From IMG/VR virus record IMGVR_UViG_3300020045_010359, positions 1-60,567 of that record: a stretch of 60,567 nt of DNA, one strand, 5' to 3'. Position numbers and translations under genes: made by a program. This DNA is from a virus. Lineage: Duplodnaviria > Caudoviricetes. How positions within the stretch are numbered: the first letter of the stretch is position 1; every line of letters begins with the position of its first letter. The notes below the pieces were generated by a model, which was given only the letters and a program-made list of their open reading frames with translations, made no database searches and was not told where the DNA came from. Positions 1-60,567 of this stretch are shown here, in pieces.

Positions 1-97
1 TTGAGGTATGCGATTTCTACCTCTATGTCTATTGGGCTGTTGTCGCTATCGAAAATTTTGGCGTGTGTGGTCTCAAATCTTATGTCGCTGCGCTTGA
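1..97. repeat. Inverted (fold-back) copy of 425-521
   Basis: Reverse complement of 1-97 matches 425-521 with one mismatch at 515. It replaces the true integrase 5' end. Confidence 0.95.
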
Positions 98-1109
98 TCC
101 TGGAACGAAAATGGCTTGAAACGTTTCACAATGTTTCAGAGGTTGAATTATACTCCTGTCTTGCAAAGATCGAACACCAGAAAGATAACGGCGCCATGAC
201 AAAACGAGATCATAAGATCGCTCTTAAGAGGATCTTAGAACACCTCAACAATCCCCTTGCCCCAATTATCAAAACATCCACCTCCCAAAAATACCTTCCC
301 CGCTTCTTTCTCACAGTTCACGACATCCTAAAAATGGTCACCTGCGACCATCCGCACCTGCGCGATAAAGTCATGGCCGCATGCCTGTATGAAAGCAACT
401 GCCGTCCTCATGAATTCTTCATGCTCAAGCGCAGCGACATAAGATTTGAGACCACACACGCCAAAATTTTCGATAGCGACAACAGCCCAATAGACATAGA
501 GGTAGAAATCGCATGCCTCAATATCGGCGCTGATTGCAAAACCGGCGCGAGATCACCGCCAAAATTTTCGATAGCGACAACAGCCCAATAGACATAGAGG
601 TAGAAATCGCATACCTCAATATCGGCGCTGATTGCAAAACCGGCGCGAGATCACCGCCATTGATCTTCTCTGTGCCCTGGTTGAAAGCCTGGCTCAATTC
701 ACCCAATTGTACTACCGGCGTTCCAGGAACACACCCAAATGTATTTTTGTGGACTGAACTTCGAGGGCCCCGGAGAGGAGGACAGATCCAATATGCTGCC
801 GCAAGAAAGGCCATTCGCCAGCTCACCGAAAATGCAGGCATTGAACATAGCGACAAGGTCAACCTCTATAGCTTCCGGCACGGCAGGAATACCGAAGTAA
901 GCCAGAGCATGACTTACGCGCAGCACTGCGAATATGCTGGCTGGTATCAGGGCAGCGACATGCCAAGAACGTATAATCATCTCACTGGCACAAATATGGT
1001 CTCGCCGCTTCTGTCACCATATGGTATCCAGGTTGAGAACTCACAGAATGAAAGGAATGCCTGGATTGAGATCATGAAAAAAGGACAAAAACTTTGCGGG
1101 AAAAAATAA
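98..1109 (+). pseudogene. Tyrosine recombinase/integrase (archaeal XerC-like), 5'-truncated and frameshifted by a 98-bp duplication
   Basis: ORFs 1..591 and 534..1109 join if one repeat copy is removed. Motifs: RDK..LYESNCRPHEF (R), CKTGAR (K), YSFRHG, AGW, RTYNHL (Y). LIFSVPWLKAWL and GSDMP resemble Methanosarcinales integrases. Confidence 0.85.
459..659 (+). repeat. 98-bp tandem duplication inside integrase
   Basis: 459-561 equals 557-659 except G515/A613; junction microhomology CGCCA. Confidence 0.95.
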
Positions 1110-1145
1110 CACAAAATATAATACTGTGAAAAATAAAGTGAACGA

Positions 1146-1535
1146 TTGGAGATTAAAATGATGATACGATTTAATTTTTCAACGCTGTTAATTATTACAA
1201 CCGCAGCATTATTGTTAAGCGGATGCATGGCGACCGATTCAGATTATATTATCCGCGTTACCACAAACCCCGGAATGCATTTCACTGGAGGATATAATGT
1301 AGTCTCATCAAGCGGACAATCTGCAATGAAAACCGTAGAAGGAATTGGAACGGGTCCGACAAAGCCAATAGACTATTCCGTTCATGGGAATATTGTTGCT
1401 GCGACCTTTCAGAAAAGTGATGATTGGGAAGGACAAACAACGATATTATATATTGAGATCTTGAAAAAGGGAAAGGTCGTTGCATCCACATCAACCGCCG
1501 CAAGATATGGGGTGGCCTCGATAGGCACCAATTAA
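1146..1535 (+). CDS. Putative lipoprotein
   Basis: Hydrophobic N-terminus with lipobox LLLSGC; true start likely the ATG at 1159-region Met (MMIRF). Confidence 0.6.
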   Translation: MEIKMMIRFNFSTLLIITTAALLLSGCMATDSDYIIRVTTNPGMHFTGGYNVVSSSGQSAMKTVEGIGTGPTKPIDYSVHGNIVAATFQKSDDWEGQTTILYIEILKKGKVVASTSTAARYGVASIGTN

Positions 1536-1560
1536 GATAAAGGAGGTATAACATATAACA

Positions 1561-1815
1561 ATGAACGAAGTAGATGAAATAACGGAAAAAGAAGAGACCA
1601 TAGACCAGGTGGAGCATAAGTTATTTTCACAAATATTAAGAGAATTTGCAATCTACACAATAATCATACTATTAGTTGGTTTCGCAATTTCAACAATCGA
1701 CCTGTATGCATCTATTATTGTGATCAGTGGCTTATCGGCATTAGTAAGTCTTAGACTTCTAGGATTGACAATAGCTTGGGGAATGGTCTATTCGAACAAG
1801 TTCGTAGACTGGTAA
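1561..1815 (+). CDS. Small membrane protein
   Basis: AGGAGGT ribosome site upstream; two hydrophobic helices. Confidence 0.65.
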   Translation: MNEVDEITEKEETIDQVEHKLFSQILREFAIYTIIILLVGFAISTIDLYASIIVISGLSALVSLRLLGLTIAWGMVYSNKFVDW

Positions 1816-1856
1816 TAGAATCGATCAGGTGATGAAATTTCCAGAAATTTATTTTC

Positions 1857-2666
1857 TTAAACATATCTCTGCACAAACAACACCATGTCGACATAAATAT
1901 TGTTTGCATCTCCTGCTATTTTACTAACACCCAGTCTGAACGTATCACCGTCATCACCCGATACAAGAGTGTAATCACATGAATACCATTTATACCCTGA
2001 CGTTAGTGGATTTACAGTTGTAGACGAGCGTTCAGTATGAGCAATATTATTGATCCAAAGTTTTAGATCACTGGCGACATGTGTGGAGTCTTTAGCACGC
2101 GCATACAATCGATATGTTTGGTATGCAGCCCCAGACATCACTAAACCGGGCAATGTCCAAGCACTTTGTACAATATCAAAATATCCCGTCTCATTCTGTG
2201 CATCCAATCGCAATGCTTGGTCTGCATTCCCATCGGCGTCCGTGACTACCGTTCCGGTTGTCGTAAGATCGGCAGCCCCCTTCATATACCCCATCACAAA
2301 CCCCCCTCCTAAAAACTTAAATGTCACACTTGCTATATTTGCGCGGTCCGAGGATATCGGAAAACTTACCTGCTCGACATACCCTTCAATAGCTTTGTTT
2401 TCAGAAGGCAGGATTAGCAAAACAAGTTTCTGGGTTTTTTCGAAGTAATTTAACTTCCGCCATACGGTATCGAAAAGAGACAAATCCGTAAAGTCAACCA
2501 GACACATAATTTCAAACGGCTGCCCCTCACCACTTGACACCCCCGGCATCCCATCAGACACACGCGAAAATCTGGATAGATTTGTTGATGAGATAGTAGT
2601 GAATGTTTTCAGTGCAGGAAATTCAATCTCAATATTATTTGCAGTATCCACAAGCCAGCCCGTCAT
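1857..2666 (-). CDS. Phage tail protein (distal-tail-like N-terminus plus beta-sandwich/carbohydrate-binding-like C-terminus)
   Basis: Co-oriented downstream of tape measure; C-terminal YRLYARAK...YKWY...IYVD pattern. Confidence 0.5.
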   Translation of the reverse strand: MTGWLVDTANNIEIEFPALKTFTTISSTNLSRFSRVSDGMPGVSSGEGQPFEIMCLVDFTDLSLFDTVWRKLNYFEKTQKLVLLILPSENKAIEGYVEQVSFPISSDRANIASVTFKFLGGGFVMGYMKGAADLTTTGTVVTDADGNADQALRLDAQNETGYFDIVQSAWTLPGLVMSGAAYQTYRLYARAKDSTHVASDLKLWINNIAHTERSSTTVNPLTSGYKWYSCDYTLVSGDDGDTFRLGVSKIAGDANNIYVDMVLFVQRYV

Positions 2667-2671
2667 ATAAT

Positions 2672-3331
2672 TTAACTCCCTGCTATTGGAAGTTCGACAA
2701 AGATTTCTTCAGAATTCATAGTATGGTGAGCTACAGCAGCGCAGGAAACAGCTTCGGGATGAGTGCCAGCGGTCAAAACCCATTTGGCATAATACACAAA
2801 GCTTAAAATCAATCGTTCATATGCGAACAATTTTACTTCAGAAAACGATACTGTGAACGGGATACTTTCCGTTTTTGTCACCGAAGCGGGACCGTATTCC
2901 CCTGTTGAGTTCAACGCCTGTGTAATCGTCGGAGTGGTTACAGTCGCCAGTGTTCGATCCACTCCCGCCGCATTCCTGGCATACACGGTTACAACAACAT
3001 ACATAGAAGCTGTGACTGTTTGTACGTGCCCGTTTCGTTCGCTATACCCCGCAGTGAGTCCGACCTTCACGTTCCCACGCCCTTCGCCGCTGAGTAAAAG
3101 AGTATTTGCCAATATCGTTCGCAAAATATACTCGTGTGCGCTCGCCGCATAATTTGTTTGTGTGACCGATAAAGACGTAGATGCTGTGTTTGCAACTGCA
3201 GTATGAAAATCCTCCCGTTCCGCAATCCGGGAGAAGTTTGACCCTGCGCCTCCCGTAGCATACCAAGCATACACATACGTGCTGAGGCAATTACCTTTCA
3301 ATTTCTCCATATAGCGCATCTGCAAAGCCAT
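2672..3331 (-). CDS. Hypothetical virion/tail protein
   Basis: 219-aa beta-rich ORF tightly packed after tape measure. Confidence 0.55.
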   Translation of the reverse strand: MALQMRYMEKLKGNCLSTYVYAWYATGGAGSNFSRIAEREDFHTAVANTASTSLSVTQTNYAASAHEYILRTILANTLLLSGEGRGNVKVGLTAGYSERNGHVQTVTASMYVVVTVYARNAAGVDRTLATVTTPTITQALNSTGEYGPASVTKTESIPFTVSFSEVKLFAYERLILSFVYYAKWVLTAGTHPEAVSCAAVAHHTMNSEEIFVELPIAGS

Positions 3332-3334
3332 TTT

Positions 3335-4459
3335 CTATCCCCTCGGCTTAAACTTGGTTGAATCAATCCCCTGACCCGTACCCTTTCCAAGCTGGAGTCC
3401 TATTTCAAAAGGATTATCTGATGCGCCAACTGTTACATTTTGGACAATTGTTAGATTTCGCGGTGCAGCGGCAATATTAGACATTGTATCTTCCAGTTTC
3501 TGGAGAGGCGCAGTCCCCCCGACTGCTGGAGCAGATGGCATACCAGGATAGGGATTTTTAGGCATCTGATATCCCGAAATTGCCCATCCCATCCCACGAG
3601 ATATCAATGCATTTTTATATTGTTCATCAGGAGATATCCCAGGGTCAGATATGCCCAACGCTTGCGCTGGCGCACCAAATCCTAATGTTTGATGCCATGC
3701 CGTATAAGTTTTTTTTTCGTCATCCGTTCTTCTCCCAAATGCGCCTTCTCTGGTTTGATATACATTTTCATTGAAAATATCCAGGAGATTTCCGCGCGCA
3801 ATAGGTTTTTCAATTTCAGTCCTGAGATCCTTGGCTGCGATCGTTTGATTGGTCATGACCTGAGCGCCTTTCTGTAGTCCTTCGATATTTTCATCAAGCT
3901 CAACTTTGTTCTTTTGCCAAACATAATACAAACCCCCAACCAAGGCCCCGGCCAAAGCCAAGTATGGAGCAAATGAAATTAATGCAACCTTCAATCCTGT
4001 TACGGACCAGGTTATTCCATTTATTGCTGCCACGCCCGTTGTTCCCAGTGTAATAAGGTGAGGGACAAGCCCCAACGCCGTCAGTCCCATGCCATAAAAT
4101 GAATCCTCTGCTCGTTTATTCGCTTTTGTAAGGTTGTTGTTTGCCCGCTCTAAGTTATTACCTGCGATGATTGCCTCTTGTGAGGTTGCGCCATGCTCCC
4201 GGAGCGCGGCGTTATACCTGAGTTGTGCATTGAAAACCGCATCGGTTGCGGTCATCACATTGATGTTTGAGATCTCAAGCCGGTCCTGGAGTTGCATCGC
4301 TGAATTTCCAATACTACCGAATCCCTGAAGAGATGACGCTGCCCTGGAAACAGAATTAGCGAGCCCCTCAGTCGCCTGCCCCGCTTTTCCAACCTGGTTT
4401 TGATATTCAGATACTCCAGAGGCGCTGATATTTACGACAAGCTCATCAACCGTGACCAT
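3335..4459 (-). CDS. Short tape-measure-like protein
   Basis: N-terminus MVTVDELVVNISA, Ala-rich coiled coil, hydrophobic segments, C-terminal 'TIVQNVTV'; position after tail chaperone. Confidence 0.7.
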   Translation of the reverse strand: MVTVDELVVNISASGVSEYQNQVGKAGQATEGLANSVSRAASSLQGFGSIGNSAMQLQDRLEISNINVMTATDAVFNAQLRYNAALREHGATSQEAIIAGNNLERANNNLTKANKRAEDSFYGMGLTALGLVPHLITLGTTGVAAINGITWSVTGLKVALISFAPYLALAGALVGGLYYVWQKNKVELDENIEGLQKGAQVMTNQTIAAKDLRTEIEKPIARGNLLDIFNENVYQTREGAFGRRTDDEKKTYTAWHQTLGFGAPAQALGISDPGISPDEQYKNALISRGMGWAISGYQMPKNPYPGMPSAPAVGGTAPLQKLEDTMSNIAAAPRNLTIVQNVTVGASDNPFEIGLQLGKGTGQGIDSTKFKPRG

Positions 4460-4465
4460 ATTCTT

Positions 4466-4780
4466 TTATTTTCCTGTTATTTTCCTTTTAATCTCCACAA
4501 ATACCTTCATTTTGTTTTCAGCATTTAGCCGATCGACTTCCCGACGTGCTTTCAGAATTTCTTTCTCTTCTTTTGACAAAATACCGAACTCATCAATCTG
4601 TAAGATTCTCCCCGCAAATTCATCTGTATCTCGTCTCATTCGTTCTATTTTTAAATCAAGATATTCTAAATCTGTTGGGTCTGCATCGCGTGCTTTCAGG
4701 AGTTCGATCAGTTCCTCTCTAGGCATATCGTCATAAATCGACGTGCCTGCAGTAGTCCCAGAATCTGTATTTCTAACCAT
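4466..4780 (-). CDS. Hypothetical coiled-coil protein
   Basis: 104-aa ORF with archaeal-type SD (AAGGTGA) just upstream of the ATG. Confidence 0.65.
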   Translation of the reverse strand: MVRNTDSGTTAGTSIYDDMPREELIELLKARDADPTDLEYLDLKIERMRRDTDEFAGRILQIDEFGILSKEEKEILKARREVDRLNAENKMKVFVEIKRKITGK

Positions 4781-4882
4781 ATTTTTTCACCTTTATCCGT
4801 GCAATTAATATATCGGAATATTCCAAAATAACCTTATAAGGCAATCCCATAATTTCGCGATACGTCAAATGTAATTCCTCCA

Positions 4883-5416
4883 TCAACCAGAATTTCCAGA
4901 GACGTCGATCTTGTGTTTGTTCCCCTTTTGCGAATCGTTCGCATTCGAGTCTCCATTCCGGGAAGGCTCGCCGGATATCTTTTCGTAACCTGGGTGTCGA
5001 GTCTTCGTAAGGATCTCGCTCTCCTGGATGATCCCGTTGAAGTCTAAGAAAAAATCTGATGCCGTCCCGCCCATGACCTTTACGGACTCCTCGAATAGGG
5101 ATTTCAATGGCGCGTCCTGCAATTCATTCTCATCAAGACCCGTGCAAATCATCACCGTCTTAAGAACACCACTCAGTTTGAGCTTCGCATAGTATTGCGC
5201 CAGAATCCGCGGCTTAGTCTTACCCTGTTCCTGAAGAACGACTTCACTTGATTTTTCCATATCTTCGGGTTTCATCATCGAAAAATCGATGAAACCTATC
5301 CGAAGCAACTCGTCAAAAACCATGACCTTTTCAACCGCTGCAAGCGTGGGATCTTTGTGGAAAGTGTATTTTTTCCCTTCAATTTCTATTTCAAGATATC
5401 CGATTAATTTGCTCAT
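4883..5416 (-). CDS. Tail assembly chaperone (gpG-like), possibly chimeric N-terminus
   Basis: Lies between major tail protein and tape measure; carries slippery T TTT TTC at the SDFF codons. Confidence 0.65.
   Translation of the reverse strand: MSKLIGYLEIEIEGKKYTFHKDPTLAAVEKVMVFDELLRIGFIDFSMMKPEDMEKSSEVVLQEQGKTKPRILAQYYAKLKLSGVLKTVMICTGLDENELQDAPLKSLFEESVKVMGGTASDFFLDFNGIIQESEILTKTRHPGYEKISGEPSRNGDSNANDSQKGNKHKIDVSGNSG
5048..5054 (-). promoter_or_regulatory. Putative -1 ribosomal frameshift slippery site T TTT TTC
   Basis: X XXY YYZ heptamer in the chaperone frame; the -1 frame stays open to TAG at 4775-4773. Confidence 0.6.
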
Positions 5417-5422
5417 ATTATT

Positions 5423-5842
5423 TTATGCGATTGGAGCTAATGCGATTGGTCCAGATCCTTGTAATTCGGCAGTCCACTCACAAGCTCCTTCATAAGGAGT
5501 GCCGAAACTAACATCTGTAATCAGGGCTTTCCCAGCAAATGATGTATTCCCGGTTATTGCGTTACCAAATGTCAAATCAACTAAAGCGCGCGCGATCCCA
5601 AGTGCATATAGTTCAGCTACATTGACATTATTTGTGCCTGGTACAAAATCAACAATACCCGTTAAGCTTCCCGTCCAAGAACGTTTACCCCCAATATATT
5701 CAGCCCAGCCCTGAGATTCCTTATCGGATGTTTCAATTGGAGCTATCGAAAATTTAATAGTCAAGTCACGGGAGTTGACTATATTCCTATTAGGAGTTCC
5801 AACAATTTTTGCTTTAAACTCTGTACCATTAAACTTAGCCAT
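5423..5842 (-). CDS. Major tail (tube) protein, TP901-1/Phage_tail_2-like
   Basis: IETSDKESQGWAEYIGGKRSWTG and FAGKALIT...ELQGSG motifs; gene order. Confidence 0.85.
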   Translation of the reverse strand: MAKFNGTEFKAKIVGTPNRNIVNSRDLTIKFSIAPIETSDKESQGWAEYIGGKRSWTGSLTGIVDFVPGTNNVNVAELYALGIARALVDLTFGNAITGNTSFAGKALITDVSFGTPYEGACEWTAELQGSGPIALAPIA

Positions 5843-5862
5843 CCCCTCGTCCTGTTTAAAAA

Positions 5863-6294
5863 TTAAATTTGATCTGCTTTATGCTCAAAGGTGATCCGCT
5901 TACGGTAAGTCCGCTGGGTATCCCCGTTTGTAAATTCATTGTTAGATGCTACGAACTTGGCCATGTACACATTGAAACCAGCTGCGTTTACTCCGCTTTT
6001 ACCAGGTGTGGGGATAACCTTTTTAAGTATCTCCCTTGTAATCAAATCAGCCGCTTTTCTACCCCCAAAATCCCCTTTGTAAGAGGTGTAAATCAGAAGG
6101 TCGACAGTTAATTCGTACATGAAACTATCCTTCGTATTATCGCTTATAGGTAGTATTCCGTCAATAATTATATATGGGGTTTGTGCCGGTATCGGAGCTA
6201 CCATGTCATAAACCGGTATCATTTTTTCGCCTACAACAATGTTGTTAAGCAGGTTGAAATATCCGGTTCTGATTGGCAATTCTACTTCTTCCAC
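5863..6294 (-). CDS. Tail terminator/completion protein (DUF3168-like)
   Basis: PVYD..P....PYIII motif; directly upstream of the tail tube gene. Confidence 0.7.
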   Translation of the reverse strand: MEEVELPIRTGYFNLLNNIVVGEKMIPVYDMVAPIPAQTPYIIIDGILPISDNTKDSFMYELTVDLLIYTSYKGDFGGRKAADLITREILKKVIPTPGKSGVNAAGFNVYMAKFVASNNEFTNGDTQRTYRKRITFEHKADQI

Positions 6295-6762
6295 TTACCA
6301 GCCTATTTTTACGTTTTTCAATCTTTCGTTCATTCTTTTGCCTTCCTGAAGAAAAGCCGGAATAAGAAACGGATGCTCAGGCAATGTTCCTTTCCCGTTC
6401 TTGTAAAATGTTAAAGCCAGCTTTACAAATGCTGCTGGCAATCCTTTTACGTATTTAGCTGCGTATTTCCCTGTTCCAAATTCAAGGTATGCCGCTATCG
6501 GATCGTTTGAAACGTTACCGGCAAAGATCATAACCGAATGCTTGACCGGATCGAAAGTAAAATTGATGCTCTGCCTGACTGAGACAATATCATCTGTTAT
6601 TTCCTTTCCGTCTCCCGAATGAGGCTGTAACCTCATTTTAGCCATTCCGACCACTCGTAGCGCTGCACCTTGAAGCTCTTTGTCAACCTTGGCTATTAAA
6701 TCCTTTTCAACTTTATTAAGCCCCGTAATTACAGCGTCCAAGCCTCTTAATTCAACTCTCAC
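6295..6762 (-). CDS. HK97 gp10-like neck protein
   Basis: VELRGLD, AAYLEFGTG and HPFLIPA motifs. Confidence 0.8.
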   Translation of the reverse strand: MRVELRGLDAVITGLNKVEKDLIAKVDKELQGAALRVVGMAKMRLQPHSGDGKEITDDIVSVRQSINFTFDPVKHSVMIFAGNVSNDPIAAYLEFGTGKYAAKYVKGLPAAFVKLALTFYKNGKGTLPEHPFLIPAFLQEGKRMNERLKNVKIGW

Positions 6763-7088
6763 GACTTACCACAGGTTAAGGCAATCAGCATTTGGTTCTC
6801 GTCCATATCAGTAATCGCATTCACCAAAAGACTTTTACCTTTATGTTTGATAATCATATCAGGCAGTGGAAGCTTGTCTTTTGAATACCGGATGATAATG
6901 TTGTAATAGCTATAAAGAGCCATACCTCCCGCTTCGGTCGCCCGTTTACTGGTCTTTTGTTCAACCTTAGCCAGTGTACTGAAAGCAAAAACCTCAGTTG
7001 CACTAAATCCACCTCCTTCATCCTGAACACGGTCAAGGGTATAAAACTCAATCTTATGCCGAAGGTCGCCTGGATTTATAGAAACCAT
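6759..7088 (-). CDS. Head closure protein (SPP1 gp16-like)
   Basis: NPGDLRHKIEF...DEGGG and IIIRY motifs. Confidence 0.85.
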   Translation of the reverse strand: MVSINPGDLRHKIEFYTLDRVQDEGGGFSATEVFAFSTLAKVEQKTSKRATEAGGMALYSYYNIIIRYSKDKLPLPDMIIKHKGKSLLVNAITDMDENQMLIALTCGKS

Positions 7089-7606
7089 GATTTTACTGAA
7101 TAAGGAGCCGCTGTTGACTTCCAGTCGTTGGGTAAAGGCTTTGCACTATCGTTTCCAGTAATACTAAAACCTTCGCGCTTCGAAAAATTATCGGTGGCAA
7201 GCTTCATAATGGCTAATTGCAAATCTTCCTCAATGCCGTCTTCAAATCCGGCTCTGTAAGTAACAGTAATGGGAGAGCTGCTATTTGCAACGATTCTCAT
7301 ATGAGCGCCAATGAAGCCCTCAAAAGAACAATCATCCGAACCTTCTACATTTACTTCGCTTAGAACTGGGCCATATGGCAAATCATCAGAAGTCAATTCT
7401 TCCCAACGAACTTTTAAATCTGATTCAATAAGGGATAGTCCAATATATTTTTCTATCCTTAATCTGGCAGCAGGGAGCAGCTTATTAAGCAAATCGTCAT
7501 GATCGTTTGAATCAATCGCCAAATGAAGTTTTAAGTCTTCAATGGTAACTGGTTCAACTGCTCCATCAACTGGCTTACGTTGTACACTTAATCCCCTGGT
7601 TGTCAT
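7076..7606 (-). CDS. Head-tail connector (HK97 gp6-like)
   Basis: EPVTIEDLKLHL.ID...DDLL and VTYRAGF...LAI motifs. Confidence 0.85.
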   Translation of the reverse strand: MTTRGLSVQRKPVDGAVEPVTIEDLKLHLAIDSNDHDDLLNKLLPAARLRIEKYIGLSLIESDLKVRWEELTSDDLPYGPVLSEVNVEGSDDCSFEGFIGAHMRIVANSSSPITVTYRAGFEDGIEEDLQLAIMKLATDNFSKREGFSITGNDSAKPLPNDWKSTAAPYSVKSWFL

Positions 7607-7911
7607 TAATCAAACTTCTTTTCTTCCTTTGTGGATGGCTTGGATTTGGCTGGCTCAGCTTTTGCGATATTGTCGGTAGTTATCGTTTTGGCTTTGTTTT
7701 CGGGTGCGGGTTCTTTGGCTGGCTTGGATGTTTCCACTGTTTCTTTTTCTGGTTTAGATTTTTCACCATCAGCAGAATTTAATATTTTTACATATTCACC
7801 TGCTTCAAGCTCTTTGGCTCTTGCCTCGGATTTTTCAATCACCGCACCTTCTTCAACCAAAAGCTGAGTGTCTTTATCCCGAAATAATTTTAATGCCTTT
7901 ACTTGTTTCAT
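7606..7911 (-). CDS. Small hypothetical protein after capsid gene
   Basis: Likely start MKQVKALKLFRDK at 7911 (the longer start overlaps a terminator); K/E/P-rich tail. Confidence 0.6.
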   Translation of the reverse strand: MKQVKALKLFRDKDTQLLVEEGAVIEKSEARAKELEAGEYVKILNSADGEKSKPEKETVETSKPAKEPAPENKAKTITTDNIAKAEPAKSKPSTKEEKKFD

Positions 7912-7927
7912 GATATTTAAAATTAGA

Positions 7928-7958
7928 TAACGGACATGTTTATACGACACATCCGTTA
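7928..7958 (-). terminator. Hairpin after major capsid gene
   Basis: Minus strand TAACGGATGTGT-loop-ACATGTCCGTTA (two G-U pairs); weak U tail. Confidence 0.5.
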
Positions 7959-7966
7959 GTTATTTT

Positions 7967-9223
7967 TTATACTCCTGTTACCAATGAAAGATCAACTACT
8001 TTTGATCCGTTTGGTTGATAGTTTGCCAGTGCAATTTCTTCTTCCAGGCGAAGCGTTACCAAGTTTCTTTGGAAGTTATCCGCATCTTCATAGGAAATAT
8101 CAAAAGTGATCCCTTCTCTGATCAGCAATTCAAAGCTATTCCAGTCAGCAACAACAGCCGACTGATACGGCACGGCAGCGTTTTGGAAAATTGGCACGCC
8201 GTGGAAATAAAGAATATCTCTGTTCATTCCACCAAAAACAAGTCCCGGAAAATTGAATTCGCCTGTACTCGTTTTATAAAGAAGCAAATCCGAATAATCC
8301 AATGGGTTCAAAAGAATTCCATTTGGACGGAAGTTGATCAATCGAAGTTGAGCCATTGCATCAACCAGGAACTCAAAAATAGTTGAGTATATTCCTTTGG
8401 TTGGCGTGTAGCTTGTAGACGAAGGAATGATGCCTTTGATCGCATTAGATCCGTTACCATTAATAAGGGCCGCATCTTCAAAGTTCAACAACTTGTTAGA
8501 CAAACGGTTATTAATGAAACTTGCAAGCCAAGGAATATCATTAAGTGCCTTCCGTGATACGCGGGTGATACCGGCAATGATTTTCGCAGTAACCGGAATC
8601 ATTTTAACATCAAAATCTACTTGCGATTTAACGTCTCCCTGATTTACTTGGTAACCTACGTCACCCTCTCCGCCCTGATCCTGTGGATATTCCAATAGAG
8701 CGGATGACATTGGAGAACTCGGTAATAGCGCGCGAATCCGCATATCTGGCTCAGGCAACATAACGGGACGCATAATAGTTTGACGCGTAGCGTATACAGG
8801 ATTTGTGCCGTCTGTTAGATTGCCGGTAGTCATAACACCAACAGCTTTTTGCTGAATAGCGTGATGACCATACTTCAATTCAATAACCTTGCGACCGTGA
8901 GCGTTTTTAGGCTCAAAAGAACCTTTTTTACTTTCGGCAGTCAACTCTTCGATTAGCTGGCCTTGAAGATTTTTCATTTCACCTTCTCCGCCACCGAATG
9001 GAAGTCTTTCGCGGTTCATTTTAACCGTCAAAGAAGAAATATCTTCACCTTGTTTTTTGATGGTATCTAGCGCTTCTTTATAAGCCTCTTTCATCCCCTT
9101 CAATTGAGATTCAACATCATCAGTACTTGCTTTTTCATCAAGCTTTCCTTTAAAATCAGCAATAGCCGATTTTACGTCATCCCCAATCTTTTTAATTTCT
9201 AGCAATTCTGCTTCACCTGCCAT
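7967..9223 (-). CDS. Major capsid protein, HK97 fold with N-terminal delta domain
   Basis: Coiled-coil N-terminus; EDAALINGNG, LLNPLDY, NFQRNLVTLRLEE motifs. Confidence 0.93.
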   Translation of the reverse strand: MAGEAELLEIKKIGDDVKSAIADFKGKLDEKASTDDVESQLKGMKEAYKEALDTIKKQGEDISSLTVKMNRERLPFGGGEGEMKNLQGQLIEELTAESKKGSFEPKNAHGRKVIELKYGHHAIQQKAVGVMTTGNLTDGTNPVYATRQTIMRPVMLPEPDMRIRALLPSSPMSSALLEYPQDQGGEGDVGYQVNQGDVKSQVDFDVKMIPVTAKIIAGITRVSRKALNDIPWLASFINNRLSNKLLNFEDAALINGNGSNAIKGIIPSSTSYTPTKGIYSTIFEFLVDAMAQLRLINFRPNGILLNPLDYSDLLLYKTSTGEFNFPGLVFGGMNRDILYFHGVPIFQNAAVPYQSAVVADWNSFELLIREGITFDISYEDADNFQRNLVTLRLEEEIALANYQPNGSKVVDLSLVTGV

Positions 9224-9912
9224 GTTCCCAGTGCTTCTTTGAAAGTTTGTAATAATAATTTACGATCCCCTTCATCCTTCACTTCATCCGGGACAATGGT
9301 TTTGCCTGATTCGGCATCCGGTTGTCTGGTTTTAAAATAAGTATCCAGTGATTTTACATATTGCTCAATACGAGTGATTTCATCATCCGTACATTTGCCG
9401 TGTTTTAGTGCGTAGTCAATGCGATCAAAATAAGCCTCCATGTCATCCAGTGACTTGAACCCCATGATGGGCGTAAACTCATTTGCTCCGTGGCCCTGAA
9501 GGGAAGATCCCTCATAAAGCTTAATTTCAGTCAGCTTTGTAAAGCCTTCCGCTTTTTCTTTTTTGAGTGTTTTGAATCCGATTGAGTGCTCAGTAATTGC
9601 CCCAGCCTTAACCATTTTCCAGAAATCAACTCCGGCAGACCAATCACCAGCTTTTGATTCGTAGTAAAGTCCGTAATCGTCTTCTTTGAGTACAGTGAAA
9701 ACCCCGACAGATTTTGTATTGTCGTGGTCAAGGAAATGTTTAATTCTTCTTCTTCCGTTTGGCCCCCAGTCTTCAATGGTTCTTTTGAAGGCTCCCGGCA
9801 TGATCATATCGCCGTCAGAATCAATGTTACCAAAAGCTGAAAGGTAGCCAGACACCATCCCCTCTTCCTTATCCACAACATCCAATGCCTGGCTAATACT
9901 TTTGTATTCCAT
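9199..9912 (-). CDS. Prohead protease (HK97/S78 family)
   Basis: SGYLSAFGNIDSDGD..PGAF, HD, EDDYGL, SIGF motifs; start reassigned to MEYKS (9912) downstream of a promoter. Confidence 0.92.
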   Translation of the reverse strand: MEYKSISQALDVVDKEEGMVSGYLSAFGNIDSDGDMIMPGAFKRTIEDWGPNGRRRIKHFLDHDNTKSVGVFTVLKEDDYGLYYESKAGDWSAGVDFWKMVKAGAITEHSIGFKTLKKEKAEGFTKLTEIKLYEGSSLQGHGANEFTPIMGFKSLDDMEAYFDRIDYALKHGKCTDDEITRIEQYVKSLDTYFKTRQPDAESGKTIVPDEVKDEGDRKLLLQTFKEALGTWQVKQNC

Positions 9913-9947
9913 TTCCCCTCTATCTACTACACGTTTCTCTACAAAAG

Positions 9948-9978
9948 CAAATATAATGTAAAAAATATATATTGCAAA
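9948..9978 (-). promoter_or_regulatory. Bacteroidota-type primary-sigma promoter for head operon
   Basis: Minus strand TTTG-19 nt-TATATTTG matches the -33/-7 TTTG/TAnnTTTG consensus. Confidence 0.7.
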
Positions 9979-10045
9979 TTTTATATAGTAATTATTATTT
10001 ATATTGTCGATTAAGGCGCAAAATAGGTTAAAATATATTGACTTT

Positions 10046-10079
10046 TTTGTGTAGTATTTCGAAAGTTTTTGTATGTTTG
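10046..10079 (+). promoter_or_regulatory. Divergent Bacteroidota-type promoter for KilA-N cassette
   Basis: TATGTTTG at 10072-10079 with TTTG 22 nt upstream (slightly long spacer). Confidence 0.5.
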
Positions 10080-10091
10080 TGGGGTAGATAG

Positions 10092-10186
10092 TGGTGTGGA
10101 CGAAGTGAGGTTCATCGACACCATTCAATGAATGGAAATTCATGAAAAGCCGGATCAACCTCACTTGATTCGGCTTTTCTGTTTTT
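10092..10186 (+). ncRNA. Structured 5' leader: two hairpins with complementary loops, the second terminator-like
   Basis: TGGTGTGGACGAA-GTGAGG-TTCATCGACACCA and GAAAAGCCGGATCAA-CCTCAC-TTGATTCGGCTTTTC followed by TGTTTTT. Confidence 0.55.
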
Positions 10187-10197
10187 AACACTTCATC

Positions 10198-10920
10198 ATG
10201 AAAACAAACATCACATTAGCCAGTTCAAGCCGCGAACTATTCGGAGTAACAATTCGGCAGGAAACTAAAACCGGATTTTTAAATCTTTCAGACTTGATAT
10301 TGGCAGAAGCAAAAGGGAGGTCAATTTACGGATGGTCTCATAAAGGTCAATTGCAAGATATAGTAAACCAGAAGGAGAATTCGGAAAGGATATATTATGT
10401 ACTTCATGAGACAGGAAAGATAAATTCAGACTTCTCTGAATTTATGAAAAATGTACATTCCAACGGAATGATTAAAACTTTAAAAAACATCAATTGCTAC
10501 AGAGCGTCTGGAAGAGCTAACAATAAAACTGTCTGGTGTGACCCTTATTTATGGGTTCTCATTTGCATGGAAACGAATCCCATGCTGTACGGAAAGACAG
10601 TTGTATGGCTAACCGATCGATTGGTATTTAATCGCATTGAGGCAGGTGACTTCTATAAAGAATTATCCCGGTCGATTTCGAAGTTTAAAGATGTGGATTA
10701 CGGAGCCTTGGCGAAAGCATTGAATTACGTCATTTTCGGAAAACATGAAACTGGAATACGCAATACAGGAACGGAAGTTCAATTGAAAGAACTTCGCGAT
10801 CTGGAGTTAAATCTCTCCTTCGCCATTGATTCAGGTTTAATTAAAACGTTTGCCGACCTAATAGAGCACCTTCGCTTACTTTGGAGCAGGAAAAATAATC
10901 CAATCGCTTTAAGAGCTTAA
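10198..10920 (+). CDS. KilA-N domain DNA-binding protein
   Basis: GVTIRQ..TGFLNLSDL and GR....VWCDPY motifs; C-terminal ALNYVIFG...RN..T..QL..L domain. Confidence 0.8.
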   Translation: MKTNITLASSSRELFGVTIRQETKTGFLNLSDLILAEAKGRSIYGWSHKGQLQDIVNQKENSERIYYVLHETGKINSDFSEFMKNVHSNGMIKTLKNINCYRASGRANNKTVWCDPYLWVLICMETNPMLYGKTVVWLTDRLVFNRIEAGDFYKELSRSISKFKDVDYGALAKALNYVIFGKHETGIRNTGTEVQLKELRDLELNLSFAIDSGLIKTFADLIEHLRLLWSRKNNPIALRA

Positions 10921-10922
10921 TT

Positions 10923-11156
10923 ATGAAACCAGTAACCTTCCCCGGCGTAAATGTGATCATTGCCAAAGATCAACCAGAATACCTACCATTACCTGCAATA
11001 GTTCTTGAAGGTGGTGAAGTGATCACTTGCTGGGAATTATCCGACGAAGAACTTTTACAACTGATCGACACTAAAAGAATTTATCTATCACAACTGACTT
11101 TCAGTTCGCCATTACAACCGATTCTTCCATCGGTAAATTTGGAAGATTACTTTTAA
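10923..11156 (+). CDS. Conserved phage hypothetical protein
   Basis: MKPV.FPGVN...KDQPEYLPLPA...TCWELS.EE pattern typical of a small phage family. Confidence 0.7.
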   Translation: MKPVTFPGVNVIIAKDQPEYLPLPAIVLEGGEVITCWELSDEELLQLIDTKRIYLSQLTFSSPLQPILPSVNLEDYF

Positions 11157-11168
11157 CAACTAAAACAA

Positions 11169-11390
11169 ATGAGTGAAACAACACAAACATTTGGACAAAA
11201 AGCAGTAGGCCTATCTTTTAATCCATCTGGCGATGATGAAGTAGGTAAAGCAAAACAGATTTTTGCGAACGCCATTGATCAGTTAAATGATCTTCGACAA
11301 AGTACACTAAATGGTGAAGTGAAGCGAATGTGCTCGGTTGCCATTACGGAGGCGCAGACCGCACAGACGAACAAAGTTTTGATCTTCTAA
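11169..11390 (+). CDS. Acb2/Tad1-like cyclic-nucleotide sponge, C-terminally truncated
   Basis: FGQKAVGLSFNPSG...KRMCSVAITEAQTAQ; the expected MWAVKA ending is absent. Confidence 0.55.
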   Translation: MSETTQTFGQKAVGLSFNPSGDDEVGKAKQIFANAIDQLNDLRQSTLNGEVKRMCSVAITEAQTAQTNKVLIF

Positions 11391-11863
11391 AGGCAGGAAA
11401 AGCATCTAAGTCTTTTTTAAGTGACCAAAAGGTAAGCCTTGAAACTTTCACCAATGAACAAAAGGTCGCCGAACAGAAGCGTACCGAAGAATCTTTGAAA
11501 GAACAAATCCGTCAGTGGAGTCCTATCGTGGATGGGGCGTTAACGGATACGATTGATTTCAAGGGTACAGATTGGGAGTTCAAGTACAACTTACCACAAG
11601 GCCACAAAGAGATGATGAGAGACACCCTTTTACAGAGTGCCATTCAGAATCCTAAAATTGATCTCACGGTAGCCAGAAAAGGACTTGCTTACTTTATGTA
11701 TGGCGATAAAATCCTCGAAAGCGCTGTGAAGGATATGCAAGCCCGAACTTTAGAAAGTGCAAAAAAACAAAGTCTGGCGGTCGAAACAAAAGAATCCCCG
11801 ACCACGCCTACTGTTAATCTAAGAGACACTTTGATTAAAGCGATGCAGACCGGGAAACGTTAA
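11367..11863 (+). CDS. 3' fragment of a phage protein (possible capsid scaffold-like protein)
   Basis: Open helical frame without a credible start; begins where the Acb2-like similarity stops. Confidence 0.4.
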
Positions 11864-11880
11864 CTATTAAAAATTTAAAA

Positions 11881-12348
11881 GGTTTTAATAGTGAAAACGC
11901 ATCTATTATAAAGAGTATTAATCATAAAAAAATAAATTTGATTAGTGTTTTATTAATTGAATTTGTTAAGAATTTTTCATTTAATGTGCTTGCGAGTACA
12001 GTGTTATTTACTTTATTTGCAAAATGCAATGTTTTTAAAATTTATACAACAATTGCTGTAACAAAAGAATACAATAATGCAAATTTTGTTAAAAAATTAG
12101 ATATATATTTGCATATTTATTCTTGGTTATTAGCTTTAATTGACGATTATGTTATTAGAGATATTTCTGTCACTTTATTAGATGAAAGTTTGGTTATTGA
12201 AATACCAGCTGCAAACTCTGAAAATTTATATTTATTATTTGATGAAAATAATTATATTATAAATTTGAATACTTATTTAAACAATAAAGGTGTAAATAGT
12301 ATGTATATTACAAAAGATAAACCGTTAACTTTAAGAATAGATTTATAA
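11881..12348 (+). CDS. Hypothetical protein, probably 5'-truncated
   Basis: Frame is open upstream of the TTG at 11938; TAATG coupling to the ligase gene. Confidence 0.5.
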   Translation, partial: GFNSENASIIKSINHKKINLISVLLIEFVKNFSFNVLASTVLFTLFAKCNVFKIYTTIAVTKEYNNANFVKKLDIYLHIYSWLLALIDDYVIRDISVTLLDESLVIEIPAANSENLYLLFDENNYIINLNTYLNNKGVNSMYITKDKPLTLRIDL

Positions 12349-13472
12349 TGGAAAATAATTTAGTACAATTGGTGACAGTAAAAGAACTATTGCCAATTTT
12401 TACTTTAAAAACAAATGAAGAAGCCAATGCTATTCAATTATTAAAATGTGAAGAACATGATTTTGATATTATTGTTGGTAAAGGTTTATATAACATTGGA
12501 GATAAATTATTATATATTTTACCAGATTCAAACTTAAAACCTGGTCACGATTATTTAAGTCAATATATTAATCCTACAAACAAAGATGGGCAAACAATTT
12601 CTTCAAAACTTGGGAAAAACAATCGTGTAAAAGCAATTGGTTTTAATTTTCATAAAGGAGATTTTAATAAACTTTATTCTAATGGAATAGTTTGTCCAAA
12701 TGATTTAACTGTTGTAGATTTTGTTTATAAACATCAAGAAGCTGAAGAAAATAATAAATTGACTGTTGGTGGTAGAAAACCTTTTCCTTCATTTTTGTAT
12801 AAAACAGACGAAACTAATTACAAGATTGTTGCAAATTCAATTGATTATCCTGTGACATTTGTTGGAACAGTTAAAGATGATGGCAGCTCTATTACTTTAT
12901 ATAATAAAAACATGACATTTGGTATTTGCAGCAGAAATCTTGAAAAACCATTATTAATTGATAAACAAATTGGTGTTAAAAATTATTTACCTGATTTTAT
13001 TTTAAGACTTTTGCCGCATAAAATTCGCAAACATTTTTGGAAACCTATTTACCAAACAGTTACAAATAATGATGACTTTGTTAAATATGGTTCAAAGTAT
13101 ATGGATTTATTAATGTCATCATATAATAATGTTGCGTTAAGAGGTGAGCTTGTTGGTAAAACATCTTTAGGCAGTGGTAATAAAGCCAATCCAAGCAAAG
13201 ATTTAGAAACTCAAATACATTTTTATGGTTTGGATTACATAGTTGCTGGTAGGGCAGAAAAAGCACCTTTTGAAGCATTTTACGCTTTGAAAGAAAAAGG
13301 CTTTCCAATTGTTGAAGTGTTATTTAATAAAATTTTTAATTCAAAAGAAGAATTGGAAAATGAATGTTTAAGTATTTTTAATGAAAAATTTATTGAAGGA
13401 ATTGTTTTGAGAACTTTAGATTCTAAATTTTCTTGCAAATTTATGAACGATAAATACGATACGCTTAAATGA
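12348..13472 (+). CDS. ATP-dependent RNA ligase (DRB0094/Rnl2-like)
   Basis: N-terminal OB-like module, FPSFLYKTDET, motif I KDDGSS, CSRN, RGELVG, EGIV, SCK. Confidence 0.85.
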   Translation: MENNLVQLVTVKELLPIFTLKTNEEANAIQLLKCEEHDFDIIVGKGLYNIGDKLLYILPDSNLKPGHDYLSQYINPTNKDGQTISSKLGKNNRVKAIGFNFHKGDFNKLYSNGIVCPNDLTVVDFVYKHQEAEENNKLTVGGRKPFPSFLYKTDETNYKIVANSIDYPVTFVGTVKDDGSSITLYNKNMTFGICSRNLEKPLLIDKQIGVKNYLPDFILRLLPHKIRKHFWKPIYQTVTNNDDFVKYGSKYMDLLMSSYNNVALRGELVGKTSLGSGNKANPSKDLETQIHFYGLDYIVAGRAEKAPFEAFYALKEKGFPIVEVLFNKIFNSKEELENECLSIFNEKFIEGIVLRTLDSKFSCKFMNDKYDTLK

Positions 13473-13600
13473 CAATAGAAGAATTAGAAAAAGAATTGAT
13501 TATTGCTCAAAAAGAATTAGAAGTGTCAAAAAGACCAAGTTCTGCAATGTATAAAAGAGTTGCAGATTTACAAAGACAAATTGCGGCATTAACAAAATAA
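13469..13600 (+). CDS. Small coiled-coil protein (43 aa, not in ORF track)
   Basis: MTIEELEKELIIAQKELEVSK...; ATGA overlap with ligase stop. Confidence 0.6.
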   Translation: MTIEELEKELIIAQKELEVSKRPSSAMYKRVADLQRQIAALTK

Positions 13601-13618
13601 AAAAATAACTTCAATAAA

Positions 13619-14068
13619 ATGACTTTAAGTGAAAAAAAGATTCTTATGGATATTGGTGTTGTTTTTAGCAATGGAAATAAATCAACACCCTGGAATGAAC
13701 CTTTGTCTTCTTCTATTATGAATATTAATTACAAAGGTAAATTATTATTCTCTATTGGAGGAGTTATTTCAGGATGTGGATTGTTATTAGTAACAAATTA
13801 TGTTAAAAAATATACAGAAGAGGAATACATTATTATTAATTCTGTATTAAATGTTTATCAGGAAAGAGCAATAATATGTACTACTGCTGGTGCAGAATAT
13901 TGTAAAGAATTGGTATCTGAATTTTTTAATAAAACAAATTTTGAAGAAGTTTTAAATTATGTAAATATTCATCATTACAAAAGTGGTTTAAAAGATTTAC
14001 AAAGTTTTTGGATGCGAAAACATCCAAATGCAAATTTAAAAATTAAACTGAATGGAGCTGACAGTTGA
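13619..14068 (+). CDS. Hypothetical protein
   Basis: 149-aa ORF in co-oriented early cluster. Confidence 0.65.
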   Translation: MTLSEKKILMDIGVVFSNGNKSTPWNEPLSSSIMNINYKGKLLFSIGGVISGCGLLLVTNYVKKYTEEEYIIINSVLNVYQERAIICTTAGAEYCKELVSEFFNKTNFEEVLNYVNIHHYKSGLKDLQSFWMRKHPNANLKIKLNGADS

Positions 14069-14219
14069 AAAATTTAGAAAATTAAGTCCTATTGAACAAA
14101 AACAATACTTGCAAAATATTAAAGAAAAACAACAACAAAAACAAAAAGATGTTAAAATTATTGAAAATATAGTAAGAGGAAACAAAGATAGCATTTTAAA
14201 AGAAAATCGAGGAGAATGA
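14052..14219 (+). CDS. Small hypothetical protein (55 aa, not in ORF track)
   Basis: MELTVEKFRKLSPIEQKQYL...; fills gap between genes. Confidence 0.55.
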   Translation: MELTVEKFRKLSPIEQKQYLQNIKEKQQQKQKDVKIIENIVRGNKDSILKENRGE

Positions 14220-14308
14220 AAATAACAAAACGCCCAAGTTGGGGTACAATAATTATTCTTTTAACATTATTAGGGTTGGCAATTGGTGTATTTAAATGTC
14301 CAATTTAA
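14216..14308 (+). CDS. 30-aa single-TM micropeptide
   Basis: MKITKRPSWGTIIILLTLLGLAIGVFKCPI; ATGA and TAATG overlaps on the two sides. Confidence 0.5.
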   Translation: MKITKRPSWGTIIILLTLLGLAIGVFKCPI

Positions 14309-14490
14309 TGACAAAAGAAGAAATAAAAAATCAAATAAATATTTTATGGAATTTGTTAAAAGAACCTTTTGAACAAAAAGACTTTGTTGAAATGCGAAGT
14401 ATTCTTTATGATATTGAATTTTATGAATTGTTTTTAAGAAATTATGATACAAAACACTTTGAACAATGGACGAAAAACAAAAACTTATAG
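14308..14490 (+). CDS. Small hypothetical protein
   Basis: MTKEEIKNQ..., coupled start. Confidence 0.55.
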   Translation: MTKEEIKNQINILWNLLKEPFEQKDFVEMRSILYDIEFYELFLRNYDTKHFEQWTKNKNL

Positions 14491-14627
14491 ATAAAATTAT
14501 TGAACAGATAAAAGAAGATATTCAAGCTGGTGATTATGAAGCTCTTGAAGAACTTTTAAAACAAGTATATAAATATCAAAATTTTGTAAACTATCTTCCT
14601 GAAAATGAACAACAAAATTGGTTTTAA
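14466..14627 (+). CDS. Small hypothetical protein (53 aa, not in ORF track)
   Basis: MDEKQKLIDKIIEQIKEDIQAGDYEALEELL...; TAATG coupling to next gene. Confidence 0.6.
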   Translation: MDEKQKLIDKIIEQIKEDIQAGDYEALEELLKQVYKYQNFVNYLPENEQQNWF

Positions 14628-14923
14628 TGAAAGACAAAAGAGTAAATACATATGAAAAAGATGGTTTGTTGTACACAACTACAACAACTATATATAATGA
14701 TGCTGGTTGTTATTACAAATTAGAAGAAACTACTGGTGTGCCAATTGTTGGTAAAACAGTAGATGAAGCTATTGAAAAATTAAATGACCAATATATAGCT
14801 ATTGAAAAACGTTTAAACGAAGCTCTTGAAAATCATAATTTTGAATTGGTTATTCAGGATACTAAATTGTTGCAAAATATTTGGAATAATTTAAATTTTT
14901 ATAACACACAAACAAAAGGATAA
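14627..14923 (+). CDS. Hypothetical protein
   Basis: MKDKRVNTYE..., coupled start. Confidence 0.6.
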   Translation: MKDKRVNTYEKDGLLYTTTTTIYNDAGCYYKLEETTGVPIVGKTVDEAIEKLNDQYIAIEKRLNEALENHNFELVIQDTKLLQNIWNNLNFYNTQTKG

Positions 14924-14931
14924 TGATTACA

Positions 14932-14962
14932 TTGAACGGTTGGGTTTTTATAATTATATTTG
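14932..14962 (+). promoter_or_regulatory. Putative Bacteroidota promoter
   Basis: TTG-20 nt-TATATTTG upstream of the phosphoesterase start. Confidence 0.4.
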
Positions 14963-15020
14963 TTACTTCTGTTTTATTTTTAAGCAAAAATATTGTAAAT
15001 GGTTTAAAACAATTAAATAT

Positions 15021-15740
15021 ATGGCAAAAATCTTAATTATTCCAGATGTTCATGGTAAAATAAAAGAATTACAATATTTATTTAAAAATATAAAAATTAA
15101 TGATTACTATAAAATTATATTTTTAGGTGACTATTGTGATTCTTTTACTGCATCTAATGATGACATATTAAATTGTTTGAACTTTATTATAGATTTGAAA
15201 AAACAAAATAATCATATTGTTGAATTATTATTGGGAAACCATGATATTCAATATATATTCGATTATTCTTTTTGTAGAGTATCAGGATTTAGACCAGAAA
15301 TATTTTTAAGTTTAAATCAATTATTTATTGAAAATATTAAACTATTTAAAATAGTTCATGTAGAAAATAATTTTTTATTTTCACATGCTGGTTTAACAAA
15401 TAAATGGATTAAAAAAGTTATTAACATTAATAAAAAAGGCTTACCTATTTTTATTATTGAAAGAATTAATAAATTATTAGAATTTGAAGAGGGTATTGAA
15501 CTTTTAAGTGAAGCTGGTTATGTGAGAGGTGGATATAAATATAATGCACCATCTTGTTTATGGGCTGACAAAATAGAATTATTAAAAGATAAATTTAATT
15601 TTGGTGGTTTTGAAAATGTTGTTCAAGTAGTAGGACATACACCGCAAATAGGAATAACTTTTGAAAACAATATTTATTTTACAGATACAATTGGTAATTC
15701 TTTATCACCTTTAATTTTAGAACAAATTACTTATCATTAA
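15021..15740 (+). CDS. Calcineurin-like metallophosphoesterase
   Basis: DVHG, GDYCD, GNHD, SHAG, GHT motifs; start MAKILIIPDVHG. Confidence 0.9.
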   Translation: MAKILIIPDVHGKIKELQYLFKNIKINDYYKIIFLGDYCDSFTASNDDILNCLNFIIDLKKQNNHIVELLLGNHDIQYIFDYSFCRVSGFRPEIFLSLNQLFIENIKLFKIVHVENNFLFSHAGLTNKWIKKVININKKGLPIFIIERINKLLEFEEGIELLSEAGYVRGGYKYNAPSCLWADKIELLKDKFNFGGFENVVQVVGHTPQIGITFENNIYFTDTIGNSLSPLILEQITYH

Positions 15741-15763
15741 ATTCAACAAAAGATTAAAACATA

Positions 15764-16162
15764 ATGATAATATCAATTCAAAACAATTTGATAGACATTG
15801 CAAAAATATATAGAATAACTAAAATTAATTCTTTAAAAAATTATTGTGAAAATGAAAACTACCATGTTTATTGCAATTTTGAAATTTATTTCATAGGTAC
15901 AAATAAAAGTGTTAAAATAGAAATTACAGACGATATCATTAAAAAAGAAGAAATAAAAAGCTATTTAGATAATGTTTATTTAGAAATAAAAAATAAAGAT
16001 AATAATTTTAAAATAGAAGACCTTTATAATGAAGTTGATAATTCAAAAATATCTCGCGCTAATGTATTTCAAAAAATATTAGAAAACAGATTAAACAAAG
16101 TTAGAGAGCAATTACTCAGTTTATGGGTAAAAGATGATTCTATCTTAACAATAGAAATCTAA
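15764..16162 (+). CDS. Hypothetical protein
   Basis: 132-aa ORF in early cluster. Confidence 0.6.
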   Translation: MIISIQNNLIDIAKIYRITKINSLKNYCENENYHVYCNFEIYFIGTNKSVKIEITDDIIKKEEIKSYLDNVYLEIKNKDNNFKIEDLYNEVDNSKISRANVFQKILENRLNKVREQLLSLWVKDDSILTIEI

Positions 16163-16169
16163 AAATAAA

Positions 16170-16703
16170 ATGAAAGAAAATGATAAATTTTATTTATTGA
16201 CTTTTAATGAAGATTGGGCAGATGAACATAATGTTCCAGCATTAGCTTGTTTTAATGAAGAAACATTTGATTTATTTAGGAATAAAAAATTTATTTCTGA
16301 TGAAGAACTTGAAGAAAAAAAAGAAGGTCTTGAAAAATATAAACAATATTGCGAATTATGCAAAAATATTAGTGAAAAAACTAAAAATAAAATAAAAGAT
16401 TTTCCAAACGAAAGCTATTATAATGTGCAAGCAAAAATTTTAGCAGAAGAAAATCTTTCTATGAACTTTTTTTACAAAGGAGTAAAACAACCTATTCTTG
16501 ATGTTGACATTCGCGCTTATTTGGGTAATAATGGTGGTGATTTCAATGAAGAATTTCAAGATTGTTTTACAGGTCAAGATTTTATTGATAAAAAATATGT
16601 TAAAGTAATTGAAGTTGATAAATCTTTTTATGATACTTTTAATACTGCGAGTCTTTCAAGATTAAGTTTATGTTCAATTTTTCAAAATTTAAATGACGTA
16701 TAG
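16170..16703 (+). CDS. Hypothetical protein
   Basis: 177-aa acidic ORF in early cluster. Confidence 0.65.
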   Translation: MKENDKFYLLTFNEDWADEHNVPALACFNEETFDLFRNKKFISDEELEEKKEGLEKYKQYCELCKNISEKTKNKIKDFPNESYYNVQAKILAEENLSMNFFYKGVKQPILDVDIRAYLGNNGGDFNEEFQDCFTGQDFIDKKYVKVIEVDKSFYDTFNTASLSRLSLCSIFQNLNDV

Positions 16704-16705
16704 AC

Positions 16706-16891
16706 ATGCCAAAAAAAAAAGAAAATTGTGAAAAATGTAATTTTGAAGCAACTGGAGAACCAGATTTGTTTGTTAGAGGACGCATTTTTGCATCTACTAT
16801 AACAAAATTTGTTAAATGTAAAGTTTGTGGTAAAAAAGATAGAATTATTAGAAATGCCACACCGCACGAAATAGTAATAAATTCAAAATAA
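16706..16891 (+). CDS. Small zinc-ribbon protein
   Basis: CEKC...CKVC; IRNATPHEI tail. Confidence 0.6.
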   Translation: MPKKKENCEKCNFEATGEPDLFVRGRIFASTITKFVKCKVCGKKDRIIRNATPHEIVINSK

Positions 16892-16899
16892 ACAAACAA

Positions 16900-17100
16900 A
16901 TGGCATTTAATTTTTTTGCAAAATCAAAATGTAAATGTTGTAATTATGTTGGTTATAAACAAGAAGAATACACCCCTGGTAAATTTTTTGTGCCAAAAAT
17001 TACAACTTGGCAAAGATGTACTGTTTGTAAAGATATTAAAAAAACAATTAGAGATGCAACAGCAAAAGAAATAAAAGAATATGAATCTTTAATTCAATAA
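16900..17100 (+). CDS. Small zinc-ribbon protein, paralog of preceding gene
   Basis: CKCC...CTVC; IRDATAKEI tail. Confidence 0.6.
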   Translation: MAFNFFAKSKCKCCNYVGYKQEEYTPGKFFVPKITTWQRCTVCKDIKKTIRDATAKEIKEYESLIQ

Positions 17101-17105
17101 ATAAA

Positions 17106-17381
17106 ATGAGTTTAATCATAAATAAAACTGCCATTAATGGAAATTGCGTTATTAAAATTGAAAAAACAGAAATAAAAAATAAATATGAATTTGTTGAATC
17201 TGGTTTTTTATTTTATTTAATTGGTGGAGAAACTTTATTTATTAAAGATTCTGCACAAATAACAGAAGAAACATCTGACTATAATTATTGCATGTTTAAA
17301 TATATTGGACATTTATCTTTAAAAACATTAATGTGTCATTTATTAGATGATAAAAAATCTCTTGTTTTTAAAGATGAATAA
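17106..17381 (+). CDS. Hypothetical protein
   Basis: Last plus-strand ORF before terminator. Confidence 0.55.
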   Translation: MSLIINKTAINGNCVIKIEKTEIKNKYEFVESGFLFYLIGGETLFIKDSAQITEETSDYNYCMFKYIGHLSLKTLMCHLLDDKKSLVFKDE

Positions 17382-17421
17382 AAACAAAGGCTAACTTTTA
17401 TGGTTAGCCTTTTTATTTTTT
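17381..17421. terminator. Bidirectional intrinsic terminator
   Basis: AAAGGCTAAC-7 nt-GTTAGCCTTT with A/T tracts, between convergent gene blocks. Confidence 0.8.
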
Positions 17422-17426
17422 CAGAC

Positions 17427-20400
17427 TTATCTATCTTGTAATTCACTCATGTCTTTTTCAGCTCTTGTTTTGAATTTAACAATAGTTGATGTAAAAGGAA
17501 ATGCTTTGAACCATTTTTCATATACTTTATCTAAATCTTCTTCATCAGAAGACCCATCTTTTAAATATTTATAAGAGGCAGCTGTTGCTTTTTTAAAATC
17601 TTTATAAATACTCATTGCTGGTATTAAAGAAGATGTAAATGTGGTAAATACATCAGGGCTTGTATAAAAAATTAAATCATTTTCAACTTGTAATAATTGA
17701 TTAGCAATCATTCGTGGAATACCTTTATCAATTTTGTCATCATCATCGTCATCATAAAAAGATTTTAATAAAACAGCAAGAGCTAACATAACAGCATACA
17801 TTTGTAAATCAGCAATAGTTTTTTTAATATTAGCTTTTTCCATTTCAGATAAGTTTACAGTACTTCTTTTAAATAAAAGAGTGTAAAGTTTATTCATCAT
17901 ATTACCATTTAAATCATTATTATCATCTAACAACCTTTTGATAGTAGTGTATCTTCCTTCAACATCTTGGTCTATAATTTCATTGTGATATTTTTTACCA
18001 AATCTTTGTTCTATACCTTCTGCCATCCAAGATAATCTATATTGCCCAATTAATCTACCTAATACTTTTTGTTTTGCTACAACAGGATTATTTCTATCAA
18101 AGTTACCGTGCATTTGTTTTAAAATAAACTTTAATTTGCTTCTATATTCTGCCATTTTTACTGGATTATCTCCATTCCAAGCTAAGTTTGTTTGTTTATC
18201 AAATAAATCTTCATTCCATGAACCATCTTCTTTAAAAGCACTCCACAGTGATATTTCTTCATTGTTTTTTCCTTTAATTTTATCTTTTAACATTATAGCA
18301 ATAGCACTTGTAGATTTCATAATAAAATCACTACTTTGCATTAAATTGTATGGATTTAATGTTTTAGCTAATTTATTTTCTGTATATCTATTTTTACCAT
18401 ATTTTATATCTATAACATCATGTGTTAAACCAAGTTTTTCTACAACATGAGTGATTTTATTTCCTTGTTCAGTTGTTAATGTACCAAAAGATAAATATTT
18501 TCTTACAGAAGATAAAACTATTTGATTAGCTTTACCAAATTCTTTAAAAGAAAAATTTAAACCACCAGATGCTTCAACATAATTTGTTACTAAACCAAAA
18601 GCAGCATTTGCAAAAGCACTAAAAGGATTATAAGAAAATGTTTTTAAAGCTTGTACAGCAATTACATTATCAAAAAAAGAAGACCATGTAAATCTTTTAC
18701 CACCCAAAGCTCTATATTCATCTATTAAAGTTTCGTAACCTGTTAATTCTTCTTTTTCAAGTTTTGTTAATTTAGTATCTTGACTTTTTAAAAATAAAGT
18801 ATCTCTTTTTTCATTATTCTTTTTAATAAGTTTAACCAATTCTTTTGCTCTTTCTTTTTTAGAAGAAGTTATTCCAATTAAATCAGACGTAGAAAATATG
18901 TCATCTTCAAAATCTTTATTAGCTTTATGTTGACCTTCAACATCTTTATATTTACCATATAAAACAGCATCTATTGTATATTTGAATCTTTTCTTTAAAT
19001 TGACGGGGTCTTCAAATGTACCATTTGTTTTTAATGATTTTGATTTATCAACAATACTTTTTGCTAATTGTACTTCTAAATTAATATCAGACATAAATTT
19101 ATAATGACTTGCCATTGCTAAAAATACTTCAAAAGATTTATTTGGGTCAATAGAATAAGATGTTAAAAGTTCTTCAAGTCTTACGTTTAATGATTTTACT
19201 TCTGCAACTGTTAAGTTGTTTGTTTTTTCATTTTTGCTTAATTTATCTTGAATTTTTTTAATTTCTCTATCTATATCTCTTAATTTTTCAATTGGTACAG
19301 TATTTAATTCTTGACCATTTTCATCTAATTCACCTATATAATTATGTTCAAAATCAGTAGTAAAAGAATTAACAACATTTGAATTTATTTTATTTAAAAA
19401 TCCTTTAAATCCACTATTTTGAAATGTGGCTAATAAATCAGCTTTTGCTCTATAAAAATAATTACTTGAAGTTGCATTTTCTTTTGAATAATCAGGAAGA
19501 ATATTTTTTAAATCATTCATGCTTGTTTTTAAAAACATAAAGTATTCTTTTAAATTTTCATCTTTCATAATATTTTCATAATCTGAATTATAATAACCTG
19601 TATCTTTTTTAGTATTTTTATTAAATTTTCTTGGAATATTAACTACATATTCACTACTAAAAACATCAGAATCTGCTATTTTATATTGTGTTTTATAAGT
19701 GTCAGAAGAACCGTGCATCATTCCATAAAAAATATCAGGAGAATTATTAATCATCCATTGATTTTTATTTTTTTCTTTTTCTTCTGTTGTTAAATTTTCA
19801 GTATCTAACCAATCTTCATACTCTTGTTTTAATTGAATATATTCATTGTATTTTAATTCTGCTTTTTTTAAAGCTTCTTCTACAATTGAAATATCACCAA
19901 TAGCATTTATTAATTCGTCTTTTAATGCTTGTTTTTTTGATTCTGAGCCAATAAAATATTGTGGGTCTATACTTATAGTATTTGCATTATACCATTCCTT
20001 TAATTCTCTTTTTGCGCGTCTTATTTCAACAGCATTATTTTTTTCTTTTGCTATTTTTAAATTATTTTGCAAATCTTTTCTGTCATCATAAAATTTATGG
20101 TCATACTTATCTATTAATCTATTTCTTAAAATATTACCAAATTTATCTTTTGCAAATATTTTTGATGCTTTTGCTAATTTACTTTTATAATCAGAACCAA
20201 GTTTGTTGAACAATTCATTTATTTTTTTTAATTGTTTGTCAATAAACAAATCTCTTTCTTGTGTTTTTACATTTATAAGTTTTGCAACATACTGAATATA
20301 TGGATTGACATCATCTGTTAAATCTAATGTTAAACCTTCTCTCATAGAAGCTTCTTGCAAATATAATAAATCTTCCATTTTAACAGAAACACCATGTGAT

Positions 20401-20933
20401 TGTGCTAATTCTAAAGCTTTTTCTTTTAATTTAATATCATACATTCTTTGTAAAGTTTGAGCTTCTACTTCAATAGCAATATCATCTTCTGTTGTAGATT
20501 CCATTAACTCAGTAAATTTATTATAAGCACCTAACATTTGATGATATGATAATAATTCTTGTTCATTTAAATTAGGAGAATTTAATTTAGCTCTTATGTT
20601 TTTTAAATGTTCTTTTGCAATTGTATAAACAGCATCAAGTTCATTTTTTTTAGCTAAAACTTTACCATTTTTTAACAATTGTTCTATTTTTAATTTTTCT
20701 TCATTTAAACTAAAAGTATTATATTTACCTGTTTTTAAATATTCATCTATTTTTTTGAGCCTTTGATTAAGAAGGTGCTCAATTTTTTTAAAACCAGACA
20801 TTGCTGAATAAGATAATTCTTTATGAGAAGTTTCATTTACTCCTAAATATACTTTTAGAGCAGTTTCGGAATTACCTAACTGCTCTAAAAGTTCTGTATA
20901 AATTGGGTCATTTATTTTTATTTCACAAGCCAT
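17427..20933 (-). CDS. Giant virion cargo protein (last of the crAss-like RNAP cluster)
   Basis: 1168 aa helical protein, MAC start, GRLIGQYR..W and EGRY motifs, hydrophobic segment followed by DDDDDD near the C-terminus. Confidence 0.7.
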   Translation of the reverse strand: MACEIKINDPIYTELLEQLGNSETALKVYLGVNETSHKELSYSAMSGFKKIEHLLNQRLKKIDEYLKTGKYNTFSLNEEKLKIEQLLKNGKVLAKKNELDAVYTIAKEHLKNIRAKLNSPNLNEQELLSYHQMLGAYNKFTELMESTTEDDIAIEVEAQTLQRMYDIKLKEKALELAQSHGVSVKMEDLLYLQEASMREGLTLDLTDDVNPYIQYVAKLINVKTQERDLFIDKQLKKINELFNKLGSDYKSKLAKASKIFAKDKFGNILRNRLIDKYDHKFYDDRKDLQNNLKIAKEKNNAVEIRRAKRELKEWYNANTISIDPQYFIGSESKKQALKDELINAIGDISIVEEALKKAELKYNEYIQLKQEYEDWLDTENLTTEEKEKNKNQWMINNSPDIFYGMMHGSSDTYKTQYKIADSDVFSSEYVVNIPRKFNKNTKKDTGYYNSDYENIMKDENLKEYFMFLKTSMNDLKNILPDYSKENATSSNYFYRAKADLLATFQNSGFKGFLNKINSNVVNSFTTDFEHNYIGELDENGQELNTVPIEKLRDIDREIKKIQDKLSKNEKTNNLTVAEVKSLNVRLEELLTSYSIDPNKSFEVFLAMASHYKFMSDINLEVQLAKSIVDKSKSLKTNGTFEDPVNLKKRFKYTIDAVLYGKYKDVEGQHKANKDFEDDIFSTSDLIGITSSKKERAKELVKLIKKNNEKRDTLFLKSQDTKLTKLEKEELTGYETLIDEYRALGGKRFTWSSFFDNVIAVQALKTFSYNPFSAFANAAFGLVTNYVEASGGLNFSFKEFGKANQIVLSSVRKYLSFGTLTTEQGNKITHVVEKLGLTHDVIDIKYGKNRYTENKLAKTLNPYNLMQSSDFIMKSTSAIAIMLKDKIKGKNNEEISLWSAFKEDGSWNEDLFDKQTNLAWNGDNPVKMAEYRSKLKFILKQMHGNFDRNNPVVAKQKVLGRLIGQYRLSWMAEGIEQRFGKKYHNEIIDQDVEGRYTTIKRLLDDNNDLNGNMMNKLYTLLFKRSTVNLSEMEKANIKKTIADLQMYAVMLALAVLLKSFYDDDDDDKIDKGIPRMIANQLLQVENDLIFYTSPDVFTTFTSSLIPAMSIYKDFKKATAASYKYLKDGSSDEEDLDKVYEKWFKAFPFTSTIVKFKTRAEKDMSELQDR

Positions 20934-21337
20934 TATGATAAGTTTTTAAGTTTATACAATGTACTTGCGTATAATTCAATAATATCATCAATAATTTGTT
21001 GTAAATAACCATCTGTTAATTTACTTCTTGTTTGCTCTGATAAAGTTATTTTTTCAGAAAGATACAAACACATATCTTTCCCCTCGTTTATTTTAATATC
21101 ACCATAACCTTTTACAATTCCATATTTACCTTGATAAGATTCAATAAATCTATCTCTTAAATCAACAATATCAGAGTATAAAGAATTTAAAGCCATGTGT
21201 TGAGCATAACTTTTAGTTTGTAAATGTGCAATATGCGCAACAACTTCTACTTCAAAAAGTGAATTTAAAAATGGTATTAAACTATTGCTGTTTTTATTTT
21301 TTAAAACAGAATCTATTATGTCTTTTGTTTCTAACAT
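20933..21337 (-). CDS. Ferritin/Dps-like protein (DUF5856-like)
   Basis: HIAHLQTKSYAQHMAL..LY...D.FIESYQGKYG and TLYKL motifs. Confidence 0.75.
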   Translation of the reverse strand: MLETKDIIDSVLKNKNSNSLIPFLNSLFEVEVVAHIAHLQTKSYAQHMALNSLYSDIVDLRDRFIESYQGKYGIVKGYGDIKINEGKDMCLYLSEKITLSEQTRSKLTDGYLQQIIDDIIELYASTLYKLKNLS

Positions 21338-24300
21338 TTTGTTTCTATTGTTTTATTAAGTTTTAATTTAGTGAAAGCTAATCTTTCAGACGGTGTTAAA
21401 GATTTTAAAAAATCATCAAGTGATGATTTTAATTTAATTGAATCATTTGCTGTTTGAGATATAGAAAGTTCTTCTTTTTTATTTTCAGCAACAATAAAAT
21501 TATCACCAGTTTGTTTTTGTGTATAAATTACTAAAGTATCAGTGGGTCTTGAAAAAGCAACATAACGCATTTGATTTGCTTCATAAGCAAAGAAATCACC
21601 ATTTTCATCAACAGTTAATCGTTTATCTTCTTTATAAGAAATATTTTCTTCATCAACCATAACATGTTTGTAAGTGCTTCCTTGTGCTTTATGTGTTGTT
21701 ATTGCATAACCATAACCAATATTTCCAGAAATAGAAGTTATAGCATTACTTTCTAAAGCTTTATCAATCGCTGCTATCAATTGTTCATTAGTTTCTGTTT
21801 TACCTTGTGCTTTTAAAGAATTTCGTCTTGCTGCCATCAAACCTTTATAATCAGTAACATGTTTATTTGATTCAATTCTATATAAAACATTTGGCACAAC
21901 AATTCCCATTTTTTCAATTTCTTGTAAAAATTTATTTGGTTCGCTTGCAAATTGAAACTTTTTATCTATTTTATTTTTTTCTAAAAAAACATTGAACAGT
22001 TTTTGAGCAAACTCTTTGTTTTCATTTTTAGAAATATCTACCCATCTTACAAATTTTGTTTGTGCATATTCATCTGGTTTGTCTTGAACTTCAACTGCTT
22101 CGACACCATAGCTTAAAAATTGTATTTTTTCTTGTCTAACAGCTTTTCCATTTTCAAAAACAGGGAAATTTATCAAACCTTCTTTTTCAATTGGGTCATT
22201 TAAAACAATATAATCTTGACTATTTTGAATAGGTGTTTCTGTTGCTGACATACCCCAATTCAAATCACCCATTAAAATTTCTCCTTTTAACAAAGGTTTA
22301 TCAGCTTCTTCTTTATATAAACGAGTTCTAATTTGATTATTATACATATCTACTGTGTTATTTCCATATGCAATTAATTTTACCAAACCTTTTTCGTTAT
22401 CTGTTTTATATAAACTTCTATAATACATAAAAGCATCAACTAATCTTTGTTTTGAATCAACAATTTTTACATGTTCTGTATTCCCATATTGAACAATACC
22501 ACCTTTTAAATCTTTTAAATTACTTCTTACTGTATTTGTTAATAATGCAATAGCTGTGTCATCATCAAATCTTTTTACTTCTGTTAATTCATAAGAATTA
22601 CTTGTTCTTTTATTAAAATAATCACTAAGTTTATTTGCACGGGCATTTAATTGTTTAGAAAAAACAGTATTTCCAATAGGGGGCAATTGACCTTTATCAC
22701 CCATTACAACTTTAAATACTCCAGATTCTGGTGGATATATGTTATTTAAAGAATCAAAATCATATTTATTAATCGTGGATATTTCATCAAGAGCTATTAC
22801 TGTTGGTAAAACTTTTTGCCCCATTTTAGCTTTTGCTAACGCTGATGCAACTGTTATATAGTTACCAGTTCTACCATTTACCATATTAGAAGCAACTTTC
22901 CCAGCTTTATGCGTTGGTGTCATAATTACTAAACCTTTGTTATAAGGACTTCTTTTGTTTATATATTCTTTAATAATTTTTATAACAGTACTTTTACCTG
23001 TATTATGTGTAACAGTAAAATCTTCTAATATAAATAAATTATCACCATCTAATGCAAAACCATAATATTTATCAACAATATCTTTTTCAATTTTAATACC
23101 AGTATGTCTAAGATTTTTTATTTGAGTTCTTAATTCGTTTTGTTTTCTTTTTATTTTACAAGGAATTAATCTGTCAACAGTTATAGATAATCTATAATAA
23201 AAATATTTTTCTTTTTTAAATTTTGAATTAGTAATTGTTTTTATACTGTTTGTAACTTTAAAACCTAAACTTCTACAAAGATATGTAATTTGTTCAGCTA
23301 ATAATTTATGTTTCGAACAAATTTCATAAGTCTTACCTTTTTTACAATAATAACCATCCGAATCAAATAAACCAGCTAAAAGATTCAATCTATCTTCAAT
23401 TGATGAATATAAATATTCATCTGGTATATATTTTTCTTCTAATTTAGTAGAATTTTGAATATTGTATATTTTTTTAAACGCGTCGGTTAATTCTTTATTT
23501 TTATTGTGAATAGTATAGGTTATATTATTTTCATTAGTTATACCTATTTCTTTTAAATATTGAATTATTTCAATATCAATATTGGTTATTTTTCTTATAG
23601 ACTCAGTATGACCATCACCCAACCACAAACCAAGATAATAAGGATTTATTAAAAGTTCTTTTTTAGTAAATTCAATAGCTTCACATTGATAACCTTTTCC
23701 TTGTTTCTTTAACGTGTTTCCTTTTGATAAATTTAAGTAATCTATTAATTTAATATTTTTTACTTTAACTGTTTTTCTATCAGAATTTACTTCTTTTAAT
23801 GATAAAATGTGTTGTTCATTTACTCTATAAGAAGCTCCTTTAACTTGATGTACCCAATACATTTGTTCAATTCCTCTTTTTAAATCTAAAACAGTTCTTG
23901 GCGTAGAATCAACTCCCATTAATAAATCTCCAATTTTTACATCTTGAACTTCTTTAAATTTACCATCAAACATTAAAACTTTTGTTCCATAACCAAGGCA
24001 GCCTGCACGTCCCAATAATCTAAACTCATTATCTCCTTTTTTATTTAAAAAATTATCATAAGCATTGGCTACTTCTTGTAATGCTTCTTTTTGACCAGTT
24101 GTTAATTCAATACTTATTTTTTTACCATTTTTAGTAGCTGTTGTTTCTAATTCTACACCGTTAATGTTAATAGTATTAAATTTTTCTAAATTAAGAATTT
24201 GAGAATCTGTTATTACTTGTTTTTCAATTGCTTTTGTTTCAACATTTCTAAAATTTTTACCATTTTGTGGGTCAACATCTGGATTATTATTATAAGCATT

Positions 24301-27300
24301 TAATATTTTATTTTCATCAATTTGTTTACCTTTGTAATTTTCTACTTCAATAGCTTTACCATTTTTTATTTTAATTGTATAATTTGCTCCAAAATATTTA
24401 AACGTATCTGAAGTATAAACATTTTCAACATTTGTAAGTAAAGCATCATTATCTCTTACTTCATATTCTTTTGGTAAAACAACATTGTTTGGAATAAAAT
24501 CTTGAAGTTGTATAAATAAATTTTTTATTTCACCAACAGTATAGCCAGCTAAAGAACTTCCTAATTTTGTAACTAAAAACTTTTTATCAGAATTTTCTCT
24601 TGCAAAATGTAACATTTCACGCAAACCATTTTCAATTTCTCCTAATGTAGAAGACTTTTCTTTTCTCCAATCTTTTTTAGTTATAACTGCATATGATTGA
24701 CCTTGCAAACCTTCTGCTTGTCCTTGTTTTGCACCAAATTTTTCTTTAGCTAAAAGAGCTGCGCCTTTTCCATGAGCACCTTCTGCATTACTTCCAAATA
24801 CAAATATTTCATTTGGTTTTAAAGAAGTAATATTATCTGGAGTAAATTCATTTGGTTGTCTTTTTGTTGATTCTATTTTAATATTTGTTTTATTTTTATC
24901 TTCTGATAATACTAAAATATTACCAATAGCATTTTCTAAAACAGAACCTTCATTTATAGATGTAATATTATAACTTTTTGCGATAGCTTTTAATAATTTA
25001 GTAAGTAAAGCACTAAACCTATCAAAAAAGGATTTATCACCACTATATTTAATTTTGTTTATAAACTTTTGAAATTCTGGTTTAGTCATTGCACCAGTAA
25101 TGAACTCATGTGAATCTGTTAAACAATAATAAATATTTACATCTGTTGAACTATATCTTGTAGGAGCATCACTTTTATAATTTTTTAAATAATTCAAATA
25201 ACCTTCATAATTTATAACGTTACCATCTATGTTTACAGTTCCAATTTCTTTTAATTTCTCTATTACAACATCTTTTAATTTATTAAGATTTTCAATTGCT
25301 TTAGCTTCTTCTTTTGTTACAGATGTATTATCTTTTTCCCATTTGTCAATTTTATCAGAAGTTACAACATGTAAAAGTTCATGCAACAAAGTCTTTTGTA
25401 ATTGTTGTTCGGCTGTTATATTTAGTACATCAGCTGCTATTGTAATTTTTTCAATATTGGTTGAAATAATTTTTTGTGCAGGCAAAGCTTCTGCTTGTGC
25501 GTTTAATTTGTTATTATTACCAATTTTTGTTTGTTTCGCTTCTGGTATTTCACTTAATAGTTCTGCAATAATTTTATGGTCATCTGAACCAAATGTTTTT
25601 ATTAAAGATAAAGAAGTTTGTAGTGCTTCATTTGAAAATTTACCATCTTGAATATTATATTTATCAAGTAATTTTTCTTGTTCAGTGTTGTTGTTTTCTT
25701 TTTCAATTTCTTCTTTTATAATTTCTGGTTCAATAGTTTTTTGAGTTTCAATATAACGAGTATTATTTTCATTAATTATTGAAGGTTTATTATCCCAAAA
25801 ATTAAGATTAGCATTATATTCAGTTATACCAAGTTTATCAGTACCAAGAGTAGGTATTACATTATATACATAATCAACAGCTGCTCCATTTGAATTAATA
25901 TATAATTGATATAAAACAGGTTCAAACATTTTAGATTTAGGATTCATAACATATTTATAAATGAATAATGGAGGTAAAGTTAGTCCATTGAAATTTAAAA
26001 GATTTCTTTGCTCTTCTTTTAAATAATTTGTTCTTGATATTTTTTGAATATTTGAATCTTTTACATCAAAAGTTTTACTTCCTCCCGTAATAAATTCATC
26101 AGTTACTTTTAATGCTTTATAAGGATTGTTTTGAATAAATTGTTTTAAAAAACTTAATTCAATACCAGAATTGTTTAATTCATCATATAAAGATTCATTA
26201 ATACTTCTTAAATTTTCAGAGAATTTATTGTTTAAAAGTATTGATGCTGGAATATATTTTAAAAAGTTTTTAGCATTTTGTGTACCACTTGTTAAATAAG
26301 AATATTTAATTAAATCAACAGCAAAATCTTTTGTATCTTCATTTAATAAAAGTTCAGCAAAACCTCTTGTATTTTCAGCATCATCATATTCTAATGATAT
26401 TGCTGCGTTATATACAACCATTTTAATACCTTCTTCATTTTTCACACCCAATCTTTTTAAGAAATAATTATTTTTATACTGTTTTTTAAGTTTCAATAAT
26501 CTTTCACTTAATGAATTTTCACCTTTTAAAAGCCTTTCTTGTTCACTCTGAACATTACTAATTAAATCTAAATCTTTAGATGTAAAAATAAAAGCTTTAA
26601 ATTCATTTAATAACAGCCTTTGTTCACTTTCAGAAATATCATTCAATGAATTTAGTCCTTTTATACCAGCATACAATTCAAAAATGTTTTGAATAACTGG
26701 AGAATTATATACATATAAATCAGAAAACAAATTAGAAGCTAATTTAATAGAATTATTAGTAGCAGAACCAAGTTCAGTTCCATTTGTTAAACTATCAATA
26801 CCATCAATTTGAATCATTTCATCTGAATTTAATAAAGGAGAAGTATATATTGAGTTTGCTTCAATTCTATTAAATCTTTGCGCTTTTATATTTGCACTAA
26901 TTAAAGATTTTCCCACACCTTTACTATCCGAATTTGTAGATGTCATAACATCTCTCATTGAATTTCCAAGTTCTTCTAACTTTAAAAAGAATTTTAAAAT
27001 GTCAACTTGGTGCATATAATAAGCTTTTGAATTAGTTTCTTTTAAATTTAATTTAATATTCAACAAATCAGTTTCAGAAGGAAGAACATACGTTTCATCA
27101 AATTTAAAATTAGAAATAATTCCTGCTAATTTACTATATTTTTCAATAAGACCTTTGACCATATTTTCTTTTTTATAAGGGTCAAATTCTTCTATTGTTC
27201 TATCATTTAAAAGTTCCATAGATTTAACATACTCTTCAACTATTTCTTGCTTTAAAATAAAAGCAACAGTGTTATTATTAGCTACATTTAATTCAGTTTT

Positions 27301-30300
27301 AGTTGAATCTTCAAGCATTAATAAAGCATTTGCAACAGCAAAAGTAGTATTATTTAAATTAATTTTACCTAATATACCTGATTTAGCATTATCAACAGAT
27401 TCAGACTGTAAATTTTGAATATTTAAAGCTTTATTTCTTTCATAAGTACCTGTTATATTACCAACTTTGTCATAAACATTAAAAATAGTATGCCCAACAC
27501 CTTTTAAATTTTTATTATCACTAAAAGCATTTAAAGATATAATTTGACCTTTTGAGTTTCTTATATTTAAAAAAAAGGGTACAGGATTACCATCTTTATC
27601 AGATTTCATTAACTCAATTTTTCTACCTTGTAAAATAGAATTATATGTAGAAGCTAATGACTCTGCGCCAACACCATCTTTACCTGACCTATTTTCAAAT
27701 TGGGCTTGTTTATTAAATTCAGCAGAAATTAAACTTCTTACTTTTTTATCTTCTGTATTTATTACTTTAGCAGCATCTGCTAAATCTTGAACATCTAATG
27801 GTGCTAAAATTTTATTAGTCATATCAGAATGTGTTAAAACAGAAAAATGTAAATCTATATAATCATTTTGAAGCTGTTTCATTGAACCATGACCTTCATT
27901 ATATTTTTCTAATTTTCCATTATTTAATAAACGCGTATTAAATTGATAAGTATAAAGTTTATCAACGTCATTATCGCAACCCATTTGAATAGTTAATTCA
28001 GAAGGATATATAACAACATCACCCATATATGGTGGTAAAAAACCAACTACTTCCAAAGGAATCATTGAGTTGTGTCCTTGATTAGGAATCCTTGCACCAA
28101 CCAATTTAAATAATTCTGGGTCAATATCTTCTATTTTAATGTTTTGTCCTAATTTCAAAGCTTTACCATTATTGTCTTTATAATTAAACGGAATTAGAAC
28201 TTGTGCTGATATTACTTTACCATCTTTTTGCGTAATAGTTTGTAAACCTTTTGTTTTATCAAAATTTGAACTGTTTGTAAAAGTAATATCACTATTATTT
28301 AAGTCATAATCTTCATTAAATATCCAAGATTGATTAGAACTTTGCACATAAGATTTTCCTGGCATTTTATTTAATACAATTTTACTAACAACAGATGTTA
28401 ACAATGATTCAAATTTGTTACTTGAATTATTAAAAAATAATGGTATTTCAAATTCATCACCTTGTTCTGTTAATTTTAAACTATAAATATCATTTAAAGG
28501 AAATCCTCTTGAATAAGCTTCTTCTAAAATCATATCTTTAATTTTAGATAACTTATTAAATTTTAATTTATTTCCTATTTGTACACCTTCTTTATCAAAA
28601 ATAGGTTCTTCTGATACTTTTAATTTTTCAAAAAGTTCTTGTTTACCTATTTCAAACATTTGTTTTCTTAAATCTTCTTTTTTATTACGAACTTCTTCAC
28701 CTGTCAAAGTTTCATCTTTAAATACAAAACCTTCCATGTTTAAAATACCTTCTGTAATAAGTTTATTCATTTGACTTATTGTAACAATTTTAGCTTTATT
28801 TTCATCATAAGGTACTTCTTGTTGTATTCTAAAACCTTCTCTATTTAAAGTAATTGATTTTAAATCAAAATCATCAAGCAATTTTCCATTATCATCATAT
28901 ATTTTATTCATATTAAAACCGCCAACTTTAACAGCAGTTTCAAAAGCAAATCTTTGAATACCAAGTTTTGCCATTTTTTCTTGTATTTTCTTTAACTCTG
29001 TACCTTCTAATAATTGAGGAACTAATGGGATTGAAGAGGATTTAACATAAACTTTTGACACAAAATTACCAACAGTATAATTAACTACTTGAACTGGTTT
29101 TTGCGGTTGCATTATTACAGTTAGCTCTTCTTGAGATAAACGATTTGTATTATTTACACCATTTTGCTCTTGATTATGTAATTTTGTTTTCAAAGTAATA
29201 TAAATATCATCTTCAACTTGACCTTTTGCAAATAAAGTATCTAAATGTTCAGTAGCAAGTGTCCATTCTTGAGCGTCAGTACCTTTAATTTCAGAATAAG
29301 CTTTCTTTAAAACAGGATTAGAATTGATATACTCATTAGCTGATGCTAAAACAACGTCTTTTACAATTGCAATTTTATAATTTTTTTGCATTTTAAAAGA
29401 TTTACTTTCTATATCCCAAAGCATCCAATGAGGTTCATTTCCTGGTGCTATATCTTTTGCATTACGTTTGATTACTTCAACAGCAGTAGCGTCTTCATTT
29501 TTTTTAAAAGCCCAAGCAGGGTCGCCACCTATAACTCTATAATATTCACCAGCAACTAACATTTGATAATATTCAACTTCTAATGCTGCTTGTAAATATG
29601 CTTGAGTTACTTCTCCTTTATTAGCAGTTATAGTCTTTTTATTATTTTTATAAGTAGTAGAAAAAGCTTTAAATTTATTTTTTTGCATCCATTGAGAATC
29701 TAAAAATATTTTTTCACCATTTGTTATATCATTTTCATTTGGTACAATTGATAGATTTCTCCAAATATTCAATCTTTCATAAACTTGTTTACCCAATGTT
29801 ACATCGACAATTGATTTAATTAAATCATCAGTGGGCAAATCATTGTTGTTAGCAAATATAGAATCTATTTCTTCTACTGAATAACCTTGTATATCACCAT
29901 TAACAATTGCTTCTTTTAATTTATTTTTATTTAACAAAGGAAAAAATAAAAATAATTGAGAGCCTGTTTTAAAATTAGAAGGTAAAGATTTTTCATTTTC
30001 AATTAAATATCTTGCTTCTTGTATTCTTTTTCTTTCAGCAAAAGCAAGTTCATATAATTTCTCCATTCCACTATCTGAAATTAAAGAATTATTAACAGCT
30101 AATTTAACTTCTGGAACTCTTAAAGAAGGACATGTTGTTTTATCTGAAATTGTAGGTAATCTAACAATTCTTTTTTTATTTCCTTTGTTTAAAATTTCAG
30201 CAAGAACATGTAATTCATATTCTTTTTCAGTTGCTTTAATTGGGTCTGTACCTGTGTCATCACCTCTTTTCTTTAAACCTTCTCTATATTCTAAGTTAAT

Positions 30301-32040
30301 ATTGTTTTCTTTTAAATTTTTAAGTAACCAACAATCATTACCATTAGAATCTTTTACAAAAAAATAATTATTTAATTCTGGAGCTTCTCCATTTTTAATT
30401 TTATCAATTTCTTTTTCTAACATTTTATATTGAGAATAAGCATAAACAGTATCTCCATTTACATTTTTATGACTATCACTAAATGATTCTGGGTTATGCT
30501 CTAAATATAATTTTACCAATGTTGATTTAATATCATTAGCGACAGAATTTTCACCAACAAAAGGATTGTTTATTTCATCATCATTTTCTTCTGTATTTTT
30601 AAATTTAGAAAACATTTGATTAAAGAAAGAATTTTCATCTAATGTAACACTTAAATAAGTTCTAATTTTTTTTACTTCTTTTGGTACATATTTTGAATAT
30701 ATTTTTTCTTGTCCTTTTACTGAACTAAGCAAATCTAAAACTTGTTCTTTAGTTAATTCAATACCAATTTCATTGAATAATAATGATAATGCTGCACTTT
30801 TTGCACTATTATCTTTTAGTTTAGTTATTTCAGTGTATTGTTGATAAATCCCATTTGTTTCAACTTTACCAAGAGAATAATATTTACTATTTTTGAAATT
30901 TTCATACCATGTATCAATTACAATTTGTTCTGCACTGTTTCTATTAGAATTAGTTGGTGTTAAATCATAACCTCCTTTTTTACCTTTATTAAACAAAGTT
31001 AAATTAAAACGATTGTGTATTTTTTTAATATTTGTAAATAACTCATTTTTTCTTGCTTGAGAATAGTCATTTTCAATAGCATATTCTAAAGCTTCTAACC
31101 ACGGCATTTCTTTTTTATAATCTTCAAGAACATCTTTATAATTTTCTTGATTTAAATTTGGTGTGTTTGAAAAAATACGAAGTAATTGAGTATAAGCAGT
31201 ATCAATGTTTATAAATTTAGGAACACCATAAATAGTAAATTCTGGTTGAAATTCATCATTTACAAAAGTACCTTGCTCGATAGTAGCAAGTTTCATTTTT
31301 AAATTATTTGAAGCAGTAGATTTTGGGTCAACAGTAAATGAACTATCAGCCCATTGATTTTCTTTAATTTTACCAGCTTCATCTTGATTATCAGTCATTG
31401 AAATATCTTCATCATCAAAATAATCAATTGCTCTATTTTTAAATTTAAAACCCATTGCTTCTAATTTATCAACAGCAAGTTTTTCTAATTTAGACCAATT
31501 TTCTGGTAATAAAACATCTTCAATTTGTTTTTTAGATTCTTCTGTTTCTTGATATTGAACTAAATCAGTAAATTCTTTTTTAGCATGTGCAAAAGCTTTT
31601 TCTACATCAATTTTTTTATTTAAATTTATTTTATTTAAATTAAAATAATCCATTAAATAAAATACAATACTTTCTGTTGCTTCTTTTGCTTTTTCTTGTG
31701 ATACAACTGAATTAGAATCTAATGTAACAGCTTTTATTTGCTTTATAAGCTTGCTTCTTTCTTTTTCTGCATTCTCTGCTGATTCAATAGGTAATTCTTG
31801 CTTACGAACAAAATTTAACACACTATCTATATGAGGTTCACCTGTAAGATAAGTGTTTAATAGTTTAGTTTTTGATTTTATCCAATTACCAAAACTTAAT
31901 AAAAATTCAGATGAAGTTGCAACTCTATAAATAGAATCAGCAACTTCATTTGTTTTAAATTTTTTATATAAATCAGACCATAATCTTGATTGAGTATTTT
32001 TACCAGTTAATGGTGATTTAATTATTTTACATTGTGCCAT
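21331..32040 (-). CDS. Virion RNA polymerase polyprotein: crAss-type single-chain RNAP + zincin + A1S_2505-like domain + intein-containing Dda/RecD SF1 helicase
   Basis: TDAQ, QPQKP, YVKSS, ARIPNQGHNSM, GCDNDVDKLY (27961-27975); HELLH (~25370); IFVFGSN.EG.HG.GAA; GRAG|TGKS, DEIS, GD..QLPP, HKAQGSTY, YVAFSR. Start likely ATG 32040 (TAATG overlap). Confidence 0.9.
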   Translation of the reverse strand: MAQCKIIKSPLTGKNTQSRLWSDLYKKFKTNEVADSIYRVATSSEFLLSFGNWIKSKTKLLNTYLTGEPHIDSVLNFVRKQELPIESAENAEKERSKLIKQIKAVTLDSNSVVSQEKAKEATESIVFYLMDYFNLNKINLNKKIDVEKAFAHAKKEFTDLVQYQETEESKKQIEDVLLPENWSKLEKLAVDKLEAMGFKFKNRAIDYFDDEDISMTDNQDEAGKIKENQWADSSFTVDPKSTASNNLKMKLATIEQGTFVNDEFQPEFTIYGVPKFINIDTAYTQLLRIFSNTPNLNQENYKDVLEDYKKEMPWLEALEYAIENDYSQARKNELFTNIKKIHNRFNLTLFNKGKKGGYDLTPTNSNRNSAEQIVIDTWYENFKNSKYYSLGKVETNGIYQQYTEITKLKDNSAKSAALSLLFNEIGIELTKEQVLDLLSSVKGQEKIYSKYVPKEVKKIRTYLSVTLDENSFFNQMFSKFKNTEENDDEINNPFVGENSVANDIKSTLVKLYLEHNPESFSDSHKNVNGDTVYAYSQYKMLEKEIDKIKNGEAPELNNYFFVKDSNGNDCWLLKNLKENNINLEYREGLKKRGDDTGTDPIKATEKEYELHVLAEILNKGNKKRIVRLPTISDKTTCPSLRVPEVKLAVNNSLISDSGMEKLYELAFAERKRIQEARYLIENEKSLPSNFKTGSQLFLFFPLLNKNKLKEAIVNGDIQGYSVEEIDSIFANNNDLPTDDLIKSIVDVTLGKQVYERLNIWRNLSIVPNENDITNGEKIFLDSQWMQKNKFKAFSTTYKNNKKTITANKGEVTQAYLQAALEVEYYQMLVAGEYYRVIGGDPAWAFKKNEDATAVEVIKRNAKDIAPGNEPHWMLWDIESKSFKMQKNYKIAIVKDVVLASANEYINSNPVLKKAYSEIKGTDAQEWTLATEHLDTLFAKGQVEDDIYITLKTKLHNQEQNGVNNTNRLSQEELTVIMQPQKPVQVVNYTVGNFVSKVYVKSSSIPLVPQLLEGTELKKIQEKMAKLGIQRFAFETAVKVGGFNMNKIYDDNGKLLDDFDLKSITLNREGFRIQQEVPYDENKAKIVTISQMNKLITEGILNMEGFVFKDETLTGEEVRNKKEDLRKQMFEIGKQELFEKLKVSEEPIFDKEGVQIGNKLKFNKLSKIKDMILEEAYSRGFPLNDIYSLKLTEQGDEFEIPLFFNNSSNKFESLLTSVVSKIVLNKMPGKSYVQSSNQSWIFNEDYDLNNSDITFTNSSNFDKTKGLQTITQKDGKVISAQVLIPFNYKDNNGKALKLGQNIKIEDIDPELFKLVGARIPNQGHNSMIPLEVVGFLPPYMGDVVIYPSELTIQMGCDNDVDKLYTYQFNTRLLNNGKLEKYNEGHGSMKQLQNDYIDLHFSVLTHSDMTNKILAPLDVQDLADAAKVINTEDKKVRSLISAEFNKQAQFENRSGKDGVGAESLASTYNSILQGRKIELMKSDKDGNPVPFFLNIRNSKGQIISLNAFSDNKNLKGVGHTIFNVYDKVGNITGTYERNKALNIQNLQSESVDNAKSGILGKINLNNTTFAVANALLMLEDSTKTELNVANNNTVAFILKQEIVEEYVKSMELLNDRTIEEFDPYKKENMVKGLIEKYSKLAGIISNFKFDETYVLPSETDLLNIKLNLKETNSKAYYMHQVDILKFFLKLEELGNSMRDVMTSTNSDSKGVGKSLISANIKAQRFNRIEANSIYTSPLLNSDEMIQIDGIDSLTNGTELGSATNNSIKLASNLFSDLYVYNSPVIQNIFELYAGIKGLNSLNDISESEQRLLLNEFKAFIFTSKDLDLISNVQSEQERLLKGENSLSERLLKLKKQYKNNYFLKRLGVKNEEGIKMVVYNAAISLEYDDAENTRGFAELLLNEDTKDFAVDLIKYSYLTSGTQNAKNFLKYIPASILLNNKFSENLRSINESLYDELNNSGIELSFLKQFIQNNPYKALKVTDEFITGGSKTFDVKDSNIQKISRTNYLKEEQRNLLNFNGLTLPPLFIYKYVMNPKSKMFEPVLYQLYINSNGAAVDYVYNVIPTLGTDKLGITEYNANLNFWDNKPSIINENNTRYIETQKTIEPEIIKEEIEKENNNTEQEKLLDKYNIQDGKFSNEALQTSLSLIKTFGSDDHKIIAELLSEIPEAKQTKIGNNNKLNAQAEALPAQKIISTNIEKITIAADVLNITAEQQLQKTLLHELLHVVTSDKIDKWEKDNTSVTKEEAKAIENLNKLKDVVIEKLKEIGTVNIDGNVINYEGYLNYLKNYKSDAPTRYSSTDVNIYYCLTDSHEFITGAMTKPEFQKFINKIKYSGDKSFFDRFSALLTKLLKAIAKSYNITSINEGSVLENAIGNILVLSEDKNKTNIKIESTKRQPNEFTPDNITSLKPNEIFVFGSNAEGAHGKGAALLAKEKFGAKQGQAEGLQGQSYAVITKKDWRKEKSSTLGEIENGLREMLHFARENSDKKFLVTKLGSSLAGYTVGEIKNLFIQLQDFIPNNVVLPKEYEVRDNDALLTNVENVYTSDTFKYFGANYTIKIKNGKAIEVENYKGKQIDENKILNAYNNNPDVDPQNGKNFRNVETKAIEKQVITDSQILNLEKFNTININGVELETTATKNGKKISIELTTGQKEALQEVANAYDNFLNKKGDNEFRLLGRAGCLGYGTKVLMFDGKFKEVQDVKIGDLLMGVDSTPRTVLDLKRGIEQMYWVHQVKGASYRVNEQHILSLKEVNSDRKTVKVKNIKLIDYLNLSKGNTLKKQGKGYQCEAIEFTKKELLINPYYLGLWLGDGHTESIRKITNIDIEIIQYLKEIGITNENNITYTIHNKNKELTDAFKKIYNIQNSTKLEEKYIPDEYLYSSIEDRLNLLAGLFDSDGYYCKKGKTYEICSKHKLLAEQITYLCRSLGFKVTNSIKTITNSKFKKEKYFYYRLSITVDRLIPCKIKRKQNELRTQIKNLRHTGIKIEKDIVDKYYGFALDGDNLFILEDFTVTHNTGKSTVIKIIKEYINKRSPYNKGLVIMTPTHKAGKVASNMVNGRTGNYITVASALAKAKMGQKVLPTVIALDEISTINKYDFDSLNNIYPPESGVFKVVMGDKGQLPPIGNTVFSKQLNARANKLSDYFNKRTSNSYELTEVKRFDDDTAIALLTNTVRSNLKDLKGGIVQYGNTEHVKIVDSKQRLVDAFMYYRSLYKTDNEKGLVKLIAYGNNTVDMYNNQIRTRLYKEEADKPLLKGEILMGDLNWGMSATETPIQNSQDYIVLNDPIEKEGLINFPVFENGKAVRQEKIQFLSYGVEAVEVQDKPDEYAQTKFVRWVDISKNENKEFAQKLFNVFLEKNKIDKKFQFASEPNKFLQEIEKMGIVVPNVLYRIESNKHVTDYKGLMAARRNSLKAQGKTETNEQLIAAIDKALESNAITSISGNIGYGYAITTHKAQGSTYKHVMVDEENISYKEDKRLTVDENGDFFAYEANQMRYVAFSRPTDTLVIYTQKQTGDNFIVAENKKEELSISQTANDSIKLKSSLDDFLKSLTPSERLAFTKLKLNKTIETKC
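23002..24000 (-). mobile_element. Intein with LAGLIDADG homing endonuclease (333 aa)
   Basis: Starts CLGYGTKV, block B VNEQHIL, LGLWLGDG and LAGLFDSDG, ends VTHN with +1 Thr; splicing restores GRAGTGKS. Confidence 0.93.
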
Positions 32041-35000
32041 TAGCAATCTCCGTCTTTTAATTGTATTTGATTATTGTTAGTATAAGAAATACTAAGTTCT
32101 TTTTTAAATTTATTTTTAAATCTATCCATCATTGGATTTTTAATGGTTGTTTGTTGAGTTTCAGTATTTTCGACAGGTGTTGTTTTTGATTCGTTAGATA
32201 CATTTGTTGTTGTTTTTATATCAGGTTTACCCCAAGTTATTTCTCCTTTTTTTACTAATTTCCATTGTCCATCTTTCTTTTCATATATTGCAGGCGTCAC
32301 ATTTGTAATTTTATCTTTTGTTCTTGCGTTTAAAGATTTGAAAACTGGAAAAATATATAAATCTGGGTAGTTAAAAGCATCAACATTTGTGCTATCATTT
32401 GAAATAAATTCAACAAATGCTTTATTTTCATTAATAACATTTATTTTAAATAGTGCACCAAAACTTTCTTTTGATGAAACAGAGTTTTTTGAAAAATCAC
32501 CATTAGGTTGTGGGGTTGAACCAAATTCAACAAATTTTGTTTTTATATTTTCAACAGGTCTTGTTTCATCTAAAATTATATTTGTTTCTTCTGTTTCTAA
32601 AGGAGTATCTTTTGTATCTAATTTTTCAACAGCTATTTTTGCTCTTTCAATATCCTCTATTGCTTGTTGTGAAAAACTTTCAGTGTTGTTTATTTTATTC
32701 AGTTCTTCAAGTGGAACAATATGCAGTTCAACATGCTCGTTTTGATATTTTATACTATTTTTAATAGCATATTCTTTAGAAAAACTTTGTCCTGTTGCTA
32801 TATCTTCTACTTTTTCTCTAAATAATTCAACGGCATCTTTTCCACCTTTTGTTTTTACAAAATTTCCTTTTTTCCAATTTGTTGTTTCTTCATTTCCATA
32901 TAAATTCCATTTTACAAAATTATTATCTTCAAATTTTTTATTTTCTTCAATTTTTTCAACTTTATGCTTAAAAACAGAATTGTAATTTATTTGAAAAACA
33001 GGTTGTTCAATATAAACATATTCATCTTCTACTTTATTTTTACCGTTTACATTAGTAATTATTCTACCTTTTACATGTTCAGTATAATTTACTTTTTGTT
33101 CATTAAATATTTCAAAGTCTTCTTCTCCAACAACAACTTTTGGTATTTCAGTTTTAACATTTGAATCTTCTAATAATTGTTCATTACCAACTGTAATTTC
33201 AACTGTTTGTCTTTTACTTTTAATGTATTCTTCTAATACTTGAAAAGCTTGAGCTAAACCTACTGTTTTTAATAAACCATTATATTCAGAACTATTTACA
33301 TTATTTATCTGCAAACCTTGTTTTTTAGCTAAATCTTTCAAAGCCATTTGTGCATCTTGAATACTACGAATATATAAAATTGCATCTACATTATTACCAG
33401 TAACTTCATCTTTTTTAAAAATTACACCAGGAATCATAACTTGTATTGCTTTTTTGTTATCTTCTGTTGAAGAATCATCTGCAAAATCTACAAATATTTT
33501 TCCTCTATTTATTTTATTCCCATTTTCATCAAGTAGTTTTATAGAACTCATGTTTGGAATAAATGTACAATAAATAGATAAAAACTTTTTTAAATCTGAA
33601 ACCTTATTTAATCTCAATGTTGTATTTTTTATTTTAACAGTTTTACCATCATCTGTTTTTTTAGACATTAAAAAATCTCTAATTGTTTGAAAAAATAAAG
33701 AATGTTGTTCTTCTGATGTTTTTTTAGATATAATAGGAACAGCTACACTTCTTTCAGTACCATCTGCTTGATTTCTCATTGGTACTAATAAAACTGGCGT
33801 GCCCGCAATAGCAGACAATGCTTCTTTTTTATTCATAACTTCATCTTTTGCTAAAGTATCAGCAGATACATATAAACTTCCATCATTTCCTACGACTGCA
33901 AATTTAATATCGTTGCTTGGTAATAATTTAGCAGCTTCATCGTATGTAGTTTCACCTTTGACAAGATTCCAACTTATTTTTCCAGGATTAATACTTTCTA
34001 TTGTAACATCATATTGAATGTTTTTATCTTGTTCAAAATTTGTTAAAAGTTGTTTTCTCAATTTTACATTTTCAGCAAATGATTTTACTATGTCTTCAAA
34101 ACTTTCTCCAGCAGAATTTCTAAATACTTCTGTACTATTGTAATTTTCTTTGAAATATTTTACAATTTCTGCATTTTTATTTTGCAAAGCTAAATCTACA
34201 AACATATTAATTTGCTCGTTTGTTAAAATATCAATACCGTTTTTATCTTTTATTTCTAATATCCATTTGGGAGTATGTAAAAATGTAGTTGTATTTTCGT
34301 CAATAACTATTTTTATTGGAAAATCTAATTGTGCTAATTTATTTTCATCATTTGAATATTGATGAAACAAATCATTTTCATAATCAACACTCAATTTAAC
34401 ATCAGATAAACCACTGAATTTTTCATTAGACAAAAAGAAATGATTATTATTAATAGTGTTTAATTTTGTTGTTGTTATTTTACCATTTTTTTCTGTATAT
34501 TCATGTGTTAAAATAGCTAATGAACTTTCTGGGCTTGTGTTTTTTAAATGTTCATAATCAACAGCAGATTTAATATTACTAAAAACTTCATCTAATTCTT
34601 TTGGTGTAACTGGTGGTTGGTCAGCTAAATCTGTTTTAAATGTTTTTTCAGCAGTTTGTTTTTTAAAATCAAGATAAGTTGTACTAATTTGATTTGCAGT
34701 TATACCTCCACCAAAAGAAGCATTTAAAATTGAAGTTAACATGTTATATTCAACTTCATTTAATTTACCAATCTCTGCTACTTTTTTAAGTATAGTTTCA
34801 GACAAATCTTTTCTTGCTATTTGTGGATTTTTCTTTCTAAGTATTTCAGCCATTTTAATTACAATAGGCTTTACTTTACTTGTAAGCTCTTCAAATTTAG
34901 AAAATTCATCTTCTTCTACATTTAATTCTTTTCTTCCTTGTAATAAACTTGCAACATCAGCAGCTAATAAATCTAATTCATCATCTTCTGTTGTTTGTGT

Positions 35001-37826
35001 TATTTGAGAAGATGTTTGCTGAGAAACAGCTGCTTGACTAACTGGTTGTTGTACTATTTGTGGCTGACTTGTTGGTTGTACTGTTTGTTGCGTTGTGGCT
35101 GGTGTATTTTGAGTTACAGGCTGTGCTACTTGTAAAGCAGACTGAACAGCTGCTTGTGTTTGTTGAACAGCTGCTTGCGCTGGCTGAGCTGATTGTCTTG
35201 CTTGTGTAGCTTGTTGTCTTTGTAAATTAGTTACTGGTGCTACTGGTGTTATAGCAGCACTTGTATTTTTTACTATATTATCACCAAGTTGTTTGTAATA
35301 TGCTAAAGTAGCAGATTGTTTTGCTAAATTTTCTGGTATTCTACTAAATAAATAAGATTTAAAATTATTTATGTCATTAGTAAATTCTTTTTGACCTTCT
35401 TCAGTTTTTAAATTTTGATATGTCTCAAGAAAAGCTTGTCTTTTATTATATAATTTGTTTAAATCAGAAACCATTTCTTGAACTTCATCAAATTTATCTG
35501 GATTACCATCTTTTAATTTTGTAAACTGTTTATTAATAACATTGTTATTATTTATTAAATTAACAAAATTATCAAAATCACTATTGTACATTTTTAATAA
35601 TTTTTTAGCTTCTTTTTTTTCTTTTTCAGAAGCTTTACTTTGTTCTAAAGCTATTAATTCTTCTTTTAATTTAGCATACTGTTCTTTTGGATTATCAATA
35701 TCTTTTTTGTAACCTTCTTCTCGAACATTTTCAACAGTGGATAATGCTTTTTCAACTTTTTTATTTTGCTTTAAAATATTAAAATTTACTTTTAAAGAAT
35801 CAATTAGATTTTGACTTGATATTCCTCCAACAACATTACTTATTTCTGTATAAATATTTTTTTCTCTTGCGTCAATATTTTTTAAATTGGCAATAGTATA
35901 AGCAAGACCTTCTGTTACGTCTTCATCTTGTGATGGATTTAATCTTTCAGCAATTTTAACTGCATCACGAATTGAATTAGCTTTTTCTTTAATAGAAGAA
36001 ACAAGTTTTTGTTTTTCTTGTTTAACTTCTTCTTCTGATTTATTATTAAACCCCATAAGCTGTTTAAATTCATTAGTGTCAAGATTGCTTATGTTTTTAG
36101 TTAAGTCGTCTGTAATCGAAGAAAAATAGCCTCCTTTGATGCGCGAATGAACATAATTAAAAAACTGGTCATTCTCTTTATTTTTTCTTTCAAAAATAGT
36201 TTCTTGCCCTATATTTGGTTTGTTGGTTGATTCTCTCGCTACCATTTGAAGCAATGCTTTTGTTGAAACATTTGCTTTATTAGTATTCATTAAATTTACC
36301 AAATGATTTGTTGACTCATTGTTTTCTTTAATTTCATTAACAGCACCAAACATACCACCTTGCATTTGAATATCATTAGAACCATCTTCTTTTTTTCCAA
36401 AATGAGGAAAACCCATTCCACCAATAATCATTCCTATACCAACTTCTTTCAAACCTTCTTCTGTACCGTATGTTTGTTTTATACCATCCCATAAAGCAGA
36501 ATATAAATTGTAACCTTCTTCATGTCCTTTTGGGTCGTATTTAGCAGCAACGTATCTTTTAGCAGAATCACTAATAACACCTTGTCCACCTTCTTCAACA
36601 AGACCTTCTGATATTGGAGTTTTTATGATATTACCAGCAGTTAATACTGCTTTTTTAGTTTTAGAATAAGTGTCCCAAGCATTAATAAAATCCATGTTTT
36701 TTATATCATCAACAGATTTACCAAGTGCTTTAGCAGCATTTTCTAATTCATTTTCGCCAAGTTTTTCAACTGTTTTTATTGGATTTAATCCTAATTTATT
36801 TTTAGTAGCATTTAATAAATCGGCTGTTTTATTAAATGTTTTAGGTAGCATAATTGCATTACCAACTGATAATAAAGCCATATTAGCAGCAAAAACTGTA
36901 TTAGCAGCATTGTTTGCTTCTGAAACTATTTTAGCATACTCTTCTGACTTTTCATCAATTGGTACACCAAGTTCTAATTCTTTTTTACTTTTTAAATCTT
37001 TAATAATTTCTTTTTTAACATTATTAGCTTCTACACCAGCTTCATATCCAGCACCAGTAATTAACTGTCTTGTGAAACCAGCAGCATCTTTAATGTTTTC
37101 TACTGCTGTTATTTTTTTTATTAAAGTTGAAGCTTTTGTTGTGTTGTTAATTGTATTTTCTAAATTCAAAGCTTTTTGAGCAACAGAACCAATTTTTCCT
37201 AAACCAGAAGCAATTAATGGTGTTGCATAACCAGCAGTTAAAGTTTCTGATAATACTGCACCAGCAGTAAAACTTAAACCGCCTAAAACATCATCAGCCC
37301 AAAATTTAACAAAACCTCCGCCACCGCCACCGTACATTTGTTTATACCAAGCTGTATCTTCTGCTTCTTTTGTCTGATGAAATTGTAATTTTTCATCCAT
37401 CCATTCATTAGCTTTATCCATAGCTTTACTAAAATCATTATCATAAAATTTATTTAATTCTCCAGTTGCTAACATATCAACAAGACCATAGGCTGAACCA
37501 ACTGTTCCTCCTAAAGTTGCAGTTAATGTTTTACCAACAAATTTACCAATACCTTTTACCCATTGATTTACAGCATCTTCTTCTTGCCCTAACTGCTCGT
37601 GTACAAGTTCACTATCTTGAAAATTATCCCCAGATAAACTTGGTGCTTTATCTAAATTAGATATATCAACAGAAGATGTTCCTTTAACAGTTGATTCACT
37701 TAACGCTTGTCTATTTAAAGGTTGAATAGGTGCACCTAATGATTTACTTAAAGCATCTAATGGGTCTAATCCTAATTCTTCTGGATTAACCAATGCTTGA
37801 TTTTGTTTTAATTTTTCTTTTGCCAT
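32040..37826 (-). CDS. Giant virion cargo protein (1928 aa)
   Basis: Gly-rich hydrophobic N-terminal helices, EG..EEG.Q motif, coiled coils, Q/T/P linker; directly upstream of RNAP. Confidence 0.75.
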   Translation of the reverse strand: MAKEKLKQNQALVNPEELGLDPLDALSKSLGAPIQPLNRQALSESTVKGTSSVDISNLDKAPSLSGDNFQDSELVHEQLGQEEDAVNQWVKGIGKFVGKTLTATLGGTVGSAYGLVDMLATGELNKFYDNDFSKAMDKANEWMDEKLQFHQTKEAEDTAWYKQMYGGGGGGFVKFWADDVLGGLSFTAGAVLSETLTAGYATPLIASGLGKIGSVAQKALNLENTINNTTKASTLIKKITAVENIKDAAGFTRQLITGAGYEAGVEANNVKKEIIKDLKSKKELELGVPIDEKSEEYAKIVSEANNAANTVFAANMALLSVGNAIMLPKTFNKTADLLNATKNKLGLNPIKTVEKLGENELENAAKALGKSVDDIKNMDFINAWDTYSKTKKAVLTAGNIIKTPISEGLVEEGGQGVISDSAKRYVAAKYDPKGHEEGYNLYSALWDGIKQTYGTEEGLKEVGIGMIIGGMGFPHFGKKEDGSNDIQMQGGMFGAVNEIKENNESTNHLVNLMNTNKANVSTKALLQMVARESTNKPNIGQETIFERKNKENDQFFNYVHSRIKGGYFSSITDDLTKNISNLDTNEFKQLMGFNNKSEEEVKQEKQKLVSSIKEKANSIRDAVKIAERLNPSQDEDVTEGLAYTIANLKNIDAREKNIYTEISNVVGGISSQNLIDSLKVNFNILKQNKKVEKALSTVENVREEGYKKDIDNPKEQYAKLKEELIALEQSKASEKEKKEAKKLLKMYNSDFDNFVNLINNNNVINKQFTKLKDGNPDKFDEVQEMVSDLNKLYNKRQAFLETYQNLKTEEGQKEFTNDINNFKSYLFSRIPENLAKQSATLAYYKQLGDNIVKNTSAAITPVAPVTNLQRQQATQARQSAQPAQAAVQQTQAAVQSALQVAQPVTQNTPATTQQTVQPTSQPQIVQQPVSQAAVSQQTSSQITQTTEDDELDLLAADVASLLQGRKELNVEEDEFSKFEELTSKVKPIVIKMAEILRKKNPQIARKDLSETILKKVAEIGKLNEVEYNMLTSILNASFGGGITANQISTTYLDFKKQTAEKTFKTDLADQPPVTPKELDEVFSNIKSAVDYEHLKNTSPESSLAILTHEYTEKNGKITTTKLNTINNNHFFLSNEKFSGLSDVKLSVDYENDLFHQYSNDENKLAQLDFPIKIVIDENTTTFLHTPKWILEIKDKNGIDILTNEQINMFVDLALQNKNAEIVKYFKENYNSTEVFRNSAGESFEDIVKSFAENVKLRKQLLTNFEQDKNIQYDVTIESINPGKISWNLVKGETTYDEAAKLLPSNDIKFAVVGNDGSLYVSADTLAKDEVMNKKEALSAIAGTPVLLVPMRNQADGTERSVAVPIISKKTSEEQHSLFFQTIRDFLMSKKTDDGKTVKIKNTTLRLNKVSDLKKFLSIYCTFIPNMSSIKLLDENGNKINRGKIFVDFADDSSTEDNKKAIQVMIPGVIFKKDEVTGNNVDAILYIRSIQDAQMALKDLAKKQGLQINNVNSSEYNGLLKTVGLAQAFQVLEEYIKSKRQTVEITVGNEQLLEDSNVKTEIPKVVVGEEDFEIFNEQKVNYTEHVKGRIITNVNGKNKVEDEYVYIEQPVFQINYNSVFKHKVEKIEENKKFEDNNFVKWNLYGNEETTNWKKGNFVKTKGGKDAVELFREKVEDIATGQSFSKEYAIKNSIKYQNEHVELHIVPLEELNKINNTESFSQQAIEDIERAKIAVEKLDTKDTPLETEETNIILDETRPVENIKTKFVEFGSTPQPNGDFSKNSVSSKESFGALFKINVINENKAFVEFISNDSTNVDAFNYPDLYIFPVFKSLNARTKDKITNVTPAIYEKKDGQWKLVKKGEITWGKPDIKTTTNVSNESKTTPVENTETQQTTIKNPMMDRFKNKFKKELSISYTNNNQIQLKDGDC

Positions 37827-40534
37827 TATTCTTCTGTTGTTGAATTACCAAAAATTATTTGTGCAGCACCAGAAACATTTACTTTTGCTGAACTTGATGT
37901 TCTTGATTTTTTAATTGTTTCTGTTTTAATTTTAGCATTATCATCTGTATAAGTTGCATAAGCAGCTATTTCATTTAATGCTTGGTCAACATTACCATAT
38001 TCAAATTCATTTTGGTTAACAATTTTACCTTCTTTTATTGGTATTAATTTTTCTCGACCATCAGCACCCTTTCCAAAAATAGCATAGTTTGGTTTAACAC
38101 CGTCACCTATTGCTTTTACATATAAATTATAACCTTTAATATTGATTGGTTCAGTAGAAGGTTTATTAGCAATTACTAAATTTAAATTGTTATTAAATAC
38201 ATCTTGCACATCTAATTTCTGAGCATTTATATTTAATTTATTTGCAGTAGTTCCAACTTGAGGTAATTTTAAACCACCGTGTTCTGACACCAATGCTTGT
38301 CTTGCTAAAGCATAACCTTTGTTTTGTTCACCATTTTGAAACATCATCATTGCTTCACTTCTTGATGCTTGAATAACCATTTCATTATGTGTAATAGGAA
38401 TATCAGAAAGCATAGTGTAACGTTTGCCTTTATGTTCTCCTGTTATTCTATATTTATTACCCATATCATTTCTAACAGTTTCAACTGAAATATTAGAAAG
38501 AGCTGCGCCTTTTGGTAAGTCAGCAGATTTTCCTTCATTATCTGTCCAATTGATTGTTCCATTTATACCGTAACCATAAGAATTACCTGTTTTAAAATCT
38601 TGTTCTATTGCATTAGAAAGTAATCCCATAGGCATTGTTTTATCTGGTTGAACATATCTATTAGTAATAATTGTTTTGTTGATAGCATCATCAAGTTTAT
38701 TGTTTACTTGTTTATTAACTTTTGCAAACATTTCTTTGGCTGCATTTCCTGTAATATCAGTTGTTGTTCCTGTTTTTGTACCTCTAACTTTTGTTGTAAC
38801 AAATCTATTATTATCACTATCTTTAGCAGACAATGCTTCTTTTATAAAATCTTCACGAGATTGATTTGGCTGTTTGTATCTATTATAATAATCATCTACA
38901 ATAGGTTTAGTTTTTTCTTCATTAAATAAATCTAATTTAGCAGCACCATCATACATTCCTTCAATAGTTTGTTTTTGCAAATCTAAATTGCTTTTTGCAC
39001 TTGCTGAAATTAAAGCTTCTTGCCCAGTCATAGTTTCATAATGAGAATTAATTATATTACCTTTATCTCTAAAAGTATCTGTCCACCATTTACCTCTTTT
39101 TGCTAATTCTTGTTGGTATTTAACAGGGTCTAACTGTCCTTTAACAGAAGCGTCATGTTTTATACGTTGTAATTCAGCTTGTACTTCTTCATTAATATTT
39201 AAACCAGTTGCTTGTGACAAAGCTTTTCTATCACTATTTAAAACATTATTTGTTTTTTGTAAATTAGTATTAATGTCAGAATAAGATTTTGCTATATTTC
39301 TTGTTTCTTGTTGAGATACATCTGGTGTAAATATTCCTGGATTTGGAGGTAACACCATTTGCTCAGCTATTCTTGTAGCAGCTTCCATCATATTTCTACC
39401 TTGCATTGCTAATTTAGTGTAAGGATTTGCTTCAACATCAATTTTTTGTGTATGACCAAATAATTTACTAAAACCATTTCTATTAATAGTTTCATGTTCT
39501 TGTAAAGCATCTTTAAACATCATTGATTTTATTTGTTGAGGTTCTAAAGATGAAAGATTTTGTGTATTATTTTTTAAACTTTGATTTTGTTTTTCAACTG
39601 ATTGTTTAAATAAGTCAAAAGCTTCTTTTGTATGTTTACCAACTTGACCATCAACTTTCCCAATATCATAACCAGCATCTTTTAATGATTTTTGTGCAGC
39701 TAATACTTTACTTTTATCACCTGAATTTATAGCAGATTCTAATAATTTTAAATTTTCTGCATTAATATTAAATTCCTGAGCAGATTTAATTCCTTTTGCT
39801 TGTAAATAAGCATTTTGGTCTGTTGTCTGTGCTTTATTCCAAGCATAAGATTCAACTGAACCTTTATATTTAGGGTCTTTATAAATTTGGTCAAATAAAG
39901 CATTTATTCTATCTGGTGAATAACTTTCTTTTTCTGATTTAGTTATCCATTGATTACCTATTTGAACAGTTCCAATTTTATCAGATTGTAAAAATTTAGA
40001 AGCTTCTCTTAAATCTTTTTCAACATCATAATATTTACCCATACCTGCCCAAACAATTGGTTTTAATTAATTTGGGTTAGTAGAATTCATAAGTTGATTT
40101 AAACCATAGTCAATAAAATGTTTGGGCGCATCTTGATTTTGTTTTAAAAAATCATCTTTTAATTTTTGATATTGTTCTTTTTTAGCTTTTAAATAATATC
40201 TTGTACCAGTTGAAGCATCAGAAGTAATTTCATTTGCTAATTGTTGAAGTCTTTTATTACCTAAATTAATAGCATTGGGGTCGCCACTATGATAAACATT
40301 TGTAATTTCATCAATTTTTTTATTAGTTTCTTCTTGTACTTGTTTAGCTAACTCACTATCAAAAAATTCATGGTCTATTTTTTCACCTTTTGTTTTTTCT
40401 AAAGCATCATATTTGCCTTGTTGTGCTAATAAAAGTTTTGACCAATCACCAAAATCTGGAGTTTCAATTGTTTTTGGTGAATAATATTCAGATTGTAATT
40501 GTAAAGGAGTATATCTTTCAAATCTATTAGCCAT
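37826..40534 (-). CDS. Cargo protein with peptidoglycan-binding motif, interrupted by one in-frame TAA (ORFs 40067-40534 and 37826-40042)
   Basis: Same frame: AAT TAA TTA AAA CCA ATT GTT TGG GCA GGT ATG; Q..L...GYDIGKVDG.VG..T motif near 39620-39710. Confidence 0.6.
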
Positions 40535-42531
40535 TATTTTACTTTAAGTTTTATAGCGTCTAATACTTTTGTTAATGAAGCATCATCGCGTTTAGTTAAA
40601 TAATCTTTCCATTCTTGCATACCATCTAATTTAAAATCAGAAACCATAGAATTTAACATATTAAATCCAGCAGTTGTTTTTAGTAATGCTTGATTATAAA
40701 CATCAGAAGTAGCATCTTTTGCGAATTGTTTTTTAGCAAAATCTCCAGCATAAGAAGATAATGTTTGTCTTGCAACATCACCAAGTCCTCTTGTAGCTGC
40801 TTGATTTTGTGCAAATTTATCATCAGCAGAAACAAGTCTGTTAGAAATGTCTTGTGCTTTACTTGCTTCATATTGCCCCTGTTGCCCTAATATTTGGTTT
40901 CTAAGCTGTTGTTCTTGCATAGCAGTATTACCTAAAGCATTTTGTGTATCAGCGTTTAAACCAGACAAACGTGCCATTCTAACAGCATCTGATGTTGTGT
41001 TATTATTTATAACATCAGCACCAGCATTTTTAGATGAATTTATTTGATTATATGCTTGTGTCATATCAACACCCATAGAATTAAATCTTTGGTCAGCTTT
41101 ACCATAATCAGATAATCTTGGATTTACTTTGTCAGGTTTAACTGTTAAAGCTTTTATTGTATCATAAATTGCTAAACCACCCTTCATTACATCAGCAACT
41201 TTTCCTGGATTAATATTTAAAGATTTTGCAGTTTGTGTTTTATTTGCTGTTGCAGGTGTGTCAATAAAATTAGGCAAATCTGGTAAACCTTGTGTTATAA
41301 GATTTGATACAGGACTAAAAGGAACATTTGGTAATGTTTTTAAATTTTGACTTGTATATTGATTATTAGGAAGAGTCTGTGTAATATCTCCACTATATTG
41401 ATTTCTTGGTAATAAAGGAGTTGTTTGTGTATTTCTTATTTGACTAATGGGGTCAAATTGTGGAACTTCATATCCTTTATTTAAACCAAGTTCAATTGGA
41501 TTATCTGTGTTGTTTAAATTTAAACCAAATTCAGCTTTTAAAAGTTCTTTTTGAAAATCTTTTTCTTTATTCATTGTTATAACATTTAAACCTCCGCCAC
41601 CAGACATTTCTTCTTGTGGATTATTTAATGTTTCAGGTTCGTTTGTTCCTTTTAACTTATTAATAATTTCATTAACATTCATTAATTTTTTTAATTTTAA
41701 TTCCATTGCTGTTTTAGTTGGATTATCTAAATCAACATTTTTATTATTAAATTTTTTCATTATATCATTTGCATCTTTTGAAGTACCATTTTTATCTGAA
41801 AAAACATAATTTAAATTAGATAAATCTGGAAGAGTGGTAAATTTATATTTATTTTCAGTTCCTTCAATTTCAGCAGAAGGATTTTTATAATCTACATTAC
41901 CTTGTTCATTAATTGGTTGCCCGCCATTTTCATGTGATGGACTGTCGTACTGTTTAAAATTATTAGAAAGCGAACCACCTTCTTCAAAAAATGTTTTTTT
42001 AACAGTATCTTTTAAAAAATTCATTGCTTCTGGAATTTTTGAAAAAGCATTTCCTATACCTTCGTTTGCTTCTTTTGAGTCCCAACCTGGAATTGCATAA
42101 TCTAAAGTTTCATTTAAAAAAGGAACAGCATTTGCTCCAGCTTTTAAATAATTTTTATCTTTTAAATAAAATGCAGATGTTATAGGTGTTAAAACTCTTC
42201 CAGCTGTTGAAAACAATTTTGCAGATTTTAAATCACCAGTCAGTTCTTTTCCTTTTCCAGCTAATTTTAAAATGTCTTCTGTTGCAGCAGGTGGTTGGTC
42301 ATTAATTATTTGTGCTTTTTTTGTTTTACCACCATCTTTCATTTTATATGGGTCAGTAGAAATATTTAAAGGTTTAGGACTTGTTGGTGTATTACCAGAT
42401 TCTATAATATTACCAATAGCAGAAAGTGCAGGAGCAGCAATAGCTCCCACACCTGGTATTAAACTTGCTAATGGACTTAAACTTGATAAAACAGAACCAA
42501 AACCATATTTTGGTAGTTTTTTCTTAGTCAT
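40534..42531 (-). CDS. Cargo/ejection protein with repeated xxxGG motifs
   Basis: KYGFG, KMKDGG, FFEEGG, SPSHENGG, hydrophobic N-terminal segment; follows the muzzle gene. Confidence 0.65.
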   Translation of the reverse strand: MTKKKLPKYGFGSVLSSLSPLASLIPGVGAIAAPALSAIGNIIESGNTPTSPKPLNISTDPYKMKDGGKTKKAQIINDQPPAATEDILKLAGKGKELTGDLKSAKLFSTAGRVLTPITSAFYLKDKNYLKAGANAVPFLNETLDYAIPGWDSKEANEGIGNAFSKIPEAMNFLKDTVKKTFFEEGGSLSNNFKQYDSPSHENGGQPINEQGNVDYKNPSAEIEGTENKYKFTTLPDLSNLNYVFSDKNGTSKDANDIMKKFNNKNVDLDNPTKTAMELKLKKLMNVNEIINKLKGTNEPETLNNPQEEMSGGGGLNVITMNKEKDFQKELLKAEFGLNLNNTDNPIELGLNKGYEVPQFDPISQIRNTQTTPLLPRNQYSGDITQTLPNNQYTSQNLKTLPNVPFSPVSNLITQGLPDLPNFIDTPATANKTQTAKSLNINPGKVADVMKGGLAIYDTIKALTVKPDKVNPRLSDYGKADQRFNSMGVDMTQAYNQINSSKNAGADVINNNTTSDAVRMARLSGLNADTQNALGNTAMQEQQLRNQILGQQGQYEASKAQDISNRLVSADDKFAQNQAATRGLGDVARQTLSSYAGDFAKKQFAKDATSDVYNQALLKTTAGFNMLNSMVSDFKLDGMQEWKDYLTKRDDASLTKVLDAIKLKVK

Positions 42532-45500
42532 TATCTTTGAGATTTGTTTGTATTAAAGTTAGTAAAATACAATTTTAGTTTATTGTTATTTTGAGAATTT
42601 GTATAATAAAGTCTTACAAATAAATATTTATCTTTTAATTTATCAAGATTAATTTGATTAAGAGACGCTATTGTTGTTGGTATTGCGTCTATATAATAAG
42701 AAGAATAAATATCATCCCACGAAGAAGATTTTACAGGTGTGGTGGTAGATAAATTATATAGTTGAGAAATTTTATAATTTTTATCTGTTCTTATGATATT
42801 TTTTATATTTTGAGAATATTCAATATTACCAAAAGGATTTGTTGTTTGATTTAAATAATTCAAAGATAATAATCCTGTTGATTTATCTTTTGAATAAATC
42901 CACAATTTATCAAATGTTTTATCTGGTGTTTGAACCCATGTTTTTTTATTATTATCATAAGTTAATGTTTCAGAAATATAATCAATTGAATTTAATTCTT
43001 GTGTGAAATAAGAAGACAAAACTGTTTCAACGATAAAAGGATACGTTGTGTTATAGAATCTTCTACTGTTTGTTTTATCTGAATGAACATATAGTTTATT
43101 TTGATTATTAGTAAAATAATTAAATTCATTATTAAAGCTAAATTCTGGTATATACGAATGAAAAGAAACCCACTTATCATGTTCTAAATTGTAACTTAAT
43201 GTCCATGACTTATTTTCAAATAAATAATTGTCTGTTATATCAGCTATACCTGTTTCTGGGTCTGAAATATTACCATTTATATCCTGTATTAAATTACCAA
43301 AAATTGAATCTAATAAATAAGAATAATCTTTTTTAACTAATAAAATTCTTTTGTAATATGGGTCATAAGATAATTTTAAATTAAAAGAATTATAAGGAGT
43401 TTCTAAAAAAGAAGGATTTTCTTTTTGAAATGTAAATGGTAAATTATCATAAAACCAATGATACATATTTTCATTAGTTATTGGTTTTATTTGTTGGTCA
43501 AATTTGAATACTTGACCTTGTTTTGCATCAGCCCAAAAATAACCATGTGGAGTATTAATTGTTGCAAATTTATTTTGACATCCTGCAAAACCAGTATCTG
43601 TTGTTATAAATTCTTCTGGTGGAATTGATAAAAAATCTCCAGTTCCTAAATACAAAGTACTATTGTTAGTTTGTAAAGTTTGAGGGTTTGGTTTTATAAT
43701 ATAAGTAGTATCATTAGTATGAGTTAACAACAAATTATTTTTTAATTTTAAAGCAGTAATTATTCCTTTATTTTGAGGAATATCAATATAATTATTGGCT
43801 TTTGTTATTCTAAAACTATCTTGTTTTGCTTCTGTAAAAGAAGGTTCTGAATATATTATTCTATGTGGATAATTATTTAAACATTCTGAACAATAATCGT
43901 AGGAAAAATTTAAAGGATAATATAATTGTTTATTATTATTTTTATAATCTAAATTTAATTTAAAATAATTATCACAAAATATTTCTTTAAATGTACTTGG
44001 CGTTACATTTTGATTAAATAAAACAGCTGTAAAAAATTTATCCATATCGTCATATAATAACATTGACGTATGGCAGTCATCTGAACCAATAATATTCAAT
44101 GATGTATTAATTTCTGTATCAAAGTAATAATGATATTTTCTTTCTACGGTTAATCCATTATAATCACCCGCTGCATAAGGTACATTTAAACTTGTTATGC
44201 AGCAATCACCACCAAATACTTTGTAATTTGAAGCATTTGTGTAATAAATATTAGATATTTTTTTGTATTCTAAATTTGATAAATCAGAATACAGAGATGT
44301 TTTATATCTTTTTAAATAACCAAAATCATTATCAGGAGGAAAAATACTTCCTCCTTGTGGAGCTGTATTAATTAAAGAATTTGTTAATTCGATTAACAAA
44401 TGTGAATTTATTAAATCTTTATTTTCTACTGTTCCAGCAAATAGTCCACTGCTTAATTTAGATTTAGAACTTATGTTGGCATATTTTAATATTTTTTTTC
44501 TTGAAAATCTTGGTGCTACAATGGTTGGAGCTTGTGCAAAAGTACTTATTAACAAAGTTGGAACATTATTTACTTGTATATTTGAAGCTCCGCCAGAGCT
44601 ATTACTAAACCATTCAATTGCACAATAATCAAAACTTAAAGATTCTTTAAATGTTTGTTTTGGTGAAAATACTTCTAAATATTTTATATCTGTTCCTAAT
44701 TGTGTACCTGTTTCCATACTTAGTAAACTTGTCCCAATTGAAACAGAATCATCGTAAACAGAATTAAATCTTGCAGAATCAATAACTGTTTTATTTTCAT
44801 CAGTTCTTTTTGCAGAAACAAAAAAATGCCCAATTATATTATTATTTGGATAAATAACATTTTCAAATTGAATACCCATTCCCCACATTTCATTAGATGA
44901 AGGAATATAAAAAGGACGCGATGTAGTATTTCTATTAGGAAACTTATGGTGTCTTATTGGTGTATTTTGTAAATTACCAAATATGTAATTATTATTACAA
45001 TCTTTTGTTTGTGGATATTTAAAAGTTGAATCTTCCCAATAACTCATATCCATTGTTTCTAAATCTGAATTAAAAGAAACTTCTGCTTGAGAAGTATTTT
45101 CTAATTTCCAACGTTCAATTTGTTGACCAATTGCAATATTAGGATAAAACTCATACTTTTCAATATTGTTTGTTGTTATTGTTATTAATTGTGTATCTAT
45201 TGATGATATTTGTCGCCCAGGGATATGAAAAACAGGAGATTTTGAACCATCTTTAAAAACATAAACAACGCCAAAAGAATAAATTTCGTCAGGCATGTAA
45301 AATCCATACTTTTCTAAAAACAAAGCGTTCTTAGCACTTTCTTCTGTTATACTTGCGTGTTTTACTTTTTTCCAAATTGCAGATGTTTGGATTGAATTTG
45401 CAAAACTTTGAAAAGTAGAGTAGTCATTGTTTTTTGTTTTTAAATTAGCACGTATTAAACGATTGTTTACTTGTTCCATATAAGTAGAAGAATTATAAAT

Positions 45501-46436
45501 AATATTATTAAGATAAGCATAATTATTATCAATTATTATATCGTTTGTGCTAATACCTCTAAATTTAATCGACTTAGTGGTTATTGAATAAAGTGTATTT
45601 ATTTTAAATGTTTGTGCTGTTACACTATCTCCATTTGTATAAGCAATTACATTTAAACGAATATAATCAAAAGATGTATCAACGTTTAAAAGGTCTATAT
45701 CAATTGATTTTGATGTTTTTATTTTTCCGCCTATTTCAGCTGAATATTTTGGATAATTAAAAGAACCAAATATTTTATCTGGAGATTGTTCTGAATTATC
45801 ATAATAAATATTTACAGGGTTTGAAATTTCAGATTTTTTTACAACATTTAACATATTATCTAAAATCTCTATAAAAAATAAATATTGACCAGATTCTAAA
45901 GAACCTTCTTCATTATTTACTTTAGATATACTAACTTGTGGAATTAAAACATCTGGTATTAAATTAAATTTGTTTGAATCAAAAATATTATTTGTTTTGT
46001 AATCGTTTGGTTTATCTAAATTAAATTGTCTATCTGGATTTAAATGATTATCGTTCCAATATATAATTGTTTCACAACCATTTACTATTTTGTATGTACC
46101 CTGTATTAAATGTGTAACTTTAAAATTTAAAACAGACACAAGAAAAGATTCTTCAATTTTACAATCTTTTATTACTTTAATATATGATACAGTGTTATCA
46201 GTAGTAAACAATACAGTCTTACCATCTCCAATATAAATATTACCTATTATTTTTTGATTTGGTTCAAGAACAATACATTCAATATTTGACTGTTCTGATG
46301 ATAAAACACCTTGTTCACCTATTTCTAACACACCATTTAAAATAAATGTAGGTTGTTTATTTATGTATTCAGGAGCATCTTTATTTAAACCAAGCCATTG
46401 ATTAACAGGATTTACATTATTAAATTCTTCGTTCAT
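42531..46436 (-). CDS. Tail stabilization/muzzle protein
   Basis: 1301 aa beta-propeller-like; DEIYSFGVVY...G..SPVFHIPG, FGGDC, WTLSY....WVSFHSY.P motifs. Confidence 0.8.
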   Translation of the reverse strand: MNEEFNNVNPVNQWLGLNKDAPEYINKQPTFILNGVLEIGEQGVLSSEQSNIECIVLEPNQKIIGNIYIGDGKTVLFTTDNTVSYIKVIKDCKIEESFLVSVLNFKVTHLIQGTYKIVNGCETIIYWNDNHLNPDRQFNLDKPNDYKTNNIFDSNKFNLIPDVLIPQVSISKVNNEEGSLESGQYLFFIEILDNMLNVVKKSEISNPVNIYYDNSEQSPDKIFGSFNYPKYSAEIGGKIKTSKSIDIDLLNVDTSFDYIRLNVIAYTNGDSVTAQTFKINTLYSITTKSIKFRGISTNDIIIDNNYAYLNNIIYNSSTYMEQVNNRLIRANLKTKNNDYSTFQSFANSIQTSAIWKKVKHASITEESAKNALFLEKYGFYMPDEIYSFGVVYVFKDGSKSPVFHIPGRQISSIDTQLITITTNNIEKYEFYPNIAIGQQIERWKLENTSQAEVSFNSDLETMDMSYWEDSTFKYPQTKDCNNNYIFGNLQNTPIRHHKFPNRNTTSRPFYIPSSNEMWGMGIQFENVIYPNNNIIGHFFVSAKRTDENKTVIDSARFNSVYDDSVSIGTSLLSMETGTQLGTDIKYLEVFSPKQTFKESLSFDYCAIEWFSNSSGGASNIQVNNVPTLLISTFAQAPTIVAPRFSRKKILKYANISSKSKLSSGLFAGTVENKDLINSHLLIELTNSLINTAPQGGSIFPPDNDFGYLKRYKTSLYSDLSNLEYKKISNIYYTNASNYKVFGGDCCITSLNVPYAAGDYNGLTVERKYHYYFDTEINTSLNIIGSDDCHTSMLLYDDMDKFFTAVLFNQNVTPSTFKEIFCDNYFKLNLDYKNNNKQLYYPLNFSYDYCSECLNNYPHRIIYSEPSFTEAKQDSFRITKANNYIDIPQNKGIITALKLKNNLLLTHTNDTTYIIKPNPQTLQTNNSTLYLGTGDFLSIPPEEFITTDTGFAGCQNKFATINTPHGYFWADAKQGQVFKFDQQIKPITNENMYHWFYDNLPFTFQKENPSFLETPYNSFNLKLSYDPYYKRILLVKKDYSYLLDSIFGNLIQDINGNISDPETGIADITDNYLFENKSWTLSYNLEHDKWVSFHSYIPEFSFNNEFNYFTNNQNKLYVHSDKTNSRRFYNTTYPFIVETVLSSYFTQELNSIDYISETLTYDNNKKTWVQTPDKTFDKLWIYSKDKSTGLLSLNYLNQTTNPFGNIEYSQNIKNIIRTDKNYKISQLYNLSTTTPVKSSSWDDIYSSYYIDAIPTTIASLNQINLDKLKDKYLFVRLYYTNSQNNNKLKLYFTNFNTNKSQR

Positions 46437-47259
46437 ATGACCTTCCTTTAGTTATGTTTACTAATCTTTGGTTTCTATTTTTAAAATAAATTGATGATAT
46501 TGTATCTGAATCAATTGATTTTAATATTTCAGAACCTTTTGCTCTTTTAAAAGCAACTTCAGTTTGCTGTAATAATCTATCATACATTTGATAAGCACTT
46601 TCTTCTTTTATTGAACTTTTATTTAAATAACATTGTGCTTGACAATATAAACTTAAATATCTTAAAATTTCAGGAGTATTAATTATTTTATAATCAGTTC
46701 CTTGTTTTATTTCTGTCATATATTCAATACACAAATAACCAGTTTTTATTGAGCACCAAAGTACTTTATTTGAATCAACAGTAAAATCATAAGTGCAATC
46801 ATTACAAAATTTATTTGGGCAATTTTTGCAAATGTTATCACCATTAGTATTACCTGTATATTTTAATAATATGGCATTTTCTCTGTAATATTTTGATTCT
46901 AAAAATATTTTATGCGCAATAGCATAATCACCAACTATATGTGTTAATGATGAAGTAGGATTTGTGTCATTTGAATTATTATAAATTAAATCAACAACAC
47001 CACCATCGCAATCATAATTATGTGGCTTATTTGCAAAATAAACAACACTATTTAAAAGTTTAACTTCTGAATTAAGTTGAATTTGATGGTCTTTTATTTC
47101 TATAAGAATTACTTTGTTTTCGAGTTGTTCTGGTACTTTTAATAATCTGTAAGCGTCTAATGCCCAACTTAATATATTATCAACACCGCAATCGGTTTGA
47201 AATTGTTGAGGAATTCTTGAAGTATCTAATACTGATTTTAGTGAAGTATATTCTTTCAT
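46420..47259 (-). CDS. Tail ring/tubular protein
   Basis: Size and position upstream of the muzzle gene; YTSLKSV start, G.L.IEY. Confidence 0.6.
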   Translation of the reverse strand: MKEYTSLKSVLDTSRIPQQFQTDCGVDNILSWALDAYRLLKVPEQLENKVILIEIKDHQIQLNSEVKLLNSVVYFANKPHNYDCDGGVVDLIYNNSNDTNPTSSLTHIVGDYAIAHKIFLESKYYRENAILLKYTGNTNGDNICKNCPNKFCNDCTYDFTVDSNKVLWCSIKTGYLCIEYMTEIKQGTDYKIINTPEILRYLSLYCQAQCYLNKSSIKEESAYQMYDRLLQQTEVAFKRAKGSEILKSIDSDTISSIYFKNRNQRLVNITKGRSYERRI

Positions 47260-47723
47260 TCTGAAAAATTTAAAAGTGTATTAGGATTGTCTTGAAAATG
47301 GTTAAACCATTCTTTTTTAAAAGTAGCATTTGGTCTAACTCGCCAAAATCCAGCAGTAGAAAAACCTTGTTTATTTTTTTTCCATTTTAAAACAGCAGTA
47401 TAACCACTTGTTTTTAAATTTTTAAAGTATATTCTTTTTTCTTGTAATTTAGTTTCTTTCCAATTTATTTTTGAATTAGACCTATATTTTTTAAATTGTA
47501 GTGTACCTAACATATTTGGTATAGTAAATATATTACCAGAAAATAAAAATTCTTTAACATAAAAAAAATAACAATATACTATTTCTGACCATTGTTTATA
47601 ATTTAATGAATATTTATTATTTGTGCATTCTGTTTTTGGAAAATAAGGTCTTGGAATAGTACCTTCAATATATTTTTTATCTGGATAATTTAAATATAAA
47701 TCAGCTAATGTTTTCTTTTTCAT
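47256..47723 (-). CDS. IHF/HU-like protein of crAss-like tail block
   Basis: Basic; F.IP..LG.L..KK, Y....KW pattern; located between ring genes. Confidence 0.55.
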   Translation of the reverse strand: MKKKTLADLYLNYPDKKYIEGTIPRPYFPKTECTNNKYSLNYKQWSEIVYCYFFYVKEFLFSGNIFTIPNMLGTLQFKKYRSNSKINWKETKLQEKRIYFKNLKTSGYTAVLKWKKNKQGFSTAGFWRVRPNATFKKEWFNHFQDNPNTLLNFSE

Positions 47724-48370
47724 GGAGTTTCTAAATTATTTGAATCATTAGTGTTATCTGTTTGAATATTTAATTTTAAATATGTGTCAAAAGACATTTT
47801 GATAATGTCATTAATAGCATCTCTACCTAAACCAATATCTAAACTAAAAACATCAACACAAGAATTTGGGTCTTGCAAATTATTAAAGTCTAAAATATTA
47901 TCCCATAAACCAATTACTTTTATACATTTAAGCAACGTATTATTTATAATATAAACTTTATTGTCTTTACCTATATAGTAAAACATTCTATCTTTTTTAA
48001 TATCATTATATTGAATATTTGGTATTTGTTCTTCTAATATTAAATCAATTTTTTCATTAGAAGGAGTTAATATTTTTAAAGCGTCGGCAGTTTTACTTCT
48101 AACAACACTTGGTATTGCTGTTTGTGTAACTTTAATAGGGCAACTTAAATTTACACAAGAGCCATCATACATATTACCATCAATCAATGGTAAATAAAAA
48201 GGATGATAAGCTCTTGGTGATATAAAATTGTTTTTCTTTAATTCATTTTTTAAATAATCAGCTTTTGTATTACAAAAAATAGACCATAAATAGGCATCTG
48301 TATAATCTGGTGTTCTGTTATTTAATTTTAATAATTCTTTATAAATTGAAAGTACTTCATTTATTGTCAT
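47720..48370 (-). CDS. Tail ring/adaptor protein
   Basis: MTINEV start, C...CP, YY....VYI, C-terminal D..ND; synteny. Confidence 0.6.
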   Translation of the reverse strand: MTINEVLSIYKELLKLNNRTPDYTDAYLWSIFCNTKADYLKNELKKNNFISPRAYHPFYLPLIDGNMYDGSCVNLSCPIKVTQTAIPSVVRSKTADALKILTPSNEKIDLILEEQIPNIQYNDIKKDRMFYYIGKDNKVYIINNTLLKCIKVIGLWDNILDFNNLQDPNSCVDVFSLDIGLGRDAINDIIKMSFDTYLKLNIQTDNTNDSNNLETP

Positions 48371-49115
48371 TTTCTAAAATTGAAATTATTTCGTTTTTTA
48401 AATATGGCAACTCTATAATTGCATAGTTGTCATTTTTTTGATTAAACCATATTACTTTATTTTCTTCAAAATCTAAACTTAAAGGTTCTAATATATATCT
48501 ATAAAAAGATAACTGCAAAGCATATTTATTAAATTCACAGTTTTGAAGATGTGTTATTGGTTTTTTAAAATTTTGATACTTGTTTTCAGTATCTATTTTT
48601 TTATCTGTTTTATAATCTCTTAATGTATATTTATTATTTTTTGTATTGTAGCCAAGAAAATCAAATTGTCCAGCTATTCGTTGTGTCCCAATAATTTGCT
48701 CTGTAAATAAAGATAAAATGTGTTCATGGTCATTTCTATAATTATCAGCAAAATGTAATAATGTTTCTTTTTTTTCTTTTATTAAATCAGTTTCAATAAC
48801 ACCATATCTTTGTAAACTTGGAACAACTGATTTATTTTTAAATAAATTTTCTAAATAATCATGTAAAAAACTACCTATTCCACTTCCTTCTATTTTAGCT
48901 AATTCCCATCTTTCAGCAATCACATGTGGTAATACATTTTCTTCTTTTGCTTTTTTTGTTAGCCAATAATGATAGTTAAAAGGTTGCTGAAGTTGTTTTA
49001 ATTTAGTTGTAACAGATGTTAGTATTTCACCAGTTTCTCTGTTATAATAAGAATGGGTATCATCCTCAAAGAAGATGTACCCATATAGTTCATTTATTTT
49101 TTTTATTAATTCCAT
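48357..49115 (-). CDS. PD-(D/E)XK (Cas4-like) exonuclease
   Basis: H.Y, SVTT, G...H..LE, AGQFD, DYKT, YALQLS.Y motifs. Confidence 0.85.
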   Translation of the reverse strand: MELIKKINELYGYIFFEDDTHSYYNRETGEILTSVTTKLKQLQQPFNYHYWLTKKAKEENVLPHVIAERWELAKIEGSGIGSFLHDYLENLFKNKSVVPSLQRYGVIETDLIKEKKETLLHFADNYRNDHEHILSLFTEQIIGTQRIAGQFDFLGYNTKNNKYTLRDYKTDKKIDTENKYQNFKKPITHLQNCEFNKYALQLSFYRYILEPLSLDFEENKVIWFNQKNDNYAIIELPYLKNEIISILENDNK

Positions 49116-49117
49116 GT

Positions 49118-50254
49118 TTATATTTTAATGTCAATTTCTAATATTCTACCGTCTTCATAATCATAAACTTGTGCTAAAACACTTGGTACATTATAATAAT
49201 TTTTGGAATCTGTCCATTTATCAGACGTTGATAAACAAGGATATTGTCTAATAGTTAATCTACCATCATTGAAAGACCTGCTAAAATGCTTATCACCAAC
49301 AGAAAATTCAATAAATTTATTTGTATATTCTTTTGGAAAAAAGTTAGCAAATATATCTTTTGCATATTTTAAATCCATATTACCATGATGTAAACAAATA
49401 CTTGTATTTCCCATTGTTACACATTTTCTTACTGAAAAAACAGAATCGAATGTAATTTTATTTACATTTCTATAATACGCTTCTAATGTTTTACCCAAAT
49501 AATAAGACGTTGTTAAATCGTGATTTCCTGAAAGTTGAATGACTTGTAAAGTATTACAGTTATTAAGCAAATAATCAATAGATGAAATACTAAGTTGTAA
49601 ACCAAGTTCAAAAGCTTTATCAAAATGTAAACTATTATCTTGTGGTGTACCATTTGTTGTAGTGTTAAAATAAGTATCTGTATTAAAAAAATCAGAGCCG
49701 ACAACATAAATAATAGTATCTACATTGTGATAACGTTTTGCTGTTTCTACTGTTTTTACTAAACATGAATAATATTTTTCACATTTATCTTTTGGTGTAG
49801 AACCATCTAAAGTGAGTTTATTAATATGAAAATCTGTTTGATTTATAAATAATCCACAAGGTCTTTTTTCGACACTAACTGGACTTTCTTTAATATAATC
49901 AGTCGTAGAAGGTTTAAAGGATTCAATTGCTTTTAAAAGAATATCTTCTTTTTCTTCTGCTGAAGTAAAGCTGTAAAGCATTTTACCAGAAGCATTTTGC
50001 CACATACTTTTAACTTTAAATCCTTCAGGAACAGCAATAAAATCATTAGCTTTATTTACTTCGACTTCTTGAACTTCATCTGTTTCTGGAAGAAGTTTAC
50101 CTGTTCTTACATAATATCTATACCAATCAGATAATTGTTTTAATGTTTTACTTGTTGGTTCTAAATTAAATTTTTCAGCAATTTCTTTCCATGAAAACAT
50201 ATCTTTGTTGTTAATAGCAAATTCTGTAATTTCTTCTCTTAAACTTTTTTTCAT
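49118..50254 (-). CDS. Metallophosphoesterase with N-terminal HTH-like region
   Basis: TDFH, GSDFFNTD, GNHD, HHG, GDKH motifs. Confidence 0.8.
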   Translation of the reverse strand: MKKSLREEITEFAINNKDMFSWKEIAEKFNLEPTSKTLKQLSDWYRYYVRTGKLLPETDEVQEVEVNKANDFIAVPEGFKVKSMWQNASGKMLYSFTSAEEKEDILLKAIESFKPSTTDYIKESPVSVEKRPCGLFINQTDFHINKLTLDGSTPKDKCEKYYSCLVKTVETAKRYHNVDTIIYVVGSDFFNTDTYFNTTTNGTPQDNSLHFDKAFELGLQLSISSIDYLLNNCNTLQVIQLSGNHDLTTSYYLGKTLEAYYRNVNKITFDSVFSVRKCVTMGNTSICLHHGNMDLKYAKDIFANFFPKEYTNKFIEFSVGDKHFSRSFNDGRLTIRQYPCLSTSDKWTDSKNYYNVPSVLAQVYDYEDGRILEIDIKI

Positions 50255-50284
50255 TAAGTTATTTTTTTGTTGTTAATTATAGTA

Positions 50285-50292
50285 CAAAGTTA
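50285..50292 (-). promoter_or_regulatory. Bacteroidota -7 promoter element TAACTTTG
   Basis: TAnnTTTG about 30 nt upstream of the phosphoesterase start, just after a terminator; no clear -33 box. Confidence 0.45.
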
Positions 50293-50332
50293 GCATAAAA
50301 TTTAGTATGTTAATGAAAATTCATAACAAAAT

Positions 50333-50375
50333 AAAACAAAAATAGCCAAGTGAAAAATTAATTTCACTCGGCTAT
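50333..50375 (-). terminator. Intrinsic terminator after holin-like gene
   Basis: ATAGCCGAGTGAAA-loop-TTTCACTTGGCTAT followed by T tract on the minus strand. Confidence 0.75.
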
Positions 50376-50379
50376 GTTT

Positions 50380-50703
50380 TTACTTTTTAATAAATTTTTC
50401 AATATATTCAAAACGAGAATCTATTTTCTTTAATGTTTCTGTCATTTCAGATAATACAACTTGCATATCTTTTATAACACCTAAAGATTTTAATTCCATA
50501 TCAATAACTTGCGCTTGTAATTTATCAATTCTTTCTTGATTTAATAAATCTTTTTTATAGAAAAACCAAACAGCTACAATTAAAAGTAATACTACACTTA
50601 CTTTTTGTGCGAATTCATAAAGTAGAGGATTTGTAACATTCATGTCTGCTTGTAAAAAAATTGGTAAAATATTTAGTATGTATGGGATTGTTAATGTTAA
50701 CAT
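50380..50703 (-). CDS. Putative holin-like membrane protein
   Basis: One TM helix plus coiled coil, close to endolysin. Confidence 0.45.
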   Translation of the reverse strand: MLTLTIPYILNILPIFLQADMNVTNPLLYEFAQKVSVVLLLIVAVWFFYKKDLLNQERIDKLQAQVIDMELKSLGVIKDMQVVLSEMTETLKKIDSRFEYIEKFIKK

Positions 50704-51473
50704 GTTGGTGTTAAAGTTAAAGTTTTTGTTATTATACAGTTTTCTTTATTTGTTAAAACAAGTTCAAACGTTACGTTTTTAGTGCAAGCTAATCCTGATT
50801 GAGAGATTGCTAACGCTGAACTTTCATTATTTGTAAGAAGTGGTAAACTTGAGTTAGATGAAATCCAATAATATGAAATAATATTAGAAGGTATTGCAGC
50901 TGTGTATTCTAATAAATAACTTGACACACCATATTGATTGTCAAATTGTAAAGTTGCAATTATGTTATTATTTTTTTCTACATTTGTAAAAACATGACAT
51001 GGATTTATATAAAAATAAAATGTTGTTGCGCAACCAGTTGCATCTACTATATCAATTTTAAATAAATTATTAGTAAAACAATTTTGTATCGTTGATGTAA
51101 TATTTAAATTTAATATAGCAAAAGGCGGTGTTGAATTATTATTAGAAATTATTCCTGTACAATTTGTACACGTAAAGCAATTTGTAGGTGCTGTAACTGT
51201 ATAATTAAAAGGACTGTTTCCTTTTAATTCAAGATGTAAATTAAAACTTCCATCTTGTAAAACTTCTGTACAACCAATTTTTTCTATTGTTGTACAATTT
51301 GTTGTGCACGTATTGCAAAATAAATCTTTATTACAATAATATTTTAACATTAATATTTTAAAATATTTTTTTAATTCTTCATCACAAGGTTTTTCTCCAG
51401 CATATTCTTTTTGAATATAAGTGTATAATTTATTATACAAATCAATTTCACTATTTGCATGTAGTACAATCAT
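50697..51473 (-). CDS. Cys-rich structural protein with Ig-like segments
   Basis: DIVDATGC and LTNKENC motifs; within late operon. Confidence 0.5.
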   Translation of the reverse strand: MIVLHANSEIDLYNKLYTYIQKEYAGEKPCDEELKKYFKILMLKYYCNKDLFCNTCTTNCTTIEKIGCTEVLQDGSFNLHLELKGNSPFNYTVTAPTNCFTCTNCTGIISNNNSTPPFAILNLNITSTIQNCFTNNLFKIDIVDATGCATTFYFYINPCHVFTNVEKNNNIIATLQFDNQYGVSSYLLEYTAAIPSNIISYYWISSNSSLPLLTNNESSALAISQSGLACTKNVTFELVLTNKENCIITKTLTLTPTC

Positions 51474-51918
51474 TGGTTGTCATGGTTAAAGAGTTAAACA
51501 TATCATTAAGTTGTTCACAATCACATGTGCAAAATTGTACTGCTTTTAAAATATAATGTTTTAAAAAATCATTTTCTTTTGTTAATAAACAAACAATATC
51601 ATTATCAACCAAAATACAACTTTTGATTGTTTCAGTACCGTTTAAATTCACTAATGTAAATGTGATTTCATAAATACCATTTTCTACAAATGTTGAAGAT
51701 GTAGAACCAACAATTGCTGGTGTTAAATATCTAATTCCTGCTATTGTTGTATAATAAGATGTATTATTTTTTCCATTAATTGTTGTTTCTGTACCATTTG
51801 AAATAAGTTTGCTTTTTATTGTAACAGTTGAAAAAAGAGACGGATTTGTTATAGCTAAAAGTATATTAGAATTTTTAACTTGAATAACTTTGTTGGTATT
51901 ATCGTATATTAAATTCAT
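51451..51918 (-). CDS. Structural protein (tail hub-like)
   Basis: NGIYEI, CTCDC and terminal CTTCK. Confidence 0.5.
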   Translation of the reverse strand: MNLIYDNTNKVIQVKNSNILLAITNPSLFSTVTIKSKLISNGTETTINGKNNTSYYTTIAGIRYLTPAIVGSTSSTFVENGIYEITFTLVNLNGTETIKSCILVDNDIVCLLTKENDFLKHYILKAVQFCTCDCEQLNDMFNSLTMTTNDCTTCK

Positions 51919-51924
51919 TTTTGT

Positions 51925-52494
51925 TTATTTGTTTTTTAATAAATTTTTTAAAAAATTGTTCCAATCATTTATTCGATTTAACCAACCCTTTAAAAATTTT
52001 TTTTGAGTAGGCATCTTTATTGTTAAAGAAACTACATAATTTAATCTTTTTTCCATTATATCAGATAATGCTTTTTCTTCTCCTACTTTTGTAACAAAGT
52101 CATTAATTGCAGAAAATGTTTTATCACCAAAAATACCATCAAGTTCTATATTAAAACCTTTATCTTTTAACATTTCTTGAATTTTCAATTTGGCTTTTCC
52201 TGAATTAATAATAAAATCAAAACATGCACCTTGTATAATTGAAGAATTAATTTTTAATAATTCTGATTTTATAAATATATAGTTATAAAAAGCTATAATA
52301 TCTTGATATTTTAAGTTTGTAAAATTTTTGTAAGTAGGTTCTAAATTTAAAACTTTCAAAGCATTAGCTTTAAAAAAAATAAAAGTTATACCATCGTTTG
52401 TTAAACCTCCTAAATCGTAAGGGTCATTTACAAAACCTTTTTCCCATTTATAAACTTGTTCGTAAAACAATTTTTGATAATTTGTATAATTCAT
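51925..52494 (-). CDS. Endolysin, glycoside hydrolase family 108
   Basis: EKGFVNDPYDLGGLTNDGIT, DGIFG.KT, KFLKGWLNR motifs. Confidence 0.9.
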   Translation of the reverse strand: MNYTNYQKLFYEQVYKWEKGFVNDPYDLGGLTNDGITFIFFKANALKVLNLEPTYKNFTNLKYQDIIAFYNYIFIKSELLKINSSIIQGACFDFIINSGKAKLKIQEMLKDKGFNIELDGIFGDKTFSAINDFVTKVGEEKALSDIMEKRLNYVVSLTIKMPTQKKFLKGWLNRINDWNNFLKNLLKNK

Positions 52495-52520
52495 TATTTT
52501 TTATTTATTTTAATTATTAT

Positions 52521-52562
52521 AACTGGTAAGTTTTTTTATTTTATTTAAAAAACTTACCAGTT
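52521..52562 (-). terminator. Hairpin between tail spike and endolysin
   Basis: AACTGGTAAGTTTTTT / AAAAAACTTACCAGTT perfect 16-bp stem. Confidence 0.65.
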
Positions 52563-52593
52563 TATATTTTTTTGATATAATCAAATAAAAATA

Positions 52594-55500
52594 TTAATCG
52601 GTTTTAATTTGAACGTTGTCTATTTGTAAAGTTCTGGCAGTTGTTCCTCCCAACTTTCTCACCATAGCACCGTAACCGTAAAGCCTTGCGCCCGCTGTTG
52701 GTACATTGGTCATTATGTCACTTGCTACTTTTACACCATTTATATAAGCATCAACTTTACCTCCTATTTTGCAAACTATTTTTAATTTATATTTTGTTGA
52801 AGCTGTTACAACTGTATTTAAATCTGTTAGAGTTTCCGTTACATTTGAACGAGTGCTTAAACTCCAGTCACCACCGTTGATATCATGGCGATAATAAAAA
52901 CAAATAGCATCTGTATTATTAGAACCCACTGTTAAATTATCAAAAAAGCCAATTTGCAAATCAAAACTATCTGTACTTGTTGAAAGGTTTGGCACAATCA
53001 CATCACATTGAAAAACATGATTGATACCGTTATAAGGATAGCGAATATTCGACATAGCTGCTGAAGTGCTGCCAAAATGCGCCAAACCTGTTGCTGTTGT
53101 TCCTGTGCTTAGCTGCATACAGCTTGTACCAAATGTCGTCGAATTTGGTGCAACCGTTCCTGCGACTGCACCCGTACCAGAAACGGTGGTGGAAAATTCT
53201 GTATTAGCAATATAAGTTGTAGAATAGCCATTGAACGCTTCCAGCAACCAAACACCGTCATTAAATGGGCTGTCAAACTTACCCAAACTATCAATTACAC
53301 TATCCACTACTGGACCTGTTGGATGAGGAACAGAAACTCTAATACCGTTAAACACTTCTGCTGTATCTCGTAACGCCAAGTAAGGTGTGCCCGTTTGAAA
53401 CCCATTGGGGGTTGAAATAACAGGGTAATAATTACCTAAATCTGTATGACCACTTAATCCTTTTAAAGTGCTTACTATTTGTTTTGTCACAACTCCTGTA
53501 CCATATGGATTTGAATGTGAACCGTCTGCTCCAAAAACGGTAGTATCTGCTTTTGTAATACTATATAAATCAACATACACTGTACCTTTTGTATCACACA
53601 CGCCTTTTAACATTTTATTCCACTCTTGCGCTTTTGCATCAGTAAGTAATGCCGCATTTTCGCCATACGTTACATATAAATTGCGTTCTCGTTCTGTGAC
53701 CCACCATAAAGACGGAACAATAATATTTTTAGCTACCCAGCCTTTTGCCGTCACACTATCTATTTTACTTATTAAAGTAGCTTTATAGGTTGCCGTGTCT
53801 ATTGGGCTTGTTGTTGGGTGCAAAAACTCATTATCTGCAAATCCTATCAACATATAACCGTGCAAAGCACTATTATATATTGGCACTTGGTCGGCAACTC
53901 TCATACCGTTTGCCAATTTTGCGCCACTAAACGCATAATTAACAACATTTGATTGATTTAATGCCAATCTAAATTGATGCTGCATTTTGGTTGTCGTGTC
54001 GGGATGATAATAAGGATTTGATACGTTACTATGTCCAAAAAAATACGAAGTAACATTTTCATTTGTTTTAAATAAATTTGCGCTACCCATTGTTGATAAG
54101 TTCAATTTAGCCCATTTAATAACACCATTTACAGGGACTAAAACCGTATCCGCATTGGTTGTTTGTTGTAAGCCTGTCAATTTTAAAGGGTCTGTGCCTA
54201 CAACCGTGAGTTTGTTTGAGGGTAGTGTATCATTTATTCCAATATTTCCATTTGCCGTAATTACCATCTTTGTAGTAGGTATTACGCCATCTGTATTAGC
54301 TGTTCTTGTAGCAAAATGCCATTCACCATTATAAGTACCTGTGTGTTTAAAAGCTATTGCCCCTGGGTGGTGTCCGTTGCTTGATGCTCTGCCAAAACCC
54401 ATCGTTGTATATGAGTTAATAATATTTTCTAAGTTTCCAACACGCAAATAATAATTTGTACTATCTATGTTTTTTTGTGAATTTGTAGATTTTCTAATCC
54501 ATAAAGGCGTATTATAAAACACGCTTTTATCATCAAAAATCTCAAACTTCACGGCTGTACCACCTGTATTTGTTGCAAATTGTAGTGATTCTCCAACATT
54601 TTGATTTTGCAACCTAAACTCACCCGTAGAAATTGCCCAAAACGCCCCTTGCGGACTTGTTGTTGAATAAGCATCATTAAAAACAGTTAACCCATAATTA
54701 GAAGGGTTTGTTGAATGAATTTCAAGTCCATTAGTCGAGCCTAATTTTAAGTATGCTGATGGTGATGACCCAATAGTAACACGCGGTGCGTTGTTGGTTT
54801 CAATGACCACATCATTAGTATCATTTGTACCAATTGCAAGGGTTGCCCCTGGAGAATCTCCGTTTTTGGTTACTTTTGTGGTGTCTGTGCCACCTGTTGC
54901 AACTTGCGAAATAGCTAACCTTTTCAATACGCCGTTTTGTGATACTATTAATGAATCTGCACTTGTTCCCTCTTGTAATCCTTGTAAGCGTAGAGGGTTG
55001 CCCCTGCTATAATCAGATATTGTTAATCGCTCATTTTGCAGTGTATCTGTTCCGCTACTTGCGCCAATATGGATATTCCCACTAAAATTTCTATATAGAA
55101 TATTGCCATTATTAAAGCCATAATAATTTAATAAATCTTGTGTATTGACTTTCTGCGAAGTGTTGAAAATTGAATTATTAGCTCTTTGCCAACCTAAGTG
55201 AGATAACCCCGCTCCATCGAAAAACACGCCATTTTTATTATACACATAACTGTTATTGTATAAAGTTCCATTATTAGATATATTGCCATTTTGACCTACA
55301 ATAAAAGTTCCTATTGTTCCATGAGGTGCTAAAAGACCAGAATTGAAAGAAGATGCCGAAATCTGTACACCATTCCAAAATGGCAATGCTCCAGTTGATG
55401 AGACATCAAAATAAGTGCTATTAACGGCAAAATCTGGCACTTTTTGCATATCTCTAAAATACCAATCACACGCACCATTTGTGCCACTAAATGTTTTTCC

Positions 55501-57327
55501 AGCCCTAAACTTTGTTCCACCTACCCAATACGAAGGGTTTGAAAAATTAATAATATACCTTGCTGTTGTATCTGCATATATTAATATGTGTGGATATTGC
55601 CAGTATGTTCTATCTACCTTAAAATTCGCTATGCCTGTTCCCCCTGTTAGCCAAATCGAAGCTACTGAGGGGGTATTTTCAAGATGCAAATTATTATAAG
55701 CAGCATCTACATAATTTGTAGAGCCGTTACCGTCCCAAATCGCATTGTGTCGAGGATTTCCCCCCTCATAAATACAATCATTGAATGTTACGTTAGATGA
55801 AACATCTACATAGCTTTGTGTATATTGATTTGTTACACCGTAGAATCTTGCCCCGTTTACGGTTGTTACATTTGATTGTGAATTACTACCAGATGCACCC
55901 GACCATGTACCTTTTCTGATATAAAGCCCTATACTGTCACAATTTTGAAAAAAGCAACTATTAATCTTTGCTGCTAAACAAAATTGCAAATCAAGCAATA
56001 TTTTTGCCCCGTTGAAAGAACAATTTTCAATAACAGAACCGTATGTTGCTCCTAATGTCAATAACGTAGCATTATTTGATGCGCCTGTACCTATAAAATT
56101 AAGATTGCTTATAATTACTCTACTATTTACTTGCTGCCCTGCACTGCTTTGGTCTAATGGTATTTTAATCATACCCTTACCTGTTGCGAAACTAATTTTA
56201 GCCCCGTTTCCTTGAATTACAAGAGTAGGAATTAAACCATTATCACCGAACCATTGGGAAGGACATTGTAAAGTTAAGTTATTGGAAGTGTAATATGTTT
56301 TTCTACCTTTTAATGAAACGGCATATTTTTTAAGTATTGCAGTATCTAACATTTGTTGCAATGCTAAATAATCATCTGTAACACCGTCTCCTTTTGCGCC
56401 GTACATTTCGGGAGTAATTGTAGTTTGTGTGGCAAGTGTGGATTTTATAGAATCTACATAAAAAACAGTAGCCACTTTCTTAGGATTTACATATCCATTC
56501 CGTAAAGTATCTCCATGCTGCAAAAAATTACTTGTTGAATAGTATTTTAATCCGCCCACTAAACCTTGACCTAACAAAAGGTCATCACCATAATATCCAT
56601 TTGCGTCTGGATTAACTTGCGTAGCTGTGATTTTTAAGGGATTTGTTGGGCTTGTAATAATTGTTGTTGGCTGATTTAAAGTACCACCTAATTTCAATGT
56701 ATCTCCACTCTTTGTAATACCATTTACAGCAATAATATTATTTCCAATTAAAACCCAAGCCGTACCATTCCATTGATACAATTGATTTGCGCTATTTTTT
56801 GCTAAATATTGAGAAATTGTTGGAGGAGAAACAGAAGGTAAAACATCGGTTGTTCCAACATAAAAATACACATCTTTTGCATTTATGACATCTGTTGCAA
56901 GTTTTGCTTTAAATCTATTTTCTAATGCCCAAGTTAGTGCAGAATTTAAACCTGCTGGAGTAGCACAATAACCGTTTGTGTTTTTACGAGAAATAACTAC
57001 TTGTCCACTAACAGTTTGAGAAGGGGCAGTACTTATTAATGTTGGTACAGATGTTATTTGTGCTGTTAAAATTGAACCTGAGAAAGTTCTACTTGTTATA
57101 ACAAATGGATAAATAATATTTCTTTCAATATAAAACAAAGAATCTTGAGCTGCAACATTTACTGCACTCCAAAAACCATGGTCATCAATTACAGTACCAA
57201 CAATTTGATAAGTATTAGTGCCAGTAGTACTAAAAGATGTTGTATTTAATTTAACAGTAAAATTTATTGATTGACCATATAATAAATTTGATAAAGTAAT
57301 TAATAAAAATATTAAATATTTTTTCAT
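52594..57327 (-). CDS. Tail spike/fibre: beta-helix (pectin-lyase-like) + SGNH esterase + lectin-like domain, with signal-peptide-like N-terminus
   Basis: YGAKGDGVTDD beta-helix start; FFGHS...G...N...DGSH SGNH blocks; start MKKYLIFLLITLSNLLYGQ at 57327. Confidence 0.75.
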   Translation of the reverse strand: MKKYLIFLLITLSNLLYGQSINFTVKLNTTSFSTTGTNTYQIVGTVIDDHGFWSAVNVAAQDSLFYIERNIIYPFVITSRTFSGSILTAQITSVPTLISTAPSQTVSGQVVISRKNTNGYCATPAGLNSALTWALENRFKAKLATDVINAKDVYFYVGTTDVLPSVSPPTISQYLAKNSANQLYQWNGTAWVLIGNNIIAVNGITKSGDTLKLGGTLNQPTTIITSPTNPLKITATQVNPDANGYYGDDLLLGQGLVGGLKYYSTSNFLQHGDTLRNGYVNPKKVATVFYVDSIKSTLATQTTITPEMYGAKGDGVTDDYLALQQMLDTAILKKYAVSLKGRKTYYTSNNLTLQCPSQWFGDNGLIPTLVIQGNGAKISFATGKGMIKIPLDQSSAGQQVNSRVIISNLNFIGTGASNNATLLTLGATYGSVIENCSFNGAKILLDLQFCLAAKINSCFFQNCDSIGLYIRKGTWSGASGSNSQSNVTTVNGARFYGVTNQYTQSYVDVSSNVTFNDCIYEGGNPRHNAIWDGNGSTNYVDAAYNNLHLENTPSVASIWLTGGTGIANFKVDRTYWQYPHILIYADTTARYIINFSNPSYWVGGTKFRAGKTFSGTNGACDWYFRDMQKVPDFAVNSTYFDVSSTGALPFWNGVQISASSFNSGLLAPHGTIGTFIVGQNGNISNNGTLYNNSYVYNKNGVFFDGAGLSHLGWQRANNSIFNTSQKVNTQDLLNYYGFNNGNILYRNFSGNIHIGASSGTDTLQNERLTISDYSRGNPLRLQGLQEGTSADSLIVSQNGVLKRLAISQVATGGTDTTKVTKNGDSPGATLAIGTNDTNDVVIETNNAPRVTIGSSPSAYLKLGSTNGLEIHSTNPSNYGLTVFNDAYSTTSPQGAFWAISTGEFRLQNQNVGESLQFATNTGGTAVKFEIFDDKSVFYNTPLWIRKSTNSQKNIDSTNYYLRVGNLENIINSYTTMGFGRASSNGHHPGAIAFKHTGTYNGEWHFATRTANTDGVIPTTKMVITANGNIGINDTLPSNKLTVVGTDPLKLTGLQQTTNADTVLVPVNGVIKWAKLNLSTMGSANLFKTNENVTSYFFGHSNVSNPYYHPDTTTKMQHQFRLALNQSNVVNYAFSGAKLANGMRVADQVPIYNSALHGYMLIGFADNEFLHPTTSPIDTATYKATLISKIDSVTAKGWVAKNIIVPSLWWVTERERNLYVTYGENAALLTDAKAQEWNKMLKGVCDTKGTVYVDLYSITKADTTVFGADGSHSNPYGTGVVTKQIVSTLKGLSGHTDLGNYYPVISTPNGFQTGTPYLALRDTAEVFNGIRVSVPHPTGPVVDSVIDSLGKFDSPFNDGVWLLEAFNGYSTTYIANTEFSTTVSGTGAVAGTVAPNSTTFGTSCMQLSTGTTATGLAHFGSTSAAMSNIRYPYNGINHVFQCDVIVPNLSTSTDSFDLQIGFFDNLTVGSNNTDAICFYYRHDINGGDWSLSTRSNVTETLTDLNTVVTASTKYKLKIVCKIGGKVDAYINGVKVASDIMTNVPTAGARLYGYGAMVRKLGGTTARTLQIDNVQIKTD

Positions 57328-57359
57328 TTTATAATTTTTATTTTTTGTTATGTTATTTG

Positions 57360-58514
57360 CTAAAACAAACAAATAAGAGATGCTGTTGTACCCGCAGCAG
57401 TTAAATCTCCTGTTTTTACTGAAATACTTGAACCAAGCGTACTTTCTGTTATTGTAAGAGCAGGAGCTGATTGTATATCTCTATATATATGAGGTGATAC
57501 TGTTGACGGTGCTTGATTGTTTACTGTATAAATTAAACTTACCACAGGATATTCAAGCATTGTTGAATTATTTAAAACTGAAATAACAAGTTTGAACAAT
57601 CCGTCTGCTGTATCAGATAAAGTATCTATGTTAGCTTGAATTCTTTTAACATCAATTGTTCCGTTTGACACAGTTAATGTACCAGTACCAGATGAAATTA
57701 TATAAGACAAAATTGGAGTACCTGTTAATATTTCATATTTAACATCAAGTTTTGTACCTGTTGCTATTCCTGTACCAGCAAGTTGCACACGAGCTTTTGT
57801 AGAACTTCCTGAATTAACGGTTGCCCATTTTATACCTTTTGCTTGTGTACTATCTGCTGTTAAAACTTGTCCATTAGAACCAACTGGTAATTCAACAATG
57901 GTATTTGCAGAAGTTGCAGTATAAAGCGAACCTTTTGCGGTTAATGTTGTTTTATCTGTTTTCATTGAAAGAGCTGTAAAAACTCCTCCACTTTGAACAG
58001 CATTTGTACTACTAATTGTAGGAATAGAATCTTTAATAGTAGAAGAACTTAAATCAGATAAAATAATATAAACGGAAGTTCCTGCAGGGCGTATTGTTCC
58101 ATTAATTACTAAAGTTTGACTTGTAACAATTTCATTATCAACAATAGCAAGTAATGTTTTTACTTCAGATGTTGTTAAATCTTGTGGATTAGCAGTTGTT
58201 CCTGTGTTATTACCTTTTATGGTATAAAAAGGCATTTGTGCCGCTTTTGAATTTGTTACTTTGTTTATTCCTATTGTTGAAACACCACCAGTAGAACCTG
58301 TTTCTACATCACCTGTTAAAGCATTGAAAATAGTACTACCTCCAGAATTTGAATCAACAATTATTTTATTTTCTAAAATTTTTTTATTTATAAAATCAAT
58401 TAAAGAAACTCTTTGAACTTCAATAGACCCTTTGCCAACATTTTCAAGTTCTTCTGAAAAAAATTGACCAGGTAAACATATATCTTTTGGTATTTGATTT
58501 TTACTTAATTTCAT
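57360..58514 (-). CDS. Tail fibre-like protein
   Basis: LTGDV, VTN.K.AQM...TIKGN, KG.L..AT.....LPVG.NGQVLTADS fibre motifs. Confidence 0.7.
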   Translation of the reverse strand: MKLSKNQIPKDICLPGQFFSEELENVGKGSIEVQRVSLIDFINKKILENKIIVDSNSGGSTIFNALTGDVETGSTGGVSTIGINKVTNSKAAQMPFYTIKGNNTGTTANPQDLTTSEVKTLLAIVDNEIVTSQTLVINGTIRPAGTSVYIILSDLSSSTIKDSIPTISSTNAVQSGGVFTALSMKTDKTTLTAKGSLYTATSANTIVELPVGSNGQVLTADSTQAKGIKWATVNSGSSTKARVQLAGTGIATGTKLDVKYEILTGTPILSYIISSGTGTLTVSNGTIDVKRIQANIDTLSDTADGLFKLVISVLNNSTMLEYPVVSLIYTVNNQAPSTVSPHIYRDIQSAPALTITESTLGSSISVKTGDLTAAGTTASLICLF

Positions 58515-58524
58515 TGTGTTTTAT

Positions 58525-58560
58525 AAAAAAAGCGATTGGATAATACAATCCAATCGCTTT
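58525..58560 (-). terminator. Intrinsic terminator after major structural gene
   Basis: AAAGCGATTGGAT-6 nt-ATCCAATCGCTTT with T run on the minus strand. Confidence 0.8.
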
Positions 58561-58563
58561 ATG

Positions 58564-59997
58564 TTAAGCAAAATATGTAGCAGCAACTGCTGCACCACCC
58601 AACTCGTGTTGAGAATATGTTCTTGCAGATTCAAGCCAAGCACCCAAAATAGCATTTAAACTTGTGATAGTTGCACTTTCAGATGTTGCTGTTATAACAG
58701 CTGGATTACCAGCTGTTATATTTGTTTCACCTTGTGTTACTGTTCCACAAGTAGCTGTTGCAGGAAGCAAAATATTAAGTTGTTTTGTTGATTTAGTTTG
58801 TAATGTCAATAAATCATTAACATCATAATATTCTATAATGTATGAATTATAATCTTTTGTAGGGTCAATATATTTGTAACCTTCTGAAAAATATTCACCA
58901 CGAGGTGTATTTTGCATAGTGTGTACTTGTAATTGAGCACTATTATCATTATCAATTGTCCACTTCCAACCTTGACCAAAACCTTCAGAATAAGGAACTT
59001 TTGTTTCTACTAAACCAGCAGTTCTAAAAGCAGAACCCAAATTGACTTCAGCACGAACCATTACTTGTTCAATGTTGTCAAAATAAGCACCTTTTGTATG
59101 GTCTAAACCAATAACAACTAATACATCAGCAGAAGCTGCGTTACCAGCTGTTGATAAATCAATAACTTCAATTGTAGAAGCTGGAACAATTGTAGCATTA
59201 TCTTTCATTAATTTAGCCAAAGCAGATACTAAAGAAGTATTAGCTACTAAACTTGATGTTACGTTTGTTGAAACAAAAACGTTTTTATCATTCATAAAAG
59301 GAATAGATGTACCACAAGTAATTGCACCAATTGCTGTACCAGAACCACCTGCTGCGTTAATAGCCAATGCAACAAAGGGTTGATTTCCTTTTGCGTTGCT
59401 ACCACTTATAGAAGCTGCTGCTTTACTATAATTGTTAATTTTATAAGCAACATTTTTAACAAGATGGTCAAGCGGTGAAACTGTGCCCAAAGTAGTGTAA
59501 TTAGGAGTAACAAAGCTGAATGCTCTTACATTATCATTATCGCCATAGTCTCTATCATCACGAACAGACAAAACACGAATATAACCTTTATATTCTGTGT
59601 TATTTTTAGGAGCAGCAATAGATGTATAAGCTGTTGCATTATACGTAGGCACTCTAAATTTTAAACTTGTAAAACCAATAATGTTATCTCTATTGATAAT
59701 ATCAGAACTAACAAGACCAGTTGGTCTAACTTCAAAAACATCGGCGTTAGTTAAATTACTTGATGCTGGTGTTCCTTGAACTACTTTAATAGCATTAACT
59801 TGAACAGATGTAACACCTGCTGTAACAAACGAACCTTGAGCAACAGTGCCATCAGAATCCATTGCTAAAACACCAAGTTGACCATTAGCAATATTTAAAC
59901 TTGTACCAGTAGTTGTTAATGTACCAGCAGCAAGTGCTTGATTACCAGAACCAACTAAAACTGTAACAGTTTTTCTCTTGTTTAATCTTTTTTGCAT
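58564..59997 (-). CDS. Abundant virion structural protein (crAss-like auxiliary capsid/tail protein)
   Basis: 477 aa A/T/G-rich; G.G.G motif, Y..Y.IEY, own terminator. Confidence 0.6.
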   Translation of the reverse strand: MQKRLNKRKTVTVLVGSGNQALAAGTLTTTGTSLNIANGQLGVLAMDSDGTVAQGSFVTAGVTSVQVNAIKVVQGTPASSNLTNADVFEVRPTGLVSSDIINRDNIIGFTSLKFRVPTYNATAYTSIAAPKNNTEYKGYIRVLSVRDDRDYGDNDNVRAFSFVTPNYTTLGTVSPLDHLVKNVAYKINNYSKAAASISGSNAKGNQPFVALAINAAGGSGTAIGAITCGTSIPFMNDKNVFVSTNVTSSLVANTSLVSALAKLMKDNATIVPASTIEVIDLSTAGNAASADVLVVIGLDHTKGAYFDNIEQVMVRAEVNLGSAFRTAGLVETKVPYSEGFGQGWKWTIDNDNSAQLQVHTMQNTPRGEYFSEGYKYIDPTKDYNSYIIEYYDVNDLLTLQTKSTKQLNILLPATATCGTVTQGETNITAGNPAVITATSESATITSLNAILGAWLESARTYSQHELGGAAVAATYFA

Positions 59998-60519
59998 TAA
60001 ACGATTGTATTAATTTTGTTTTTAAATAATTGTGATTTGTTAACATCGCTATATATTTCAGCTGTTATATCTACCATTATATCAACTAAAGTATCAATAT
60101 AAGAATCATTAAGTTCAACATTTACTATTGCGCTATTTGAGCTTGGAGCAGTAGTATCTCCGTTTATATATTCAATAGTGTTATATCCACCAAAGAAAGC
60201 TAATGTTGATTTTTTCATATAAGTTAAATGTAAATCATTTACTACTATGTTTTTTGGAACAGAAATTTCTAATGTGTTAGAATATATTCTGTAAGGACAT
60301 TCGCCCCAAACAACCGATGGTTGTCTAAAAAAATTATTATAATTAGATTTGTCTAAATCATCATGTTGTTCTGGACGAAGTAATAATATTTTATTTGGGG
60401 TACAAGAAGTACAATTTGCAAATGCTTTTATTAAATGTTTATAATTAACTGGTAAAACAAAATTAAATTTTTTAATTGTATATTCTGTTAAGTTTGAGGT
60501 TGTTGCAATAGATGTATTT
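59997..60519 (-). CDS. Ring/adaptor protein, 5'-partial
   Basis: Frame open upstream of 60218: FVLPVNYKHL...EQHDDL...RQPS...LTYMKK...IVDI-like ending. Confidence 0.6.
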
Positions 60520-60567
60520 ATTTTGTTTTACCAGTTAATTATAAACATTTAATAAAAGCATTTGCAA
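60416..60567. repeat. Terminal fold-back: 60520-60567 is the reverse complement of 60416-60463
   Basis: 48-bp perfect inverted match at the window end. Confidence 0.95.

Follow-up and report, generated by a model that had tools for sequence, protein, structure and literature searches.

In the human gut, crassviruses are more abundant than any other phages. How they pack and eject an RNA-polymerase (RNAP) cargo of about 700 kDa is posed as an open question in passages of PMC10172136 and PMC13434306. The closest described systems are the crAss-like virion RNAP modules of phi14:2 (gp67/gp66/gp65) and crAss001 (gp47/gp50/gp49). In the crAss001 sections of Bayfield 2023 (PMC10172136), these three proteins are virion cargo and must partly unfold to pass the tail, the cargo proteins are listed as separate species by virion mass spectrometry, and disulfides are present elsewhere in the virion.

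We analysed a viral DNA of 60,567 nucleotides (IMG/VR record IMGVR_UViG_3300020045_010359), called the window below, and found a module with the same three proteins, the same domain order (A-RNAP-C) and the same terminal Cys residues. Compared with phi14:2 and crAss001, the RNAP protein of the window carries in addition an intein-bearing Dda-like helicase, and a DUF5856 gene is inserted before gene C. According to portions of PMC10172136 and the record notes, presence in the virion is known only for the crAss001 and phi14:2 proteins, whereas the module of the window is known from its genes. All four genes are on the minus strand, with the following features:

32040 to 37826, minus strand: gene A, 1928 aa, first protein of the proposed RNAP cargo chain, phrog_32390
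32085 to 32099, minus strand: ELSIS in A, residues 1910-1914
32043 to 32045, minus strand: codon of A Cys1928, donor side of junction 1
21331 to 32040, minus strand: gene of the giant RNAP protein, 3569 aa, with virion RNAP core, zincin HExxH motif, phrog_2072 region and intein-split Dda-like helicase
32029 to 32031, minus strand: codon of RNAP Cys4, acceptor side of junction 1
27907 to 29322, minus strand: RNAP catalytic core, residues 907-1378, with the GCDNDVDK motif at 1354-1361
25369 to 25383, minus strand: HELLH (HExxH) zincin-type motif, RNAP residues 2220-2224, invariant in 19 aligned RNAP proteins
23002 to 24000, minus strand: intein (Hint + LAGLIDADG), RNAP residues 2681-3013, within the helicase Walker A (GRAG|C...HN|TGKST)
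21457 to 21471, minus strand: ELSIS in the RNAP protein, residues 3524-3528
21334 to 21453, minus strand: RNAP protein, connector module at the C-terminus (...SLDDFLKSLTPSERLAFTKLKLNKTIETKC); its last residue is Cys3569, encoded by 21334-21336
20933 to 21337, minus strand: DUF5856 (Dps/ferritin-like, Pfam) gene, 134 aa, inserted between the RNAP gene and C
17427 to 20933, minus strand: gene C, 1168 aa, last protein of the proposed chain, all-helical
20805 to 20819, minus strand: ELSYS in C, residues 39-43, at the end of a low-confidence loop (32-40) in the model

Within the reach of jackhmmer, A is homologous to crAss001 gp47 and to the 'RNAP subunit' of cr111_1. The RNAP core matched phrog_16227 (E 7e-59) and PDB 6VR4, which is phi14:2 gp66 (E 3.5e-23), and tblastn detected homology to FpV4, phi14:2, crAss001 and crAssphage; the aspartates of the DxDxD catalytic motif (D1356, D1358 and D1360) are invariant among the aligned RNAP proteins. 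The first homologous-protein search with C returned only C itself, and an exhaustive HMMER search then found 923 relatives. By tblastn, C matched the cr111_1 'RNAP subunit', and the C domain is also present at the C-end of fused RNAP proteins. Upstream of the module, a 1301-aa protein matches phrog_15100 'virion structural protein', and ORFs of 665, 155 and 738 aa are unnamed or weakly matched. The gene order near the module resembles that of cr111_1, crAss001 and phi14:2, and the module may lie at the end of the structural block, behind the muzzle/stabilization protein and small cargo genes.

We then located the Cys residues of these proteins, whose translated parts span 32043 to 37826 (A), 21334 to 32040 (RNAP protein), 20936 to 21337 (DUF5856) and 17430 to 20933 (C). 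A ends in ...LKDGDC and has Cys only at position 1420 and at its final residue, 1928. The RNAP protein starts with MAQC (Cys4), ends in ...IETKC (Cys3569, the final residue) and contains 12 Cys, six of which would be lost on splicing because they lie inside the intein. C starts with MAC, and Cys3 (codon 20925-20927) is its sole Cys. The outer ends, the N-end of A (MAKEKLK...) and the C-end of C (...SELQDR), have no Cys; the DUF5856 protein has a single internal Cys (residue 90) and none at its termini, and it is outside the chain. In total, A, the RNAP protein and C have 15 Cys in 6665 residues (0.225%), compared to 1.36% (78/5730) in the other ORFs of the 25%-GC part of the window. The chance of Cys falling in the last 3 residues of A and the RNAP protein and at positions 2-5 of the RNAP protein and C is about 4e-9 at 0.225% Cys and about 1e-6 at 1% Cys. 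The translations thus confirm what the earlier note had claimed, namely that each of the four facing ends has a Cys, that the outer ends lack one, and that the ferritin-like gene is skipped. In this phage and its relatives, the lone Cys at each facing end, missing wherever the genes are fused, suggests that the separately encoded giants are linked end to end as a single chain.

To compare other phages, we tabulated terminal residues in 10 named crAss-like phages (Steigviridae, Intestiviridae, Suoliviridae, Crevaviridae and Fipvunavirus), and found Cys on both sides at 13/13 split junctions, with the crAss002 junction counted after its start was re-called 33 codons downstream. In crAss001, gp47 is on the opposite strand to gp50/gp49, and the facing ends still match. 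All 14 homologs of A contain exactly one Cys, within the last 3 residues, and in an N-terminal alignment of 6 phage RNAPs the Cys is one of only two invariant columns. The terminal Cys are thus conserved, and they track gene architecture. In the literature searched, including portions of PMC10172136 and of the phi14:2 preprint, we found no description of this terminal-Cys pattern.

A locus search with the RNAP core of the window as sole query found no relative, and related loci were obtained using alignment A3. Among 153 adjacent large-ORF junctions from 80 IMG/VR loci, 84 had Cys on both sides, 68 on neither and only one was discordant (Fisher p 2.4e-43); the discordant junction had Cys on the downstream side only, and Cys on the upstream side only occurred in 0/153. 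Almost all Cys-free junctions were upstream small-cargo junctions. The offsets of the junction Cys vary, from 0 to 14 residues from the C-end and from position 3 to position 6 at the N-end, and in one locus (L011) the pair is kept despite inserted genes. Over 65 complete chains, the number of Cys followed 2(n-1) for a chain of n pieces: the count was exact in 12/14 one-piece chains, that is, fused giants with no Cys at all, in 18/35 two-piece and in 10/16 three-piece chains, some chains having a few extra Cys. A four-piece chain from a locus incomplete at both ends (L069) had three Cys pairs and no other Cys. Cys away from junctions numbered 66 in 355,715 residues (0.019%), compared to 1.32% in other ORFs of the same loci. 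Exceptions were also found. In L021, C starts with MQHC, the only Cys of the upstream protein is 397 residues away from its end, and the two proteins are separated by an ORF of 584 aa that has no Cys; L080 has a split without Cys on either side; and 10/89 stand-alone C homologs (at least 1000 aa, Met start) lack the N-end Cys.

The same dependence was seen when 162 proteins with the RNAP core were sorted by architecture. Where the C domain is fused, a C-end Cys occurred in 0/119, whereas 40/43 unfused proteins had one and three did not. For the A side, detection of the A domain by phmmer/jackhmmer was too weak (6 hits), so the length before the core was used as a proxy for fusion of A: N-end Cys was present in 82/90 proteins with 700-1949 aa before the core and in 5/66 with at least 1950 aa, a division that misfiles some proteins with enlarged N-regions. 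At least two of these five (P0080 and P0170) are probably unfused because they carry the N-end APNG motif. On the RNAP-core tree, the split/fused state changed at least 13 and at least 9 times. Independent contrasts on supported branches gave 8 pairs for junction 1, about 6 in the same way, 0 opposite and 2 unchanged (p about 0.03), and only 3 pairs for junction 2 (p 0.25). The evidence from these contrasts is modest, and in them Cys never changed opposite to the split/fused state.

The Cys residues lie in conserved terminal peptides, with tails reading ...KFKCK, ...ETKC and ...DGDC. The connector module of the RNAP protein was seen at no place other than the C-end of split forms; its C3569 does not vary among 19 sequences, all of which were chosen for having this tail. 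The connector motifs are confined to termini and are not retained internally in fused forms. In the AF2 model of C (pLDDT 83.8), residues 1-9 are coil and residues 1-3 have a pLDDT below 50. A Foldseek search of this model against the PDB gave nothing at E <= 0.001 (best E 0.03, TM <0.1), so that, as modelled, C is without a solved structural relative. A complex prediction of RNAP 3420-3569 with C 1-330 (A3, A4) scored 0.09 against a mark of 0.32 and, being without controls, was counted neither way.

Three features were observed directly: terminal Cys that are present or absent in pairs, depletion of Cys, and the terminal modules. From these we infer the bond chemistry, the timing of its formation, the threading and the reductive release as follows. 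The best reading, which we consider probable, is that head-to-tail inter-chain disulfides would make one linear, threadable and redox-cleavable chain. After translation, the C-end Cys of one protein would bond to the Cys that the next protein has at positions 3-6, and a disulfide is the most likely form of this bond, with the thiols brought together by short connector peptides: upstream a conserved helical tail ending ...I-x-F/T-K/R-C, downstream a small N-terminal module with an M-x(1-4)-C start. The product would be a pseudo-polypeptide of about 6,600 residues, linear and without branches, and would correspond in split-gene form to the single fused giants of related phages. Because the links lie at the very ends and nearly all other Cys are purged, such a chain could pass unfolded through portal and tail in one strand, with every protein drawing in the one behind it, and the reducing host cytoplasm would then open the links to give free subunits. 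Since the reducing cytoplasm makes disulfide formation unlikely, the proteins would first have to dock non-covalently if the link is to act in co-packaging. If the fused giants are cleaved into parts, as guessed in the phi14:2 preprint, those parts would function unlinked. The chain A-RNAP-C through terminal Cys that the earlier note had put forward is therefore strongly supported by comparison, the pairs being gained and lost jointly, absent from fusions and kept through inversions and insertions, while we can only infer whether a disulfide or a metal makes the link and whether it serves packaging or ejection.

In the sequence alone, a disulfide, a metal bridge and mere proximity look alike. 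The facing Cys might meet through a shared metal ion (such as Cu(I) in two-coordinate form, or Zn/Fe that has additional ligands) or by other thiol chemistry, which we consider unlikely. Paired presence and absence would fit any Cys-Cys junction, a Dps/ferritin-like gene lies at a junction of the window, and one subclade has a His two residues past the N-end Cys (C-S/N-H-L-APNG). However, each end has one conserved Cys and no second conserved ligand, the His is restricted to its clade, and a ferritin-like insert is not a general feature of the module.

Anchoring of each protein by its terminal Cys to another target (capsid, portal, tail protein or a homodimer copy), giving attachment points rather than a chain, is quite unlikely. 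Lone terminal Cys without an obvious partner do occur in small cargo proteins: the FpV4 598-aa and L035 486-aa proteins (both MKKKC), crAssphage gp47 (sole Cys at 856 of 857), and crAssphage gp48 and crAss002 gp30 (...RCGG tails). Disulfides do form in crAss001 tail proteins. But anchoring predicts at least one Cys per polypeptide, and the fully fused chains mostly have none; in addition, the Cys number follows 2(n-1), and a junction gains or loses its Cys on both sides at once. Homodimers were rejected on the same three observations.

It is very unlikely that docking is only non-covalent, with the Cys serving the packing of a small fold or acting as nucleophile or recognition residue in connector trimming, perhaps with ELS(I/Y)S or the zincin domain. 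The connector peptides are conserved beyond the Cys, ELS(I/Y)S adjoins three of the four ends in the window, and the invariant HExxH motif lies in the same RNAP protein. However, the N-end Cys is among only two invariant columns across distant phages, and the purging of Cys about 70-fold elsewhere, with retention exactly at these ends, argues for thiol chemistry. As for ELS[IY]S, translating the whole window in all six frames gave exactly 3 occurrences, which lie 19 (A) and 46 (RNAP) residues before the C-end Cys and 36 after the N-end Cys (C). It is absent from the closest homologs of A and C, with a faint echo in a few RNAP tails. The proposal that these sites release the cargo thus finds no support beyond this genome; as a general cleavage site the motif was rejected for lack of conservation, and it stays an unexplained trait of this genome.

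Other candidates were also rejected. Split inteins or trans-splicing do not fit, with the Pfam Hint domain only at RNAP 2681-2777, inside the helicase, and short terminal peptides without His-Asn; bacterial lipoproteins do not fit, with Cys at positions 3-6, 1-4 residues after Met, and no hydrophobic leader or lipobox; and intramolecular cyclisation of the RNAP protein was rejected. An artefact of gene-junction sequence (overlapping stop/start, translational coupling) or chance has a negligible probability: although the RNAP Cys codon TGT overlaps the DUF5856 ATG in the window (AAATGTTAG), the pattern holds across intergenic gaps of 130-170 nt (crAssphage, crAss002), with opposite-strand genes (crAss001), inserted genes (window, L011) and variable Cys offsets, which refutes overlap and coupling, and the window alone puts chance at about 1e-6 or less.

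Taken together, we lean, at a little above even confidence, towards the view that crAss-like phages (Crassvirales and Flavobacteriia-infecting relatives) concatenate separately encoded ejected proteins by tail-to-head disulfides into a linear chain of more than 600 kDa, in which the bond would be a redox-cleavable substitute for the peptide bond, so that the whole RNAP machine would thread as one strand and then separate in the reducing cytoplasm. If true, a Cys pair could stand in for a peptide bond and vice versa, which would make fission and fusion in the module nearly neutral to selection. Such a chain would explain the fixed exit order and 1:1:1 ratio of the three giants, the coexistence of fused and split modules without apparent cost, and the near-absence of Cys except at the ends. 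The pattern also offers an annotation rule: an M-x(1-4)-C start and a ...C-x(0-3) end mark true gene boundaries in the module, as for the start of crAss002 gp33, and missing Cys pairs flag frameshifts, recoded stops or introns.

Several known systems resemble the proposed chain. The tail and portal-vertex disulfides described in sections of PMC10172136 show that crassvirus virions use inter-subunit disulfides, but there they hold folded subunits in a fixed structure and are not at the ends of ejected cargo. In Schitoviridae (N4, DEV), a giant RNA polymerase is likewise packaged and ejected, and passages of PMC11445570 describe strong Cys suppression in the ejection proteins, ascribed to passage through the periplasm; portions of PMC13434306 describe the N4-type and crAss-type polymerase folds as fundamentally different. 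The N4/DEV polymerase is one polypeptide with zero Cys, whereas the crAss-like chain is encoded by 2-4 genes and keeps Cys exactly at the junction ends. Split inteins also join split-gene products post-translationally with Cys at the junction, but the connectors here have 10-45 residues, no terminal His-Asn and no Hint fold at the termini. In AB-type toxins, a disulfide keeps two chains together while they cross a membrane, and its reduction in the cytosol releases the active chain; these chains arise by nicking of a single precursor, and their bond does not connect end with end. We use them as a working analogy that implies no homology. The proteins described here are encoded separately and would be joined in series, tail to head.

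The crAss-type virion RNA-polymerase module of the window encodes three cargo proteins in the order A, giant RNA polymerase (RNAP) protein, C, and all of its genes lie on the minus strand inside the 25% GC stretch.

Features of the module in the window
32043..37826, minus strand: protein A, 1928 aa; cysteines at 1420 and 1928 only, 1928 being the final residue (...LKDGDC)
21334..32040, minus strand: giant RNAP protein, 3569 aa; N-end MAQC, C-end ...IETKC
23002-24000, minus strand: intein in the giant protein, 333 residues, Hint plus LAGLIDADG, interrupting Walker A of a Dda-like helicase (GRAG/C...THN/TGKST)
20936..21337, minus strand: DUF5856 (Dps/ferritin-like) gene, 134 aa; sole cysteine internal
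17430..20933, minus strand: protein C, 1168 aa; N-end MAC, Cys3 being the sole cysteine

The earlier note had described cysteines at the facing ends of A, RNAP and C, and the same pattern was seen again (...DGDC, MAQC, ...ETKC and MAC), the outer ends of the chain (the N-end of A and the C-end of C) carrying none. The DUF5856 gene sits between RNAP and C in gene order and, as also claimed, is skipped by the pattern. The three proteins hold 15 cysteines in 6665 residues, and the other ORFs of the 25% GC stretch hold 78 in 5730 (1.36%); the joint probability of the four terminal placements is about 4e-9 at the module's own cysteine frequency and about 1e-6 at 1%.

The RNAP core of the giant protein was identified by phrog_16227, by its DxDxD motif in the form GCDNDVDK and by a match to PDB 6VR4 (E 3.5e-23). 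This catalytic motif (DNDVD; window 27958-27981, minus strand) reads GSDFDVDK in relatives, with the three Asp retained, and Cys1355 stands where relatives usually have Ser. The helicase with its intein is fused to the C-terminal part, and the intein contains 6 of the 12 cysteines of the giant protein, which would be removed on splicing. The helicase is C-terminal in the window and in other proteins but lies near the N-end (about residues 100-550) in some RNAP+C proteins (P0057, P0063, P0066, P0078, P0083 and P0104 of the pooled homologs); within this module it is an accessory domain that moves. A HELLH (HExxH) zincin-type motif (window 25369-25383, minus strand; RNAP residues 2220-2224) is invariant in 19 aligned homologs, which points to a metalloprotease carried within the cargo chain. 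As to the contig, its left 11 kb (1-10900) has 38-45% GC, compared with 25% at 12-52 kb, and its right end (52000-60567) about 33%. The left part encodes a major head protein of the HK97 type (7970-9223) together with a maturation protease for the head (9202-10191), unlike the head module of crAss-type phages. The contig may be a chimera or a join between segments of two different phages.

As far as the sequences tell, the facing terminal cysteines are paired, and they are missing where a peptide bond already links the parts. We pooled 266 homologous proteins, comprising the top 120 among 587 RNAP-core relatives, 15 A relatives (query included) and the top 150 among 923 relatives of C. All 14 A homologs had exactly one cysteine, inside the last 3 residues. 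Among the 162 RNAP-core proteins of the pool, none of the 119 with a fused C domain had a cysteine in the last 13 residues, whereas 40 of the 43 without it did; the three exceptions were P0013, with merely 225 residues beyond the core, P0060 and P0093. At the other end, with 6 truncated proteins set aside, a cysteine was found in the first 8 residues of 82/90 proteins with 700-1949 residues before the core, versus 5/66 with at least 1950. At least two of these five (P0080 and P0170) bear the N-end APNG motif and are therefore probably unfused proteins with enlarged N-regions. Stand-alone C relatives carried an N-end cysteine in 58 of 89 cases in this pool; 21 of the remaining 31 are shorter than 1000 aa or begin with a non-Met residue, and the other 10, full-length with a Met start, are apparent exceptions.

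The pairing was then counted within genomes, in 80 IMG/VR loci retrieved with alignment A3, where plus-strand ORFs were called mechanically from the first ATG and adjacent ORFs of at least 450 aa each, separated by at most 600 nt, were taken as junctions. The results showed that 84 of the 153 junctions had cysteine on both sides, 68 on neither, one on the downstream side only (locus L021) and none on the upstream side only (Fisher p 2.4e-43 on raw counts), so the facing cysteines do occur as pairs, with a single discordant junction. Nearly all cysteine-free junctions separated the small upstream cargo proteins from one another or from A, so the cysteine chain is limited to A-RNAP-C. In the paired junctions, the C-side cysteine was at most 2 residues away from the end in 77/84 and the N-side cysteine at position 3, 4 or 5 in 82/84. 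The 65 complete chains, 355,715 residues in all, contained 134 junction cysteines and 66 others (0.019%); cysteine in the other ORFs of the same loci amounted to 1.32%. For a chain of n pieces, a cysteine number of exactly 2(n-1) was seen in 12 of the 14 chains made of one piece, 18 of the 35 made of two and 10 of the 16 made of three. Locus L069 (10-20131), cut off at both ends, has four pieces (1371, 3977, 655 and 699+ aa) with three cysteine pairs and no other cysteine, C being split once more with a pair of its own (...KSIC, then MLSC...).

Two loci were exceptional. In L080 (1533-14533), a 2044-aa ORF stands 243 nt away from the RNAP ORF, with cysteine on neither side of the gap; this is possibly a broken fusion. 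In L021 (3674-27531), C starts MQHC, the only cysteine of the upstream 5419-aa protein is 397 residues before its end, and a 584-aa cysteine-free ORF lies between the two. In L011 (14895-16392), a pair of small ORFs, of 152 and 204 aa, separates the RNAP end ...KTCKY from the C start MILSC..., an insertion resembling that of DUF5856 in the window; the 204-aa ORF presumably resembles a GIY-YIG/T5orf172-type protein. Lone terminal cysteines with no obvious partner were also observed in small upstream cargo proteins: the 598-aa protein of FpV4 (L002 8048-9844) and a 486-aa protein (L035 463-1923) both start MKKKC, crAssphage gp47 has its sole cysteine at 856 of 857, and crAssphage gp48 and crAss002 gp30 end ...RCGG... 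(L003 4679-8167 and L004 6093-7766 for the two phages).

Kinship was taken into account with a 69-row FastTree phylogeny of the RNAP cores, on which the split/fused state underwent a minimum of 13 changes at junction 1 (A/RNAP) and of 9 at junction 2 (RNAP/C). With ORF-structure classes that are crude (L020, L069, L080, L012, L016, L042 and L048 are misfiled or ambiguous), independent contrasts on supported branches gave 8 pairs at junction 1: cysteine followed the split/fused state in about 6 of them, went against it in 0 and stayed unchanged in about 2 (p about 0.03). Junction 2 gave 3 pairs, too few, of which about 2.8 agreed and 0 were opposed (p 0.25). Therefore, the kinship-corrected test is much weaker than the raw counts.

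The homologous genes of 10 named phages were inspected, from Steigviridae (cr111_1, crAss001, phi14:2), Intestiviridae (crAssphage, crAss002, cr3_1), Suoliviridae (cr4_1, cr55_1), Crevaviridae (cr127_1) and Fipvunavirus (FpV4). Tabulating their terminal residues showed that the facing cysteines are conserved, being present on both sides at 13/13 split junctions, within the last 0-8 residues upstream and at positions 3-5 downstream. In phi14:2, the ends read ...NTIC (gp67), MAC... and ...QECK (gp66) and MSC... (gp65), and these four are the sole cysteines in 5398 residues. Fused forms agreed: the 4287-aa A+RNAP protein of FpV4 has a single cysteine, at 4286, and is followed by a protein with the start MAC, while in crAssphage gp45 ends ...SFSCM and gp44 (RNAP+C) starts MSC and lacks a C-end cysteine. 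The pattern is kept in crAss001 (gp47 ...LRCNS; gp50 MSKRC... and ...KICGANTLYEL; gp49 MAKKC...), where gp47 is encoded on the strand opposite gp50 and gp49, and in crAssphage and crAss002, where 130-170 nt separate the module genes, indicating that it is a protein-level feature and not a side effect of overlapping stop and start codons. In crAss001 the cysteines concerned are Cys2339 of gp47, Cys5 and Cys2404 of gp50 and Cys5 of gp49, and the three proteins would add up to about 690 kDa. crAss002 gp33 fits only after its start is moved 33 codons downstream to an in-frame Met (MSC); the annotated start is probably too far upstream by that distance. The re-called start MSCTPSN... (L004 16788-16886) agrees with that of crAssphage gp44. 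The annotated module genes of cr4_1 (L087 3980-22868) carry 38 and 18 in-frame stops under table 11, so that in its late genes a stop codon must encode an amino acid; it still has a terminal pair (...MLNCKGK, then MIC...).

Other cysteines have been purged, and dedicated terminal peptides accompany the junction cysteines. RNAP proteins with an unfused C-end have in common, over their final 30-45 residues, the motif S/T-V-x-x-F/Y-M-K-x-L-x-x-x-E-R-x-x-L/F-R-x-L/M-I/V-x4-I-x-F/T-K/R-C-x (SLDDFLKSLTPSERLAFTKLKLNKTIETKC in the window), which is confined to C-ends; the alignment of fused proteins breaks off before it. RNAP and C proteins begin M-x(1-4)-C and continue with a short motif from a small set confined to N-ends, such as C-x3-5-APNG-x2-S-x-L-Y and C-P-N-x-x-S-x-E-W. 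When the RNAP N-ends of six distant phages are aligned, the cysteine is one of just two invariant columns. The AF2 model of C is all-helical (pLDDT 83.8, pTM 0.83), with coil at residues 1-9, pLDDT below 50 at 1-3 and a low-confidence loop at 32-40. The earlier note also had ELS(I/Y)S sites releasing the proteins. Translated in all six frames, the whole window contains just three copies of ELS[IY]S (A 1910, RNAP 3524 and C 39), always within 46 residues of a junction cysteine, a placement unlikely to arise by chance. The motif is not conserved in relatives, however: its position is taken by ...KLIISEQ... or ...KIDYSKN... in the nearest homologs of A, nothing resembling it is present in P0137, the nearest homolog of C, and among RNAP tails it is faintly echoed in no more than a few, e.g., as EEMSISP in P0039. 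ELS(I/Y)S is possibly a genome-specific protease site for trimming the connectors.

We consider it very probable that the facing terminal cysteines contact each other. They could do so through a metal bridge, which would equally use one cysteine from each side; the terminal cysteines could instead be bound to other partners, or the ends could only dock, the cysteine having a different role. An artefact is the weakest of these readings. An end-to-end inter-chain disulfide, making a threadable chain that reductants can separate, is the reading we favour, with some reserve. The connector peptides would dock and the two thiols would oxidise to a disulfide inside the particle; because the bond would join end to end, the product would be an unbranched strand, threadable like one polypeptide, and the reductants of the cytoplasm would then part the subunits.

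According to Bayfield 2023 (PMC10172136), the three crAss001-type proteins are virion cargo and need partial unfolding to pass constrictions of less than 50 Å, and crAss001 virions have other inter-subunit disulfides; in the main text of that paper the word "cysteine" occurs 0 times, and the disulfides mentioned are those of tail and portal-vertex proteins. The phi14:2 preprint, which calls the fused polyproteins "likely cleaved", mentions cysteine, disulfide or Cys 0 times, and the terminal cysteines of these proteins were undescribed in the literature covered by full-text search (subscription papers, supplements and the final phi14:2 Nature version lay outside it). Suppression of cysteine in ejected proteins is described for Schitoviridae, where PMC11445570 ties it to the crossing of the periplasm. 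Both the cargo module and inter-chain disulfides as such are already known; the end-to-end linking of ejected proteins, interchangeable with gene fusion, is apparently new as far as the literature searched shows.
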